Assembly (NCBI GenBank): GCA_045597145.1 | Contig: JAZODU010000042.1 | Coordinates: forward strand, 11,166 to 75,165 | Length of the DNA stretch: 64,000 bases | From: Eubacteriales bacterium | GTDB lineage: Bacteria > Bacillota > Clostridia > Oscillospirales > CAG-272 | Direction of reading: 5' to 3' | In this document: piece by piece, positions 1 to 64,000 of the stretch | Layout of the letters: every line of letters starts with the position of its first letter | Position numbering within the stretch: the stretch's first letter is position 1 | The notes under the pieces: model-generated | Databases searched by the model: none | Told to the model about the DNA's origin: nothing | What the model saw: only the letters and a program-made list of their open reading frames with translations | Position numbers and translations under genes: made by a program

Positions 1-88
1 ACATACCCGGTCTTTTTCTGACAGCCTCCAAGCCCTCCAGAATCTGAATCTGACTTTCGTCATAAACACGTTGTTCCTGATTTTCCAT
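1..88 (-). CDS. gyrB: DNA gyrase subunit B, N-terminal fragment (runs off window)
   Basis: Manual translation MENQEQRVYDESQIQILEGLEAVRKRPGM is the GyrB N-terminal signature; SD GAAAGGA upstream; canonical position after recF/remB. Confidence 0.93.
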   Translation of the reverse strand, partial: MENQEQRVYDESQIQILEGLEAVRKRPGM

Positions 89-135
89 GTCAATCGTGAA
101 TCCTTTCTGATGATTGATTGTTCGATCTCTATTCC

Positions 136-399
136 TCACATACCGTCAAAATGTCCCACGCGCCCAACGAGCGACGCCGACGACAGCTGTGAAAAGCATA
201 TTTTATATTCCCCGTCCCGCCCCTTGTAAAGAACAAAGGACTTCGGGATCTCCTCGGACGCAAATTCCACCGCGCGGCGACTGTCCGCCACCGAGAGATA
301 TTTTTTCGTCACAGCCGATACCGTCGCCGTGTCCGCGTCAAATATCCCCACGATCTCCCGCGTCCGTATGTTTTGATTGTTTCCTACGTGTAAGTACAT
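136..399 (-). CDS. remB: DUF370 / RemB-family protein
   Basis: MYLHVG...IVGIFD...PKSFVL...SQLSSASL pattern; located between recF and gyrB. Confidence 0.8.
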   Translation of the reverse strand: MYLHVGNNQNIRTREIVGIFDADTATVSAVTKKYLSVADSRRAVEFASEEIPKSFVLYKGRDGEYKICFSQLSSASLVGRVGHFDGM

Positions 400-447
400 G
401 TTTTTTTCGTGGGAAAACCTTTTTGAAAAAAAGTTCTTCCCAATCCC

Positions 448-1551
448 TTACCCCCTAAACATACCCTTTTCAACCGTAATGATCTTGCCGCCGACGATGC
501 CGGAGGGCTCGCAGGTGGTGATGATGACCTGTCGGTTTTCCATTTTTCCGGAAAGATAGGCGCGGCGCGAGGAATCCAGCTCCGAGAACACGTCGTCAAA
601 GAGAAACACGGGCTTCTCGCCGCACACATCCGCACAGACCTCGCCCTCTGCCAGCTTCATGGCAAGTGCCAAGGATCTCTGCTGCCCCTGCGACGCAAAC
701 TGCCGCGCGGGCTTGTCGTTGAGTAAAATTTCAATATCGTCCTTATGTATTCCCCAAAGGGTGCTCCCCGCGCCGATCTCGCGGTCGTGATGCGACATCA
801 ACAGCTTCTTATATGCCGCTTCGATCCGCTCCACGTCCTCGTATTCGTCGGGTTCCTGCTTGCTCGAGCCCACGTAAACAGCACGCGGACGCTCTCTCTC
901 CCCCATCATCTCAAAAAAGCAACGCTCGATCTCCGCCGCCGCCTTTTGCAGATACCTGTAGCGGTAGCGCGCGATCACAGCCGCCTCATGTGCCAGCTGC
1001 GCCGACCAGAACTCCACGGTCGCGTCAAACGTCCGCCGATCATCCTCTGCCGCGCGAATGAGCTGATTTCTCTGCTTGAGGATCTGATTGTACCTCTGCA
1101 GGCTTTTGAGATACACGGGATAGAGCTGCGAGATCGCTATATCGAGGTAATTCCGTCTCTCCCCCGGTCCTTCCTTGATCAAAGAAAGATGCTCGGGGCA
1201 AAAGAGCACCGTCCGAAACGCGCCGACAATATCGGATACGCGCCCGACCTTGACCTTGTTCTGCTCTATATGCTTTCTCTTTCCGTTCATCATGCGGATG
1301 GTGATATTCTGCCGCCTCTGCGAATCGGTAAAATCCAAGGACACCTCGGCGCACTCCGCGCCAAAGCGGATCATTTCCTCGTCGTGAGACGTGCGAAAGC
1401 TCTTGCCAAGGGCGGCAAAGCTGATCGCCTCCAGCATGTTGGTCTTTCCCTGCGCGTTCTCGCCGCAAAGGATATTCACGCCCGCATCGAAATCGATGCA
1501 CGCGCTTTCAATGTTGCGAAAATCGGTGATCTTGATCCGATTACATTCCAT
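448..1551 (-). CDS. recF: DNA replication/repair protein RecF
   Basis: FRNI, Walker A GENAQGKTN, SQGQQR, LFDDVFSELD. Confidence 0.97.
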   Translation of the reverse strand: MECNRIKITDFRNIESACIDFDAGVNILCGENAQGKTNMLEAISFAALGKSFRTSHDEEMIRFGAECAEVSLDFTDSQRRQNITIRMMNGKRKHIEQNKVKVGRVSDIVGAFRTVLFCPEHLSLIKEGPGERRNYLDIAISQLYPVYLKSLQRYNQILKQRNQLIRAAEDDRRTFDATVEFWSAQLAHEAAVIARYRYRYLQKAAAEIERCFFEMMGERERPRAVYVGSSKQEPDEYEDVERIEAAYKKLLMSHHDREIGAGSTLWGIHKDDIEILLNDKPARQFASQGQQRSLALAMKLAEGEVCADVCGEKPVFLFDDVFSELDSSRRAYLSGKMENRQVIITTCEPSGIVGGKIITVEKGMFRG

Positions 1552-1560
1552 ACATCAAGG

Positions 1561-2712
1561 TCAGTCGCGGATTCTGACGGGCAGGAGCATGAACAGCTCG
1601 CTGCCGTCCTCTTTTTCCTCGTCGGGCTCGATGTTGATGCTGTGGAACGCCGACTTCATTGAAATACGAATGGTTTCCTCGTCGGACACGCGCAGGCTGT
1701 CGATCAGGAAGCGGTTGTTGAACGCAATGAGAAGATTCTCACCCTCCTGCTCGATCTCCACCTCGTCGTAGGTGCTGCCCAGCGTCGAGGTTGCCGAAAT
1801 CTTGAGCACGCCGTCCTCAAACTGCAGCTTAACCTGTGCACGCACGCTGCCCGTTACCTTTTCCTCGGTGACGAGAGCCGCTCTTTCCAGTGCCGCGATC
1901 ATCTTTTCGCGATTAACGCGTGCGAAAATGGTGTGATCCTTGAGAATGATGCGGTCGTATTCCATGTACTGCCCCTCGATCAGGCGCGAGAAGAAGATCA
2001 TGTTGCCGATGTTGATGACGATGTTCTTTCTCGACATATAAATACGTGCGCTCTCGCGCTCGTCGTCCTTGAGCAGCTTGAACAGCTCAACGACGGTCTT
2101 GTTGGGAACGATGAAGTTGAACTTCAGGTCGCTGCCGTCCTCGTTCTTGTTTTCGATATCGGTCTTGACCGAGCACTTCGCCAGCTTGTAGCTGTCGCAG
2201 GAAACCAGCAAAAGCTCGTCGCCGCGAACAACGAAATAACAGCCGTTGAGGAACGGACGCTGGTCGTTGACACCCATGGCATACATGACCTTTGAAAGCA
2301 TTCTCTTGAGCACCGACTGACCGATCACAAAGCCGTCCTCGGTGACAAGGCGCGGAATTTCGGGATAATCCGCCGCGTCCAGCGCGTTCATTTTATGGTT
2401 GGATTTGCCGCTGGAAATGCACGCCTGCAAGTTGGCGTCCACGGTCAGGGTCACAAAGTCGCCATCCATCACGCGAACGGTCTGAAGCAGCTTTTGCGCG
2501 TTGATGATCGCGCTTCCTCCCTCCTCGACCTGCGCATTGATCGAAATACGCATGCCCTTTTCCAGGTCAAACGTGGTCAGCACGCAATTTCCGTCCTCGC
2601 TTGCGTTGATCAGAACGCCCTCGATCGCAGATTTCGTAGCCTTGCCCGAAACGGCACACATCAAAGGAGTGAGCGCATCGGTGATCGCCTGTCTGTTAAA
2701 GATGATCTTCAT
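1561..2712 (-). CDS. dnaN: DNA polymerase III beta sliding clamp
   Basis: 383 aa; SRLIEGQY, IAFNNRFLIDSL, C-terminal LLPVR; downstream of dnaA. Confidence 0.96.
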   Translation of the reverse strand: MKIIFNRQAITDALTPLMCAVSGKATKSAIEGVLINASEDGNCVLTTFDLEKGMRISINAQVEEGGSAIINAQKLLQTVRVMDGDFVTLTVDANLQACISSGKSNHKMNALDAADYPEIPRLVTEDGFVIGQSVLKRMLSKVMYAMGVNDQRPFLNGCYFVVRGDELLLVSCDSYKLAKCSVKTDIENKNEDGSDLKFNFIVPNKTVVELFKLLKDDERESARIYMSRKNIVINIGNMIFFSRLIEGQYMEYDRIILKDHTIFARVNREKMIAALERAALVTEEKVTGSVRAQVKLQFEDGVLKISATSTLGSTYDEVEIEQEGENLLIAFNNRFLIDSLRVSDEETIRISMKSAFHSINIEPDEEKEDGSELFMLLPVRIRD

Positions 2713-2894
2713 ATGATTGATTCCTTTCAGAATTTAATTACTTTTTTGTGGTGAAAGCCTCTTGAAGAAGGTTTTCTCTTTTTGCTCGTCAAAAGTCGTT
2801 TATGGAGTAAAGATTCAAATTTGTGGGAGTGACCATCGCCGTCGCTCTTTTGGATGAAACGTTTTTCTCGATCCTGCGCCGGTGCGCGCCAAAA

Positions 2895-3350
2895 CGAATA
2901 GAATGAATAGACTTATATTAAATAGTAATCATAATAGTAGGGGCTGCGGAAACTGTGGAAAGATGATTTTTTCCTTGTACGACAAGGTTTTTTCAAGTTT
3001 TTTGTTTTTAAAAAGCCGTGGAAAGATACCAACTCTTTTCTGTGGATTTCCACACCCTCCCAAAAATCGTCTCTCTCAAAAATGCGTTTTTGATGATGTT
3101 TTTGAAAAACGGAAAAATCCACATTTTATTCCACACCCCTTTTCCACAAGGGGTGTTTCCTTTTTTCGCTTTTTTTCGACTTTTTTGGCGTTCTCGCCAA
3201 AGTTTTCCACTGCCCGCCTCCAATGCCTTATCAACACCGCTTTTCCGTGGCACCAACATGATTTTCGTGAAATTTACCACACCTGAAAATCAGCTTTTTC
3301 ATGCTCCTTTTCATCACTTTTCCACAGGTGTTGAAAAGTGTGTGGAAAAG
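2895..3350. other. Chromosomal replication origin oriC
   Basis: dnaA-dnaN intergenic region with DnaA-box-like 9-mers (TTTTCCACA 3140-3148 and 3318-3326, TTATCAACA 3228-3236, TGTGGAAAA 3341-3349, TGTGGAAAG 2954-2962) and a DnaA-trio/AT-rich tract at about 2895-2940. Confidence 0.9.
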
Positions 3351-3444
3351 TGGATCTTTGAGTGGGGAAAGCTTTAGGATTGGGGTACGGGGAGAACCTT
3401 TTTTCAAAAAGGGTCTTTCAGAATTTCCTCACTGAGCCATTTCT

Positions 3445-4836
3445 TTACTGAGCAATTTCTTTTTTCAACTCACCAACCTCAACCGAGAGGACGGGGTCGG
3501 AAAGGATCTTGCCCGCGATGAGGTTGTAGGAGGAGATGATCGTAGAGTGGTCGCGGTCGAAGATCTTTGCGATGCTCGGGAAAGACATTTCGGTCAGCTC
3601 GCGGATCAGGTAAATGGAAATATGCCGCGCGGTTGCAATCTCTTTGTTGCGCTTGTTGCCGGTGATCGCCTCTTTGCCGACTGCGTACTTCCCTTCCACT
3701 GCCTTGAAAATACGCTCCACTGTCACGCTCACGGGCTCGGCGCCGCCGAGCAGCTCCGCGATGCACTCGTGCGCCAGCTCCATGGTGATCTCCTTGCCCG
3801 ACAGAAAACTCAAAGCACCCAGCTTTTTGATCGCGCCCTCGAGCTGGCGGATGTTGGAGCGCAGGTTTTCGCCAAGGAAGGTCAGCACCTCGTCGGGGAT
3901 CGTAACGTTGACCTGCTCCGCCTTTTTCTTGATGATGGCAATACGCAATTCAAGATCGGGCGGCGTGATATCCGCGATCAAGCCCCACTCAAAGCGGGAC
4001 ACCAGACGGTCCTCCAGCGTTTTGATATCGCGCGGCGGACGGTCGGAGGTCAGAATGATCTGCTTTTTGCGCTCGTAAAGGTCGTTAAAGGTGTGGAAGA
4101 ACTCCTCCTGCGTCGAGATCTTACCCGCGATGAACTGGATATCGTCGATCAGAAGCACGTCGCACTTGCGATATCTGTTGCGGAAATCCTCCATGGTCTT
4201 GTTGGCAAGGCAGGAGATCATCTGATTGGTGAAATCCTCGCCCTTGGTGTACATGATCTTGATGTTGGGGTTGTTCTTTTTCATGCGGTTGATGGTTGCA
4301 TACATCAAGTGCGTTTTGCCAAGACCGCTGTTACCGTAAATGAACAGAGGGTTGTAGTTTGTAGCGGGGTTGTTGGCGACCGCCACACACGCTGCCTGTG
4401 CGAATTTGTTCGTGCTTCCGACGATAAAGTTTTCAAAGGTGTATTCAAAATTGTAGTCGGGGAGAGAGGAGGAATCCTCTCTGTCGGACGGCTGTGCGGG
4501 AGCGGGAGAAGGGGACATGCCGATGATGCTCGCCTTGACCTGATCTGCCGACACGGCAGAGCCGGTGAACGTGAGGCGAACCTCCACGTCAAAGCCGAGT
4601 AGGCGGCAAAATTCCTCGCGGATACGCCCGATATACTTATCCTGAACGATCTTGAATTTAAATTCGGATGAGATCCCCAGGGTCAGAGTAAAGACCGCGT
4701 CCTTTTCCTCAAAGTCCAGTATTTCGATCTCACCGAACCAGAGGTTGATGGTAGACTCGGCAAGGGTGTCCGAAAAGGACTCCTTGACCATATTCCACAC
4801 CTCGCGGATTTCTTCTATGTAATTTTGGGAGGCCAT
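3445..4836 (-). CDS. dnaA: Chromosomal replication initiator DnaA
   Basis: YTFENFIVG, YNPLFIYGNSGLGKTHL, LLIDDIQF, QEEFFHTFN, RDHST. Confidence 0.99.
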   Translation of the reverse strand: MASQNYIEEIREVWNMVKESFSDTLAESTINLWFGEIEILDFEEKDAVFTLTLGISSEFKFKIVQDKYIGRIREEFCRLLGFDVEVRLTFTGSAVSADQVKASIIGMSPSPAPAQPSDREDSSSLPDYNFEYTFENFIVGSTNKFAQAACVAVANNPATNYNPLFIYGNSGLGKTHLMYATINRMKKNNPNIKIMYTKGEDFTNQMISCLANKTMEDFRNRYRKCDVLLIDDIQFIAGKISTQEEFFHTFNDLYERKKQIILTSDRPPRDIKTLEDRLVSRFEWGLIADITPPDLELRIAIIKKKAEQVNVTIPDEVLTFLGENLRSNIRQLEGAIKKLGALSFLSGKEITMELAHECIAELLGGAEPVSVTVERIFKAVEGKYAVGKEAITGNKRNKEIATARHISIYLIRELTEMSFPSIAKIFDRDHSTIISSYNLIAGKILSDPVLSVEVGELKKEIAQ

Positions 4837-4874
4837 ACATATTCTCCTCTCTTTAAAGTCGTGTAATTATAAAT

Positions 4875-4903
4875 ATTATAACATATATCTATATATTTTA
4901 CAA
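4875..4903 (-). promoter_or_regulatory. Sigma-A promoter of dnaA
   Basis: TTGTAA-17 nt-TATAAT with extended TG on the minus strand. Confidence 0.65.
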
Positions 4904-4968
4904 TACGCACGCGCGTGTAAAATAACAAAATTTACAAATAATTTATATTTAAAGAAGAAAAAACGCTA

Positions 4969-4996
4969 TTGACAAAGCAAAAAAAAGAGGTATAAT
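4969..4996 (+). promoter_or_regulatory. Sigma-A promoter of copA
   Basis: TTGACA-16 nt-TATAAT. Confidence 0.7.
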
Positions 4997-5080
4997 AAGG
5001 TTAGCATACGGTAACTGTGAGAGTAGAGAGTGAAAAAATCGAACAAGAGTTATTCTCACTTATTAGAAAGGAGCGATATC

Positions 5081-7654
5081 ATGAGGCTACATTATGAGGT
5101 CAAGGGAATGAGTTGTGCGGCGTGCGTATCTCACGTGGAAAAGGCAATCCGCTCGGCGGTATCCCCGCAGGACACGGTCAACGTCTCACTCCTGACGAAC
5201 TCCGTGTCGATTCTTACGTCCGACGCGGTCGACCGTGCGGCTTTGGAATCCTCTCTTTCACGCGCTGTGCGCGCGGCGGGATACGAGCTTGTCACGAATA
5301 CGGAAACAGCGGAAAAAGTGCCAAAATCGGGCGAATATCGCGCACGTGTGCGCAATTTGATCCTCTCGGCGGTCTTTACTCTCGCGCTTATGTATCTTTC
5401 CATGGGGGGTATGCTCGGTCTCCCGATCCCGCCCTTTCTCGGCGGCATCGACAACGGACTGTTCATGGCGCTCGCTCAGCTTGCCCTGACATTCCCCATT
5501 CTCATCATCAATTTCAAATTTTTAAAAAGCGGCTTCCGCGCCCTTTTCCATCTCTCTCCAAACATGGATTCCCTGATTGCGGTCGGCGCGGGCGCATCGG
5601 TGGTCTACGGCTTGGTTGCGATCGTGATGATCGCAACGGCGCGCGACGCACACACCGTTCACACCTATCTGCACGACCTCTATTTTGAATCTGCGGCGAT
5701 GATATTAACGCTTGTGTCGCTCGGAAAGCTCCTCGAGTCGCGCGCCAAGGACAAGGCATCCGACGCGGTGCGCTCGCTGGCAACGCTGGCACCCAAATAC
5801 GCAACCGTCCTGCGCGACGGCAAGGAGATCCTTCTACCCGTTGAAGAGATCGCCGTGGGTGATCTGATCCTGCTCCGCGCGGGCGAATGGATCCCCGTGG
5901 ACGGCGTGGTGGTCGTGGGAAGCGGCAGCACCGACGAGTCGGCTCTCACAGGCGAGAGTATGCCCGTGGAAAAGGCGGTCGGCTCTTCCGTGCGCGCGGC
6001 GTGCGTGCTGACGGCGGGGGCGATCACGGTCGAAGCGCGCGAGGTGGGTGAGAATACCTCGCTCGCGCGCATCATCAAGCTCCTTGAGGACGCCGCCTCG
6101 TCCAAAGCACCCATTGCGCGCGTGGCGGACAAGGTCAGCTCTGTTTTCGTGCCGATCGTCATGTCTGTTTCCCTCTTAACGCTTGGCGTGTGGCTGTTAT
6201 TGACACAAAACGTAGAAGAGGCGCTGCGCTCTGCGATCGCGGTGCTGGTCATTTCCTGCCCGTGTGCGCTGGGGCTTGCAACCCCCACGGCGATCACCGT
6301 CGGCGTCGGTCGCGGTGCGCGGAACGGGATCCTTTTCCGCGACGCGGAGTCGCTTGAAAAGCTGTGCGGCGTGGACACCGTGATGTTTGATAAGACCGGC
6401 ACCTTGACCGAGGGGAAGCCGTCGCTCACCGACCTTGTAGTGTACGAAGAAAACGACCCCGGGCGCGTGATGCGTTATGCGGCGGCGGTGGAGCGGCTGT
6501 CCTCTCACCCGCTGGCGCAGGCGGTGTGTGCGGGCGCTGTTGAGCTTGGTATTGAGGAATTGCCCGCGGTCACGGATTTTGAAAGCCTTGTGGGGGTCGG
6601 GGCGATGGGGCGCGCAGACGGCGTGCTTTGCCGCATCGGAAAGCCCGATCCGTCCGTATTCCTTGAAAAAGACCCCGAAAACGCAGCACGTAGTGAAAAA
6701 AACGCACCACGTGTCACAAAAAACGGCTTGATCTCGCTGTGCGAAAAGAGTGATCTTTCCTCTTTAAAAGAAGATTTTGAGGCACTTGAGAGTGACGGAA
6801 AGACAGTAGTTCTCGTCACGCTTGACGCGCGCCCCGTGGCGATCCTCGGGATCTCCGACCGCATTCGCGCCGATGCCGCGCCTGCCGTGCAGACGCTCAA
6901 GGATGCCGGTGTGCGTTGCGTGATGCTTACGGGCGACAACGAGCGCACGGCGGCGTTTGTGGCGCGTGCTGTGGGACTTGACGATTTTCACGCCGCCCTC
7001 CTGCCCGAGGACAAGGAGCGGTATTTGCGCAAGGCGTGCGAGAGCGGCTCTTGCGCAATGGTTGGTGACGGCATCAACGACGCGCCCGCCTTGCTGCGCG
7101 CGGACGTCGGGATCGCAGTCGGCGCGGGCACGGAGGTTGCGATCGATTGCGCGGGGGTGGTTCTCTCGCAGTCCTCGATCTCGGGCGTTGCCGATGCCTA
7201 CATGCTCAGCCGCGCGACCATTCGCATCATCAAGCAGAATCTTTTCTGGGCACTCTTCTACAACGCCGTCTGCATTCCCGTGGCGGCGGGTGTGTTCTTC
7301 CCCATCTGGGGCTGGCAATTAAGTCCCATGCTCGCCTCGGCGGCAATGAGCTTTTCCTCTGTGTTTGTCGTTACGAACGCGCTTCGCTTGCGCTCTGTGA
7401 AATTAATAAAAAAAGGAGAAAATAAAGACATGCTGTTCGGAAAAAAGGAAATCGTGACCACTACCCTTCACGTGGAGGGCATGATGTGCCCCCGTTGCGT
7501 GGCACACGTCAAGACCGCTCTTGAGGGCGTCAAGGGTGTCAAGAGTGTTTCGGTCGACCTCGATGCCAAGACCGCCGTCGTAGAGGCTCCTGCCTCTGTT
7601 TCCGCCGAAACCCTCGCTGCTGCTGTTGTGGCTGCCGGGTATGAGGTGAAGTAA
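5081..7654 (+). CDS. copA: Copper-translocating P1B-type ATPase with N- and C-terminal HMA domains
   Basis: GMSCAAC, YFES, TGES, CPCALGLATP, DKTGTLT, GDGINDAP, YN and MSFSS motifs, C-terminal GMMCPRC; start placed at ATG after SD GAAAGGAG. Confidence 0.95.
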   Translation: MRLHYEVKGMSCAACVSHVEKAIRSAVSPQDTVNVSLLTNSVSILTSDAVDRAALESSLSRAVRAAGYELVTNTETAEKVPKSGEYRARVRNLILSAVFTLALMYLSMGGMLGLPIPPFLGGIDNGLFMALAQLALTFPILIINFKFLKSGFRALFHLSPNMDSLIAVGAGASVVYGLVAIVMIATARDAHTVHTYLHDLYFESAAMILTLVSLGKLLESRAKDKASDAVRSLATLAPKYATVLRDGKEILLPVEEIAVGDLILLRAGEWIPVDGVVVVGSGSTDESALTGESMPVEKAVGSSVRAACVLTAGAITVEAREVGENTSLARIIKLLEDAASSKAPIARVADKVSSVFVPIVMSVSLLTLGVWLLLTQNVEEALRSAIAVLVISCPCALGLATPTAITVGVGRGARNGILFRDAESLEKLCGVDTVMFDKTGTLTEGKPSLTDLVVYEENDPGRVMRYAAAVERLSSHPLAQAVCAGAVELGIEELPAVTDFESLVGVGAMGRADGVLCRIGKPDPSVFLEKDPENAARSEKNAPRVTKNGLISLCEKSDLSSLKEDFEALESDGKTVVLVTLDARPVAILGISDRIRADAAPAVQTLKDAGVRCVMLTGDNERTAAFVARAVGLDDFHAALLPEDKERYLRKACESGSCAMVGDGINDAPALLRADVGIAVGAGTEVAIDCAGVVLSQSSISGVADAYMLSRATIRIIKQNLFWALFYNAVCIPVAAGVFFPIWGWQLSPMLASAAMSFSSVFVVTNALRLRSVKLIKKGENKDMLFGKKEIVTTTLHVEGMMCPRCVAHVKTALEGVKGVKSVSVDLDAKTAVVEAPASVSAETLAAAVVAAGYEVK

Positions 7655-7656
7655 AA

Positions 7657-7820
7657 AGGATGTGGTTTTAAGGGGAAAGCTTTTGAAAAAGTTTTCCCCT
7701 TACCCCTTTCAAAACTTTCACCGCGCGGGTGAATCCTACCCACCGATGGCACTGCAAACAAAGCAGTGCTTTTTTCGTCCACTGCATTGGTGAAAGCTTG
7801 TTCGTGCAGTACAGATTTTG
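7657..7820 (+). repeat. Composite structured intergenic repeat (family A), includes likely terminator
   Basis: GGGGAAAGC-TTTTGAAAAA-GTTTTCCCC hairpin, CTTTCACC...GGTGAAAG arms, GCACTGC/GCAGTGC stem plus T-run, TGCAGTACAGATTTT tail. Confidence 0.8.
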
Positions 7821-7951
7821 GCTTGTGCGCCACCCGCTCCGTTGCTTTCCGCCTCCCCTTGGCACAGTGGGAGGAAAAAGTGAGTGCGAACAAGACGAAG
7901 AAGCCTCCGCTTTTAGCTTTTTTAGGATAGATTTGCTATGAACGCACCATC

Positions 7952-8101
7952 CCAAGCCTCCCTTGAAATCAAGGGGAAGTGGCGCGCCATAGGCGCGACG
8001 GAAGGGATGTGGTAACGGTTTGTTACATCCATGAAGCACTTTCGTAACTACTCCTCCGTCACGCCTGCGGCCTGCCACCTCCTCTCTCAAGAGGAGGCAA
8101 G
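7952..8101. repeat. REP-like palindromic doublet (family B)
   Basis: GCCTCCCTTG...CAAGGGGAAGTGGC...GACGGAAGGG and the inverse TCCGTCACG...GCCACCTCCTCT...AGAGGAGGC; similar to 56926-57115. Confidence 0.65.
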
Positions 8102-8356
8102 ATAAGTAGTTTGGCGGTGGCAAAATAGTAGCGCACGTTTTTTCTGCTTTAATCCTAACTTCTTGCCTTCTCCGGCGGGTAGCGAAGCTGCGGCACGGTA
8201 GTGACCGAGCCGCAGCGAGACAGGTGCCGAGCGTTGCGAGGCGGATGAGGCGTTATAAACGCATAGCACAGCACAAGAGTGTTTACTTCCATTACAAAAG
8301 CTTATTGTAACTGGCAGTTGAGAGAATTTTTGCAAAAGCCCCGCAAGACCTCCCTA

Positions 8357-8385
8357 TTGACAATCCCTCCTTTTTATGGTAAAAT
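8357..8385 (+). promoter_or_regulatory. Sigma-A promoter
   Basis: TTGACA-17 nt-TAAAAT upstream of the NERD gene. Confidence 0.65.
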
Positions 8386-8426
8386 AGGGGACGTATATGC
8401 GTTATTTCGACAAAAAGGAGAGAAAA

Positions 8427-9251
8427 ATGGGTGTACTGAGGACCATGTGGAACAGGGCTCACGCGGAGAAGTTGCCGCTGATGGAGGAGATCGAGCAATT
8501 CGGAGCGGACGGCGAGGAGGATATCTACCGCGCGCTTTGCGAGAGCTTTGATTGCGTGATCCGCAACGTGGCGGTTCCCCACAAAAAGCTCTATCTTGAA
8601 AAGGATTTCATGGTCATTCACAAGGGGATCGCGTTCGTGCTCGAGGTCAAAAATTGGAAGGGTGAGATCGGCTGCGACGGCGGCGAATTTTACCAAAACA
8701 AGGAGAACGGTGTGCGGAAAACGCTGAAAAGCCCGGTTGGAACGACGCGTCAATTTATCGAGCGTATGCGCGATTTTTACGGGATCGCGTCGCCCGTTTG
8801 CGGCATGGTGGTCTTTTGCGACACCGACTGCACGCTCAATCTTCCCGAGGAGATGGACGGCGTTGCCCTTCTGAGCGAAAAGAAAATGGTTTCTTACATC
8901 AAGGCGCGGGCGAAAGAATTGGGCAAGCCCGACGGCGAGATCGACCCCTCGCGCATTTTGCGCTGCACGCGCTTTTACAGCCGCGACAGCGAGTTCTGCA
9001 AGGGGATCCTTGCAGACAGCTTTTTCGAGTGTAAGACGCAGGGCGGCGACACGGTGCGCATTGACACACTGAGCCTGCAATATCTGAGCGTGAAGTCTCA
9101 AAATCTGCGCCTACGCGACAAGCTGCTCCTGACCTACGTCAACGGCGCGACCGACGTCTTTTACAGCGGCGACACGGTCTTTACGGTCGCCTGCCTTGAC
9201 GGAACCTACCGCAAGATCTCCCTGAACCGTATTCGCCACATCGTATTTTAA
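8427..9251 (+). CDS. NERD (nuclease-related domain) protein
   Basis: GADGEE, EKDFMVI, VLEVKNWKG are NERD-type motifs; SD AAGGAG before ATG 8427. Confidence 0.75.
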   Translation: MGVLRTMWNRAHAEKLPLMEEIEQFGADGEEDIYRALCESFDCVIRNVAVPHKKLYLEKDFMVIHKGIAFVLEVKNWKGEIGCDGGEFYQNKENGVRKTLKSPVGTTRQFIERMRDFYGIASPVCGMVVFCDTDCTLNLPEEMDGVALLSEKKMVSYIKARAKELGKPDGEIDPSRILRCTRFYSRDSEFCKGILADSFFECKTQGGDTVRIDTLSLQYLSVKSQNLRLRDKLLLTYVNGATDVFYSGDTVFTVACLDGTYRKISLNRIRHIVF

Positions 9252-9253
9252 GC

Positions 9254-10269
9254 ATGAAACAGATTGAAAGTTATATTCCCGAAAGCCAATTTTATAACGG
9301 CAAGGATGAATCAAAATGTCGGATTTTTCATGATGACTGCGCCGTGCTGAGTGACGACGATGATTTTCGGATCATTGCCGCCCGCGGCTTTGAAAAGCAG
9401 ATTGGACAGCCCTTTTTCGAGGCAGTTTTAACCGATTCGGACGCGCGCTCCCGCCTGAGTGCATTTCTGCGCGGCACGCAGGACTATCTCCTGCTTCCCT
9501 TTCACGAGCAATCGCTGCTGTTCCTCTCCGCGTGGCACAAATCCACCACTCTCGTTCCTGTTTTCCTCTTGCACGCGTCCGAGAAAAACGTGCGCCAAAT
9601 GCTGAATTTTGCATCACGTGATGCGTTTTCGGAGCTTTTTCGCGTGGCAAACGAGCCGGAAAACGGCGAAGAATCCTTGCGCGAGCAGCTGGCGGAGATC
9701 TTCTGTTATCTGGACGGATTGATCAAGCCCGGGCGCAATTTCTGGACGAGCTGTCGCATGCTGGCAACCTTTTTCGGGTGTTGCCTTGAGAACCTTTCCA
9801 TGCCGTTTGAGGAGAAGATCGCGTCGGACGCGCTCTTTCACCGTGTGACCGCGTTCCTCGTTTGTCTGCTGCTTTCCCTGCGACACCGCACGGGATCGGT
9901 CAGCGCATACGGTTCCGTTTCTGCGGGTGAGGTACATGAAAATGTCGGAAAAGTACAAGTGGAAAACTGAGAACTCTCCCACCCTTTCGAGATCCCTGCG
10001 GGCGTAGATATGACGTCGGATTTTTTGCTTCGCGTGGAGCAGGTGTCGGTCTATGAAGCGAAAAGAAAGGACGCTCGGCAGAGCAGGATCCCCTGCCGCC
10101 CGCGTTGCTTTCGTTGATGAAGATCCCTGCCTTTCGTGATTTCCAAGCCCGTTTTGAGAACGGTGTGCTGGTCTTTGAAACGCGGCTGAACGCCTTTGAT
10201 AACCTGCGCGCGCACCAAAGCGAGATGGAAATTCCGTGGATCAGATTTTCTCTTTGCCCTGCGTGTTAA
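9254..10269 (+). pseudogene. Hypothetical protein, apparently interrupted (TGA at 9968-9970, then a frameshift near 10075)
   Basis: 238-aa ORF; protein-like reading continues past the TGA and then in another frame to TAA at 10267-10269. Confidence 0.4.
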
Positions 10270-10311
10270 AAGTTCGTTCACAATTATTCCGCGAAATTAT
10301 TTAAAAATAAC

Positions 10312-10351
10312 AACAAAACAGCCGAATCCGCGTGGATTCGGCTGTTTTGTT
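10312..10351. terminator. Bidirectional intrinsic terminator
   Basis: AACAAAACAGCCGAATCC-gcgt-GGATTCGGCTGTTTTGTT between convergent genes. Confidence 0.85.
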
Positions 10352-11094
10352 TATGTCTGCGGTGCCATTTGCTTGATGATGTTGTCCATCATTTGCAGGA
10401 TGTCCGGTAAGAAGCGGCAAGTGAGCGCGGTGAACAGGATCGCGCCGACGCATGCCAGCACGACGGGAATCCACCCGGAACCCTTCTTCTCAAAGCGAAC
10501 CTCCACGCGGTACTTCAGCTCCTCGGGGATATAAAAGTGCGCTTTGGTGAAATCCATGTGGAAATCGTCGCGGCTCTTGCCCGTAAAAAAGGACAAAATG
10601 CGGTTGCCCAAGCTTCTTTTTGCGGGAGCTTGCTCGTCCTGCGCCTTCTCTTCCTCGTCCTTTTGTGCGCTTTGGGCGGCGATAAACGCCTCTTCTTCAC
10701 AGCATTTTACGTATTTTCGCATCGTCACCCCGCATGCAAGCTCGCGCCGCACGTCGGAATTGCGAAATTCGCCCAACTCCATCAAAGTTTTCGCTTTATC
10801 GGGCGTCAAGCAATCCTCTGCGATCATCTTCCGTAAGAACCCGCCGAGCTTTGTGCGCGTGTGCGCCACCATCACGGTTGCAATCACGATGCCGATCGCA
10901 ATGCCGAAGATCAGCAAGCGCGCCGCATCATTCGCCGAGGGACCGATCGAAATATACTCGTATACGTGAAAATGCACGGTAAAATACTTGTCGATGATAT
11001 AATCCACAAGCTCGCGCAGGAGCGTTTGTTCGTACCACCCGATCAAACGCTCCCAGAACGGGGCGCTGTAAAGGGTCGATTTTCCAAAAAACAT
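10351..11094 (-). CDS. Hypothetical membrane protein (two hydrophobic segments)
   Basis: SD AAAGGAG; LLIFGIAIGIVIATVMVA and WIPVVLACVGAILFTAL segments; follows serS. Confidence 0.7.
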   Translation of the reverse strand: MFFGKSTLYSAPFWERLIGWYEQTLLRELVDYIIDKYFTVHFHVYEYISIGPSANDAARLLIFGIAIGIVIATVMVAHTRTKLGGFLRKMIAEDCLTPDKAKTLMELGEFRNSDVRRELACGVTMRKYVKCCEEEAFIAAQSAQKDEEEKAQDEQAPAKRSLGNRILSFFTGKSRDDFHMDFTKAHFYIPEELKYRVEVRFEKKGSGWIPVVLACVGAILFTALTCRFLPDILQMMDNIIKQMAPQT

Positions 11095-11126
11095 TGTGAT
11101 TCTCCTTTGATAAGACCCAAAGAAGC

Positions 11127-12407
11127 TTATTTCTTGATAACGTCAAGTCCGATATACTTGCGAAGCACCTCGGGGACGGTCACGCTGCCGTCTGCGTTCT
11201 GATTTTGCTCTACGAGAGCCGGGAAAATGCGGCTGGTTGCAAGTCCGGAGCCGTTGAGGGTATGCAGGAACTCGGTTTTTCCGTTCTCGCGTCTGACTCT
11301 CATCATACCGCGGCGTGCTTGGTAGTCGCGCGCGTTGGAAACCGAGGAGACCTCCTTGTAGCCGTTCATGGAAGGAATGTTGATCTCGATGTCGTATGTG
11401 CGCGCCATGGACGCAGAGCAGTCCTCTGCCGCCAGCTTGACCGTTCGGAAGTGGAATCCGAGCCCCTTTACGAGATTTTCGGCGTTGGAGACCAGCTCCT
11501 CAAACGCCTCGTCGCTCTTTTCGGGCAGGGTGTACTGCACCATTTCTACCTTGTTGAACTGGTGTCCGCGCACCATTCCGCGCTCGTCCGCGCGGTAAGA
11601 GCCTGCCTCGCGGCGGAAGCAGGGGGTGTAGCTGATATATTTCTTGGGCAGATCCGCCTCGGTCAGGATCTCGTCGCGGTGGAGCGATACCAGCGCGGTT
11701 TCAGCGGTGGGCAGCATGAAGCGGCGACGCTCGTCCTCTGCGGTCTCCATCCAGTACACGTCGTCCTGGAATTTGGGGAACTGACCTGCGGTTAGACCGC
11801 ACTCATAGCCGAGCATGTGCGGAACGAGCATCAGCTGATAGTCGTTTCCAAGGTGGAAGTCGATGAAATAGTTGAGAAGCGCCCATTCCAGACGTGCGCC
11901 AAGCCCCGAATAGATCCAAAATCCGTTTCCGGAGAGCTTCGTACCTCTCTTGTAGTCGATCAAACCGAGCTCCGTGCACAGATCTACGTGATTTTTTGGC
12001 TCAAAATCGAATTTTCTGGGCTCGCCGTAGTAGCGAAGCGGCTCGTTGTTCTCTTTTCCGCCGGGCTTGAGGTCAAAATCGGGCAGGTTGGGCAGTCCCA
12101 GCATCAGTCCCGTGAGCTGCGTTTCCACTTCCTTCAGTCTCTCGTCAAGAGCTTTTGCGCGCGCGCCCATTTCCTTCATCGCCGCAAAGATCTCTGCGGT
12201 ATCCTTGCCCTCTTTTTTGTACTGCGGGATCAGCTTGTTGGTCTTGTTCTGTTCTGCCTTGATCGCTTCCACGTCACCGATGATGGTGCGGCGCTCTGCG
12301 TCCAGCTTCAGGATCAGCTCGATCTCTTCCTTGGCATCTTTTCCTTTTTTTGCCAGTCTGTCAATGACTTCATCGGGGCTTTCTTTGATATATTTGATGT
12401 CTAACAT
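11127..12407 (-). CDS. serS: Serine--tRNA ligase
   Basis: MLDIKYI, PTAE, FRREAGS, HQFNKVE, EVSSVSN, TLNGSGLA. Confidence 0.98.
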   Translation of the reverse strand: MLDIKYIKESPDEVIDRLAKKGKDAKEEIELILKLDAERRTIIGDVEAIKAEQNKTNKLIPQYKKEGKDTAEIFAAMKEMGARAKALDERLKEVETQLTGLMLGLPNLPDFDLKPGGKENNEPLRYYGEPRKFDFEPKNHVDLCTELGLIDYKRGTKLSGNGFWIYSGLGARLEWALLNYFIDFHLGNDYQLMLVPHMLGYECGLTAGQFPKFQDDVYWMETAEDERRRFMLPTAETALVSLHRDEILTEADLPKKYISYTPCFRREAGSYRADERGMVRGHQFNKVEMVQYTLPEKSDEAFEELVSNAENLVKGLGFHFRTVKLAAEDCSASMARTYDIEINIPSMNGYKEVSSVSNARDYQARRGMMRVRRENGKTEFLHTLNGSGLATSRIFPALVEQNQNADGSVTVPEVLRKYIGLDVIKK

Positions 12408-12434
12408 GATTTTTCTCCTGCTTTCGGGGTAATT

Positions 12435-13334
12435 TTATTCGTTTTCGGCAAAGAAATCCTTGCCACAGATGGTTTTGAGCAGCTCTGCAAGATCATCATC
12501 GTCACTATACGCCAGCTCTACTACCTTTTTCTTGTTTGTTTTCAAAATTTTCACACGTCTTCCAAGGATCCCGACCGCGCGGTGCTCCAGATCGCGCATA
12601 TATACCTTGCGCTGGGAGAGCTCGTTCTGCTCTTCCTCGTCAATTTCGTCCGGCTCGTAGTTCATCAGGCGCACCGTGCGCTCTACGTCGCGCACAGAAA
12701 GACCTTTTTCGATGATTTTCTGCGCCAGAGGTGCCATTTGCTCCTCGTTTTTCAGCCCCAGAAGTGCTCTTGCGTGTCCTGCGGAGAGGTCTCCTGCGCG
12801 TAAAAGCTCCAGAACCTCGTCCGGAAGGTCCAAGAGACGCAGATTGTTGGTGATCGCGGAACGGCTCTTGCCGACCTGCTTTGCTACCTGATCCTGCGTG
12901 AGTCCAAAGCGCTCGATCAGCGCGTCGTATGCGAGTGCTTCTTCTACGGGGTTGAGATCCTCGCGCTGTACGTTTTCGATAACGGCGACCTGCGCCGCCT
13001 TGAGATCGTCGCCCTCAAGAATAACCGCGGGGATCTCGCTCAGTCCCGCCATTTTTGCGGCTCTCCAACGGCGTTCGCCTGCGATAATTTCGTAGGTTCC
13101 TGCCAAAAGTGCGTTTTCGCGCACGATAATGGGCTGTAAAACGCCAAATTGTGCGATCGAATCCGCCAGCTGCTCCAGCGGCTCGTGCGCAAAGGTCTTT
13201 CGGGGCTGGTCGCTGCGCGGTTCAACGTCGGAAATGCGAAGATTGGTTGCGGCGGTCGTCTTATCACTCGCAAGAATGTTGTCGTCCAACAGCGAGTAGA
13301 AGTCGCGCCCGAGCCCGCTTCTTGATTTTGCCAT
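12435..13334 (-). CDS. parB: ParB/Spo0J partition protein
   Basis: GLGR N-terminus, QPRKTF, GVLQPIIVR, IIAGERRWRAA, ENVQREDL, HTH. Confidence 0.97.
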   Translation of the reverse strand: MAKSRSGLGRDFYSLLDDNILASDKTTAATNLRISDVEPRSDQPRKTFAHEPLEQLADSIAQFGVLQPIIVRENALLAGTYEIIAGERRWRAAKMAGLSEIPAVILEGDDLKAAQVAVIENVQREDLNPVEEALAYDALIERFGLTQDQVAKQVGKSRSAITNNLRLLDLPDEVLELLRAGDLSAGHARALLGLKNEEQMAPLAQKIIEKGLSVRDVERTVRLMNYEPDEIDEEEQNELSQRKVYMRDLEHRAVGILGRRVKILKTNKKKVVELAYSDDDDLAELLKTICGKDFFAENE

Positions 13335-13345
13335 TTTGAACCTCC

Positions 13346-14107
13346 TTAAATGCGCTCCGCCAGCTCTTTGGCGATGTTCATGTACTCAACGGCACCCTTG
13401 GAACGCTTTTCGTGGTAATATACGGGCGTGCCGTAGCTCGGAGCCTCGGAAAGCTTGACGTTTCTGGATACCGTCGTTTCGAACAGCTTGTCGTCGTAGT
13501 GCTTGCGGAGCTCGCTGATGACCTGCATGGAGTGCAGCAGGCGGTTGTTGTACATCGTGATCAGGATTCCCGTGATCGTCAGATTGGGATTGTAGTGCTT
13601 TTTGACCAGGCGAATGGTCAGCATCAGCTGAGAAAGTCCTTCCAGGGCGAAAAATTCGCACTGCATGGGGATCACGACGCCGTCGCTGGCGGTAATTGCG
13701 TTGACAGAAAGCATACCAAGCGACGGAGGACAGTCGATGATGATGTAATCGTATTCGTCGCGCACTGCCGCGAGCTTGTTTTTGATGATCTCTTCGCCTT
13801 TTTCGACGTCTGCGAGATCATGCTCGACACGCGCGAGTGTGGTGTTAGTGGGAATGACCGACAGATTGTCGAATCTGGTCTTGATAATGACGTCTTTCGC
13901 GGGGGTTTCGGTGGTCAGAAGGTCAAAAGCGGTCAGCTTCAACGCCTTTTTTACGATTCCAACGCCGCTGGTCGCATTGCCCTGAGGATCGAGGTCGATC
14001 AAAAGAACCTTATAACCGAGCACGCCGAGAGAGGCCGCGACGTTTACGGCAGACGTGGTCTTACCAACGCCGCCTTTTTGGTTTGCAAACGAAATAATTT
14101 TGCCCAT
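13346..14107 (-). CDS. parA: ParA/Soj ATPase
   Basis: NQKGGVGKTT, DLDPQGNAT, DCPPSLG, EAPSYG. Confidence 0.97.
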   Translation of the reverse strand: MGKIISFANQKGGVGKTTSAVNVAASLGVLGYKVLLIDLDPQGNATSGVGIVKKALKLTAFDLLTTETPAKDVIIKTRFDNLSVIPTNTTLARVEHDLADVEKGEEIIKNKLAAVRDEYDYIIIDCPPSLGMLSVNAITASDGVVIPMQCEFFALEGLSQLMLTIRLVKKHYNPNLTITGILITMYNNRLLHSMQVISELRKHYDDKLFETTVSRNVKLSEAPSYGTPVYYHEKRSKGAVEYMNIAKELAERI

Positions 14108-14229
14108 ATTTTACACTTCCTTTCAAGGGATTTGCGGCACGGTTTCCGCCGCAGGTGTGTTCTTTTATATTATATCATAATTATGCTCGTTTTGCAATGC
14201 TTTTGCGCAAGTTTCTGCGAAAAATATAA

Positions 14230-14380
14230 TGTTTCACGTGAAACATCAGCCCCTTCATTTTAATCGTGCGATGTTTCGCGTGAAACGTCGCGCATCTTCC
14301 TCAAAAAAACGAGCCGATGTTTCACGTGAAACATCGGCTCTGTGGATGTGACAGCGCGTTATAATGTTTCACGTGAAACA
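14230..14380. promoter_or_regulatory. Cluster of four parS sites
   Basis: TGTTTCACGTGAAACA at 14230-14245, 14318-14333 and 14365-14380; variant TGTTTCGCGTGAAACG at 14272-14287. Confidence 0.95.
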
Positions 14381-15106
14381 TTACAGCGGCTTTTTGGAGA
14401 TTGTTGCGTAAGCGCGCGGATATTGAGGCGGCGTAGGCACGATCTTGGCGATTTCGATCAGGCCGCGCGCTTCCTCGCTGCTGTCTGTGACGAGCACTTT
14501 TTGGTAAATGGTCGTTTCGCCGCCGCCGAGCGTGCGAATGGCTTTTTGTGCTTCTGTGAGCTCCTCCTCGGCTTTTGCGCCCTTGAGGGCGATCAGCTTG
14601 CCACCAATCTTGAGGTATGGAATGCAAAGCTCGCACAAAATGTTCAATCTTGCCACGGCGCGACTGACAACAACGTCGAAAGAACCTAATTTTTTGCAGA
14701 TCGCGGCATCCTCGGCTCTGCCGGAGATGGTGCTCAGGTTGGAAAGACCGAGCAGGACGGCGCTTTCTTGCACAAATGCGATTTTCTTGGCGGTACTGTC
14801 GAGGGCGGTGATGGAAAGATCGGGGCGGCAGATCGCCAGCGGAATCGACGGGAATCCGGGGCCGCAGCCGATATCCAGCACGCGTGCGTCTTGCGGAATG
14901 TAGCGGGCGACCAAGAGCGAATCGACATAGTGCTTGTAGATTGCGTCGGGGATGTTTCGGACGGCGGTCAGATTGGTGGTTTCGTTGACCTTTAAAAGAT
15001 GCTTGGTGAAACGGTAAAATGTGTCGGTTATGTCGCGCGTTGGTTCTGAAAGCCCGTTTTTGGTGCACGCTGTGCGAAATAACGCTTCAAATTCGTAGTA
15101 TTCCAA
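14381..15106 (-). CDS. rsmG: 16S rRNA m7G527 methyltransferase
   Basis: NLTA, HYVDSL, LDIGCGPGFP, RAE, VVSRAVA, YPR. Confidence 0.95.
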   Translation of the reverse strand: MEYYEFEALFRTACTKNGLSEPTRDITDTFYRFTKHLLKVNETTNLTAVRNIPDAIYKHYVDSLLVARYIPQDARVLDIGCGPGFPSIPLAICRPDLSITALDSTAKKIAFVQESAVLLGLSNLSTISGRAEDAAICKKLGSFDVVVSRAVARLNILCELCIPYLKIGGKLIALKGAKAEEELTEAQKAIRTLGGGETTIYQKVLVTDSSEEARGLIEIAKIVPTPPQYPRAYATISKKPL

Positions 15107-15116
15107 GGCTGGATCC

Positions 15117-17045
15117 TCATTTCATTCCTAAATAGATGAGCAGAACGGTAATGTCTGCGGGGCTGACTCCGCTGATGCGCGAGGCTTGGCCGACGGTTAA
15201 GGGGCGGATCGCAGCGAGCTTTTGCGCGGCTTCGATGCGCAGGCCCTTGATCGCGGCGTAGTCGATCTCGTTCGGCAGACGTTTTTCTTCCAATTTGCGG
15301 CGTTGCTCGATTTCGGTGAGCTGTCGGTTGGCATAGCCTGCGTATTTGACGTCGGTTTCAACGGTCAAGCGGACTGTGCGGGGGAGATCGGGGCGATTTT
15401 GGTCGATTTTTGAAAGGATCTCATAGGAAACGGGCGGGCGACGCAAAAGATCTGCCAAGGATGCGCCCGATTTCAAGGGTGCTTCGCCAAGGCCTGCCAA
15501 AATGGGATTTGCCTTGTCGGGTGAGACGTGCGTGCTCTCCAATCGCGCTTTCTCGGCATCGATGGCGGCTTTTTTGCTTAAAAACGCTTGATAATGCGCC
15601 TCCGTGACCAATCCCGCCTCGTATCCGATGGGTGTGAGGCGTTGGTCAGCGTTATCCTGACGCAAAAGCAGGCGGTATTCCGAGCGCGAGGTCATCATGC
15701 GGTAGGGTTCGTTCGTGCCCTTGGTGACCAGATCGTCGATCAGTGTGCCGATATAGCTGCCCGAGCGCGGCAAAACGACGGGATCCAGCCCTTTGACGCG
15801 GCGCGCGGCGTTGATGCCTGCGACAAGTCCCTGCGCGGCAGCCTCCTCGTAGCCCGAGGTGCCGTTAAACTGTCCTGCGCCGAAGAGCCCTCTGACGGCT
15901 TTAAACTCCAGAGAGGCATCCATTTGCGTCGGATCGGCGCAATCGTACTCGATTGCATAGGCGTAGCGCATGATCTCGGCGTTTTCAAAGCCCTCAAGTG
16001 AGTGCAGCATATCGACCTGCACGTCGGTCGGGAGCGAGGTGGAAAAGCCTTGGAGGTACATTTCCGAGGTTTCTTCGCCCATGGGCTCAACGAAGAGCCG
16101 GTGACGTTCCTTATCCGCAAAGCGCACGAGCTTGTCCTCGATCGACGGGCAATAGCGCGGCCCTGTTCCGTGGATCTTTCCAGAATAAAGCGCACTGCGC
16201 GTGATGTTTTCGCGGATGATGCGGTGGGTTTCGGCGTTCGTATAGACGATGTGGCAGGGAATTTGCTTCCTATTATATAAAAGATCCTCGGCGTGCTGTG
16301 CGCTGTAGGGAAGCGGCGCATCCTCGCCCGGCTGTTCCTCGAGGCGAGAAAGGTCGATGGTTTCCTTTTTGATGCGCGCGGGCGTACCGGTTTTAAAGCG
16401 CAGGAGGCGAATGCCCGCGTCACTCAAGGATGCAGACAGTCCCTTGGAGGGGAGAAAGCCGTCGGGACCGGCTTCGTAATTGACGTTTCCGACGAAGATC
16501 TCGCTTTCCAGATAGGTGCCCGAGGCGATGATGGCACAATCGCATTGCCAGACCTCGCCAAGTCGCGTTGTGACAGATGCGACATATTTTGCGCCGTCTT
16601 GGGGAGTGCTCTGCGGAATATCCGATGAAGGCAAGACATTTATTGCGGTGATCTCGGCTTGCACAAGGCGAAGATTGGGCGTGGACTCCAGCGTGCGCTT
16701 CATGATGGCTTGGTATTGCTTGCGGTCTGCCTGCACGCGCTTGCTTTGCACTGCTGCGCCTTTTCCGAGGTTGAGCGTGCGTGATTGCAGCGTGACGAGA
16801 TCTGCGGCGCGCCCCATCTCGCCGCCCAGCGCGTCGATCTCGTAGACGAGGTGTCCTTTTGCCGTCCCGCCGATCGACGGATTGCAGGGCATATTTGCGA
16901 TGGATTCAAAGGACATGGTAAAGAGCACCGTGTCAACGCCCATACGCGCGGATGCGAGTGCTGCCTCGATCCCCGCGTGTCCCGCGCCGATCACGGCGAC
17001 TTGGCAGGAGAGAGGGAGGCGTGAGGTGGTCTGCTGTTCTGACAT
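15117..17045 (-). CDS. mnmG: tRNA U34 modification enzyme MnmG/GidA
   Basis: GAGHAGIEAA, CNPSIGG, KTGTPAR, RYCPSIEDK, GQFNGTSGYEEAAAQG. Confidence 0.98.
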   Translation of the reverse strand: MSEQQTTSRLPLSCQVAVIGAGHAGIEAALASARMGVDTVLFTMSFESIANMPCNPSIGGTAKGHLVYEIDALGGEMGRAADLVTLQSRTLNLGKGAAVQSKRVQADRKQYQAIMKRTLESTPNLRLVQAEITAINVLPSSDIPQSTPQDGAKYVASVTTRLGEVWQCDCAIIASGTYLESEIFVGNVNYEAGPDGFLPSKGLSASLSDAGIRLLRFKTGTPARIKKETIDLSRLEEQPGEDAPLPYSAQHAEDLLYNRKQIPCHIVYTNAETHRIIRENITRSALYSGKIHGTGPRYCPSIEDKLVRFADKERHRLFVEPMGEETSEMYLQGFSTSLPTDVQVDMLHSLEGFENAEIMRYAYAIEYDCADPTQMDASLEFKAVRGLFGAGQFNGTSGYEEAAAQGLVAGINAARRVKGLDPVVLPRSGSYIGTLIDDLVTKGTNEPYRMMTSRSEYRLLLRQDNADQRLTPIGYEAGLVTEAHYQAFLSKKAAIDAEKARLESTHVSPDKANPILAGLGEAPLKSGASLADLLRRPPVSYEILSKIDQNRPDLPRTVRLTVETDVKYAGYANRQLTEIEQRRKLEEKRLPNEIDYAAIKGLRIEAAQKLAAIRPLTVGQASRISGVSPADITVLLIYLGMK

Positions 17046-17142
17046 GGAAATTCTCCTTTGCAAAAACGAGAGAAAATGATAAGATAAATATTGCTATAGT
17101 ACGGATATGCGAAAAAGGTAAAATATGGAAGAAAACGGCAAT

Positions 17143-18384
17143 TTACTCGACGCGGGAGAGGTATTCCACCTGCTCGGGCGTGAGGGTATCGATGGCGATA
17201 TTCATCGCGCGCAGCTTGATGTCCGCGACCTCGCGGTCGATCTCGGCGGGCACGGCGTAGACGCGTTTGTCAAGGAACTTTCCGTTCTTGGCAAGGTGCG
17301 CCAGACTCTTTGCCTGAATGCCGAAGGACATGTCCATAATCTCGGCGGGGTGGCCGTTTCCTGCGGCGAGGTTGACCAGCCGCCCCTCTGCGAGCAGGTT
17401 GATCATGCGGCCGTCGGGCATACGGTAGCCGCGAATGTTGGGCTTGCGCTCCCAGCTCTCGACCGACGCCTCCTCGAGATCCTTCTTGTTGATCTCCACG
17501 TCGAAATGTCCGCTGTTGGAGAGCAGGACACCGTCCTTCATCACGTCGAAATGACGGCGCACGAGGACGTCGGCACAGCCCGTGAGCGTGACGAACAGGT
17601 CGCCGATCTTTGCCGCCTCATCCATGGGGAGCACGGTAAAGCCATCCATGACCGCCTCGATCGCCTTGATGGGATCGACCTCGGTAACGACGACCACAGC
17701 CCCCATGCCCTTTGCGCGCATGGCAAGCCCTTTTCCGCACCACCCGTAGCCCGCAACGACCACCGTTTTGCCCGCAATGATGAGATTGGTGCAGTTCATG
17801 ATGCCGTCGAGGGTGGACTGTCCCGTGCCGTAGCGGTTGTCAAACAGATGCTTGCAGTCGGCGTCGTTGACGTCGATCATGGTGTAATCAAGCAGCCCCG
17901 CCGCCTCGCGCGAGAGCAGGCGGTGAATGCCCGTCGTGGTCTCCTCGCAGCCGCCGATGAGGTTTTTTCCGTAGTCGCGGCACTCGCCGTGCAACAGAGA
18001 GATAAGGTCGCCGCCGTCGTCGATGATGAGATCGGGCGAGCAGGAAAGGGTGGCGATCAGATGGTTGCGGTATTCCGCGTCGCTCACGCCGTGACGCGCG
18101 TGAACCTCAAAGCCCTCGGCGGCAAGAGCCGCGGCAACGTCGTCCTGCGTGGAGAGAGGGTTGCACCCCGTGACCCAGACCTCGGCACCGCCTGCGCGGA
18201 GCACCTTTGCGAGGTACGCGGTCTTTGCCTCAAGGTGGATCGACATAGCGATCTTCATGCCCGAGAAGGGCTTGGTGCGTTCAAATTCTTTCTTAATCGA
18301 ATTGAGAATGGGCATGTAGGACTGTACCCAAGCGATTTTATCCGCGCCCGAGGGGGCGAGGCTGATGTCTTTGATCTGACTCAT
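17143..18384 (-). CDS. ahcY: Adenosylhomocysteinase
   Basis: HLEAKTA, CNPLSTQDD, EETTTG, FDNRYGTGQS, GYGWCGKG, GRLVNL; start at ATG after GGAGG. Confidence 0.97.
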   Translation of the reverse strand: MSQIKDISLAPSGADKIAWVQSYMPILNSIKKEFERTKPFSGMKIAMSIHLEAKTAYLAKVLRAGGAEVWVTGCNPLSTQDDVAAALAAEGFEVHARHGVSDAEYRNHLIATLSCSPDLIIDDGGDLISLLHGECRDYGKNLIGGCEETTTGIHRLLSREAAGLLDYTMIDVNDADCKHLFDNRYGTGQSTLDGIMNCTNLIIAGKTVVVAGYGWCGKGLAMRAKGMGAVVVVTEVDPIKAIEAVMDGFTVLPMDEAAKIGDLFVTLTGCADVLVRRHFDVMKDGVLLSNSGHFDVEINKKDLEEASVESWERKPNIRGYRMPDGRMINLLAEGRLVNLAAGNGHPAEIMDMSFGIQAKSLAHLAKNGKFLDKRVYAVPAEIDREVADIKLRAMNIAIDTLTPEQVEYLSRVE

Positions 18385-18478
18385 AATTTCCTCCGTAAAA
18401 TAAGACAAATATTGCTGTTTTTGGTGTGTTTTCACATGACATGTGCGACAGAACAGTGGACAAAACCTACGACACGCA

Positions 18479-19453
18479 TCAGTATTCCGAGCAAGCGTCG
18501 TTGCAGCCGTCCCAATCGGGCGTGGGGGCGGTGGCGGGATCGTAATCGCAATCCTTGACCGCCGCATATGCGGAGTGTGCCGTGGGTGGTGGGTCGACGG
18601 CGGGAGCGGGGGGCGAATGAGGCTCCATGCTGTTTTTGATGTGCTCGGTCAATTCTCCCCGGCGGCATCTGCGGTATTCGGTGGGAGAGGTTCCCATCTG
18701 GCGCATGAAGGCGCGGTTGAAGGTGCGCGGCGTGTTGAAGCCGACGAGCGAGCCGATCTCGGTGATGGAGTGATCCGAGTTGAGCAGATAGCGGCACGCC
18801 TCGGACACGCGCAGAGAGTTGATGTAATCGTTAAAGCCCAGCCCCAAGCGTCCGCTGAAGAGGTGCGAGATGTAGTATTTGTTCAAATGCAGCTTTTCCT
18901 CAAGAAGCGAGAGCGAGAGGTTCTCGGCGTAGTTCTGCGTGCAGAAGGATACGATGGTGCGCAGCGTTTCGGAGTCCCCGACGGGGAGCTTGGCGATGGT
19001 CATCATGGGCAGGAGCTGTGCGCAGAGTGCCAGGAGATAGCCGCGGCGCAATTCGGACAGATGTGAGAGAGTGTCGCGGTCGCGCGTTTCGATCAGACAA
19101 TCGATCAGCGCGCGGATCTGCGGCATATCGGCGGCTCCCTTGATAACGGGGGAGCGCGGCGTGCCCATGGTGAAGGTCTCCATCATTTCGGGCAGGATGT
19201 CGGGCTTGAAAATGAAGCCCACGTGCGCCTCGGGCGTTCGCTTTTCGTAGGAGTGGATCTGGTTGGGAAAGGCGAGAAAGACGTCGCCTGCGTGCAATTC
19301 ACAGCGCACGGAGTCGGCGTACGCCACGACCTCGCCCTCCAGAAGGCAGATCAGCTCCACCTCGCGGTGCAGGTGCGGCATACATTGAATATTGTGACCG
19401 CCGAGAAAGGCGATGTCCTGAAGCTTTTGTTCGTATCTGACGTTTAGTGACAT
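18479..19453 (-). CDS. AraC-family regulator (cupin plus HTH) with Pro/Cys-rich tail
   Basis: HLHREVE, PNQIH, YINSLR, GFNTPRTFNRAF...SPTEYR. Confidence 0.9.
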   Translation of the reverse strand: MSLNVRYEQKLQDIAFLGGHNIQCMPHLHREVELICLLEGEVVAYADSVRCELHAGDVFLAFPNQIHSYEKRTPEAHVGFIFKPDILPEMMETFTMGTPRSPVIKGAADMPQIRALIDCLIETRDRDTLSHLSELRRGYLLALCAQLLPMMTIAKLPVGDSETLRTIVSFCTQNYAENLSLSLLEEKLHLNKYYISHLFSGRLGLGFNDYINSLRVSEACRYLLNSDHSITEIGSLVGFNTPRTFNRAFMRQMGTSPTEYRRCRRGELTEHIKNSMEPHSPPAPAVDPPPTAHSAYAAVKDCDYDPATAPTPDWDGCNDACSEY

Positions 19454-19468
19454 GGTAACTCCTTTCGA

Positions 19469-21523
19469 TCAGCGGCGGCGCGAGCGGCGGTAGCCCCGGA
19501 AGATCAGGATGAATCCGAGCGCGCCTCCCGTGACTGCGGCAAGGATCGTGAAGAAGAGGGCGTAATCGGTTTTCGGGCGGTGGACGCTGATGTCTCTGAT
19601 CCAGAGCCCGAAGTCCTCCGCGGCGACCTCGTCCACCGAATCGTCGGTGCTGACAAGGACCGTCATGACCACGGGCTGTGAGAGGTCGGCGGCGGAGGTA
19701 AAGGCGGAGACGTTGAAGTTGACGTCCTGCCACACGCGCACGGGGGCGTTTGTCTGCGCCTCAAAGCGGATCGGCATGCCGTTTTCATCCACGCCCTGCA
19801 ATTGCAGGATCAGTATGCAGGTTTTGATGTCCGCTTGCTTGTACTGTGCCAGCAGGTGCATCGAGATCGAGGTCGCGTCGCGCAATTCCTTGCCGTCGGA
19901 GAGGATCTTGCGCACGCCCGTCTGTGCGTTTGCGGTGTTGAGCCAGGTGTAAAGCACGGGATCGTCGTATGCGCCCGATTGATAGCCGGAGGGGTTGTCC
20001 TTGGCGGAGAGATCCGAGCCGCCCACGGCGGAGAAATCATACCGCTCGCCTGTCGTAAAGTCGTAAAGAACGGTTTTCTTGCCGCTTCCCGCGCTGAGAT
20101 TGCCCGTGCCCGTGAGCACGCGGTGCGAGATGTTCAGCGAGGCGACCGCATGACCGACCTTCTCGGAGACGGCACTGCAGGCGCGGAGCTGGTCCCCCTT
20201 AAGCCCTGTGTCAATGTTGCGGTACATATCCGCCACGGGGCGCGGTGTGCCGTCTGCGGCGTAAAGCCCTGCGGCATCGTCCTCTTGCGCGCCGTAGAGG
20301 ATCAGGTCGGCGTTGACCGCGGCAGCCTTGGCGTAGGCGTAAGCGAATGCGACCGCCTGCTGCTCGGGATCTGCCGCGGAAAAGGCAAGGTCACAGACAG
20401 CCAAATACAGAGGCTTGTGGCTCTGGCGTGAGAGCGTGTCGGTGAACGCCTTGAGCGTGTCGGGGGTGAGGGTGGTGGCGTCGGCGGTGCCCCAGGGCGT
20501 TTTTTGCGAGGGATCGAGCGTCAGCGCGATGCCCCAATCAAAGCGTGTGTGTCCCGAAAGGCGTGCGCCGACCTGCTTGCAGTACTCTGCGGCGGCGGTG
20601 AGATCGATCTCGGGGCAAGCGACGTAGATGCGCCCCATTGCCACGTTGGAGAGGAGCGCGCAATGCGCCACGGCGGCAAGATGCGCCGTTTCTGCGGCGG
20701 GAAGATCGGTGTCGATCAGGAGCGCGGTCACGATGCCGCGATTGTACTGATCGTAGTGCTCGGTCAGAAAATCAAGAAACGCCGTGCGCAAAAGCGTTGC
20801 CTCGGCGGCGTTGTCGGAGAGGTCGCTCTGCGTGGTGCGCACGCGCAGCGTGACCTGTATGCCCGCGTGATAGGCGGCGTAGACCTGCTCGTCCAGCGAC
20901 GCGAGCACTGTGGCGGAGAGGTAGTAGAGCTTGCCCGCAAAGGTGAACGCTTTCGCGTCGCTCTCGCTCGTATAGTCGGCAAGAGACGCGAGGCTGATGT
21001 CAAGCGTTGCGTGCGCCGTGCCCAGCGCGGCGGCGGTGTTGGCGTCCGACACAGCCAGCCCCTTGGGGGTATCCTTCCAGAGGGGGGCTGTGAGCGATGG
21101 CGCGAGGAGCGAGGGGTTGTCGATCATTTTGGGAACGCTGTTGATCGGCGTTCCGTTCTCGTAGCAGACCACAAATCCCGAATAGAGGCGCGAGCGCGTG
21201 CCGTCGTAGAGGTCGAATTTGAATTTCATGGAGGAGGCGATGGGTGCGTGATCCAGCGCGTTCTTTTTGGCGAGCGTCTTGGCGTTTGCCGTTTCCCCCG
21301 GGCGCAGCTCGTATAGGTAGGCGTTCTCGCCCTCGTGCGCCCGCACGTCGGACAGACCCAGCGTGACCGAGGCGTTGAGCTTTTCCTTTTCGTTCAGGGC
21401 GAGCGAGAGGAATGCCGTAACGGCGAGGGGGTCGTGCGTTTTGGCGCACGCGGCGAGCGGGGCGCACACGAGCATCCACGCGCAAACGAGTGTCAGGGCT
21501 CGTAAGATCCTTCTTTTTTGCAT
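19469..21523 (-). CDS. Secreted/lipoprotein with C-terminal membrane anchor; DUF5722-like glycoside-hydrolase-fold protein
   Basis: Lipobox LAAC; KGL...LGTAHA segment recalled as DUF5722-like (unverified); C-terminal TM followed by RRSRRR. Confidence 0.5.
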   Translation of the reverse strand: MQKRRILRALTLVCAWMLVCAPLAACAKTHDPLAVTAFLSLALNEKEKLNASVTLGLSDVRAHEGENAYLYELRPGETANAKTLAKKNALDHAPIASSMKFKFDLYDGTRSRLYSGFVVCYENGTPINSVPKMIDNPSLLAPSLTAPLWKDTPKGLAVSDANTAAALGTAHATLDISLASLADYTSESDAKAFTFAGKLYYLSATVLASLDEQVYAAYHAGIQVTLRVRTTQSDLSDNAAEATLLRTAFLDFLTEHYDQYNRGIVTALLIDTDLPAAETAHLAAVAHCALLSNVAMGRIYVACPEIDLTAAAEYCKQVGARLSGHTRFDWGIALTLDPSQKTPWGTADATTLTPDTLKAFTDTLSRQSHKPLYLAVCDLAFSAADPEQQAVAFAYAYAKAAAVNADLILYGAQEDDAAGLYAADGTPRPVADMYRNIDTGLKGDQLRACSAVSEKVGHAVASLNISHRVLTGTGNLSAGSGKKTVLYDFTTGERYDFSAVGGSDLSAKDNPSGYQSGAYDDPVLYTWLNTANAQTGVRKILSDGKELRDATSISMHLLAQYKQADIKTCILILQLQGVDENGMPIRFEAQTNAPVRVWQDVNFNVSAFTSAADLSQPVVMTVLVSTDDSVDEVAAEDFGLWIRDISVHRPKTDYALFFTILAAVTGGALGFILIFRGYRRSRRR

Positions 21524-21538
21524 AACGGTATCCTTTAT

Positions 21539-22753
21539 TTAAGAATTTTCGTAGATCCGCCCGACGCGTGCGGAGATGAGGCAGAGGGATTCGTAGTCGA
21601 TCGTGCCTGCGCGTTTCGACAGCGCGCTGAGCTGCTGCGGCGTCTCGCCGAAGAACGTGACGGTGTCCCCGACGCGCGCGTCAATGCCGCTGACGTCGAT
21701 GAAGGTCTGATCCATGCAAACGCGCCCGATCACGGGGACTGCGTGCCGCCCGCTCTCGGTTTGCAGAGTGACCGTGGCGCCGCTGTAGGCGCGCAGGATG
21801 CCGTCGGCGTAACCGATCGGCAGGACGGCAACGGTGCCGTCGCGGTCTGCGACGTGCGCGCCGCCGTATCCGACGCGCTCGCCCTTGAGCAGGGGATGGA
21901 CGTGAATGACGTCCGCCTGCAAGCGCATCACGGGGCGCAGGGGGATCTCCCGATGCAGGTGGTGCGCGCCGCCGTACAAAACGATGCCGAGGCGCACGCC
22001 GTCGAACAGAGGCGGCTCGCCCGTGTCGGTTGCCGTCAGAGCAGCGGCACTGTTGCAGACGTGGTGAAAGGGGATTCTGATGCCGCGTGCGTCAAGGGCA
22101 TCCTTCAGAGCGCGGTATCGAGCGGTCTGAATGCGCGTACATTCTTGCGCGTCCGCTGTTTGTTCGTCTGCTGCGGCAAAATGCGTGAACATGCCGTCAA
22201 CGGACAGCGCGGGGAGGGAGACGGTCGCGGCGACGTCCTCTGCCGCCTGTGCGATCTCGTCGGCGTTATGGGCGCAAAAGCCGATGCGGTTCATGCCCGT
22301 ATCGACCGCGACGTGCGTTCTCACGTGCGTGCCTGCCTTTTGCGCTTCTGCGGCGAGCGCACGTGCATAGTCGGGGGAGAGGAGCGTTTGGATGATGCCC
22401 TCGTCGGCAAGCGTTTGTGCGTTTTTGGGGTCGGTGTATCCGAGGATCAGAACGTCCGCCTCGGCATTCTGCTTGCGGCAGGCGTTGCGGACGGCGAGTG
22501 CCTCCTCAAGGCAGGAAACCGCGAAAAAGTCGCATCCGCATTCCAGCAGTGCGCACACGCACGCGGGTGCGCCGTGTCCGTACGCGTCCGCCTTGACCAC
22601 CGCGATCGTTTTCGCCTGCGGTGCGCGTGCGCGGATACGCGCTTGCAGAGCCGCAAAATTGTGCCGCAGCGCGCCAAGGTCAACGAGTGCGCGTCGGCTC
22701 TCGCTCCCGCCCGCGCTCAGCGATGAATATAAACTGTATTCGATGCTTGCCAC
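21539..22753 (-). CDS. alr: Alanine racemase (start codon uncertain)
   Basis: AVVKADAYGHG, VDTGMNRIG, GYADG, GRVCMDQ, TIDYE. Confidence 0.95.
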   Translation of the reverse strand: MASIEYSLYSSLSAGGSESRRALVDLGALRHNFAALQARIRARAPQAKTIAVVKADAYGHGAPACVCALLECGCDFFAVSCLEEALAVRNACRKQNAEADVLILGYTDPKNAQTLADEGIIQTLLSPDYARALAAEAQKAGTHVRTHVAVDTGMNRIGFCAHNADEIAQAAEDVAATVSLPALSVDGMFTHFAAADEQTADAQECTRIQTARYRALKDALDARGIRIPFHHVCNSAAALTATDTGEPPLFDGVRLGIVLYGGAHHLHREIPLRPVMRLQADVIHVHPLLKGERVGYGGAHVADRDGTVAVLPIGYADGILRAYSGATVTLQTESGRHAVPVIGRVCMDQTFIDVSGIDARVGDTVTFFGETPQQLSALSKRAGTIDYESLCLISARVGRIYENS

Positions 22754-22768
22754 CTCCTTTGGGTCGTT

Positions 22769-22829
22769 GGGGGATCGTGTGGAAGACCTCTTGAAGGAAG
22801 CTTTCCACACCCTTTCAAGAGCTTTCGCC
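22769..22829 (+). repeat. Family A repeat (hairpin part only)
   Basis: GGGGATCGTGTGGAAGACCTCTTGAAGGAAGCTTTCCACACCCTTTCAAGAGCTTTC. Confidence 0.65.
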
Positions 22830-22911
22830 AAATAGATAGATTACCCGCAGAAGGCATTGCTTACATAGCGGTGTCCTCTTTTGCAGGTGCTTGATGGGTA
22901 TTTCGCGTCTA

Positions 22912-22948
22912 TTATCCACATTATACCACGATCGGACAAATATTGCAA
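22912..22948 (-). promoter_or_regulatory. Sigma-A promoter of the alr operon, abutting a perfect DnaA box
   Basis: TTGCAA-17 nt-TATAAT with extended TG; TTATCCACA at 22912-22920. Confidence 0.65.
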
Positions 22949-23058
22949 TCCCCATTTTACATGAATCCGAGAAAATATTCATATAAATAGCATATAAAAC
23001 TGCCAAAAAGCACTCTGTTGCGTTTGGCAAATCCGAACAGGCTTGTGGGAGAGATTCT

Positions 23059-23559
23059 ATGATTCGACAATTTTTGCTGTTTCTGACCCTTTGCGTCGTC
23101 CTTTCCGTCACGGGTTGCGGCGGCTGTCGCGGGGCGGGTACGTCCTATTTTGCCTACCGCGAGGCAGGCTTTTCGGCGGAGATCGGCGGCACGCTTGACG
23201 GGAGCGCGTTTTGCGCCACGGTGGTGCACGACCCGAGCGGCGCGTCCTACATACGCTATTCTGCGCCCGCGTCGCTCGATGGGCTTTGCGTGGAGCTGTC
23301 GCGCGACGGCGTGGCGCGCGCAACTCTGAACGGGCTTTCCTACGTTGCCGATGCCGACACGCTCGCGGGTCTGCTCCGCCCCTTGACCGCCCTCTCGTCC
23401 TGCTCGACCGAGGTGCGCGCGGTACAAAAGCGGGACGGGCGCACCACACTCTCGCTTGCCGACGGTGTCACGCTCACGCTCGCGCCCGACGGGACGCCTG
23501 CGCGCGTGGAATCGCCGCACGTCTGCTTTGACGTGGTGTGGTGGGAAACGACGCAATGA
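23059..23559 (+). CDS. Hypothetical lipoprotein
   Basis: Signal peptide with VTGC lipobox; SD GGGAGA. Confidence 0.6.
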   Translation: MIRQFLLFLTLCVVLSVTGCGGCRGAGTSYFAYREAGFSAEIGGTLDGSAFCATVVHDPSGASYIRYSAPASLDGLCVELSRDGVARATLNGLSYVADADTLAGLLRPLTALSSCSTEVRAVQKRDGRTTLSLADGVTLTLAPDGTPARVESPHVCFDVVWWETTQ

Positions 23560-23990
23560 CCGCGTTTTCGACCCGAAAAATGCGAAAATGACGGGTGGAT
23601 TTGAACAAAAATAGTCAAAATCGTTGTAACTTTATTCAATATGCACATTGACAAGCCTTTGTTTTTGTGATAAAATAATAATGGAATTTTTGATTTTTGT
23701 TTTTGTTGCACAAAAAAATACCAAATGTTTGTGAAAAAAGACCTTGCCTAAAAACGTCGAAAGCCCGATCCGCGCACGCTTTTTGACCGATCTTTTTTCT
23801 TTGTTTAGGCGGAAATGCCGATTTTTGTCGGTGCTTCTGTGCTAAACGACTAAAATTTGTTCAATGTGACGAAAACGCAGAGTCGGCTATTGATTTTTTT
23901 ATAATATATGTTATAATGAAAATGTATAATAGTTTTGCCGCTTTGGATGACGGAAACGGCAAAAGGTGACGTGGAAAGAGGTGGACGTAT

Positions 23991-25448
23991 ATGGAAAACA
24001 ACGAAGTGATGACGCATATTCCCGAGAACGGGGGCTTTGCCTGCGCGGCGGAGACGTTTCACGGGGGAGTGGCGCACCGCGCGTTTGACCTGCTGGGTAT
24101 GCACCGATGCGGCGACCGCGTTGTGTTCCGCGTCTGGCTTCCCGGTGCGGCGCGCGTCAGCCTTTGCGGCGACTTCAACGCGTGGAGCGGTGACGCGACC
24201 CCGATGCAATGCGTGACGCAGGGCGGCATCTGGGAGGCGTCGGTGTCTGCCGACGCGCTCTTTGAGGGACAGTTTTACAAGTATCGCGTGGTGTACGGCG
24301 AGAGCGACAGACTGATCGCCGATCCTTATGCCGCCTGTATGCAGGTGCCGCCCGACACGGCGTCGGAGATCCGCGTGCTCGACGGCTTTGCGTGGAGCGA
24401 TGAGAGCTGGCTTTCCTACCGTGCGCGCCGCTTGTGCCGCGCGGACATCGACGACCGCGCCGTCAACGCCTACCGTCTCTGCCTTGACATGTGGCGCAGA
24501 CACGAGGACGGCACGCGCCTATCCTACGAGGAGGCGGCAGACGAGCTTGCCGTTTACGCCAAGCAGATGGGATACACGCACGTTGAGCCCGTTGGGATCT
24601 GCGCGCCGATCCTCTGCGACGGGATCGTCACGGGCGCGTTCTCGCCCGTTGGGGTCGGTGGCACGCCGCACGCGTTCATGAAATTCGTTGACCGCATGCA
24701 CGAGGCGGGGCTGGGCGTCATTCTCGACTGGACGGTGGCGCGCGACTTGCCCGCGGAGATCTCTCCCGAGGAGCGCAGCTTCCTCTTGTCAAGCGCGGCG
24801 TTCTGGTGTGAGGTCTATCACATTGACGGATTGCGCATGCCGCAAACGGTACATACCGAGGCGGTCGATCGTATGCTGGCGGAGCAATTCCCCGACGTTC
24901 TCTCGGTCATGGAGGGCGCGGCACACGAGAGTGGGGCACAAGCCGCACCGACCGTGGAGGAGTTGCGGGCACGTCTTTTGCACATGATGACCGTTCCGGG
25001 CAAGAAGCGGCTCGTGATGGGCTGTGAGCTCGGTGTGCTTCACTCCTGCCGCGACGCGATCGATTGGTCTCTCGCTGATCAGGATATGCACGCAGGCTTC
25101 CGCGCGTTCACGGCGGAGCTCAATCACTTTTATCTTGAGACCCCCGCGCTCTGGGAGGAATCGGACGACGGCTGCTTTGAAGCTCTCGATGCCCCCGACG
25201 GCGCACTTGCCTACCGCCGCCGCGCTGCCGACGGACAGACGCTGACGGTGCTGATCAATTTCACGCCCGAGGCACAGCCCTTTTCGGTGGCAGTTCCCAA
25301 GGCGGGCACCTATGCGGCGGTGCTTGACACTGCCGACGCGCGCTTTGGCGGCGAGGGAAAGCCCCTCGGCACGCTTGAAAGCGCAAACGGCGAGGCACTG
25401 ACGCTCTCGCTTTCCCCCATGCGTGCAATCGTGCTCGCACGTCGGTAA
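23991..25448 (+). CDS. GlgB-like (CBM48 plus GH13) protein, degenerate and probably non-catalytic
   Basis: FRVWLP, GDFNAW, YKY, DPYA, MGYTHVE, GVILDW match GlgB, but the IDGLRVDAV motif reads IDGLRMPQT and SHDE is absent. Confidence 0.75.
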
Positions 25449-25491
25449 CGGATCCAATTTAATCACATATATACAGGAGGTAAACCACGCT

Positions 25492-26676
25492 ATGTTCAAA
25501 AAGAAAGAATGCGTTGCCATGCTGTTGGCGGGCGGACAGGGAAGCCGTCTTTACGCATTGACCCAAAAAACCGCGAAGCCCTCTGTTTCCTACGGCGGAA
25601 AGTACCGTATCATCGATTTTCCGCTCTCCAACTGCATCAACTCCGGCGTCGATACCGTCGGCGTGCTGACGCAGTACCGTCCTTTGCTCCTCAACGAATA
25701 CATCGGCAACGGCTTGCCCTGGGATCTTGACCGCACCTACGGCGGCGTGCAGATCCTCGCTCCCTATCAGGGACAGAGCGGCGCCGACTGGTACAAGGGA
25801 ACCGCAAACGCCATCTGGCAGAACATGGAGTTCATCAACCGATACGATGCGAAGTACGTTCTGATCCTGTCGGGCGACCACATCTATAGAATGGACTATG
25901 CAAAGATGCTGGCGTACCACAAGGAGACCGGCGCGGACTGCACCATTGCGGTGCTTGACGTTCCGCTGGAGGAGGCAAGCCGCTTCGGTATCATGAGCAC
26001 CAACGAGGACGGCTCGATCTACAAGTTCACCGAAAAGCCCAAGAACCCCGACAGCACCAAGGCGTCGATGGGTATTTATATCTTCACCAAGGATAAGCTT
26101 CAGGAATATCTTGAGGCAGACAGCAAGGATCCCGAGTCCGCCAACGACTTCGGTAAGAACATCATTCCCAACATGCTCGCAGCAGGCGAGAAGATGATGG
26201 CGTACTCCTTTGAGGGATATTGGAAGGACGTCGGAACGATCCGGTCGCTGTGGGAAGCCAACATGGATCTTTTGGGCGACAACCCGGTTCTCTCGCTCGC
26301 AGAGGAATCCTGGCGCATCTACTCGCGCCACACCGCACAGCCGCCGCAGTTTGTCAGCAAGGACGCAACGGTTGAGAACGCGTCCGTCACCGCAGGCTGC
26401 GAGATCTACGGAACGGTTCGCAACAGCGTGCTGGGTGCGGGCGTTTACGTTGGCAAGGGTGCTGTGATCGAGGACAGCGTGCTGATGAACGGCGTGCGCG
26501 TTGAGGACGGCGCGACGGTCAAGTACGCGATCCTTGACGAAAACGTTACCATCGGCAAGAAGTGCACCGTCGGCGAGGATCGCGCGACGGCAGAGGGCAT
26601 CGCAGTGGTCGGTGCGGGCATCAACGTGGGTGAGGGCAAGACCGTTCCCGCGGGTGCTATGATCTCGGAAATGTAA
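25492..26676 (+). CDS. glgC: Glucose-1-phosphate adenylyltransferase
   Basis: [37 protein letters not shown]. Confidence 0.97.
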
Positions 26677-26689
26677 GGAGGGCGAAGAA

Positions 26690-27823
26690 ATGACTGCAGC
26701 AGGATTGATTTTTTCCAATATTCATGACCAGAGCATTCCCGAAATGACGCGCAGACGTACCATGGCGAGCATTCCGTTCGGTTGCCGCTACCGTCTGATC
26801 GATTTCACGCTTTCCAACATGGTCAACTCCGACATCACCAACGTGGGTGTCATTACCCACTACAACTATCAGTCGCTCATGGATCACATCGGCAACGGCA
26901 AGGACTGGGATCTGGCGCGCCGCTCGGGCGGTATCAAGATCCTGCCCCCGTACGTCACCGCGTATGAAAACTCCGCGGCGGGCAAGCTGTACGAGAACCG
27001 CCTTGAGGCTCTGATGGGATCGGTCAACTTCATCAACCGTTGCGGCGCGGACTACATTGTGCTCAGCGACTGCGACGTGATCATGAACATCGACCTCTCC
27101 GCCGTGATCGACGAGCACGTGCGCTCGGGCGCGTATATCACGCTCGTGGCAAAGAAGGTGGACGTGAAAAATTCGCTCTTTGACAAGAGCGTGGATATCC
27201 TGACGCTTTCCGACGAGGGTCGCGTGACCGACATCGAGTACACCATGCCCAAGAAGGGTCAGTGCTACGTCAATACCAACCTCATGGTCATCAGTCGCAG
27301 CGATCTGCAAAGTATCGTTTCGGATTCCATCGCGCACGGCTATAAGAGCTTCTCGCAGGATATTCTCAAAAAGCAGCTTAAAAAGAAGCTGATCCGCGCG
27401 TACTGCTTCGACGGCTTTTGCGCGTGCGTGTCCTCTCTGGAGAATTACTTCAGCACGTCTATGATGCTTCTGGAGGACGACGTTCGCCGCGACCTCTTCT
27501 CCAACACCGACCGCAAGGTCTATACCAAGATCCGCAACAGCGCACCCACCAAGTACGACAGCACGGCGTGCGTTAAGAACAGCATGATCGCAGACGGCTG
27601 CACCATCGAGGGCACCGTGGAGAACTGCATCATCTTCCGCGGCGTCCACATCGGTAAGGGCACCGTGGTCAAGAACAGTATCCTGCTTCAGGATACCTAC
27701 GTCGGCACCAACGCACGCCTCAATTGCGTTATCACCGATAAAAACGTCGTCATCAAGGACGGCAGAAACCTCTCCGGCTACGACACCATGCCCTTCTTCA
27801 TCGGCAAGGGTGTAATGGTTTAA
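26690..27823 (+). CDS. glgD: ADP-glucose pyrophosphorylase subunit GlgD
   Basis: PFGCRYRLIDF, DHIGNGKDWDL; follows glgC. Confidence 0.93.
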   Translation: MTAAGLIFSNIHDQSIPEMTRRRTMASIPFGCRYRLIDFTLSNMVNSDITNVGVITHYNYQSLMDHIGNGKDWDLARRSGGIKILPPYVTAYENSAAGKLYENRLEALMGSVNFINRCGADYIVLSDCDVIMNIDLSAVIDEHVRSGAYITLVAKKVDVKNSLFDKSVDILTLSDEGRVTDIEYTMPKKGQCYVNTNLMVISRSDLQSIVSDSIAHGYKSFSQDILKKQLKKKLIRAYCFDGFCACVSSLENYFSTSMMLLEDDVRRDLFSNTDRKVYTKIRNSAPTKYDSTACVKNSMIADGCTIEGTVENCIIFRGVHIGKGTVVKNSILLQDTYVGTNARLNCVITDKNVVIKDGRNLSGYDTMPFFIGKGVMV

Positions 27824-27837
27824 GCTGATTTGCGAGA

Positions 27838-28368
27838 AGGATCGGGGGAAAGGACTTTTTGAAAAAAGTCCTCTCCCCGTACCCCTCTCTCAAAAACTTT
27901 CACCAACAAGTGTTTTGCTGCCCTCGGCATACACGCTTACAAAGTGTTTCCCACTTTCGTGCTCTGCGTGGTGAAAGTCCGTTCGTGCGGTACAGATTTT
28001 ACTGTATGGGAATGTTGATCGCGCAGACGGAAAGGTGCTCCCGATAGCACTTGGGCCTCACATCCCAAGCGCTCCACTTGTTTAGCTTGCCGTTGGCAAG
28101 CAATGTTGTAATGAAAACTATCTGCCTCTGCCGATTCACGCACAAGCATCATTACGGGCGAGCGAACGGCAGTGAGCTATCAGATTGCGAGGTAAAAACA
28201 GACTCTGTACTGCATTAAGGACTTTCACCGAGCACTTATAAACGAGGGTACACAATGTTGGCAAGCCCTTGGTAGGAAAGTAAAAAATCCATGTAGGTGA
28301 AAGTTTTTGAAGAGGGGGTACGGGGGGGAAAACTTTTTTCAAAAAGTTTCTCCCCCGACGCATCCCCC
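27838..28368. repeat. Two inverted copies of the family A composite repeat
   Basis: Copy on + at about 27838-28005 and copy on - at about 28195-28368, each with hairpin, CTTTCACC/GGTGAAAG arms and a TGC[AG]GTACAGA tail. Confidence 0.8.
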
Positions 28369-28392
28369 CAAAAAAACGAAAGGAACAACAAC

Positions 28393-29826
28393 ATGAAAAA
28401 AATCTTATACGTAGGCGCGGAGGCGATGCCTTTTGCGGCGACGGGGGGACTTGGCGACGTCATGGGCTCGCTGCCGGCGGCACTGGCACGCACGGGCGAG
28501 GCGGACGTGCGCGTAGTGATGCCTCTGTACGGCGCGGTCAAGGACGAGTGGCGCAAACAGATGAAGCAGGAGGACGTATTTTACGTGGATCTTGCTTGGC
28601 GTCAGCAGTACTGCGGCGTGTACAGCCTTGAAAAGGACGGCGTGACCTACTACTTTATCGACAACGAATATTATTTCAAGCGTCCCGCGCTGTACGGCTT
28701 TTTTGACGACGGCGAGCGGTATGCGTATTTCTGCATGGCGGTCATGGAGATGCTGGGAAGATTGCAATATTTCCCCGACGTGCTCCATGCACACGACTGG
28801 CAGTCGGCACTGTCGGTGGTCTACCTCAACTGCATCTACCGCGGACGCCCCGGCTACCGCGCGATCCGCACGGCGTTCACCATTCACAACATCGAGTATC
28901 AGGGGCAGTACGATTTCTCGATCCTTGGCGACGTGTTTGCGCTGGGCGAAAACGAGCACACGCTCATGGAGCACGGCGGCTGCATCAACCTGATGAAGGC
29001 GGCTGTGGAGTGCGCCGACTGCGTCAGCACCGTCAGCCCGCGCTACGCGGAGGAGATCAAGTCGGCGGAGTATGCGCACGGGCTTGAGGCTTGCCTCTGC
29101 CGCAACGCGTATAAGCTGTCGGGTATTCTCAACGGCATCGACTACGACTACTACAACCCCGAAAACGACCCTGCGATCGCGGCGGCGTTCACCTGCACGC
29201 GCCTTGCCGGCAAGGGCAAGGACAAGGCGGCAATGCAGAAGGAGGTCGGGCTTTCCGCACGCGCGGACGTGCCGCTTCTTTCGGTCATTTCGCGTCTGGC
29301 GGCACACAAGGGGCTTGACATCGTGTCCGAGTGCATCTGGGACATCGTTGCAAACAACGACGTTCAGCTCATTATTCTTGGCAAGGGCGAGGAGCGATAC
29401 GAAAAGCTGTTCTGCGACCTGCAGGCGGCGTATCCCGAAAAGGTGCGCGCGCTGATCACCTACGACCGCGACCTTTCCAAGCGTATCTACGCGGCAACCG
29501 ACATCTTCCTCATGCCCTCCAAGAGCGAGCCCTGCGGACTTTCGCAGATGATCGCATCGCGTTACGGCGCGATCCCCGTGGTGCGCGAAACGGGCGGACT
29601 GTACGACTCGATCAAGCCCTACTGGGTCGAGGGCGACACCATTCACGGCAACGGCTTTACTTTTGCCAACTACTCCGCGGCGGAGCTGCGTGAGAGAACC
29701 GAGGCGGCGGTGGCTCTCTGGAACGATTCCAAGGCGCGTCGGAAGCTGGTGCAGAAGATCATGAAAACCGACTTCTCCTGGAACACCTCGGCGCAGAAAT
29801 ATCTGGAGATGTACGCAAGGCTTTAA
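28393..29826 (+). CDS. glgA: Glycogen synthase
   Basis: PFAATGGLGDV, HAHDW, TIHNIEYQG, GILNGID, EPCGLSQM, RETGGL. Confidence 0.96.
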   Translation: MKKILYVGAEAMPFAATGGLGDVMGSLPAALARTGEADVRVVMPLYGAVKDEWRKQMKQEDVFYVDLAWRQQYCGVYSLEKDGVTYYFIDNEYYFKRPALYGFFDDGERYAYFCMAVMEMLGRLQYFPDVLHAHDWQSALSVVYLNCIYRGRPGYRAIRTAFTIHNIEYQGQYDFSILGDVFALGENEHTLMEHGGCINLMKAAVECADCVSTVSPRYAEEIKSAEYAHGLEACLCRNAYKLSGILNGIDYDYYNPENDPAIAAAFTCTRLAGKGKDKAAMQKEVGLSARADVPLLSVISRLAAHKGLDIVSECIWDIVANNDVQLIILGKGEERYEKLFCDLQAAYPEKVRALITYDRDLSKRIYAATDIFLMPSKSEPCGLSQMIASRYGAIPVVRETGGLYDSIKPYWVEGDTIHGNGFTFANYSAAELRERTEAAVALWNDSKARRKLVQKIMKTDFSWNTSAQKYLEMYARL

Positions 29827-30008
29827 GCGGGACGTGTTAAGCGGGACGGTGGGCAAGCCTCTCAGTGATGACACGATAAAAAATGCGGTGCTGACATAAA
29901 ATGGGAGTACCGCTCCATTGCATAAATTACAAACAAAAAAATATTATTTTTAACGCTTTCCCGCAATCGCGGGGGAGTGACACGATACCCATAGGAGGCT
30001 CATTTGTT

Positions 30009-32438
<2,430 letters not shown>

Positions 32439-32604
32439 TGGTTTTGAGGGGAAGGACCTTTTTTCAAAAAGGTCCTTCCCCTCACCTGTCTCCAAAAGCT
32501 TTCATCACATGGGGTATTGCTACCCTCGGCAGGAACCGCTGACACAGCGGTTCCTTTTTTCGTGCGGTGAATGGTGAAAGCTGTTTATGCAGTACAAATT
32601 TTGG
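32439..32604 (+). repeat. Family A composite repeat with terminator
   Basis: GGGGAAGGACC-TTTTTCAAAAA-GGTCCTTCCCC; AGGAACCGCTG-aca-CAGCGGTTCCT plus T-run; GGTGAAAG; TGCAGTACAAATTTT. Confidence 0.8.
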
Positions 32605-32712
32605 CTCGCGGCGCACAAACAAAAAAGGGCGCGCTCATAGGGTGATGTCCTTAGCGGAGAATTTATACAAACAGAAAAGGAAACAAGGTTAAATGCCCTG
32701 TTTCCTTTTCTA

Positions 32713-33759
32713 TTATCCGTTTCGTTTCATTGTAAAGTAAATGCTTTGGTCGAATCTACGTTCGGGTTGTAATAAATCTTCTCCGTTGTTGAGAATGATG
32801 TTATATAATTCATCTTTCGTAATTAACGGCTTTGTTAATCTTGGATTAGCCATATACTTGTTTGTAATTGAGCCGTTTGCGGCGAACTCTTTGTCTGTTT
32901 GCAAATCAAAAGTCATCTGCTTATAAATATCTCTCAAACTAACCTTTCCGACACGACTTAATTCAAACAAGCACCGAGCAAGACGAGCCGTACATCTCAT
33001 TTGTCTTGTAATTTTTGTGTCTGCTTTATTATCCAAAAATAAACGAGTAAACGCCAAATCACTCCAAATGTATATATCGAACGCATTCTCTGCTAAAATC
33101 GGACTTTGACCTTTCGTTTTCCAAACGGGTTGCATAATCAACGGAGATTGAATATGCACAAACTCTTTCTCAAAAGTGTTTACACAATCTAATAAAGACG
33201 GAAATGCTGTAATAATTTCTGTTGAATTACTCCAATCACGAATTTTGATACAAGTATCTTCAAAAATATTTCTTATTTTATCAAATTCCTTTTCGCAAGC
33301 ACTTGCAATACCCAAAGCACAATAAGAGGTCGTTGCAGGACGAATCACAATTTCCGCCCCCCACTTATTCTCGTCCTTTTTACAACTTGCTTTGTCGGGG
33401 AGAACTGTAAGTTTTACTTCTAATGGGCGTAAGAAATCGCCGTTAAGATTTTTGACTACTAAATCTATATTGCCAATATCATCGTAGGCAAATTTAGAGT
33501 AAGGGGCGAATTTGCTTTCAAAAGAAAAATACAACTCTTTCGATGATGTTGTACCGCAATTATAGACTTCACTTATGTCAATTTCGCTTGTTTCGGTTTT
33601 CAGTTGCTCATTTAGATATATGTATATGGCTTTCTTGTTGGACTCTTTCATATAATTTGCAAGAGCAACGGGGAAACTTGAATTAAACATATTCTTGCCC
33701 CAAAAGCCTTTTTTATCACGATTCGAGTGTTCAATTCCAAATAAAGCAGGTTTTTTCAT
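32713..33759 (-). CDS. Type II restriction endonuclease, HindVP-like
   Basis: PALFGIEHSNRD, WGKNMFNSSFP, IDLV...LEVKLT (PD-D/ExK), QPERRFD recalled as HindVP/HgiDI family; AT-rich; paired with a C5 methyltransferase. Confidence 0.8.
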   Translation of the reverse strand: MKKPALFGIEHSNRDKKGFWGKNMFNSSFPVALANYMKESNKKAIYIYLNEQLKTETSEIDISEVYNCGTTSSKELYFSFESKFAPYSKFAYDDIGNIDLVVKNLNGDFLRPLEVKLTVLPDKASCKKDENKWGAEIVIRPATTSYCALGIASACEKEFDKIRNIFEDTCIKIRDWSNSTEIITAFPSLLDCVNTFEKEFVHIQSPLIMQPVWKTKGQSPILAENAFDIYIWSDLAFTRLFLDNKADTKITRQMRCTARLARCLFELSRVGKVSLRDIYKQMTFDLQTDKEFAANGSITNKYMANPRLTKPLITKDELYNIILNNGEDLLQPERRFDQSIYFTMKRNG

Positions 33760-33776
33760 AATATTTTTCCTTTGTT

Positions 33777-33872
33777 GACGTCAAACTATTGACGTCGCTG
33801 TTTTTTTGTGTTATAATGTGTAATAGAAAATTTATTGTATGATATTATACCATATTTTGTGTAAAAAGTAAA
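33777..33872. promoter_or_regulatory. Face-to-face promoters of the R-M genes containing GACGTC sites
   Basis: + strand: TTGACG (33789-33794)-17-TATAAT (33812-33817); - strand: TTTACT (33872-33867)-17-TATAAT (33849-33844). Confidence 0.7.
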
Positions 33873-33883
33873 GAGGTGTTGCT

Positions 33884-35077
33884 ATGAAACTTGTCGATTT
33901 ATTTGCAGGGTGCGGCGGAATGTCGTTAGGTTTTTCAAAAGCAGGATTCGATATTGTTGGTGCATACGAATTTTGGGATGTGGCGGTAAAATGTTACGGA
34001 AACAATTTCAATCACCCTGTTATTCAACAAGATTTATCAAATGTGGATGAGGCGGTGGAATCCATAAGACAACTTGCCCCTGATGTTATTATCGGCGGCC
34101 CTCCGTGTCAAGATTTTAGTCACGCCGGAAAAAGAATAGAGGCAGACAGAGCAAATTTGACCATTTCCTATGCAAAAATTATAAGTCGTATTAAACCCTC
34201 GTTTTTCGTAATGGAAAATGTAGATAGAATTACGGATAGTAGGACTTATGTAGAAGCACGACAAATATACAAAGATTCAAATTATGGTTTAACGGAAATC
34301 ATATTAGACGCTTCTTTGTGTGGTGTTCCCCAAAAAAGAAAAAGATTTTTCTGTATTGGCGGACTTGGGTTAGAAGATAATTTTTTGAAAGATTCTGTAT
34401 TGCAAGACCTTTCAAATAAGCCTATGACCCTTCGTGATTATTTCGGAGAGACCTTGGATTTTGAGTTTTATTATCGTCACCCTCGCAATTATAGCCGTCG
34501 TGCAGTGTTTTCCATAGATGAGCCTGCTCCTACAATGAGAGGTGTAAATCGCCCCGTACCGAAAGGATATATAGGACATCCAAATGATGCTTGCCCATTG
34601 AACGAAAACATTAGATGCTTAACAACTTTGGAGCGTGCCCTTATTCAAACATTTCCTGCCGATTATAAATGGGTTGGAAACAAGACAGATACTGAACAAA
34701 TGATCGGAAATGCTGTGCCTGTAAATTTAGCGTTTTATGTTGGAACACATTTGATGAATTATATTCAAAAACAAAATTCTGTTAATTCAAATATAGAACA
34801 GTTTTCCGGTTGGTTGAAAAACAATAAAAACTTTTCGGATAGAACAGTAAGAGATGTTCAGTCTCGCATAATGCGTGCAGACAAGTTGCAGTCGAGAGAT
34901 AATAATGATATGACATTGTATATCTATTATTTGGAACACAATCCTCAATATTTGCAGTTGTCATCTTCGGTTAAATCACAGATAAAAAGAGCGTTGAATT
35001 TGTTTGACGAGTTTATCAAAAACAAGAACGAAAGTGCGAGCATCGCATTTGACCAGTCAAATGCACATTGGGCATAG
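33884..35077 (+). CDS. DNA (cytosine-5) methyltransferase with an extra C-terminal domain
   Basis: DLFAGCGG, GGPPCQDFS, ENV, QKRKR, IGNAVP motifs. Confidence 0.95.
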   Translation: MKLVDLFAGCGGMSLGFSKAGFDIVGAYEFWDVAVKCYGNNFNHPVIQQDLSNVDEAVESIRQLAPDVIIGGPPCQDFSHAGKRIEADRANLTISYAKIISRIKPSFFVMENVDRITDSRTYVEARQIYKDSNYGLTEIILDASLCGVPQKRKRFFCIGGLGLEDNFLKDSVLQDLSNKPMTLRDYFGETLDFEFYYRHPRNYSRRAVFSIDEPAPTMRGVNRPVPKGYIGHPNDACPLNENIRCLTTLERALIQTFPADYKWVGNKTDTEQMIGNAVPVNLAFYVGTHLMNYIQKQNSVNSNIEQFSGWLKNNKNFSDRTVRDVQSRIMRADKLQSRDNNDMTLYIYYLEHNPQYLQLSSSVKSQIKRALNLFDEFIKNKNESASIAFDQSNAHWA

Positions 35078-35089
35078 CCCAAACCCATA

Positions 35090-35128
35090 AAGCAAAAGGC
35101 AGACAGCTTTGGCTGTCTGCCTTTTGCT
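35090..35128. terminator. Bidirectional terminator
   Basis: AAGCAAAAGGCAGACAGC-tttg-GCTGTCTGCCTTTTGCTT between convergent genes. Confidence 0.85.
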
Positions 35129-35139
35129 TTTCTCCGTCA

Positions 35140-35257
35140 AGAATATCACGCTATCGCGTGCCCTTTGGTGGCAGGTATAACCCATGCGGTGAGTTTTTTG
35201 AAGAGAAGTGCGGTTCTAACTTCATTTGGAAAAGTTTTCTCCCCCGACGCATCCCCC
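35140..35257 (-). repeat. Degenerate family A repeat downstream of rbsK
   Basis: Minus strand GGGGATGCGTCGGGGGAGAAAACTTT...CTCTTCAAAAAACTCACC...TGGG...CCTGCC...CACGC-gata-GCGTG. Confidence 0.6.
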
Positions 35258-35272
35258 TCGTATCTCGCTCCC

Positions 35273-36199
35273 TTAAAATACCATCTTGTTATTCTTCAAA
35301 AACGCCTCAACCTCGGCGGCGACGGGGATCGAGACACCGGCACCGGGGCGGCTGACGGTGATCGCGGAGACGGCGGAGGCGTAGGAGACGGCATCGGTCA
35401 TGGAGAGCCCCTCGCAAAGAGATTTGCAGAGTCCGCCGATAAAGCTGTCGCCCGCGGCGGTGGTGTCAACGACCTTGACGGGGTAGGTTCCCGCGTAGCG
35501 CACCGCGCCGTTTTCGGTGTAGGCACAGCCGCGCTTGCCGAGCGTGATCAACGCGTCGGCGCAGCCGAGCGCACGCAGCGCCGCGAGTGCCTTTTCGGCC
35601 GTGGCGTTGTCGTCGGGCGAGATGCCCGTGAGCCGCTCGGTTTCAAACTCGTTCGGGATAATCAGGTCGACGTTTTTGAACAGCTCGGGGTCGGCGGACT
35701 TGACGGGCGCGGGGTTGAGAACGACGCGCTTGCCGTGCTTTTTCGCCATACGTGCTGCAAATAACACCGATTCCATGGGGATTTCGTACTGCAAGACCAC
35801 GAAATCCGCCCAGTCGAACAGAGACTCCTTTTCGGCGATGACGTCGGGCGTGACGCAGACGTTGGCACCAATGTCGAGAATGATATGGTTGTCGCCGCCG
35901 CAGATCGTGATCACAGCCGCGCCCGTGGGAGCGTTGACCGTGAGGACGTCGGCGGTGTCGATGCCGAAGGCTTGCAGGTTTTTGACGGCGAGCTCGCCCG
36001 AAAGGTCCTTGCCGACCGCGCCCAGCATCTTGACGCTGCAGCCCGTCTTGGCAAGTGCCATTGCCTGATTGGCGCCCTTGCCGCCGAAATTCATCGCAAA
36101 ATCACTGCCCGTCAGGGTCTCTCCGAGCTTGGGCAGACGCTCGGTGTGGATCACGTAATCGACGTTGATGCTGCCGATCACAAGAATATTTTTGCTCAT
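35273..36199 (-). CDS. rbsK: Ribokinase
   Basis: GSINVD, GGKGANQA, NPAP, PNEFE, DTTAAGDSF. Confidence 0.9.
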   Translation of the reverse strand: MSKNILVIGSINVDYVIHTERLPKLGETLTGSDFAMNFGGKGANQAMALAKTGCSVKMLGAVGKDLSGELAVKNLQAFGIDTADVLTVNAPTGAAVITICGGDNHIILDIGANVCVTPDVIAEKESLFDWADFVVLQYEIPMESVLFAARMAKKHGKRVVLNPAPVKSADPELFKNVDLIIPNEFETERLTGISPDDNATAEKALAALRALGCADALITLGKRGCAYTENGAVRYAGTYPVKVVDTTAAGDSFIGGLCKSLCEGLSMTDAVSYASAVSAITVSRPGAGVSIPVAAEVEAFLKNNKMVF

Positions 36200-36237
36200 A
36201 AAAAGCTCCATTTTTGCAATACGTAGTGCGTTTTTTG

Positions 36238-37137
36238 TCAATTTTGGATCAGTTTTTGGAACAGATCGTTATAAATGCGGTCGCGGTTGAGGCGGCGCAC
36301 ATAGAGGTAGTGCGGGCGCGCGTTATCGAATGCGTAGAGGCAGTCGCTCGTGACGAAGGGGCGCGGGATCTCAACCGTGTCGCAGAACTGCGGGCAGATG
36401 AGTGCCGCCGCCGCGGTCACGTCCCAGATGATGCGACCCGCCACGGGGGTGGGGTAGGTTGCGCACTCCTCGGCGACGTTGTCCACGAGGTAGTCGCACA
36501 GCGCGTTTTTGCCGCTCAGATGGTACTTCAATTCGGGAACCGAGGTGACGAACTCGGTGCAAACCCCGGCGCAGGGGACCTGGAGCAGCGGAATGCCGCT
36601 GTCAAAGACGACCTGCGCGGCGGGAATGTCCTGCTTCAGGTTGAATTCCTTGGTGTGGGGGTGGTGGAGAGCCGTGCCGCCCAGCCAGATCACAGCGGTC
36701 TTTTGGGCGAGGTCGGGGCACTTGATCAGCGCGGAGGCGACGTTCGTGATCGCGCCGATGGCGATGACGATCACGGGCTCGGTGCTGCTCTCGACCGTGT
36801 TGATGATGTTGTCGGCCGCGTCGGATTCGACGGGCGTTTTTTTGTTGGGCAGGAAGGCGTTGGAGCCGCGATAGACAGGAATGTCGGCGCGCGGATCGAC
36901 CAGCTTCATGACCTTGAAGATCTCTTGGTAGCTCTTTTCCATGCCGTCGCCCGCGTCGGTGGCGCGGCTGTTGAGGAAGGGGGCGGCGTTGATGGAGAGC
37001 AGATTGATCTTTTCCTTGGCGCTCATGCAGTAGGCGATGCAGAATTGGTCGTCGACCTCGTTATAGGCATCGGTATCAAGAATGACGTTGACGGGCTTGT
37101 CGGAGCGCAACAACGCCTTGAAATCTTGCAGGTTCAT
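36238..37137 (-). CDS. Nucleoside hydrolase (IU-NH family)
   Basis: ILDTDAYNEVDDQ, GAITNVA, EFNL, IWDV. Confidence 0.88.
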   Translation of the reverse strand: MNLQDFKALLRSDKPVNVILDTDAYNEVDDQFCIAYCMSAKEKINLLSINAAPFLNSRATDAGDGMEKSYQEIFKVMKLVDPRADIPVYRGSNAFLPNKKTPVESDAADNIINTVESSTEPVIVIAIGAITNVASALIKCPDLAQKTAVIWLGGTALHHPHTKEFNLKQDIPAAQVVFDSGIPLLQVPCAGVCTEFVTSVPELKYHLSGKNALCDYLVDNVAEECATYPTPVAGRIIWDVTAAAALICPQFCDTVEIPRPFVTSDCLYAFDNARPHYLYVRRLNRDRIYNDLFQKLIQN

Positions 37138-37170
37138 GGCAGATTTCCTTTCGCTTTGGAATTTGATTTT

Positions 37171-37247
37171 ATGATAGCATATTTTGTGTTTTTTGTCAAT
37201 AGACGAAAATGTGCACGTGACAAAGCGAAAATGTGCACGCGACAAAG
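37171..37247 (-). promoter_or_regulatory. Promoter plus tandem 22-bp direct repeat (probable AraC operator)
   Basis: TTGACA-17-TATCAT; CGAAAATGTGCACG[TC]GACAAAG twice at 37204-37247, just upstream of the -35. Confidence 0.7.
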
Positions 37248-37422
37248 CTTTTTGGCAAATGCGCAGATGCGTGTGGCGGGGAAACCCATAAAAAATCGAA
37301 TTTGCTCGTATTCTTGCCAATGAGAGGGGGCGCGTAGCGGTGGGGGAACAGCGACAAGCATATGGCGCTATGTAGCATTCTTTTCGCCGAAAACGCATCA
37401 CGTATGCGCAAAAACGCGTTTT

Positions 37423-38379
37423 TTAGGAGCTTTGACGCTGATGGTTGATGTAGTCCGATGGGAGGACGCCCACGTATTTTTTGAACATGTGGCTGAAGTG
37501 GTTCTGGTTGTTAAAGCCGCATTTGGACGCGATCTCGGCAATGGTGTTGAAATTGCCCAGCTCGATGAAATCCTTGGATTTTTGAATACGGTAGATGTTG
37601 AGGTAGTCCTTGAAGGTCTTGTCAAAGCACTTTTTGAACAAACGGCAGAAATGCTCGGTGCTGTACTGGAAGTAGGCGGCGATGTCGGTGGTGGAGATAT
37701 CCTCGTCCAGATGATCCTCGATGTAGGCGCTGACACGCGTCATAAAGTCGAACATATAGGACGTGTTGCCGATCTGCGCGCGGCAGAGCCCGCCCGAGAC
37801 GGCGATCGAATAGATGCGCATGAGCTCGGCAAAGACCGCGACCGTCCAGCCCGACGGTTGGGCTTCAAAGAGCGAGGTGATGCGGTCGACGCTCTCGCGG
37901 AGCGCGGCGGCAGCGGGGTGGCTTGCGGGGATCTTGTTTTCAAAGCAGACGCTTTTCAGATCTGCAAAAAAGCGGTCGTTTCCGCTCTCGGCGGGGAAGA
38001 TGTGATAGGGGTGGAACATCACGCAGCTGCGCGAAAACTCCACGCCGGCATCCGAAAGATAGGTGCCGTGCGCCTCAAAGGCGTTGATGATGAGCACGTC
38101 GTCCTTTTCCACGGTCAGGGGGCGGTTGTTGATGACGACCTTGGCGCTTCCCGAGCGGATGCGGAAGATCTCGATGCCCTCGTGGTAGTGGTAGCCCGAA
38201 AAAACGTACTCGGCACCCAGAATATCCGTAACGGATTTGAGCATGGTGCGCGCAATGGGACGGTAGACCGCGTCCATGCAATAGGTCTGCTTGCGTGCGC
38301 CCTGTGAAAGCTCGTCCATGACGATGCTGACGGGCGGAACGGCGAAGAGGTCGGCACTGCCGACAGAAGTGGTTCTCAT
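37423..38379 (-). CDS. AraC-family regulator
   Basis: HYHEGIE cupin; HFCRLFKK, YLNIYRI, GFNNQNHFSHMFKK. Confidence 0.92.
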   Translation of the reverse strand: MRTTSVGSADLFAVPPVSIVMDELSQGARKQTYCMDAVYRPIARTMLKSVTDILGAEYVFSGYHYHEGIEIFRIRSGSAKVVINNRPLTVEKDDVLIINAFEAHGTYLSDAGVEFSRSCVMFHPYHIFPAESGNDRFFADLKSVCFENKIPASHPAAAALRESVDRITSLFEAQPSGWTVAVFAELMRIYSIAVSGGLCRAQIGNTSYMFDFMTRVSAYIEDHLDEDISTTDIAAYFQYSTEHFCRLFKKCFDKTFKDYLNIYRIQKSKDFIELGNFNTIAEIASKCGFNNQNHFSHMFKKYVGVLPSDYINHQRQSS

Positions 38380-38696
38380 CGCTTGCCTCCTTGGTTTTTC
38401 TGTACTTTATATATTTTAACACGATATATATGTAAAGTCAAGTAGAAAAAACAAAAAATATCAATTTTAGGGCAAAAGATATCAATTTACTTATAGACAG
38501 TTCCTTGTAAAAATGATACAATAAACTGAATCATTTTCTGCTTTGTTTGGGCGTTTTGTTTACTTTTTGTTCGATTTTTGGTTAAAACGAACAAAAAAAG
38601 AGCCGGAAACGGCTTTTTCGAAGCGACAAACCCTGCCGTATTTGTTGGATATCTACAAAAACGGGCGCAAAATTCAGAGGAGAGGAGAGCACGGCT

Positions 38697-41186
38697 GTGA
38701 AAACGAGATGGATCTGCTTGCTGCTGACCCTTGCTATGCTTCCGGTTTTCCTGGCGGGCTGCAACACGCCCGAAAAGGAGCCCGCGACCACGCAAAAAAA
38801 CTCGGATTGGGGTGCACCGCTGCCCGCGGGCGCGCTCGCGCTCGTGCACAAGGGCAAGGCGAATTTTACGGTGGTCTACAGCTGTATGAGCGCGCAAAGG
38901 CAGGTTTTTGCAAACGAGATCGCCGACCGCATCGAAGAGGTGACGGGTGTGCAGTTTCCCGTGGAGATCGATCTCAAATCCCAAAACGGACACGAGCACG
39001 AGATCCGCGTCGGCAAGATCAGCCGCATGGGCGCGCTGGAGCTTTACGATTCCTGGAGCAGCCTTGGAAAGACCGATTATGCCGTGGCAGTCAAGGGCGG
39101 TCACATCTACCTTTACGGCACGACCGAGGCGGCACTGGAAAACGCGGTTGCGTATTTTCTTGACCGCATGCCGATGCTTGACAAGGCATGGGCGGCAGTG
39201 GACGGAACCGAATTTGAGCGCGCGGTGCTTGAGGGCGACCGACCGACGGTTGCTTTTGACAGCTTTGACGGCACGTACGCTACCTTCGCGCTCAACGCGG
39301 ATGAGGTGAACGAGAGCGAGATGCGCATCAGCCTGACCCCGAACACAGGCTGGCGGATCCGGACCGGAACGGCGCAGGACGCCGATTACAGGGACATGGG
39401 CGCGGCGCAGGGGTTTTGCTCAACCATTACGAGGAAATGAACCTGAATCTCGGGGACATGACAAAAAAGGCGGAGACCGACACGTGGCGCGCCGAGGTCT
39501 ACGACGCTTCCATTGATTGCTACGTGTTTGCCACCGACCGCATGAGTGATGCGATTACAGCCTACACCGATCTCTCGGGGCATGCAGAGATGCCCGAGGA
39601 ATGGATCTACGGCATGCTGATCTGCCGCATCAACCCCGATCTCTCGCAGCTTTGGAGCGAGAAAATCACCAACAAAACCGAGGCGAGCGAGGGTCGTGTG
39701 CCCGTAGGCGCGTACGACATGATCGCTTACATGGAAGCCTATGATCTTCCGTGGACGGGACTGATCCTTGAGGCGTGGGGCGGTGTTTCCGCGTTAGGCA
39801 AGATACAGGACCTCAAGGAGCTGTGCGATTACGTGTACAGCCTTGGCAAAAAGGTGCTGCTTTACATGCGCGTGGGACACGTGCCTGATGGCTTTGGGGG
39901 ACGATTATCTGCTCGAGATGGTCACTCCGAGCGGTGAGACCACAACAAAGCTTCCTGCGGCGGATTCCCTTAATCCCGACAACTGTAATCACGAAGCAAC
40001 GCGGGCGTTTACGTATATCGACATCACCAATCCCGAGGCGTGTGAATGGTTTTTCGAAAATCTCTGGTATCGTTGCGCCAACGAGATTGGCGTGGACGGC
40101 TGCAAGATCGACTTCTGCGAGGAGCTTCCCGAATACTATGAACTGAACTATTACGACGACGAGATGCCCACTGCGGGCTCTCACCACTGGTATCCCACCG
40201 CATTCTGTGCGAAATTCTGGGAGATGATCTCCGCAAAGCCAGACGGCGGTATGTGCTACACGCGCGGCGGCGGACTTGGCTCTCAGCGTGCCCCCTATAT
40301 GTGGGCGGGCGACCAGACGCGCAGATACAGCTCGCTGCAATGGCAGCTCAACGCGGTGCTGTCCTCGGTGCTGTCGGGCGTGCCCTTTATGAGCTACGAC
40401 ATGTCGGGCTATCAGTACGGAAACGACTATGATGGCATCAAGGTGCGCGACCCCGCCTTCGAGGCGCAGGTCTTTATCCGCGGATTGCAATTCACGGCGT
40501 TCACGCCCTGTATGCAAACGCACGGCAAGGTGCGCAACGTGTTTGAGTTCGCCGCGGGCGACGTCAAGGGAACCAAGCTTTACTACTGCGAGGCAACCGA
40601 GACCTACACCACCGAGCAATATTCCACGGTGGACGGCGCGCGTGTGACCAACACGTTTTCCAAGCGGATCCCCACGACCGCCGGGGGCTTTGACCCCAAG
40701 ACGGGCGAGGCGATCGGTACCGACTACGTTTACGAGGTCGAACCGGGCTCGATGACCTACGTTGTGGATATCTATCGCGCGTACGTCAAGCTGCACGAGT
40801 TGCTCACACCCTACATTACCGAATACAGCGCGATCGCGTGCGAGAGCGGCATGCCCCTGATGCGGCATCTGGCACTGATGTGGCAGGACGACCCCGTGGC
40901 GCGTGATATTGAGGACGCGTACATGTTTGGCGACGCATTCCTCGTAGTGCCCGTCCCGGACGACGGAAATGCGCGCGACATTTATCTGCCCGAGGGGCGT
41001 TGGCTGGATCTGAACACGGGCGAGGAGCTCGCGGGTGGCGGGTGGCTGACGGATTATGCGGCATCCTTGACGGCACTCCCCGTTTTCTACAATATGGATA
41101 CGACGTCTGCCACCGCGCAGGTGCTGCTCCCGGGAATCGCGGAGATCTTCGCTCACGCGAGCGTGATCGGCGCGACGCTCCCGTAA
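38697..41186 (+). pseudogene. GH31 lipoprotein paralogue 1, frameshifted with internal deletion
   Basis: Three ORFs (38697-39440, 39416-39937, 39843-41186) are collinear with the intact paralogues; DGCKIDFCE and WAGDQ present. Confidence 0.8.
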
Positions 41187-41252
41187 ACACGGACTTCACC
41201 GAAAGGCATTATATAAAAGGAGACAAACCCAATCGATAATGGAGGAAATTGA

Positions 41253-44210
41253 ATGAGGATCAAATGGATCGCGTTTCTTCTGGCACTGGCTATGATGGCA
41301 AGCGTGCTCGTCGGCTGTAACGGCGGCGGGGATGACGCCACGGCAAAAAAGAATCCACCTGCAGGGGCTACCGAAAAAATCCCCGAAAACCTGCTGGTGC
41401 TGGCAAACGAGGGAACGACGAAGTACAGCATCATATATCCCATGTCCAAGCAGGGCTGGGCACCGGAATACGCAGAGGCTCTCTCCGAGGCGCTCGAGGA
41501 GAAGACCGGCGTTGCGATTCCCGTTAAGCACGACTCCGAGTCGGGTGCGAACGAATTTGAGATCCGCGTCGGCGACGTCAAGGGCAACCGTCGGGAGGTT
41601 CTTGAGGTTTACAGGTCGCTTGGCGGAACGATCGGCGACATGGATTTCACCATTAAGGTAGTCGGCAACACGATTTATCTTTATGGTATGAGCTCGCAGG
41701 GCGTTGCCGCCGCAGTCGACTATTTCATCAACAAGGTGCTGACGTTCGGCACGACCCTCCGCTATGCGGGTGTTGCAAAGGACGTTTTAACCTCTTATAC
41801 AAAGTCTGAAAATCCCGGCGTTACGCTGAGCAAGAACGACGAGCATTACGTTGAATTCTCTCTCGGTGCGGGGCTTTTGGTGGAAACCTTCTGCCGTCTG
41901 TCCTACACGGGTAACGGCGGCTGGCGTCTGCAGGCCAAAACGAACGCCTCCGAGCCCTTTAACGATTTCGGTGCGGCACAGCGTCTGTCTTACTCGCTGG
42001 GCGAGCCCGATCCTGCCAAGCTCTATCCCATAACCGTTACGGTTGAGGATGGTGTTGCAACGATCCGCGAGGAGGGCGGCAGCTTCGTACAGCTTTCGAC
42101 CGACGCGTTTGAGCTGAATTTCTTCGCCCCCTCGGGTCGTCTTGCAAGCACGATCACCGACGTTTACTCAAACGTGGGCGGCTGCCAGATCGTTGGTAAG
42201 CTGGAGGACGGCGAGGCTGTGTTCGGTACGGGTGAGCGCTTCAACACCTCCAACCAGCGCGGCAAGAAGATCAGCCTGGTCTCCCGAGATATCTGGAGCC
42301 AAGCCAGTGCAAGCTACGTGTCTGTTCCTCTGATGGCACTTTCCCGCGGCTCGGGTATCTTCATCAATCGCTACGAGGCGATGACGCTGGATCTGGGCAA
42401 GTCTGTTAAGGACGAATGGTGCGTTACGATCAAGAACACTCCCGTCGATTGCTACGTTTTTGCAACCGAGGAGCTCTCCGAGGTGCTGTACGGCTACACC
42501 GCACTGACCGGCTTTGCGGGTCAGCCCGAGGAATGGTCCTACGGTATGCTGATGTGCCGCTTTGCTCCCGATCTGAGCGGAAAATGGTCTACGGACATTA
42601 CGTGGAGCGATGCGAGCTACGGCACGTCCCCGGATGGCTTGATGACTGCGGATGAGCGCGGTGCCGGCGTTTACGACGTGATCGCCAAGATGGAGGAGTA
42701 CGATCTTCCTTGGACGGGCGTTCTGGCAGAGCCGTGGAGCCGTTATTCGGGTGTCAAAACGGCAGATCTGAAGGAGCTGTGCGATTACGTGCACAGCCTC
42801 GGTAAAAAATTCCTCGTTTACATCGCAGTCGGAAGCGGTATGGGTGACGGCGATGTCAGTAGCAGGATGGATTGCTTCCTTTCTCAAACGCTTCCCGACG
42901 GTACGATTAAATACAAGCTTCCCGACCAGCAGGATATTGAAGGTGGCAACCCCGACAGCGACGGTGCAGAGCGTTACTACCTCGACGTGAGTAACCCTGC
43001 GGCTTGCGAGTGGTTCTTTGGCGAGGTATGGGATGCTCTTGCGAACGAGGTCGGCGTGGACGGCTGCAAGATCGACTTCTGTGAGCTGCTGCCCGAAAGC
43101 CCCGAATTGAACTACTATGATAAGACCATGGAAACCGCAGGCTCGCACCACTGGTATCCCGTTGCGTTCTGCGCGAAGTTCTGGGAGATGATCTCCGCAA
43201 AGCCCGACAGCGGTATGTGTTATATCCGCGGCGGCGGTATCGGTCTGCAGCGCTCCCCCTACGTCTGGGGCGGTGACCAAAGACGTGAGTTTGAGAGCCT
43301 TCAGTTCCAGCTGACCTGCGTGCTTTCCTCCGGTATGTCCGGTATCCCCTTTGTCAGCTACGATATGTCGGGATACGAGTACATGGGCGGACGCGCATGG
43401 AAAACGGCTGCGGCAAGCGGCTCGTTCTGGAACGACCCGGGCAGAAGCTTTGCTTATGAATCGCAGGTATTCATCCGCGGCTTGCAGTTTACCGCGTTCA
43501 CCATTTGTATGCAGACGCACGGAACCGTGCGCTGGGCATATGAGTTTGCCGAGGAGGGCGACCGCCTCTACGAACTTAAGGACGGTGTGCTCGTTCCCCG
43601 AAAGGACAAGGACGGCAACTATATGTACGACTATGTTTACGAGCGAGACGCCAAAACGGGTAAGATCTTGACTGACAAGAGCGGCGAAAAGATCATCGTG
43701 AGGGACGCAAGCGGCAATAAAGTGATGGCAACCCCCGGAACGTATGCTTATGTGACGGATATTTACCGCGCATACGTCAAGCTCCATGAGCTGCTCACTC
43801 CCTACATTACCGAGTACAGCACGATCGCGTGCGAAACGGGCATGCCCGTGATGCGCCACATGATCCTCGGCTGGCAGGACGACGCGAACGTGTACAATAT
43901 TGACGACCAGTATATGTTCGGTGACGCGTTCCTCGTGGCTCCCATTCTCGATAACACCTACAGCCGTGATATCTATCTGCCCGAGGGCGAATGGATCGAC
44001 CTGTATACGGGTATTGAGTACACCGTTGGCAAGGACGGCATGTGGCTTGAGGATTACGCCGTTTCCATCACCTCGCTGCCTCTGTTCTACAACGTAAACA
44101 ACACGTCCGAAACGGCAGAGGAGCTGCGCCCCGGTATCGAAGAGATCTTTGCTTACCTCGACGAGATCGAGGCAGACATTCCCTCCCACCTGATCGGCAA
44201 CCTGAAGTAA
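41253..44210 (+). CDS. GH31 glycoside hydrolase lipoprotein (paralogue 2)
   Basis: Lipobox LVGC; FGTGERF, DGCKIDFCE, WGGDQ, DQYMFGDAFLVAP, YLPEGEW. Confidence 0.9.
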   Translation: MRIKWIAFLLALAMMASVLVGCNGGGDDATAKKNPPAGATEKIPENLLVLANEGTTKYSIIYPMSKQGWAPEYAEALSEALEEKTGVAIPVKHDSESGANEFEIRVGDVKGNRREVLEVYRSLGGTIGDMDFTIKVVGNTIYLYGMSSQGVAAAVDYFINKVLTFGTTLRYAGVAKDVLTSYTKSENPGVTLSKNDEHYVEFSLGAGLLVETFCRLSYTGNGGWRLQAKTNASEPFNDFGAAQRLSYSLGEPDPAKLYPITVTVEDGVATIREEGGSFVQLSTDAFELNFFAPSGRLASTITDVYSNVGGCQIVGKLEDGEAVFGTGERFNTSNQRGKKISLVSRDIWSQASASYVSVPLMALSRGSGIFINRYEAMTLDLGKSVKDEWCVTIKNTPVDCYVFATEELSEVLYGYTALTGFAGQPEEWSYGMLMCRFAPDLSGKWSTDITWSDASYGTSPDGLMTADERGAGVYDVIAKMEEYDLPWTGVLAEPWSRYSGVKTADLKELCDYVHSLGKKFLVYIAVGSGMGDGDVSSRMDCFLSQTLPDGTIKYKLPDQQDIEGGNPDSDGAERYYLDVSNPAACEWFFGEVWDALANEVGVDGCKIDFCELLPESPELNYYDKTMETAGSHHWYPVAFCAKFWEMISAKPDSGMCYIRGGGIGLQRSPYVWGGDQRREFESLQFQLTCVLSSGMSGIPFVSYDMSGYEYMGGRAWKTAAASGSFWNDPGRSFAYESQVFIRGLQFTAFTICMQTHGTVRWAYEFAEEGDRLYELKDGVLVPRKDKDGNYMYDYVYERDAKTGKILTDKSGEKIIVRDASGNKVMATPGTYAYVTDIYRAYVKLHELLTPYITEYSTIACETGMPVMRHMILGWQDDANVYNIDDQYMFGDAFLVAPILDNTYSRDIYLPEGEWIDLYTGIEYTVGKDGMWLEDYAVSITSLPLFYNVNNTSETAEELRPGIEEIFAYLDEIEADIPSHLIGNLK

Positions 44211-44219
44211 TCTAATAAT

Positions 44220-47066
44220 ATGAGAGTTAAATTAACAGCAATCGTTCTCCTTCTCGCCATGCTCGCCGCCATCCTCGTGGGGTGCGCGAGCGGCGGTGGG
44301 GGAGAGACGACACCGAAAAAGCAGACCGACACGGGCGCGCCGATCCCCAAGGATCTGTTGGCTTTGGTCGCAAACGGCAAAACGAACTATCAGATCGTGT
44401 ATCCCACGAGCGCGGAAGAAAGCGTCAAGGTGGCGGCGGCGGAGCTTGCCGATACCATTGAAGAGATGACAGGGGTCGAGATCCCCGTGGTGCACGCGCT
44501 GGAAAAGGAAAGCGATTACGAGATCCGCATCGGCAAGGTCAGCCGCAAGGACGCGTTGAGCATCTGGAACGGCTACAATGATTTCGACGAGCGCGATTAC
44601 GCAGTGGAGGTCAAGGGAAATCACCTGTACCTCTACGGCAAGACCTCAGCGTCGATAATCGCGGCGATCGGTTACCTGCGTGAGAAGGTTTTGTACACGT
44701 CGCAAAGCGTCGTGGGTGTGAAAAAGGACTTTTCACAGATCCGGCGCGCGAGCGAGAGCGAAACTGCCGTCACCTTTGAGGGGACCGACGAGGACAGCTG
44801 CTACGCATACCTGACGCTGGGTAGCGGAAGTGCCGAGACCTACCTGCGGCTGAGCTTTACGGATAACAACGGTTGGCGGATCCAGTCCAAGCGGCGCGCG
44901 TCCGAGGACTTTAACGATATCGGTGCGTCGCAACGGCTCTCCCTCTCTCTTGGAGAGCTCCCCGTGCTCAACGTCTATCCGATCACGGCGGATGTGGGTG
45001 AGAGCGAGATCACGCTGCGTGCCGAAAACGGCTCCCACGTGATCATCAACACCGAGCAATTTGCAATGAATTTCTACAACGCGGCGGGCGAGTGCTCCGC
45101 AACGATCACCGAGATCGATTCCAACGCGGGCGGCTCTTATATCAAGGGCGGTATCAACCCGAATGAGGCGATCTTCGGCACGGGCGAGCGATTCAATGCA
45201 GTCAACCAACGCGGCAAAAGTTTGAATATGTTCTCCAAGGACGAGTGGTCGACCTCGACCGCTTGCTACATGGTCATTCCGCTGCTTTGCTTCTCGCGCG
45301 GTTCGGGAATCTTCCTGAACTCCTATGAGCATATGACGCTCAAGCTCGGAGATGCAAAGAAGAAGGCGGAGGCGGACGAGTGGAGCGCGCTGATATCGGA
45401 CGCGGTGCTTGACTGCTACGTGTATACCACCGAGGAGATGAGTGAGGCAATTCAAGGCTACACCGATCTTTCGGGGCACGCCGAGATGCCGGAGGAATGG
45501 ACCTACGGCATGATCCTGTGCCGCTACAGCCCCGATCTCGCACAGAAATGGTCGACGAGCATCAAACCGGGTGAGAGCGGCGGCGGACGCGGCATGGGCG
45601 TTTACGATACCATCGCGTACATGGAGGCGTACGACCTTCCCTGGACCACGATCTCCGCAGAAGCGTGGGGACCCTACTCCCAGGACACCCAGCACCGCAA
45701 GGATCTCAAGGAGCTGTGCAACTACGTACACGGTCTTGGTAAAAAATTCATCGTGTATATGCGCGTCGGCTGGGCAAGCGGCAGAATGGCGAATTTCAGC
45801 GATGACTACCTCGTGAAAATGGTACTTCCCAACGGTAGCACGACCACAAATCTTCCCGTGGCGGAGACCAACAACCCCGACACGGTGGGCGGCGCGGATG
45901 CGTATCCCTATCTGGATATCACCAACCCGAAGGCGTGCGAGTGGTTCTTTGACGAGATTTGGGATACGCTTTCCAATGAGACCGGCGTGGACGGATGCAA
46001 AATCGATTTCTGCGAAACGCTTCCCGAATACTACGAATTGAATTATTACGACAAAACGATGCCCACGGCGGGCTCGCACCATTGGTATCCCACCGCGTTC
46101 TGCGCGAAGTTCTGGGAGATGATCTCCGCAAAGCCCGACAGCGGTATGTGCTACACGCGCGGCGGCGGTATCGGTTCCCAGAGAGCTCCCTATATGTGGG
46201 CGGGCGACCAGACGCGTACGTTCTCGTCACTGCGGATGCAGCTGATCGCGGTGCTCTCCTCGGGTATGTCGGGAGTGCCGTTCATGAGCTACGATATGTC
46301 GGGCTACAAATACGGCGTGACCAATCCGAAAACCGAGGCGCACGTGTTCGTTCGCGGTGCGCAGTATACCGCGTTTACGATTTGTATGCAGCAGCACGGA
46401 ACCGTGATGCAGGCGTTCCAGTTTGCAGAGGGCATGGTCAAGCGTGTGGCGGTCTATAAGACGGAGGGCGGCACCTACACGACCACGAAGGGAAGCAATA
46501 CCTTCGTCGGCTGGGTGGACGAAACCACGGGCGGACTTGATCCCGCAACGGGCAAGATGCGCGAGGGCGACCTCGTTTACAAGGTGGGACCCGGATCGCT
46601 TGCATGGGCGACGGATATCTACCGCGCATACGTCAAGCTGCACGAGCTGCTTACACCTTACATTACCGAATACAGCGAGATCGCGTGTGACACGGGCATG
46701 CCCGCGATGCGCCCCTTGGCACTGGGTTGGCAGGACGACGTCAACGTGTACGATATCAACGACGAATACATGTTTGGCGACGCGTTCCTCGTAGCCCCCG
46801 TTTTGGACGAAACCTACGCGCGTGACATATACCTTCCCGAGGGCAAGTGGTTGGATCTGAACACGGGAGAAACCCACACGGTTGACGCAGGTGGCAAGTG
46901 GTTGCGGAATTACGATGTGCCTATGACGGTTCTCCCCGTGTTCTACAATCTGAGTACGACCTCAAAAACCGCCGAGGAGCTGCTCCCCGGTATTCAGGAG
47001 ATCTTCGATCACCTCGAAGAGATCCAAAATGGCATTTCCGACGGTGCGTCGGTTGTGTCACAATAA
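44220..47066 (+). CDS. GH31 glycoside hydrolase lipoprotein (paralogue 3)
   Basis: Lipobox LVGC; DGCKIDFCE, WAGDQ, YMFGDAFLVAP. Confidence 0.9.
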   Translation: MRVKLTAIVLLLAMLAAILVGCASGGGGETTPKKQTDTGAPIPKDLLALVANGKTNYQIVYPTSAEESVKVAAAELADTIEEMTGVEIPVVHALEKESDYEIRIGKVSRKDALSIWNGYNDFDERDYAVEVKGNHLYLYGKTSASIIAAIGYLREKVLYTSQSVVGVKKDFSQIRRASESETAVTFEGTDEDSCYAYLTLGSGSAETYLRLSFTDNNGWRIQSKRRASEDFNDIGASQRLSLSLGELPVLNVYPITADVGESEITLRAENGSHVIINTEQFAMNFYNAAGECSATITEIDSNAGGSYIKGGINPNEAIFGTGERFNAVNQRGKSLNMFSKDEWSTSTACYMVIPLLCFSRGSGIFLNSYEHMTLKLGDAKKKAEADEWSALISDAVLDCYVYTTEEMSEAIQGYTDLSGHAEMPEEWTYGMILCRYSPDLAQKWSTSIKPGESGGGRGMGVYDTIAYMEAYDLPWTTISAEAWGPYSQDTQHRKDLKELCNYVHGLGKKFIVYMRVGWASGRMANFSDDYLVKMVLPNGSTTTNLPVAETNNPDTVGGADAYPYLDITNPKACEWFFDEIWDTLSNETGVDGCKIDFCETLPEYYELNYYDKTMPTAGSHHWYPTAFCAKFWEMISAKPDSGMCYTRGGGIGSQRAPYMWAGDQTRTFSSLRMQLIAVLSSGMSGVPFMSYDMSGYKYGVTNPKTEAHVFVRGAQYTAFTICMQQHGTVMQAFQFAEGMVKRVAVYKTEGGTYTTTKGSNTFVGWVDETTGGLDPATGKMREGDLVYKVGPGSLAWATDIYRAYVKLHELLTPYITEYSEIACDTGMPAMRPLALGWQDDVNVYDINDEYMFGDAFLVAPVLDETYARDIYLPEGKWLDLNTGETHTVDAGGKWLRNYDVPMTVLPVFYNLSTTSKTAEELLPGIQEIFDHLEEIQNGISDGASVVSQ

Positions 47067-47109
47067 TCGAAGAATCAAAAATAATATATACAAAAGGAGG
47101 TTTTTTGAT

Positions 47110-50016
47110 TTGAAAATCAGATTGATTGCAATCGTTCTGTTGCTTACAATGGTTGCTGCCTGCTTCGTGGGCTGTAACAGCGGCAAGGACGATACCACGA
47201 CTAAGAAGCCGACGGTGTCCACACCGGATGAGGATAAGGTTCCCGAAGGGCTTTTGGCACTGGTTGAGAAAAATGCTTCAAAATACCAGATCGTTTACCC
47301 CATGAATTCCGGTGAGTCCGTGCAGGCAATTGCGGAGCAGCTTTCGGGCCTGATTCTGGAAACGACGAACGTTGAGATTCCCGTCGTGCAGGACATCGGT
47401 GTTGGTGTTGCGGAATCCGAGTACGAGATCCGTGTCGGTAAGGTCAGCCGTATGGACGCACTGAGCGTCTGGTCGAGCTACAACCACCTGACCGAGCGCG
47501 ACTTTGCGGTCGAGGTGCACGGAAAACACGTTTACATCTACGGTACTACACAGCTGGCGATCACCACGGCGATGGAGTACTTCATTCAGAAGGTCATTTA
47601 CATGACACCGAATGTCGTGGGCATCAAGAACGACTTCTCGATGCTCTACGTTGAGGAGGCTTGCGAGAACGTGACCTTCACGGGCGCGGATGAGAATTAC
47701 GCGTACCTTACGCTCAATCCCGGTAGGATCTCTGAATCTTACCTGCGCATCAGCTTCAGCGACAACAAGGGCTGGCGTTTGCAGACCAAGAACAACGCGT
47801 CAGCAGAGTTCAATGATTTCGGCGCGTCCCAGAGATTGGCTTACTCGCTTGGCGAGGAGATGCCGCTCAACGTCTATCCCATCACGGCAAGCGTGGAGGG
47901 TGACCGGGTGACCATCCGCGAGGAGGGTGGCACGCACATGGTCATCAATACCGCAAGCTTTGAAATCAACGTTTACAACAGCAAGGGCGAGTGCTCTGCA
48001 ACCATTACGAACATTTCCTCCAACCTCGGCGGCTCCGTGATCGAGGGTAAGGTCAACCCCAACGAAGCGATCTACGGTACGGGTGAGCGCTTCAACGCGG
48101 TCAACCAGAGAGGGCGGAAGATCCACATGTTCACCAAGGACATCTGGTCCCAGTCGGACGCTTGTTACATGGTCATTCCGATGCTTTGCTTCTCCCGCGG
48201 CTCGGGTATCTTCCTCAACATTTACGAGGAGATGAACCTGGAGCTCGGTAAGGCCAACAAGAAGTCGCAGGAGGACATCTGGACGGCAGAGATCAACGGC
48301 ACGACGCTTGACTGCTACATCTTCGCTACCGAGCAGATGAGCGAGGCACTCCTCGGCTACACCGATCTCTCGGGACACGCCGAGATGCCCGAGGAATGGA
48401 CCTACGGTATGATCATCTGCCGCTACGGTCCCGACCTCTCCCAGAAGTGGACGACTTCCATCACGCCCGGTGAAACCAGCGACGGACGCGACATGGGCGT
48501 TTACGAAGCGATCGCTTACCACGAAGCGTACGACCTTCCCTGGACGGCAATCCTTGCCGAGAGCTGGGGTGCGTACACCGAGGATAAATACAAGGATCTC
48601 AGGGAGCTTTGCGATTACACCCACAGCCTGGGCAAAAAGTTCCTCGTGTATATGCGCGTGGGTCTTGCAGACAACTCTATGGGAGGATACTCGCCCGACT
48701 ATCTGGTTCAGATGGTGAAGCCCGACGGCACAACCACCACGCAGCTTCCCGCAGCAGCATCCAATAACCCCGACACGGGCGGAACCGGTGCGGGTGTCAA
48801 GACCTATCCTTACATCGACGTTTCCGACCCCGCGGCCTGCGAGTGGTTCTTCGAGGAGATCTGGTACAAACTTTCGAACGAGATCGGCGTGGACGGATGT
48901 AAGATCGACTTCTGCGAAACCCTTCCCGAGTATTATGAATTGAACTATTACGATGAGAATCTTCCTACGTCCGGTTCTCACCACTGGTATCCCTCCGCAT
49001 TCTGTGCGAAATTCTTTGAAATGATCTCCTCCAAGCCCGACAGCGGCATGTGCTACACGCGCGGCGGCGGTATCGGTGCACAGAGAGCCCCCTACATGTG
49101 GGCGGGCGACCAGTTCCGTAAATGGGAGGCGATCGGCTGGCAGCTGACGGCGGTCCTGTCCTCCGGTATGTCGGGCGTGCCCTTCATGAGCTACGATATG
49201 TCCGGCTACCAGTACGGCAATGCTCCCACGGGCTCGATCGGCGGGTTTACGGTCAAGGATCCTCAGTACGAGGCAAAGGTCTTCGTACGCGGCTTGCAGT
49301 TCACCGCATTCACCATCTGCATGCAGCAGCACGGTAAGGTCAGACAGGCGTTTGACTTCGCCGAGGGTGATATCCACATGGTGGGAATTTACAAAGACGC
49401 TAATGGCACTTATACGACCACGAAGGGGGGGAACACCTTTGTTCGTTGGTGCGCGGCGACCACGGGCGGATTTGACAATAAGACCGGATACTTCAAGGGC
49501 ATCGATCCCGCAACCGGAAAGCTGCAGCCGGGCACGGCGTATAAGTACGTTTACGAGATCCAACCGGGCGAGATGAGCTACGTGACCGATATCTATCGCG
49601 CGTACGTCAAGCTCCACGAGCTGCTCACACCTTACATCACCGAGCTTTCCAAGGAGGCTTGCGAAACGGGTATGCCCGTGGCAAGAATCCTGGCACTCCA
49701 GTGGCAGGATGACGTCAACGTGTACGATATTCAGGACGAATATATGTTCGGTGACGCATTCCTCATCGCTCCCATCCTTGATGACACCTACTCCCGCGAC
49801 ATTTACCTGCCCGAAGGCGAGTGGATCGACCTGATGACGGGTACGGAGTACACGGTAGATGCCGAGGGTATGTGGCTTGAGGATTACAAGGTATCCCTTG
49901 CGGATATGCCCGTGTTCTACAACAAGAATACCACCTCCGCAACCGCGACCGAGCTGCTTTCCGGTATTCAGGAGATTTTTGATTACCTCGATACCATCAA
50001 GCTTCCCGCAGCGTGA
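47110..50016 (+). CDS. GH31 glycoside hydrolase lipoprotein (paralogue 4)
   Basis: TTG start after AAAGGAGG; lipobox FVGC; same GH31 motifs. Confidence 0.9.
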   Translation: MKIRLIAIVLLLTMVAACFVGCNSGKDDTTTKKPTVSTPDEDKVPEGLLALVEKNASKYQIVYPMNSGESVQAIAEQLSGLILETTNVEIPVVQDIGVGVAESEYEIRVGKVSRMDALSVWSSYNHLTERDFAVEVHGKHVYIYGTTQLAITTAMEYFIQKVIYMTPNVVGIKNDFSMLYVEEACENVTFTGADENYAYLTLNPGRISESYLRISFSDNKGWRLQTKNNASAEFNDFGASQRLAYSLGEEMPLNVYPITASVEGDRVTIREEGGTHMVINTASFEINVYNSKGECSATITNISSNLGGSVIEGKVNPNEAIYGTGERFNAVNQRGRKIHMFTKDIWSQSDACYMVIPMLCFSRGSGIFLNIYEEMNLELGKANKKSQEDIWTAEINGTTLDCYIFATEQMSEALLGYTDLSGHAEMPEEWTYGMIICRYGPDLSQKWTTSITPGETSDGRDMGVYEAIAYHEAYDLPWTAILAESWGAYTEDKYKDLRELCDYTHSLGKKFLVYMRVGLADNSMGGYSPDYLVQMVKPDGTTTTQLPAAASNNPDTGGTGAGVKTYPYIDVSDPAACEWFFEEIWYKLSNEIGVDGCKIDFCETLPEYYELNYYDENLPTSGSHHWYPSAFCAKFFEMISSKPDSGMCYTRGGGIGAQRAPYMWAGDQFRKWEAIGWQLTAVLSSGMSGVPFMSYDMSGYQYGNAPTGSIGGFTVKDPQYEAKVFVRGLQFTAFTICMQQHGKVRQAFDFAEGDIHMVGIYKDANGTYTTTKGGNTFVRWCAATTGGFDNKTGYFKGIDPATGKLQPGTAYKYVYEIQPGEMSYVTDIYRAYVKLHELLTPYITELSKEACETGMPVARILALQWQDDVNVYDIQDEYMFGDAFLIAPILDDTYSRDIYLPEGEWIDLMTGTEYTVDAEGMWLEDYKVSLADMPVFYNKNTTSATATELLSGIQEIFDYLDTIKLPAA

Positions 50017-50079
50017 TCGACGGATTCAAACAGAAACCAATTTTTAGGTAAATAAATATACAATGGAGGAATAAAACTC

Positions 50080-51879
50080 ATGAAAAAAGTATTGATTGCA
50101 ATGCTGCTTCTGGCAAGCCTGCTTCTGACCATGACTGCGTGCAACAACGGCGAAACCGACGACACGACTGCCGCGCAAGGGCAGAATGCTGCGGCAAAGA
50201 AGAAAATCACCGTTGAATTTGACAAAAGAGGTGTCGTTGACCCCGAGAAGTACAAGGGTAGAACCGACATTGAGGTCGTGATTATTCCCGAGGGTGCAAA
50301 GACCATCAACAAGGGCACCTTCGAGGGCTGCATCAACCTCAAGGTCGTTAAGTTCTCTTCCACCATGCAGAGCATCGGTGAGGCTTCGTTCAAGAACTGC
50401 GTATCCCTGAAGGAAGTTCACATCGCCAGCGAGCTCAGATTCGTTTCCAATGACGCATTTGAGAATTGCCCCGTTGAGTACGTTGTATTCGACGATTCTA
50501 TGACCACCATCGGCGGTCAGCTCAAGCTGAACAGATTCTCCAAGCTCAAGAAGGTAGACTTCGGCGCAGAGGTTACCAAGATCGATTCCGGTATGTTTGC
50601 AAACTGCCTGTATCTGGAAACCATCGAGCTCCCCTCCACGCTGACCAACCTCGGTAACTTCGCATTCGAGAACTGCACCAACCTCAAGACCGTTGTGCTT
50701 CCCGCAGGTCTTGAAAAGCTGGGTACCAGCGCATTCTCAGGCTGTAAGGCTCTTGCCACCATTGCGATCCCCGAAAACGTGGATTCCATTGGTGCCCAGG
50801 CGTTTATGAACTGCACCGCGCTCAAGACCATCGTGCTTCCCGCAACGATCGACGAGCTTGGCGAATCCATCTTCAAGGGCTGCACCGCGCTTGAGAGCGT
50901 TTCCATGCCCGGCGTAACCAAGATCGGCAACGACGTATTCAAGAACTGCGCTTCCTTGACTACCCTGGGCGATACCTCTGCTCTGACCAGCGTTGGCACT
51001 GAGTGCTTCACCGGTTGCACTTCTCTGGTATCCATCGACGTTTCCGGTCTTACCGCAATTCCCACCAGACTGTTCTACAACTGCGCTTCTCTGGCAACCG
51101 TTACCCTGAACGATAACCTGACCTCGATCGGTGACGAGGCGTTCAGAAACACCGCGATCCTGAGCTTTGAAATTCCCGCAAGCGTGACCGAGATCGGTCT
51201 TGCAACCTTCCAGGGCACCGCTATTTCCGAGATCACTCTTCCCGAGGGCGTTCTTTCCATCGGCGACTACGCATTCAAGGATTGCGAGCAGCTCGCAAGC
51301 GTGATCCTTCCCGAGAGCCTTGAGTCCATCGGTATGTACGCATTCTACAACACGGCACTGACCGAGGTTGTGATTCCCGCAAACGTAACCGAGATCAAGA
51401 CCAACACCTTTGCGTGGTGTGGCGAGCTTGTCAGCGTTGATCTGAACAACGTGACCAAGATCGGCAACGACGCGTTCAAGTCCTGCGCAGTGCTGGCTGA
51501 CGTTGATCCGGGCGCTGTTACCGAGATCGGTGCATTTGCATTCGCAAGATGCGCGGCTCTGACTGAAATGGATCTGACGAATGTTGTGACCATCCGCAAC
51601 GACGCATTCCACGGCTGTGCAAACCTCGCACAGATCACCGTTTCCAACGTACTGAAGCACATCGAGGACAGTGCGTTCTTCGCAGCAGCAACCGCTGATG
51701 GCGTTGAGCTGACCGTTATCGGCGGCGACACCACCGCAGTTGAGCTCTACGGCGTTCTCAACAGCGCGATCGACGGCAAGATCGCCAAGGCTCCGAACTG
51801 CCAGTCCAGACCCGATTTCGACGACATCTATCAGGGCCTGAAGGATTGGAGCAGCGATTACAACGCTCCTGCAAACTAA
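50080..51879 (+). CDS. BspA-type leucine-rich repeat lipoprotein
   Basis: Lipobox MTAC; many IGxxAFxxCxxLxxVxLP repeats. Confidence 0.9.
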   Translation: MKKVLIAMLLLASLLLTMTACNNGETDDTTAAQGQNAAAKKKITVEFDKRGVVDPEKYKGRTDIEVVIIPEGAKTINKGTFEGCINLKVVKFSSTMQSIGEASFKNCVSLKEVHIASELRFVSNDAFENCPVEYVVFDDSMTTIGGQLKLNRFSKLKKVDFGAEVTKIDSGMFANCLYLETIELPSTLTNLGNFAFENCTNLKTVVLPAGLEKLGTSAFSGCKALATIAIPENVDSIGAQAFMNCTALKTIVLPATIDELGESIFKGCTALESVSMPGVTKIGNDVFKNCASLTTLGDTSALTSVGTECFTGCTSLVSIDVSGLTAIPTRLFYNCASLATVTLNDNLTSIGDEAFRNTAILSFEIPASVTEIGLATFQGTAISEITLPEGVLSIGDYAFKDCEQLASVILPESLESIGMYAFYNTALTEVVIPANVTEIKTNTFAWCGELVSVDLNNVTKIGNDAFKSCAVLADVDPGAVTEIGAFAFARCAALTEMDLTNVVTIRNDAFHGCANLAQITVSNVLKHIEDSAFFAAATADGVELTVIGGDTTAVELYGVLNSAIDGKIAKAPNCQSRPDFDDIYQGLKDWSSDYNAPAN

Positions 51880-51951
51880 TTGCCAACGTCTCGCCCTCTC
51901 CCCGCACGCACGGGGAGAGGGAAGCGAAGTCTATAATTTGAAGAAAGAGAG

Positions 51952-54792
51952 ATGACAAAAGTGAAGAAATCTACTTTATCCAAGCTTTTCGCTCTGTTGT
52001 TGGCAGTCATGATGGTCATTCCCATGTTCGTGGCTTGTAAAACGCCCGAGTCTGCGGCACCTGTCGATAACGAGGACGAGGATAAGATCGTCGGCGATTT
52101 TCTCCAACTGGGTGAAAGAGGCTTTACCAGTTTTTCGCTTGTATATTCCGAGGACACGAAGGTCCTGACCAAGACCGAGTGTAAGAATCTGATCGATGAG
52201 ATCAAGAGCGTTACGGGCGCAGCCCTTGCGCTCGTCGAGGACGCATCCCAGAAGACCAAGAGAGAGATCATCGTCGGCGTGATCGGTGAGATCGGCCGTG
52301 ACGATATCGAAAAGGAGGTTGCAAAGTACAACCTCGGTGAGTACGACTACCTCGTTAAGGTATTCGGCAACGACCTGATCATCGCGCTGGGAAGCAATCC
52401 CGTCAGCGTACAGGCGTTTGCGTTCTTGAAGGAAAGACTCCTTTATATTGACAAGGCGAACGAAACCGTTTCGGTTCCCGCGGATCTCGAATACGTTTAC
52501 TATTCCGACAACGCAGAAGACAAGAATGGCATCAAGAAGGTTCGTGCAGACAAGAAGAACCCCACCGAGCTGCTCTTTACCCTGCACCCCGGCTCCGAGC
52601 TGGACGTTTCCTGCCGCCTGACCTACACGGGCAACGGTGGCTGGCGCGTACAGACCAGACATAACATGGCAGTGCCTTTCGGCAATGTTGGCGCAGCACA
52701 GAAGCTGGCGCTTGATCTGGGCGACACGCCTGCAGATCTGCCTCAGACCCTGACCTACTGGGAGGATGACACCAACATCATCGCACAAGCTCCCGACGGC
52801 AGCTACGCCGTATTGAACAAGCTCGACTTCAACATCAAGTTCTGCAACGCAGAGGGCAAGCTGATCCGCACGCTGACGGGGCTCAACCACTCCATCACGG
52901 GTCGTCTTGACACGCTGACTCTGTACGCAAACTTTACCCTCAACGATACCGAGGCGATCTTCGGTACGGGTGAGAGATTCGATTCCGTCAACCGGCGCGG
53001 CAACAAGGTCGTGATCCAGAGCGGCGCGGTTGCCGATACCAAGGATAACTCCAACGTAGCGATCCCGCTGTTCTCCAGCTCCACCGGTTCCGGTATCTTC
53101 GTGAACAGCAACGCGTACATGGTGGCTGACATCGGTGCTACCAAATACAACGAGCTGAACGTCACGCTTAGCGCGGGTGCGCTTGACGTATACGTGTTTA
53201 CCACCGATAAGATCGCAGACGTTCTGAACGCTTACGCGGCGATCAGCGGTTACGCAAAGGCTCCCGAAAACTGGATGAACGGTCTGCTTGTCGTTCGTTA
53301 CGATGCAAACGTGGATACGCTGGAGGCGGTCAAGGAAATGATCGCAAACATGGAGGTTTACGGCACACCCTGGACCGGCATCGTGATCGACGGCTGGGAC
53401 GTTCACGACTTCTCCAAGCACGAGGAGCTCAAGACGGTGTGCGATCTCGTTCACTCCATGGGCAAGAAGATCATCTGCAACGTCGATATCGGCTTCTTCC
53501 CGGGCGCATTCCCCGAGGGCATGTATGAGGACGTAAAGGTCGACAATTTCTATCTGACCTGGACCTTTACCTATTACTACGGCGAGCCGCAGGGAGACGG
53601 TTCCTTCACGACCAGTACCATCAGGACCAACACGACCGCAAATCTCCCGATCGTCGAAGCTGCAGGCTCTATGCTGGAAGCACCTTTGTTTACCGTGGCA
53701 CCCACCGTAAACACCAAGGAGCCTATCAAGAGCGATCCTTTTGCAACCACTATTGAGGGCGGCGACAGAACAAGCAACGCTGACGACTTTACCTACGACA
53801 CCAAGACCTACCTCGACATCACGAATCCTGTGGCTGTTGAGTGGTTCTTCGGCGAGTACTGGACGTATCTGGTAGAGGAGATCGGCTTTGACGGCGCAAA
53901 GGTAGACGGTACAAACCTCCTGCCCGACACGCACGGCACGCTGAACTTCTACGATAAGACCGCTGAAACCGGCGGCGCACGTCAGTGGTACTCCACCTGC
54001 TTTGCAGGTCTTTTGAACAACGTTCTGGCAAAGAAGCCTGACGGCGGTATATGCTTTACCACGGGCGGCGGCATCGGCTCTCAGCGCAATGCCATCGTGG
54101 TGGGCGGCGAGCAGAGCCGTACGACCAACCGTTTGGAAAGACAGATCTCGGGTCTGCTTTCCGCAGGTCTTTCGGGCATGCCCTTCGTATCCTACTACGC
54201 AGGCGGCTCCTTCTACAAGAACGACAACGAGTTGAGCATCGACCAGGAGGTTTCGATCTTCCTGCGCGGTGTCCAGTTCACCGCATTCACGGTCAGCATG
54301 ATGACCGACAGCACCAACGTCAGAGGCGCGTTCGACTTTGTGGCTGAAAACGAGGATTACGCATGCGTGAGCGAGCTTTACAGCCTGTACACAAAGCTGC
54401 ACGACGCAATGGCACCTTACATCGATGAGTACGCAGCAGAAGCAACCGCGAGCGGTATGCCTCTGGCGCGCCATCTGGTTCTGATGTGGCAGAACGACGC
54501 CAACGTTTACAACATTGACGACCAGTACATGTTCGGTGACGCGTTCCTCGTAGCACCCGAGCTTTACGGCGAAGGCACGAGAACCGTTTATCTGCCCGAG
54601 GGTACTTGGCTTGACCTTATCACCGGCGAGACCTACGTTGTGGGTGCGGGCGGCGATACGGTCGAGTGCAACGTGACCTTGGCGCAGATTCCCGTGTTCT
54701 ACAACGTGAACACCACCTCTAAAACAGCTGCGGGCATCCTTGACGATGTCACCCTGATCCTCGATCAGATCAACGCGGTTGAGCTTCCTTAA
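51952..54792 (+). CDS. Divergent GH31 lipoprotein (paralogue 5), altered catalytic motifs
   Basis: Lipobox FVAC; DGAKVDGTN and VVGGEQ in place of DGCKIDFCE and WAGDQ. Confidence 0.85.
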   Translation: MTKVKKSTLSKLFALLLAVMMVIPMFVACKTPESAAPVDNEDEDKIVGDFLQLGERGFTSFSLVYSEDTKVLTKTECKNLIDEIKSVTGAALALVEDASQKTKREIIVGVIGEIGRDDIEKEVAKYNLGEYDYLVKVFGNDLIIALGSNPVSVQAFAFLKERLLYIDKANETVSVPADLEYVYYSDNAEDKNGIKKVRADKKNPTELLFTLHPGSELDVSCRLTYTGNGGWRVQTRHNMAVPFGNVGAAQKLALDLGDTPADLPQTLTYWEDDTNIIAQAPDGSYAVLNKLDFNIKFCNAEGKLIRTLTGLNHSITGRLDTLTLYANFTLNDTEAIFGTGERFDSVNRRGNKVVIQSGAVADTKDNSNVAIPLFSSSTGSGIFVNSNAYMVADIGATKYNELNVTLSAGALDVYVFTTDKIADVLNAYAAISGYAKAPENWMNGLLVVRYDANVDTLEAVKEMIANMEVYGTPWTGIVIDGWDVHDFSKHEELKTVCDLVHSMGKKIICNVDIGFFPGAFPEGMYEDVKVDNFYLTWTFTYYYGEPQGDGSFTTSTIRTNTTANLPIVEAAGSMLEAPLFTVAPTVNTKEPIKSDPFATTIEGGDRTSNADDFTYDTKTYLDITNPVAVEWFFGEYWTYLVEEIGFDGAKVDGTNLLPDTHGTLNFYDKTAETGGARQWYSTCFAGLLNNVLAKKPDGGICFTTGGGIGSQRNAIVVGGEQSRTTNRLERQISGLLSAGLSGMPFVSYYAGGSFYKNDNELSIDQEVSIFLRGVQFTAFTVSMMTDSTNVRGAFDFVAENEDYACVSELYSLYTKLHDAMAPYIDEYAAEATASGMPLARHLVLMWQNDANVYNIDDQYMFGDAFLVAPELYGEGTRTVYLPEGTWLDLITGETYVVGAGGDTVECNVTLAQIPVFYNVNTTSKTAAGILDDVTLILDQINAVELP

Positions 54793-54802
54793 TTAAATAG
54801 GA

Positions 54803-54920
54803 GGGATTTCGTGGGGGACGCTTCTTTCGGGAAGCTTCCCCGCGCCCCTTTCAAGAGCTTTCACCAAACGGGAATAGGGATCTCCATTGGGCGCGCGACA
54901 CAGTGCGCCCTTTTTGCGTG
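54803..54920 (+). repeat. Family A repeat with terminator
   Basis: CCCCTTTCAAGAGCTTTCACC...GGGCGCGC-gacaca-GTGCGCCC-TTTTT. Confidence 0.7.
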
Positions 54921-55090
54921 CCTGCGCGGTGTTCCATAGGTGCTCCCGAAGAGAGCGAAGCGACAGAACGTTAGCCTCCCGCTCCGCGAGATTACGGTCA
55001 ACGCCGCGCGGGGCGGGGCAGGGGGCAAAGTTGGAAGAGACTGGTTAATGTGCACAAAAAGAAGATGCGTTTTTTGTGACTTTTTGAAAC

Positions 55091-55119
55091 TTGACAAAGG
55101 TGTTTTGATGCGGTATAAT
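55091..55119 (+). promoter_or_regulatory. Consensus sigma-A promoter
   Basis: TTGACA-17-TATAAT. Confidence 0.8.
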
Positions 55120-55220
55120 ATAGTAGACCTATAACGCTCTGTTCTGTTCGGGGCGGTAGGAATGGCGAGGGGAAAAACACCCTCCAATCCTTCAAAAAAT
55201 TTAAAAAGGAGAGAAAGAAC

Positions 55221-56750
55221 ATGAAAAACATCATCAAAATTGCTGTGCTTCTCTTGGCTCTGCTGATGATCGTTCCCTGTCTGGCGGCTTGTAACAAGGG
55301 CGGCGGTGGGGACACGACTGCTCCTCGGAACCCCGGCGGAGAAGTTGAGGATCCTTATCTGGAGCCCGTAGACCTGAAGCGCTACGAGTACAAGGCGTTT
55401 GTGCGCAGCCAGGCCACCGGTAACAAGGCTTTTTACTGCGAGGACTTCTGGGTTGACCCTGCTACCGGCGGTGCTGATGCACTGTCTTTCGCGGTTATCG
55501 CAAGAAACAGCGAGATCGAGCAAACCTACAACTGCAAGATCACGCAGGTGTGGTCCACGCAGGAAGACTCTTTCGTTGAAATGCGCGGCTTGTTCAATAC
55601 CAACCAGTTGTATGAGCTGACCATTATGATGGCGATTGACGCAGCAAACTGCGCAACCGCAGGCTACCTGTCCAACATCAAGAACGATCTGAACCAGACC
55701 TACATCAACCTCGATCACGAGGCGTTTGACCAGAACTCCATCGAGCAGCTGACTCTCGGCGATAGCCTTTACTACATCAGCGGCGACATGAACATCTCCG
55801 CTCTGGACAACACCATTTCCACCATCGTCAACGTCAACGACTATTACGATATCGCTGAGGAGCTGGCAATCACCTTTGACGACAGCGATTTCGAGAGTCC
55901 CTACACCCTCGTTGAGGAGGGCAAGTGGACCGTTGAGAACATGCTCAAGATCGCAGGTGAGTACACGATGGACGCAAACACCAACGACGGAGAACTGAGC
56001 TACGATAAGGAAGACCTGATCGGTTACTTCGTGTATCAGGCGTCTCCTCTGTACTACTACTACGGTGCAGGCATGCGTATCACCGATAACATTGGCGGCT
56101 ATCCTCAGTTCATGATCGACACCGACGAGGCTTCCGAGGTTTACGACTACCTGTTCGATAAACTGAACCTTGAAGCAAACAACCTTCCCGGCGGTAATTC
56201 CAATAAGCGTTCCCAGAACTTCCAGAGCGGTCAGGTTCTGTTCGCGGACTACATCCTTTGGGACGTTCGTCGCGTGCTCTACTCCGCTGATATCGACTTC
56301 GCATACGGTATCCTTCCCATTCCTACCATTGAGGAGAACGAGGATTACCACAGCGTTCTGTACTTCCAGAACTGCGCACACCTGTGGGCACTTCCCTACA
56401 AGCGTGCTGAGGCTGACAAGGCAGCTCGTATGATGTACGTCATGACCGTATACTCCGGTATGGATGACTCCACTCTGGACGCATACTACATGAGAACCAT
56501 GTACATGGAGGTTGCTAAGGACGACGGTTCCCGTGCATCCCTCGAGATCATTCGTCACTCTCTGGTTTACGATATCGCACTTCTGTACTGCCCTACCGAC
56601 AAGTGGGGTAGATTCGATGAGCTTCTCGTCGACATCGATGTCAGAAAGGTTAAGGAGTTTGCAACCTACACCTCCGAGTCCCGTATGCAGGCCGCTCAGG
56701 ACGAGATGAACGATACGATCGACCTGTTCATCAAGTTCGGAGCAGACTGA
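55221..56750 (+). CDS. Extracellular solute-binding lipoprotein (ABC type), orphan
   Basis: Lipobox LAAC; RNSEIEQTYNCKI, LVEEGKWT, YGILPIP, SLEII pattern typical of clostridial sugar-binding proteins. Confidence 0.75.
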   Translation: MKNIIKIAVLLLALLMIVPCLAACNKGGGGDTTAPRNPGGEVEDPYLEPVDLKRYEYKAFVRSQATGNKAFYCEDFWVDPATGGADALSFAVIARNSEIEQTYNCKITQVWSTQEDSFVEMRGLFNTNQLYELTIMMAIDAANCATAGYLSNIKNDLNQTYINLDHEAFDQNSIEQLTLGDSLYYISGDMNISALDNTISTIVNVNDYYDIAEELAITFDDSDFESPYTLVEEGKWTVENMLKIAGEYTMDANTNDGELSYDKEDLIGYFVYQASPLYYYYGAGMRITDNIGGYPQFMIDTDEASEVYDYLFDKLNLEANNLPGGNSNKRSQNFQSGQVLFADYILWDVRRVLYSADIDFAYGILPIPTIEENEDYHSVLYFQNCAHLWALPYKRAEADKAARMMYVMTVYSGMDDSTLDAYYMRTMYMEVAKDDGSRASLEIIRHSLVYDIALLYCPTDKWGRFDELLVDIDVRKVKEFATYTSESRMQAAQDEMNDTIDLFIKFGAD

Positions 56751-56925
56751 TCTACAATTAATTGATTCCGACCTCGTTTTTCCTTCCCAATAACTTTTGA
56801 AGGACCTCGGGTCGGTAAAGCGGGAGGGGTGCAACAGCGCCCCTCCTGTGCCCGTTCAACAGATGTAAGGCTCTGTTACGACGAGCTGCGGGTTTTGGCT
56901 GTGCCGCGTTGGCGGCGGGGAGTAT

Positions 56926-57115
56926 CAACCCCTCCGTCGCATCTGCGGTGTGCCACCTCCCCTTGCACAGGGGAGGCAAAGAGCAAGCGCGAACAAAGCA
57001 AAAAACTATTGGTCTTTGCTATTTACGGCTTGGGCTGCAATGAATGCACCGCCCCAAAGCCTCCCCTGTGTAAGGGGAGGTGTCATTTGACGCTTGCGTC
57101 AAATGACGGAAGGGG
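56926..57115. repeat. REP-like palindromic doublet (family B)
   Basis: CCCTCCGTC...GCCACCTCCCCTTGCACAGGGGAGGC and the inverse GCCTCCCCTGTGTAAGGGGAGGTG...GACGGAAGGG. Confidence 0.7.
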
Positions 57116-57269
57116 TGACGGTCTTGCATTTGGGCAGCGCGCAGAACTGCTTGATTCGTTGCTTTACTTATCCGGAGCCACACGTAAAAGCTCAAAGCAA
57201 GTCCTCTCGAGTCATAGCCCCCGTGGGGGCTTGCTTTGGGCTTTTACACCACACAGAAAGGGAAAAATT

Positions 57270-60200
57270 ATGAAGAAAAACAAATTATTTCTCGGGATCG
57301 CGAGCGTTGTTGCACTGGTGCTCCTGATCCCTGCGCTCATCATTCCTTCGATCGGCGCCGGGACGCAGACGCTGTCTGCAAGAAATTATGGGTTTAACAA
57401 TCAGGCGATCGGATCCACGAGTACGGCACTGAAGGATGCTTACGACGGTACGACGACGTATCCTACTACCGCAACGATCGCGGCGAACCCCGCAAACCCG
57501 AACTCCTCGGACCGCGTTCTTCGCATCGACAGTAAGACCGTTGATACGGGCAAGGTTGCCGAGTTTATCGCCGTCGGCACGTATGCTTACGAGGTTATCT
57601 GGGATGACGCGTCGAAGGCTACGGGTACGGCGAAGTACAATAACAAGACGCTTACGCTCACGAGCACCGACGGCGGTAAGACCGTTGTGGCTTCGGACAG
57701 TAAAACGTATACCGTTTCTACCGATGCTGCCCTGAGAGAGGCGGTCGGCGGCGGTAGCAACGTCGACAAAAACGTAACGGTCGGTAACGTTAAGATGAGC
57801 TATAGCGAGCTTGCGAACCCGACGGTGGTTTTGCAGGCAGAGTACTATATCCCCACGGGTGCTCTGGGAACCTTTGAAAGCCAGATCGTCAAGTACTCTA
57901 CGAACGGCACCGCCAAAACTTACCTGAACCTGTTCAAGATCAATCTTGGTACGGGAGCGATTAGCTCGGGTGATATCCTTGGCTCTGACGATAAGGTGGG
58001 TTCTTTCACGCTTGAAAAAGATGTGTGGAACACCGTTTCCGTTGTAGTCAATCTGGAAACCGGTGCAGCTGAACTTTACATCAACAACATTCTGGTGTTC
58101 GGTGGTCGGTTTAGCATCGGTGGCACGGTTTTGACGAACCTCGTGTTCGATGAGGGTAACTGGAACATTGCAAAGCTGAACAAGCAGAGCAGCCTCGGCA
58201 ACTTCGGCGGCTGCTTCTACGTCAATAACGCCAGATACCACAGCTATGACGCCACCAAGAAGATCGATCTTTCTTCGGGTTCCGATCTGTTGTACACCGA
58301 GGTGACGCTGGCTTCCGGCCGTAAGGTTGGCGCAAGCTCCGGCGATACGATTCTCGCCAATATCGACGTGGTATATCAAAACGTGCGTGTGGCGGATTAT
58401 GCAGACATGATCGCCCCCGTTGAGGGTGCATCGCTCCGTCTGACCAACACCAGCGGTCTGCGCTTTGCAACGCAGATCAACACGGCCATGATGAACGAGC
58501 TGGTTGCGGCAAAGGCGGCAGGTCACATTAAAAACGTAGAGATCGGTACGCTGATCACGCCTTACGCATACGTGACCGAGGCGGGCAACTTCACGATTGA
58601 CGCGCTCAAGACGCTGTCGTATTCCGCAAAATACCTCGACGTTAAGGCAACCGTCGGCGGCTACTTCAACCCCCCCGGTCTTACCCCGTCTGAGGGCTAC
58701 AACACCTTCTTCGTCGGTTCTATTATCGACATCAAGCCCGCAAACCGTAACCGCTTGTTCACGGGCATGGGCTACGTGAAGGTTACGCAGAACAACGGCA
58801 CTGTCAGATATATCTACAGCTACGATTACAACAATGCTACCACGCAGGAAAGCAAGTATTCCAGAAGCATTTCCTACATCGCATCCGTGTTCGTGAACGA
58901 TCCTGATTTCTCGCAGTATCAGGAGCTTCTGCAGAGCTTCGTGCAGGGCATGACGGTTCCTGCACTCTCCAGCTCGATTATCCAGAACGTACAGTACTCC
59001 TACAACGAGTTCTTCTTCCAGAACGCAGCGGGTGTTGCGTGCCAGCTCATTTACGACGGCAACAACGGCTGGCGTCTGCAGGCGGTCAAGCCCACGCAGA
59101 CCAACAGCAAGTACAACGAGTTTGACAACATGGGCGCGGCGCAGGCTCTGTCCCAGTATCTGGGTGAGGAGCACGACGATAAGGCGATGAAGCTGATCGT
59201 TACCAATGACAGCTCCAAGTTCACCATTCGCGCAGAGGGAACCGATTCCTACGTGACGCTGAACATCACCGGCTCCTTCAACCTCCGGTTCTTCTCGCCC
59301 AAGGGCGTTCTGATGAACAACGTCACCGCCATCACTGCTAGCGGAACAAGTGATAAGGATAAAAGCATTAAGCTGACGGGTGACCTTTTGACGGGCGAGG
59401 CAATCTACGGCGGCGGTGAGAGATTTGATGCGGCAAACAAGCGCGGCAAGTCTATGTCGCTCTATTCCTACGACGCATACAACTCCGGTGTTCCCGGTAC
59501 CGCCAACGAGGCGGGTACTTACACCGTTATCCCGCTGTTCACCTCCTCCAGAGGTAGCGGTATGTACATCAACCGTTACGAGATCATGACCGCGGACTGG
59601 GGCGAGACCTCCTCCAACCAGTGGTCTGTTACCATTCAGAACGACCTGATCGACTGCTATTTCTACTCCACGGGTAACATGGCAGACGCGATCTACGGTT
59701 ACACCGACCTTGCAGGTCACGCAACCCTGCCCGAGGAATGGGCACAGGGGGTTCTGATCTGCCGTTACAGCCCCGACTTCACCGGCCTCAACGGCGAGAA
59801 GATGTATTTCGACAAGCTGGAGGACATTCCCGGATACGAGACGCTGACACTCTCCAGCGGCGGTGATCCGGCTACCACCAAGACCTCTTGGACAAAGGGC
59901 GACAAGCTCTATTCGGGTAGCTCCATCAAGTATATTTACGCAGATTACGACTTTGACGGTGACTACGAATTCGTTCGTACCTCCAAGAAGGGCGGCGCTC
60001 CCATGGGTGCGGGCGTTAAGGCGATCGTTGAAGGACTGATCGACGCCGGCATGAAGCCCACCGCAATGGTGCTGGAGGGACTCGGCTGGACCAGCCTTGG
60101 TACCAACTCGTCGCAGTACGCTAATTTCGTTGAGGTCATCAACTGGCTCGAGGAGCGTGACATCAACACCACGATTTACATGGCAGTTGGTGAAATCGGC

Positions 60201-61529
60201 TCCGGCATGCCCGGCTATAAGGCGGAATATCAGCTGAAGGCAAACGTGACCTACTCTCTGGACTATGGGAACGGTGACTCCGATGGATGGGGGGGTACCT
60301 ATCATCATGAGTTTACAGCGGGCACGCAGACCACGACCAAGATCCCGAAGAATGCAGGTTCCGACAACCCCGATGCAGTCGGCACGGGCACGCAGACCTA
60401 CCTTGATATCACCAACCCCGAGGCAGTGGATTGGTACATGGACGTCGTTTGGGGTCAGCTCATTGAGCTTGGCGTTGACGGCTGTAAGATAGACTTCTGC
60501 GAAACCATGCCCAACGAGGGCTTTACCTTCGATCTGGTCGGAACCAAAACGAGTTGGCTTACCGGAACCACGAGTGTGAAGGTTGGTACGGCAACGCTGG
60601 AATACCAGTGGTACGATGACACCGTCTTTGAGGGCGACGACGTTCACCACGCATACTCCTCTTACTTTATCTCGCTCTTCTGCCAGAGAATGTTGGAGAA
60701 GGCTCCCGAGGGCTTTGTCGTACTGAACCGCGGCGGCGGTATCGGTATGCAGCGTAACCCCTACATGTGGGCGGGCGACCAGACGCGTGAGGAGATTACG
60801 CTTACCACGCAGCTGATGGTAGTGCTCAACTCGGGTATTTCGGGTCTGCCCTTCATGACCTACGATATGGCAGGTTATGCTTACGGCGCCGAGCCCGACA
60901 ACTATTGGAACGGCACGTGGGATGCGGCAGGCGCAGAGGCTGCAAAGAAAACCGAGTCCGAGATCTTCATTCGTGCGATCCAGTACACGGCGTTCAGCCT
61001 GATGATCCAGACGCACGGTGACGTTCGTCACTTGTACGATCTGAGCGAGGAAGCACAGACCATTTCCGCACAGTACACGGCACTCCACGACGAGCTGATG
61101 CCTTACATCCGGAAGTATTCGCAGATCGCGTGCGAAACGGGTCTGCCCGTGCTGCGTCTGTTGGTTCTGCACTACCAGAACGATACCAATGTATACGATA
61201 TCAACGACCAGTATATGTTCGGTGACGGACTGATGGTAGCACCTATTCTGGAGCTGGGCTCTACGTCCAGAACCGTTTACCTGCCCGAGGGTAACTGGAT
61301 TGACCTCTTGACGGGTAAGGAATACAGCGTCGGTGCGAACGGTCAGACCATTACCGTGACCGCGAAGCTCAACCAGATTCCCGTATTCCTGAATGCGGAT
61401 TCCGATGACGCACATGAGCTTGCTCCGATCTTCAACGGCTCGATCTGGCAGAAGATCAACGGCGGACACAAGATTCGTGATTTCTACACGGACGACCCCG
61501 CACAGGACGATATCTTCGGTAAAAAATAA
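57270..61529 (+). CDS. Large secreted multidomain GH31 (paralogue 6, 1419 aa)
   Basis: Signal peptide without lipobox; lectin-like beta region (WNTVSVVVNL); GASLR/GLRF domain; DGCKIDFCE, WAGDQ; start at ATG after GAAAGGG. Confidence 0.88.
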   Translation: MKKNKLFLGIASVVALVLLIPALIIPSIGAGTQTLSARNYGFNNQAIGSTSTALKDAYDGTTTYPTTATIAANPANPNSSDRVLRIDSKTVDTGKVAEFIAVGTYAYEVIWDDASKATGTAKYNNKTLTLTSTDGGKTVVASDSKTYTVSTDAALREAVGGGSNVDKNVTVGNVKMSYSELANPTVVLQAEYYIPTGALGTFESQIVKYSTNGTAKTYLNLFKINLGTGAISSGDILGSDDKVGSFTLEKDVWNTVSVVVNLETGAAELYINNILVFGGRFSIGGTVLTNLVFDEGNWNIAKLNKQSSLGNFGGCFYVNNARYHSYDATKKIDLSSGSDLLYTEVTLASGRKVGASSGDTILANIDVVYQNVRVADYADMIAPVEGASLRLTNTSGLRFATQINTAMMNELVAAKAAGHIKNVEIGTLITPYAYVTEAGNFTIDALKTLSYSAKYLDVKATVGGYFNPPGLTPSEGYNTFFVGSIIDIKPANRNRLFTGMGYVKVTQNNGTVRYIYSYDYNNATTQESKYSRSISYIASVFVNDPDFSQYQELLQSFVQGMTVPALSSSIIQNVQYSYNEFFFQNAAGVACQLIYDGNNGWRLQAVKPTQTNSKYNEFDNMGAAQALSQYLGEEHDDKAMKLIVTNDSSKFTIRAEGTDSYVTLNITGSFNLRFFSPKGVLMNNVTAITASGTSDKDKSIKLTGDLLTGEAIYGGGERFDAANKRGKSMSLYSYDAYNSGVPGTANEAGTYTVIPLFTSSRGSGMYINRYEIMTADWGETSSNQWSVTIQNDLIDCYFYSTGNMADAIYGYTDLAGHATLPEEWAQGVLICRYSPDFTGLNGEKMYFDKLEDIPGYETLTLSSGGDPATTKTSWTKGDKLYSGSSIKYIYADYDFDGDYEFVRTSKKGGAPMGAGVKAIVEGLIDAGMKPTAMVLEGLGWTSLGTNSSQYANFVEVINWLEERDINTTIYMAVGEIGSGMPGYKAEYQLKANVTYSLDYGNGDSDGWGGTYHHEFTAGTQTTTKIPKNAGSDNPDAVGTGTQTYLDITNPEAVDWYMDVVWGQLIELGVDGCKIDFCETMPNEGFTFDLVGTKTSWLTGTTSVKVGTATLEYQWYDDTVFEGDDVHHAYSSYFISLFCQRMLEKAPEGFVVLNRGGGIGMQRNPYMWAGDQTREEITLTTQLMVVLNSGISGLPFMTYDMAGYAYGAEPDNYWNGTWDAAGAEAAKKTESEIFIRAIQYTAFSLMIQTHGDVRHLYDLSEEAQTISAQYTALHDELMPYIRKYSQIACETGLPVLRLLVLHYQNDTNVYDINDQYMFGDGLMVAPILELGSTSRTVYLPEGNWIDLLTGKEYSVGANGQTITVTAKLNQIPVFLNADSDDAHELAPIFNGSIWQKINGGHKIRDFYTDDPAQDDIFGKK

Positions 61530-61593
61530 CTGACAACGGCGGAGGCGGTTGGGAACAGCCGCTTCCGCTCACAAAGAAAAGGAGTATTTGGTG

Positions 61594-61896
61594 ATGCTGA
61601 AACGAATTCTTACGGCGCTCCTCGCGGGGATCTTGCTGCTTTCGCTTTGTGCGTGCCAAGGCTTTGAGAACGAAACGACCACGACCACGGCAGATGGCGG
61701 CGGATCGCCCGATCCTGATCCCGATCCTGATCCTGATCCTGATCCCGATCCTGATCCCGATCCCGATCCCGATCCCGAGCCCGAGCCTGACCCTGACCCT
61801 GACCCTGATCCCGATCCCGATCCCGATCCCGGTTCCGAACCGGATCCCGAGCCCGAGCCTGACCCTGATCCCGATCCATGGACGCCGTGGGTTTAA
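61594..61896 (+). CDS. Small Pro-Asp repeat lipoprotein ending in WTPWV
   Basis: SD AAGGAG; lipobox LCAC; T-run followed by a (PD/PE)n stalk. Confidence 0.8.
   Translation: MLKRILTALLAGILLLSLCACQGFENETTTTTADGGGSPDPDPDPDPDPDPDPDPDPDPDPEPEPDPDPDPDPDPDPDPGSEPDPEPEPDPDPDPWTPWV
61708..61878 (+). repeat. Coding hexamer tandem repeat (CCN GAY/GAG)
   Basis: Encodes PDPDPD...PEPEPD. Confidence 0.9.
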
Positions 61897-61920
61897 AAAA
61901 GTAAAAAAACGGAGCTTTTT

Positions 61921-62025
61921 ATGAAATTGATGTATGAAGAGCCGCAGGCAGAGATCATTCGCCTGGCAGACGAGGACGTTTTGAGGACCTCCGACGAGGA
62001 GGACTACTGGACGCCGTTCGTTTGA
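61921..62025 (+). CDS. 34-aa peptide MKLMYEEPQAEIIRLADEDVLRTSDEEDYWTPFV
   Basis: Manual translation (below the ORF-track cutoff); SD CGGAG; followed by a hairpin; tail matches the upstream gene's tail. Confidence 0.75.
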   Translation: MKLMYEEPQAEIIRLADEDVLRTSDEEDYWTPFV

Positions 62026-62039
62026 GAATAAACGAGCAA

Positions 62040-62077
62040 CACGGGGAGAAAACCTTTTGAACGGTTTTCTCCCCGTG
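62040..62077 (+). terminator. Hairpin related to family A; likely terminator
   Basis: CACGGGGAGAAAACC-ttttgaac-GGTTTTCTCCCCGTG followed by TTT. Confidence 0.7.
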
Positions 62078-62253
62078 TTTCATCTCCTACCCCCAAAAAG
62101 GGGGACGGAGAGGGCGGCTCGGCAGGGGCAGTATGTTCCACTAACCCGTAGGGCGGGTGCTTGTCCCAGCCGTATTTATTAGGTGTTGTGAACAATTTTT
62201 GCGGCGGCTTTTGTGGCAAATTGCCAAAAAAATGGGGCAGGACGGAATTTTAC

Positions 62254-62282
62254 TTGACAAAGTGGGGCAAAAAGGGTATAAT
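62254..62282 (+). promoter_or_regulatory. Consensus sigma-A promoter
   Basis: TTGACA-17-TATAAT. Confidence 0.8.
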
Positions 62283-62335
62283 TAAACTATATCGAGAAAA
62301 ATCTCAGAAATTTCACATAAAAGGAGATTGATTCC

Positions 62336-62584
62336 ATGAAAAACGTTATGACGAAATGCCTGGTTCTCCTGCTTGTTCTTTGCATGGCAGTTATGATCGT
62401 TGCCTGCAACGGCGGCGAGGGCGACACGACGAAGGAAAAGGGCACGACGCAAGGCCCCGGTCCGATTGTTCCCGACGGCGAGCCGACCACCGGCGGCGGT
62501 AGCAGCGATGTTACGCCCGATCCTCTTGATCCGCTTCCCGGGGGTGACCCCAACCGCGATCCCGGTAAGCCTGATCCGTTCTGA
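62336..62584 (+). CDS. 82-aa disordered lipoprotein ending in DPGKPDPF
   Basis: SD AAAGGAG; lipobox IVAC; G/P/T/D-rich body. Confidence 0.78.
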   Translation: MKNVMTKCLVLLLVLCMAVMIVACNGGEGDTTKEKGTTQGPGPIVPDGEPTTGGGSSDVTPDPLDPLPGGDPNRDPGKPDPF

Positions 62585-62655
62585 TTTTGATCTTATATGC
62601 GCCGAGCCACAGAGCTGTGGCTCGGCGCGTGTTGCTTTTAGGAAGGAGATTCATT

Positions 62656-64000
62656 GTGAAAAAACATATTTTGCGCGCGCTTTCCGCCGTGCTGATACTT
62701 GCCATCACGATCCCGATGCCGCTGCTCTGCGCGTCTGCGGACGCGGTCAGCGTGGGCGGCGAGATGGTCAATGTTGGCGACGGCGAGGCGCAGGTAACGC
62801 TCGGTGCGGCTGACGCAAAGCTGCTGTACACAACCGTGACGCTCGCTGACGGCACACGCTACACCACCGCAGACACGGCGATCGACACGCAGGAGGATAT
62901 GCAGATCGACGCGAAATACGTCAAGCTCGCAACCCTCACCTCTCCCGAGGCGCGCCTCTGCATGCCGCTGGGGCTTCGCTACGTAACCGCGCTTTCTGCC
63001 GCAGACTATGCGGCACTGGCGGCTGACGAGAGCGTCAAGGAGATCCGCGTGGGCACGCTGATTGCCCCCGAGGAGACCGTGCGCCGCGTGGGCGGCATGA
63101 CCAAGGTGCTGCTTGCGGACGAGGTCTATATCGACGTTCCCGCAACGGCGGGCATGTGGTATGACGAGAGTGATGACACCGTGTTCTTCGCGGGCTCGAT
63201 CGTGGATATCAAGGAAGAGCATTACAACCTTGCGCTCGTGGGCGTAGGCTACGTTGAGGTCGAGCTGGAGGACGGCTCGGTCTACACGGTCTACGGCGCA
63301 CAGTCGGACGACCTGATCGCTTCCGGCATCGCAACGGAGGCGAAGATCACGCTGCGCGACGCGACGCTCGACAAGTCCGAGCAATACTACATGAACGTCT
63401 TTGCAGACGCATTTGACGGCGACATGGAAATGCTTTACAATCGTGATTTTACAGGGCTGAACGTGCTGGCTATCGGTGATAACCTGTTCAGCGGCGCGTT
63501 CGAAACGATCGGCGACAAGGTTTGGGTCAACCTGCTGGGCAAAAAATACGGCTGGAATCTGACCAACCTCGGCATCAGCGGCGCGGCGGTTTCTTACGAC
63601 TCCGACCGCACGGCGACCAATGCCTCGATGTACGGGCTGCTGATGAACGACGCAGACTACAAGTTCGGTTCGCCCTCCTACTACAACGCAGGCAACCCCT
63701 CGGGCAACCCCGAGGACGTGGATCTGATCCTGCTTGAGGGCGGCAGCAACGACTACGATCCGAAGGTGGGCGCGCCGCAGGGCACGGTTGCTTCTACGGA
63801 TCCCGCAGATTTTCTTGGCGCGTGGCGGCTGATGACCGATGAGCTGCTCCACCGATACCCCAACGCGACGATCGTGTTTGTGACCGCGTGGGAGAACGTC
63901 AACCAGACGCGCGAGGACGGCGCGAATTCGATCATTTACACCTCCGCGGTCAAGAATCTGTATAGATATGCGTACAAAAACAATGCGCGCGTCTATATGA
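62656..64000 (+). CDS. Secreted protein with GLRF-type domain plus SGNH/GDSL-fold domain (partial, runs off window)
   Basis: Manual translation from GTG after AGGAAGGAG: MKKHILRALSAVLILA...; LGLRY, RVGTLI, FFAGSIVDI; VLAIGDNL, NLGISG, EGGSND. Confidence 0.85.
   Translation, partial: MKKHILRALSAVLILAITIPMPLLCASADAVSVGGEMVNVGDGEAQVTLGAADAKLLYTTVTLADGTRYTTADTAIDTQEDMQIDAKYVKLATLTSPEARLCMPLGLRYVTALSAADYAALAADESVKEIRVGTLIAPEETVRRVGGMTKVLLADEVYIDVPATAGMWYDESDDTVFFAGSIVDIKEEHYNLALVGVGYVEVELEDGSVYTVYGAQSDDLIASGIATEAKITLRDATLDKSEQYYMNVFADAFDGDMEMLYNRDFTGLNVLAIGDNLFSGAFETIGDKVWVNLLGKKYGWNLTNLGISGAAVSYDSDRTATNASMYGLLMNDADYKFGSPSYYNAGNPSGNPEDVDLILLEGGSNDYDPKVGAPQGTVASTDPADFLGAWRLMTDELLHRYPNATIVFVTAWENVNQTREDGANSIIYTSAVKNLYRYAYKNNARVYM

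Follow-up and report, generated by a model that had tools for sequence, protein, structure and literature searches.

Shared C-terminal tags on secreted enzymes, lipid-anchored stalks and a predicted LPP-type RiPP precursor at a surface glycan-degrading locus of a gut Clostridia MAG

What links neighbouring genes that differ in their products and share the last few residues of their proteins? The question is raised by a stretch of 64,000 nucleotides (the window) from a gut Clostridia MAG of approximately 1.9-2 Mb (92% complete), in which, according to a preliminary description, four neighbouring genes end in two paired motifs. The region concerned (positions 57,270 to 64,000) forms the distal end of a locus for surface glycan degradation, which comprises a lipoprotein GH31 array, a big secreted GH31, SGNH esterases and a BspA-type LRR lipoprotein. 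The last of these (Pfam LRR_5, E 1.1e-116) is encoded by the same array, 5 kb upstream.

The big GH31 protein (57270..61529, + strand, ATG at 57270) is 1419 aa long, secreted and non-lipidated, with Pfam matches to PF01055 (Glyco_hydro_31_2nd, E 1.4e-29), PF21365 (Glyco_hydro_31_3rd, E 4.1e-25) and PF13802 (Gal_mutarotas_2, E 2.3e-11), i.e., the TIM barrel and the N- and C-terminal beta domains of the family; an N-terminal extension holds a domain that is shared with other proteins of the locus. No lipobox was found on reading its N-terminus, MKKNKLFLGIASVVALVLL, and the protein ends in DDPAQDDIFGKK (61491..61526, + strand; read from the sequence and compared with orthologue ends). The next gene (61594..61896, + strand; assigned from sequence and orthologues) encodes a stalk lipoprotein with a lipobox signal peptide (LCAC, in ...LLLSLCAC/QG, read from the sequence), about 66 residues of (PD)/(PE) repeats and the terminus DPWTPWV (WTPWV at 61879-61893); its sole family matches in Pfam are the low-complexity ones Trypan_PARP and TonB. 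It is followed by a 34-aa ORF (61921..62025, + strand) with GGAG 9 nt upstream of the ATG, which ends in DYWTPFV (tag at 62008-62022). A hairpin with a 17-bp stem (62038..62079; placed on the minus strand by the scan, the stem being palindromic) probably marks the end of the GH31-lipoprotein-peptide transcript.

Beyond the hairpin, a promoter-like TTGACA-17-TATAAT (12/12 positions; sequence scan, 62254..62282, + strand) lies ahead of a second tiny lipoprotein of 82 aa (62336..62584, + strand; assigned from sequence and homologues), which consists of a signal peptide with lipobox (IVAC, in ...AVMIVAC/NG, read from the sequence), a disordered G/P/T/D spacer with a conserved DPLP[EG]G island, and the terminus RDPGKPDPF (62555-62581). 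The last gene (62657..64000, + strand, continuing to 64947 past the window; GTG start at 62657 probable, start and RBS read from the sequence) encodes a secreted double-SGNH/GDSL hydrolase, the full 786-aa ORF of which matches Lipase_GDSL_2 (E 1.4e-18) and also Lipase_GDSL in Pfam. The composition of the tiny lipoproteins agrees with what had been described, namely anchor, spacer and tag, the stalk lipoproteins having no other body.

Two classes of tag were defined, class 1 as D-P-x3-D-[I/x]-F and class 2 as a C-terminal W-[TS]-P-[WF]-V. Of the 23,193 genome ORFs with 25 aa or more, exactly two end in W-T-P-x-V (the stalk lipoprotein and the 34-aa peptide) and exactly two carry D-P-x3-D-[IP]-F at most four residues from the end (the GH31 and the 82-aa lipoprotein), both motifs having been defined after the data had been seen. 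The paired endings are thus as described, and the DNA strings quoted for class 2 were located at 61879-61896 and 62008-62025. Conservation of the tags in homologues had been named as a check, and up to five further species of the genus retain both motifs at the orthologous locus, related genomes being non-independent samples. The stalk lipoprotein ends in W-[TS]-P-W-V in 5/5 genomes (G000, G005, G022, G081, G087), with stalks that cannot be aligned, and the small peptide in W-[TS]-P-[WF]-V in 5/5 (G000, G005, G022, G065, G087). Homologues of the second lipoprotein end in D-P-x3-D-x-F in 8/8 cases, three of which have I at the x position. D-P-x3-D-I-F is kept in 4/6 orthologues of the big GH31 (orthologue ends include DDPYGEDIF, DDPWGEDIF and EDPFDSDIFATE), with SDIF only in G081 and DPTEDDLL in G087, and the tags are retained where GH31 identity is only 56-72%. 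Class 2 also terminates a domain-bearing SGNH enzyme (G028) and a large surface protein (G005:C160), and the G005 stalk lipoprotein combines an internal GEGEDIFG with a terminal WSPWV. The tags are therefore shown to be conserved and modular, and to occur on three unrelated carriers, i.e., secreted enzymes, lipid-anchored disordered or Pro-rich stalks, and small peptides whose head of 23 residues is conserved.

Neighbouring gene ends may resemble each other as a functionless by-product of local duplication or conversion, and the codons give this reading some substance: in each of four genomes, lipoprotein and peptide encode W-[TS]-P with the same synonymous codons (ACG CCG, ACT CCT, TCT CCT and ACA CCG), which differ between genomes. 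The common stretch is, however, only 15-18 nt long, the tags persist across species in flanking sequence that cannot be aligned, there are carriers in other loci that are not neighbours, 13/150 unrelated domain proteins of other origin carry a class-1 tail, and the peptide head shows purifying selection (see below), so that this explanation is considered very improbable.

Regarding the 34-aa ORF, homology and gene context show it to be a predicted precursor of the linear polyphosphorylated peptides (LPPs), RiPPs of Bacillota described by Popov et al. (Nat Commun 2026, PMC13381572); the family itself is known and the peptide is a further member of it. The databases contain 37 homologues with lengths of 33-51 aa, and members of the family, up to 15 per genome, occur in 26/36 genomes of the genus. 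In the head most changes fall at the third codon position (47/37/138 for positions one to three) and 110 of the 174 differing codons are synonymous, a codon pattern which shows the head to be, as judged from sequence, under purifying selection. The head of the window peptide, MKLMYEEPQAEIIRLADEDVLRT, has the LPP leader motif [Y/W]xxPx[L/V/I/F/A] as Y5-E-E-P8-Q-A10. In the alignment of 37 members the Tyr and a Ser are invariant, the Pro is at least 90% conserved, and a Thr stands one or two residues before the Ser (EDVLT-x-S or EDVIRTS). The cores that follow are 11-30 aa long, acidic and aromatic at the end, that of the window peptide being SDEEDYWTPFV. With the ORF as a predicted LPP precursor, the same tags would occur on RiPP cores, lipid-anchored stalks and secreted enzymes. 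The 34-aa peptide has no signal peptide, and its extracellular location is thus an assumption.

The candidate maturation cassette (G000:C64 9098-10527) is located on a contig other than that of the precursor and encodes a P-loop ScmC/HprK-like protein, a PqqD RRE and an SpI-like Ser/His/Asp peptidase. The PqqD protein (Pfam, E 5.7e-18) has the lasso B1 proteins TfuB1 and TbiB1 as nearest PDB relatives, and the peptide head is shown by this analysis to be a predicted leader whose YxxP motif would be bound by PqqD-type recognition elements. The adjoining peptidase matches signal peptidase I models (TIGR02228, E 1.6e-5, below the cut-off of that model), with Ser28, His68 and Asp83 as counted from the sequence. 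The P-loop protein next to it is a putative kinase, with a weak match to ScmC (E 0.005) and neither a Pfam nor a PDB match. A discrete RRE, an SpI-like peptidase and a putative HprK-like kinase, the combination expected of an LPP system, are thus encoded together. The gene order is constant in 11/11 loci, the cassette stands directly behind a head peptide in G020 (G020:C191) and G055 (G055:C9), and presence of peptide and of kinase-like gene is concordant in 31/36 genomes (24/2/3/7, Fisher p 4e-4, kin not being independent). An NTP_transf_5 gene (E 1.4e-43) lies away from the cassette in a polysaccharide-synthesis neighbourhood (C65). Of the notion of a free processed peptide that acts as ligand or competitor, the processing part is supported by the RiPP leader architecture, the cognate cassette in the genome and the adjoining precursors in the two others.

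The secreted non-lipidated enzymes had been said to share an unannotated domain, which was borne out. A beta-sandwich domain of about 160 aa joins the GH31 (about residues 522-698 of the long ORF) to the SGNH enzyme (about residues 113-264; blastp E 9e-15). By domain HMM, the GH31 copy covers residues 522-698 of the long ORF (58392..58922, + strand, E 1.5e-55) and the SGNH copy is N-terminal (62923-63378, + strand, E 8.4e-52). By blastp the GH31 copy matches the two SGNH proteins as well as two big surface proteins, the second SGNH enzyme (480 aa, just beyond the window end) being the third secreted enzyme with the domain. The AF2 model of the GH31 copy has a pLDDT of 79; no fold match with TM >0.4 was found for the domain in the PDB, and no model covers it in a Pfam scan. 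Eight proteins of this genome contain the domain by HMM and its profile matches 3,878 representative clusters (E<=1e-3), which defines a widespread accessory domain of secreted enzymes without a Pfam model.

Co-occurrence of tags and domain had been proposed as a further check, and it was found for class 1, both in cis and between neighbouring genes. A class-1 tail of the form DP.{2,4}[DE].F stands in cis on 13/150 of the best domain representatives (and is missing from the other 137/150) versus 4/23,193 ORFs of this genome. Class-1 cores were present in 8/8 precursors that follow a domain-bearing gene versus 0/20 other precursors, a count from which three loci missed by the regex were dropped and window-type loci left out, and the same pattern held in 7/7 further contig loci, two of which duplicate earlier ones. 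The domain proteins upstream of class-1 precursors have no tail of their own, whereas relatives have the tail in cis, and in the window the class-1 lipoprotein directly precedes the SGNH enzyme that starts with the domain. The D-P-x3-D-I-F tag is therefore tightly coupled to the shared domain, in cis and between neighbouring genes. The co-occurrence did not extend to class 2, the carriers of which mostly have no domain in cis; the domain is absent, e.g., from the last 521 aa of G005:C160. In this genome, three of the eight proteins with the domain are untagged and have no tagged neighbour either.

Coupling to the domain is not the only way to read the tags. They may be address labels for another common partner, such as the BspA-type LRR lipoprotein as a hub, an S-layer or wall polymer, or a processing enzyme, with tagged enzymes as cargo and with stalks and LPP cores as competitors or place-holders that tune the amount of enzyme retained or set free. 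For P0113, which has domain and tag in cis, the AF2 model gives a domain that reaches pLDDT 93-97 and a tag of only 31-46, and the tag is not placed on the domain. This accords with another partner, as do the class-2 carriers without the domain, the position of the LRR_5 lipoprotein in the same array, and the fact that enzymes, stalks and peptides all bear the tag itself, which fits many ligands and one receptor. What such a partner leaves unexplained is the restriction of class-1 precursors to sites behind domain-bearing genes in both sets of loci and the complementary distribution of the tail among the domain proteins, and we regard this alternative as unlikely.

The reading that we prefer is that the tags are short linear docking motifs, which would be displayed at the cell surface by anchors and through which secreted enzymes would be held, the shared beta-sandwich domain being the candidate receptor for class 1 only; we put it slightly short of an even chance. 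A lipid with a rigid (PD)n stalk would serve as one anchor, and the N-terminus of an LPP core, phosphorylated and perhaps also glycosylated, may serve as the other. By analogy with LppA, the invariant Ser beside the leader may be phosphorylated, the leader may be cleaved at the conserved Thr, and a core of about 11 residues (S-DEED-YWTPFV) may be exported. The GH31 has both domain and tag and therefore could bridge further enzymes. A wider proposal, which is possible but rather doubtful, is that LPP-type RiPPs serve as surface docking tags, with the core anchored via a polyphosphorylated, possibly glycan-linked N-terminal Ser and the tiny lipoproteins via lipid and rigid stalk, and with the same 5-8-residue motifs recruiting glycoside hydrolases and esterases through the beta-sandwich, a receptor not described before. 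The cellulosome-like assembly would then consist of linear motifs and a ribosomal natural product in place of cohesins and dockerins.

The peptides could instead be signalling or antagonistic RiPPs, with cores that imitate the surface-protein tails of the producer and report on, or interfere with, enzyme display in kin or competitors, while the protein tails serve an unrelated role in folding or stability. The short, acidic cores with an aromatic end would suit such a role, and the main text of PMC13381572 calls the biological role of LPPs unknown and reports a conflict-like patchy inheritance of the genes. In the stalk lipoproteins, however, a folding or stability role of the tag would have nothing to act on, these being anchor, spacer and tag only, and no receptor or sensor gene is linked to the peptides; signalling or antagonism is therefore judged quite improbable. 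The motifs which LPP cores share with enzyme ends and with the anchor-spacer-motif lipoproteins turn the role of LPPs into a concrete binding question, for which named peptides and a named candidate receptor domain are now available. The docking model would also give gut Clostridia a possible route, neither cohesin- nor sortase-based, for retaining glycan-degrading enzymes at the surface.

The sharing of tags across three carriers has no described counterpart, and each part of the system can be set against a known one. As in the LPPs of PMC13381572, the precursor is small, its conserved N-terminal leader contains Y-x-x-P-x-[hydrophobic], a conserved Thr and Ser stand where leader and core meet, and the C-terminal core varies strongly. 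Also in common are a discrete RRE of the PqqD type, encoded next to a serine peptidase resembling SpI and a kinase-like P-loop gene, and an NTP_transf_5 gene in a polysaccharide locus. The published leader/junction logo, YxxPxVLxHQxIxFETxxS, has F-E-T at the leader end and Ser at core position 3, whereas the spacing from Pro to Thr is 14 residues here (12 in the logo) and the Ser stands at +1/+2 (+3 in the logo). Further differences are the host, a Clostridia gut MAG (the main text of PMC13381572 makes no mention of Clostridia), cores of only 11-30 aa, 1-15 scattered precursors per genome, each directly behind a large secreted protein, with one three-gene cassette in trans, and tags shared between cores, lipoproteins and enzymes, which that main text does not describe; phosphorylation here is predicted.

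The [Y/W]xxP leader, the discrete B1 RRE and the HprK-like and NTP-transferase accessory genes also recall paeninodin-type lasso peptides, from which the SpI-like peptidase sets the system apart. A lasso peptide was rejected: the best PF13471 match to a B2 transglutaminase-like protease in the whole genome (E 0.017) is below the cut-off, and positions 7-9 of the core SDEEDYWTPFV are free of Asp and Glu. Having 11 residues, and acidic ones only at positions 2-5, this core cannot close a 7-9-membered lactam ring around a threaded tail. A double-glycine leader with a C39 exporter was likewise rejected, with 0 PF03412 matches in the genome (92% complete).

In its proposed logic the system resembles cohesin-dockerin cellulosomes, in which secreted glycan-degrading enzymes are held on anchored scaffolds via modular, interchangeable recognition elements, and the G005 stalk with its two different tags resembles a scaffoldin with several cohesins. 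The ligand here would, however, be a 5-8-residue linear motif instead of a 70-aa Ca-binding dockerin, the unrelated beta-sandwich proposed as receptor sits on the enzyme and not on the scaffold, and Pfam models of dockerin or cohesin had no match among 14 locus and paralogue proteins, so that the cohesin/dockerin-like idea of the preliminary description holds as an analogy of logic and not of parts.

Pro-rich repeats of the TonB and procyclin type form extended rods, and the run of (PD)n/(PE)n in the stalk lipoprotein matches TonB (EP/KP) and Trypan_PARP (procyclin, EP) at the level of low complexity; unlike those spacers, the rod here joins a lipid anchor to a five-residue tag, with a folded domain at neither end. 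LPXTG/sortase, exosortase and archaeosortase CTERM signals place a short conserved C-terminal motif, together with a hydrophobic helix or basic tail, on many unrelated surface proteins. The tags likewise end many unrelated surface proteins, but they are followed by neither hydrophobic helix nor basic tail, the class-2 motif terminates the chain, and the same motif also ends RiPP precursors that are made in the cytoplasm.

The secreted, non-lipidated GH31 enzyme is encoded on the forward strand from an ATG at 57270 to 61529, carries a GH31 barrel (Pfam, E 1.4e-29) with both flanking beta domains and, as read from the gene, ends in DDPAQDDIFGKK. It is followed on the same strand by a stalk lipoprotein of 100 aa (61594-61896), in which a lipobox-containing signal peptide is followed by about 66 residues of PD/PE repeats and then by DPWTPWV at the C-terminus; by a 34-aa ORF (61921-62025) with the end DYWTPFV and a GGAG 9 nt 5' of its ATG; by an 82-aa lipoprotein (lipoprotein 2, 62336-62584) ending RDPGKPDPF; and by a double SGNH/GDSL hydrolase that extends past the edge of the window and has 786 aa on the contig. 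A long hairpin lies 3' of the 34-aa ORF and a perfect TTGACA-17-TATAAT promoter precedes lipoprotein 2, so that the GH31, stalk lipoprotein and peptide look like a single transcription unit and lipoprotein 2 like the start of another. Searched against Pfam and NCBIfam, the two small lipoproteins gave low-complexity matches only.

The upstream GH31 array (38697-56750) comprises four lipoprotein paralogues, two of which were scanned with Pfam, and a gene fragment at 38.7-39.4 kb that is apparently split across two frames; the same interval holds a BspA-type LRR lipoprotein (50080-51879; LRR_5, E 1.1e-116) and a 509-aa protein that has no family match. At about 32000-36000 the GC content is 0.42-0.47 (about 0.55 in the surroundings), and the ORF at 33884-35077, beginning MKLVDLFAGCGGMSLGF, is presumably similar to a cytosine-5 DNA methyltransferase; the low-GC interval could represent a restriction-modification island that was acquired.

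The 1.9-Mb host genome (75 contigs) contains 23,193 ORFs that are 25 aa or longer, all of which were enumerated. A C-terminal W-T-P-x-V occurred in exactly two of them, the adjacent stalk lipoprotein and 34-aa ORF, and D-P-x3-D-[IP]-F at most four residues from the end in exactly two, the GH31 and lipoprotein 2. GH31 is greatly expanded across the genus (up to 20 matches per genome), and the big secreted enzyme has clear orthologues (56-72% identity). Among the genomes compared, the GH31, stalk, peptide and lipoprotein 2 end respectively in DDPYGEDIF, RPDWSPWV, NAWSPWV and DPSKNDIFE in G005; in DDPWGEDIF, MTWTPWV, NAWTPWV and DPAGSDIFD in G022; and in DPTEDDLLWKEY, PEWTPWV, DVWTPFV and DPGAADQF in G087. 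In G065 the GH31 ends DPFDSDIFATE, the peptide EMWSPWV and lipoprotein 2 DPGKDDIFPAA, a stalk not being seen; in G081 the GH31 ends SKSDIFDD and the stalk HPWTPWV, neither peptide nor lipoprotein 2 being seen. Three more database homologues of lipoprotein 2 end DPG..D.F. Between anchor and tag the stalk is unalignable across species; its last five residues are nonetheless conserved. The preliminary description had reported paired C-terminal motifs on neighbouring unrelated genes, and these are confirmed as not due to chance, being unique among the ORFs of the genome and conserved at orthologous loci; judged on the sequences, the latter is the decisive test. The two motifs are referred to below as the class-1 (D-P-x3-D-x-F) and class-2 (W-[TS]-P-[WF]-V) tags.

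The class-2 tags at 61879-61896 and 62008-62025 use identical synonymous Thr/Ser and Pro codons. The same pairing within a genome is seen in G005, G022 and G087, and the codons vary between genomes (ACG CCG, ACT CCT, TCT CCT, ACA CCG), which hints at conversion between both gene ends or at a constraint at the RNA level. Within the otherwise variable spacer of lipoprotein 2 a DPLP[EG]G island (62480-62530) is conserved in the host genome, in G005, G022 and G087 and in the four database homologues besides the window's own protein, and may be a further motif.

The 34-aa ORF has three paralogues in the host genome by motif scan (contigs C49, C60 and C24), and a profile search retrieved 37 unnamed proteins, 33-51 aa long, in which Pfam recognises no domain. 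They share a nearly constant head, M-K-x-Y-x-E-P-x3-L-L-x-L-x2-E-D-V-L-T-x-S, in which Tyr, one Asp and Ser are invariant, and a variable tail, or core; the predicted cores include SDEEDYWTPFV and SDPGESDIFGDEEEEI. Of the 36 genomes of the genus, 26 have the family, in up to 15 copies, and 24 other families of the order gave two weak matches only. Among head codons that differ, 110 are synonymous versus 64 non-synonymous (by codon position 47/37/138), so the head is translated as a peptide and is under purifying selection; since synonymous changes dominate, the idea of a DNA repeat or of a mobile cassette was rejected. At the loci examined the peptide gene follows, after a gap of 20-40 nt, a same-strand gene for a large secreted protein. 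A search for heads fused to larger proteins gave one match, a normal precursor whose ORF had been called too long; NCBIfam contained no family at meaningful E-values, a protein atlas returned only unnamed 'hypothetical protein' clusters, and the head heptapeptides were absent from the full-text literature searched.

Large secreted proteins preceding head peptides often end helix-like, in (A/L)(L/M)Y-x-Y-x2-AA-x2-Y or FAAYAN (loci L010, L019, L021, L026, L030, L033 and L058, and contigs C49 and C60 of the host genome), which may be part of the same system. A very small lipoprotein-like ORF at 39489-39704 of host contig C25 has a disordered P/E/T-rich body and ends EPDGTKRY, with no recognised tag.

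The GH31 (about 522-698 of the long ORF) shares with the two SGNH enzymes a segment of about 160 residues, in which two very large surface proteins encoded by other contigs also end (blastp E 1e-9 to 1e-16); eight proteins of the host genome contain it. With a profile of 11 copies, 3,878 representative clusters matched at E<=1e-3, and 1,752 did so at E<=1e-10. In a sample of 10 proteins the domain was joined to SGNH, GH31, DUF4838, Endonuclease_1 or LamG modules and was covered by no Pfam model. In AF2 the domain folds into a beta-sandwich with helices, at pLDDT 79 in the GH31 and 93-97 in P0113, a protein with domain and class-1 tag in cis. In Foldseek searches of the PDB with two domain models the top-ranking structures were generic Ig-like sandwiches (TM 0.15-0.38); at E<=0.001 nothing matched the first model, and the second had a single match (5fx8_U, E 5.2e-4, TM 0.15), which is no fold match.

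The class-1 tag is coupled to this domain. Precursors behind a shared-domain gene had a class-1 core in 8 of 8 cases (SDPGESDIFG, SDNYESDIFG, SDPTGDDIFD and SQDDPYGDDCFG begin such cores), versus 0 of 20 without such a neighbour, in a count in which three loci were missed by the regular expression and window-type loci were excluded. Further contig loci, from Eubacteriales or Clostridia MAG records, agreed in 7 of 7 (two being duplicates of earlier loci). An end of the form DP.{2,4}[DE].F was found in 13 of the 150 best domain representatives (e.g., KDPFDYDIF, RDPYLEDIFG, AVKDPYKQDIF) and in 4 of the 23,193 host ORFs, including the GH31 and one precursor. In some lineages, then, the tag follows the domain's last helix in cis, and in others it is carried by the next gene behind an LPP-type leader (see below). 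The co-occurrence of D-P-x3-D-I-F with the shared domain across genomes, which the preliminary description had put forward for scanning, was thus found both in cis and in next-gene precursors.

The class-2 tag also ends an SGNH enzyme with the shared domain in G028 (NRSGWTPFV) and a large surface protein on contig C160 of G005 (DGYWTPWV), which is followed by a precursor of another class. Across 78 genomes a degenerate class-2 DNA pattern gave 25 matches versus 10 for the reversed control, and paired matches were confined to four genomes, where they lie at the GH31 locus. The G005 stalk contains an internal GEGEDIFG. Stalk lipoproteins and precursor cores had 10 5-mers in common versus 3.2 +/- 1.9 in shuffles, a modest excess that at least 1 of 500 shuffles reached, and two 6-mers versus 0.28. 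Two conserved tag classes are present on three carriers, RiPP cores, stalk lipoproteins and secreted enzymes; the precursor cores divide into classes, and the tags are modular. The stalks of G005 and G022 (loci L055 and L056) both have a GDND[AT]PFGG island resembling a third core class (GDNDAPF and SGDNDAPFISVGG), which includes the host peptide on contig C24.

The preliminary description had proposed that membrane-anchored stalks present short ligands that tether or sort secreted enzymes. The tags would be linear docking motifs: a lipoprotein reduced to its lipid, a (PD)n rod and a five-residue end could hardly have any role but presenting those residues away from the membrane, and an LPP core would be built alike, its N-terminal Ser being modified and an acidic spacer leading to the tag. 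As candidate receptor for class 1 the shared domain is the simplest choice, and this would explain why tagged peptides and the tagged lipoprotein 2 adjoin domain-bearing enzymes; the GH31, which has a tag as well as the domain, could serve as a bridge to further enzymes. Against docking to the domain, most domain proteins lack the tag, and AF2 did not place the cis tag of P0113 on its domain (tag pLDDT 31-46). The latter favours the main rival, in which a separate common receptor reads the tags and stalks and peptides are competitors; the coupling of class-1 tags to domain genes is what speaks for docking to the domain itself. Complex prediction of the C-terminal domain region of a 1162-aa surface protein with the downstream 38-aa precursor scored 0.72, 0.01 and 0.02 and gave no answer. 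For class 2 no candidate receptor appeared among the proteins considered. The docking proposal is partly supported, by the two classes on three carriers, the class-1 coupling and the LPP-type peptide, and is weakened by the cis model and the many untagged domain proteins.

The Y-x-x-P head resembles lasso-type leaders, and the genome was searched for recognition elements. A three-gene cassette lies outside the window on the minus strand of host contig C64 (9098-10527) and encodes a 233-aa P-loop protein of ScmC/HprK-like type, an 88-aa PqqD RRE and a 150-aa SpI-like peptidase. The PqqD protein is the only one in the genome (E 1.3e-17 in the genome search, Pfam E 5.7e-18), with the lasso B1 proteins TfuB1 and TbiB1 as nearest solved relatives; the P-loop protein bears a weak resemblance to ScmC (E 0.005) and has no Pfam or PDB match; and for the 150-aa protein the matches are to signal-peptidase-I models (TIGR02228, E 1.6e-5), with Ser28, His68 and Asp83 as counted on the sequence. 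The cassette directly follows a head peptide in G020 and in G055, a genome of another family of the order in which a stalk lipoprotein ending VELPFVPFD lies between the two, and its three genes stand in the same order at 11 of 11 further loci of the genus. Peptide and kinase-like gene were both present in 24 of 36 genomes, both absent in 7 and discordant in 5 (Fisher p 4e-4, the genomes being related and incomplete). The cassette is likely to mature all four of the host's head peptides. A lasso peptide was rejected, core length and the maturation search being unsupportive, as was C39/double-glycine export, for which the genome gave no support.

An LPP-type leader and cassette are thus present. 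Linear polyphosphorylated peptides (LPPs), a RiPP family, were defined in Bacillota (Popov et al. 2026, PMC13381572); as far as the text of that report goes, their precursors have 35-200 aa and the leader logo YxxPxVLxHQxIxFETxxS, their clusters are often inside polysaccharide loci, and their biological role is stated as unknown. By its Y-x-x-P head, the PqqD/SpI-like/P-loop cassette and that definition, the 34-aa peptide belongs to this family and is best filed as a putative LPP-type precursor. Neither the sharing of tags among RiPP cores, stalk lipoproteins and secreted enzymes nor the shared domain to which one tag is coupled is described in the literature searched or in the text of PMC13381572 apart from its supplementary lists of SpI homologues and neighbourhoods, which may include Clostridia or scattered precursors. 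Compared with published LPPs, the leader spacing of the peptide differs from the logo, the kinase assignment of the P-loop protein is uncertain here, and precursor and cassette are unlinked in the host genome. At 27167-32272 of host contig C65, an NTP_transf_5 gene (E 1.4e-43) has neighbours whose N-termini suggest a cytidylyltransferase, a (polysaccharide) flippase and a LicD-like protein, and this neighbourhood echoes the polysaccharide context reported for LPP clusters in the text of PMC13381572.
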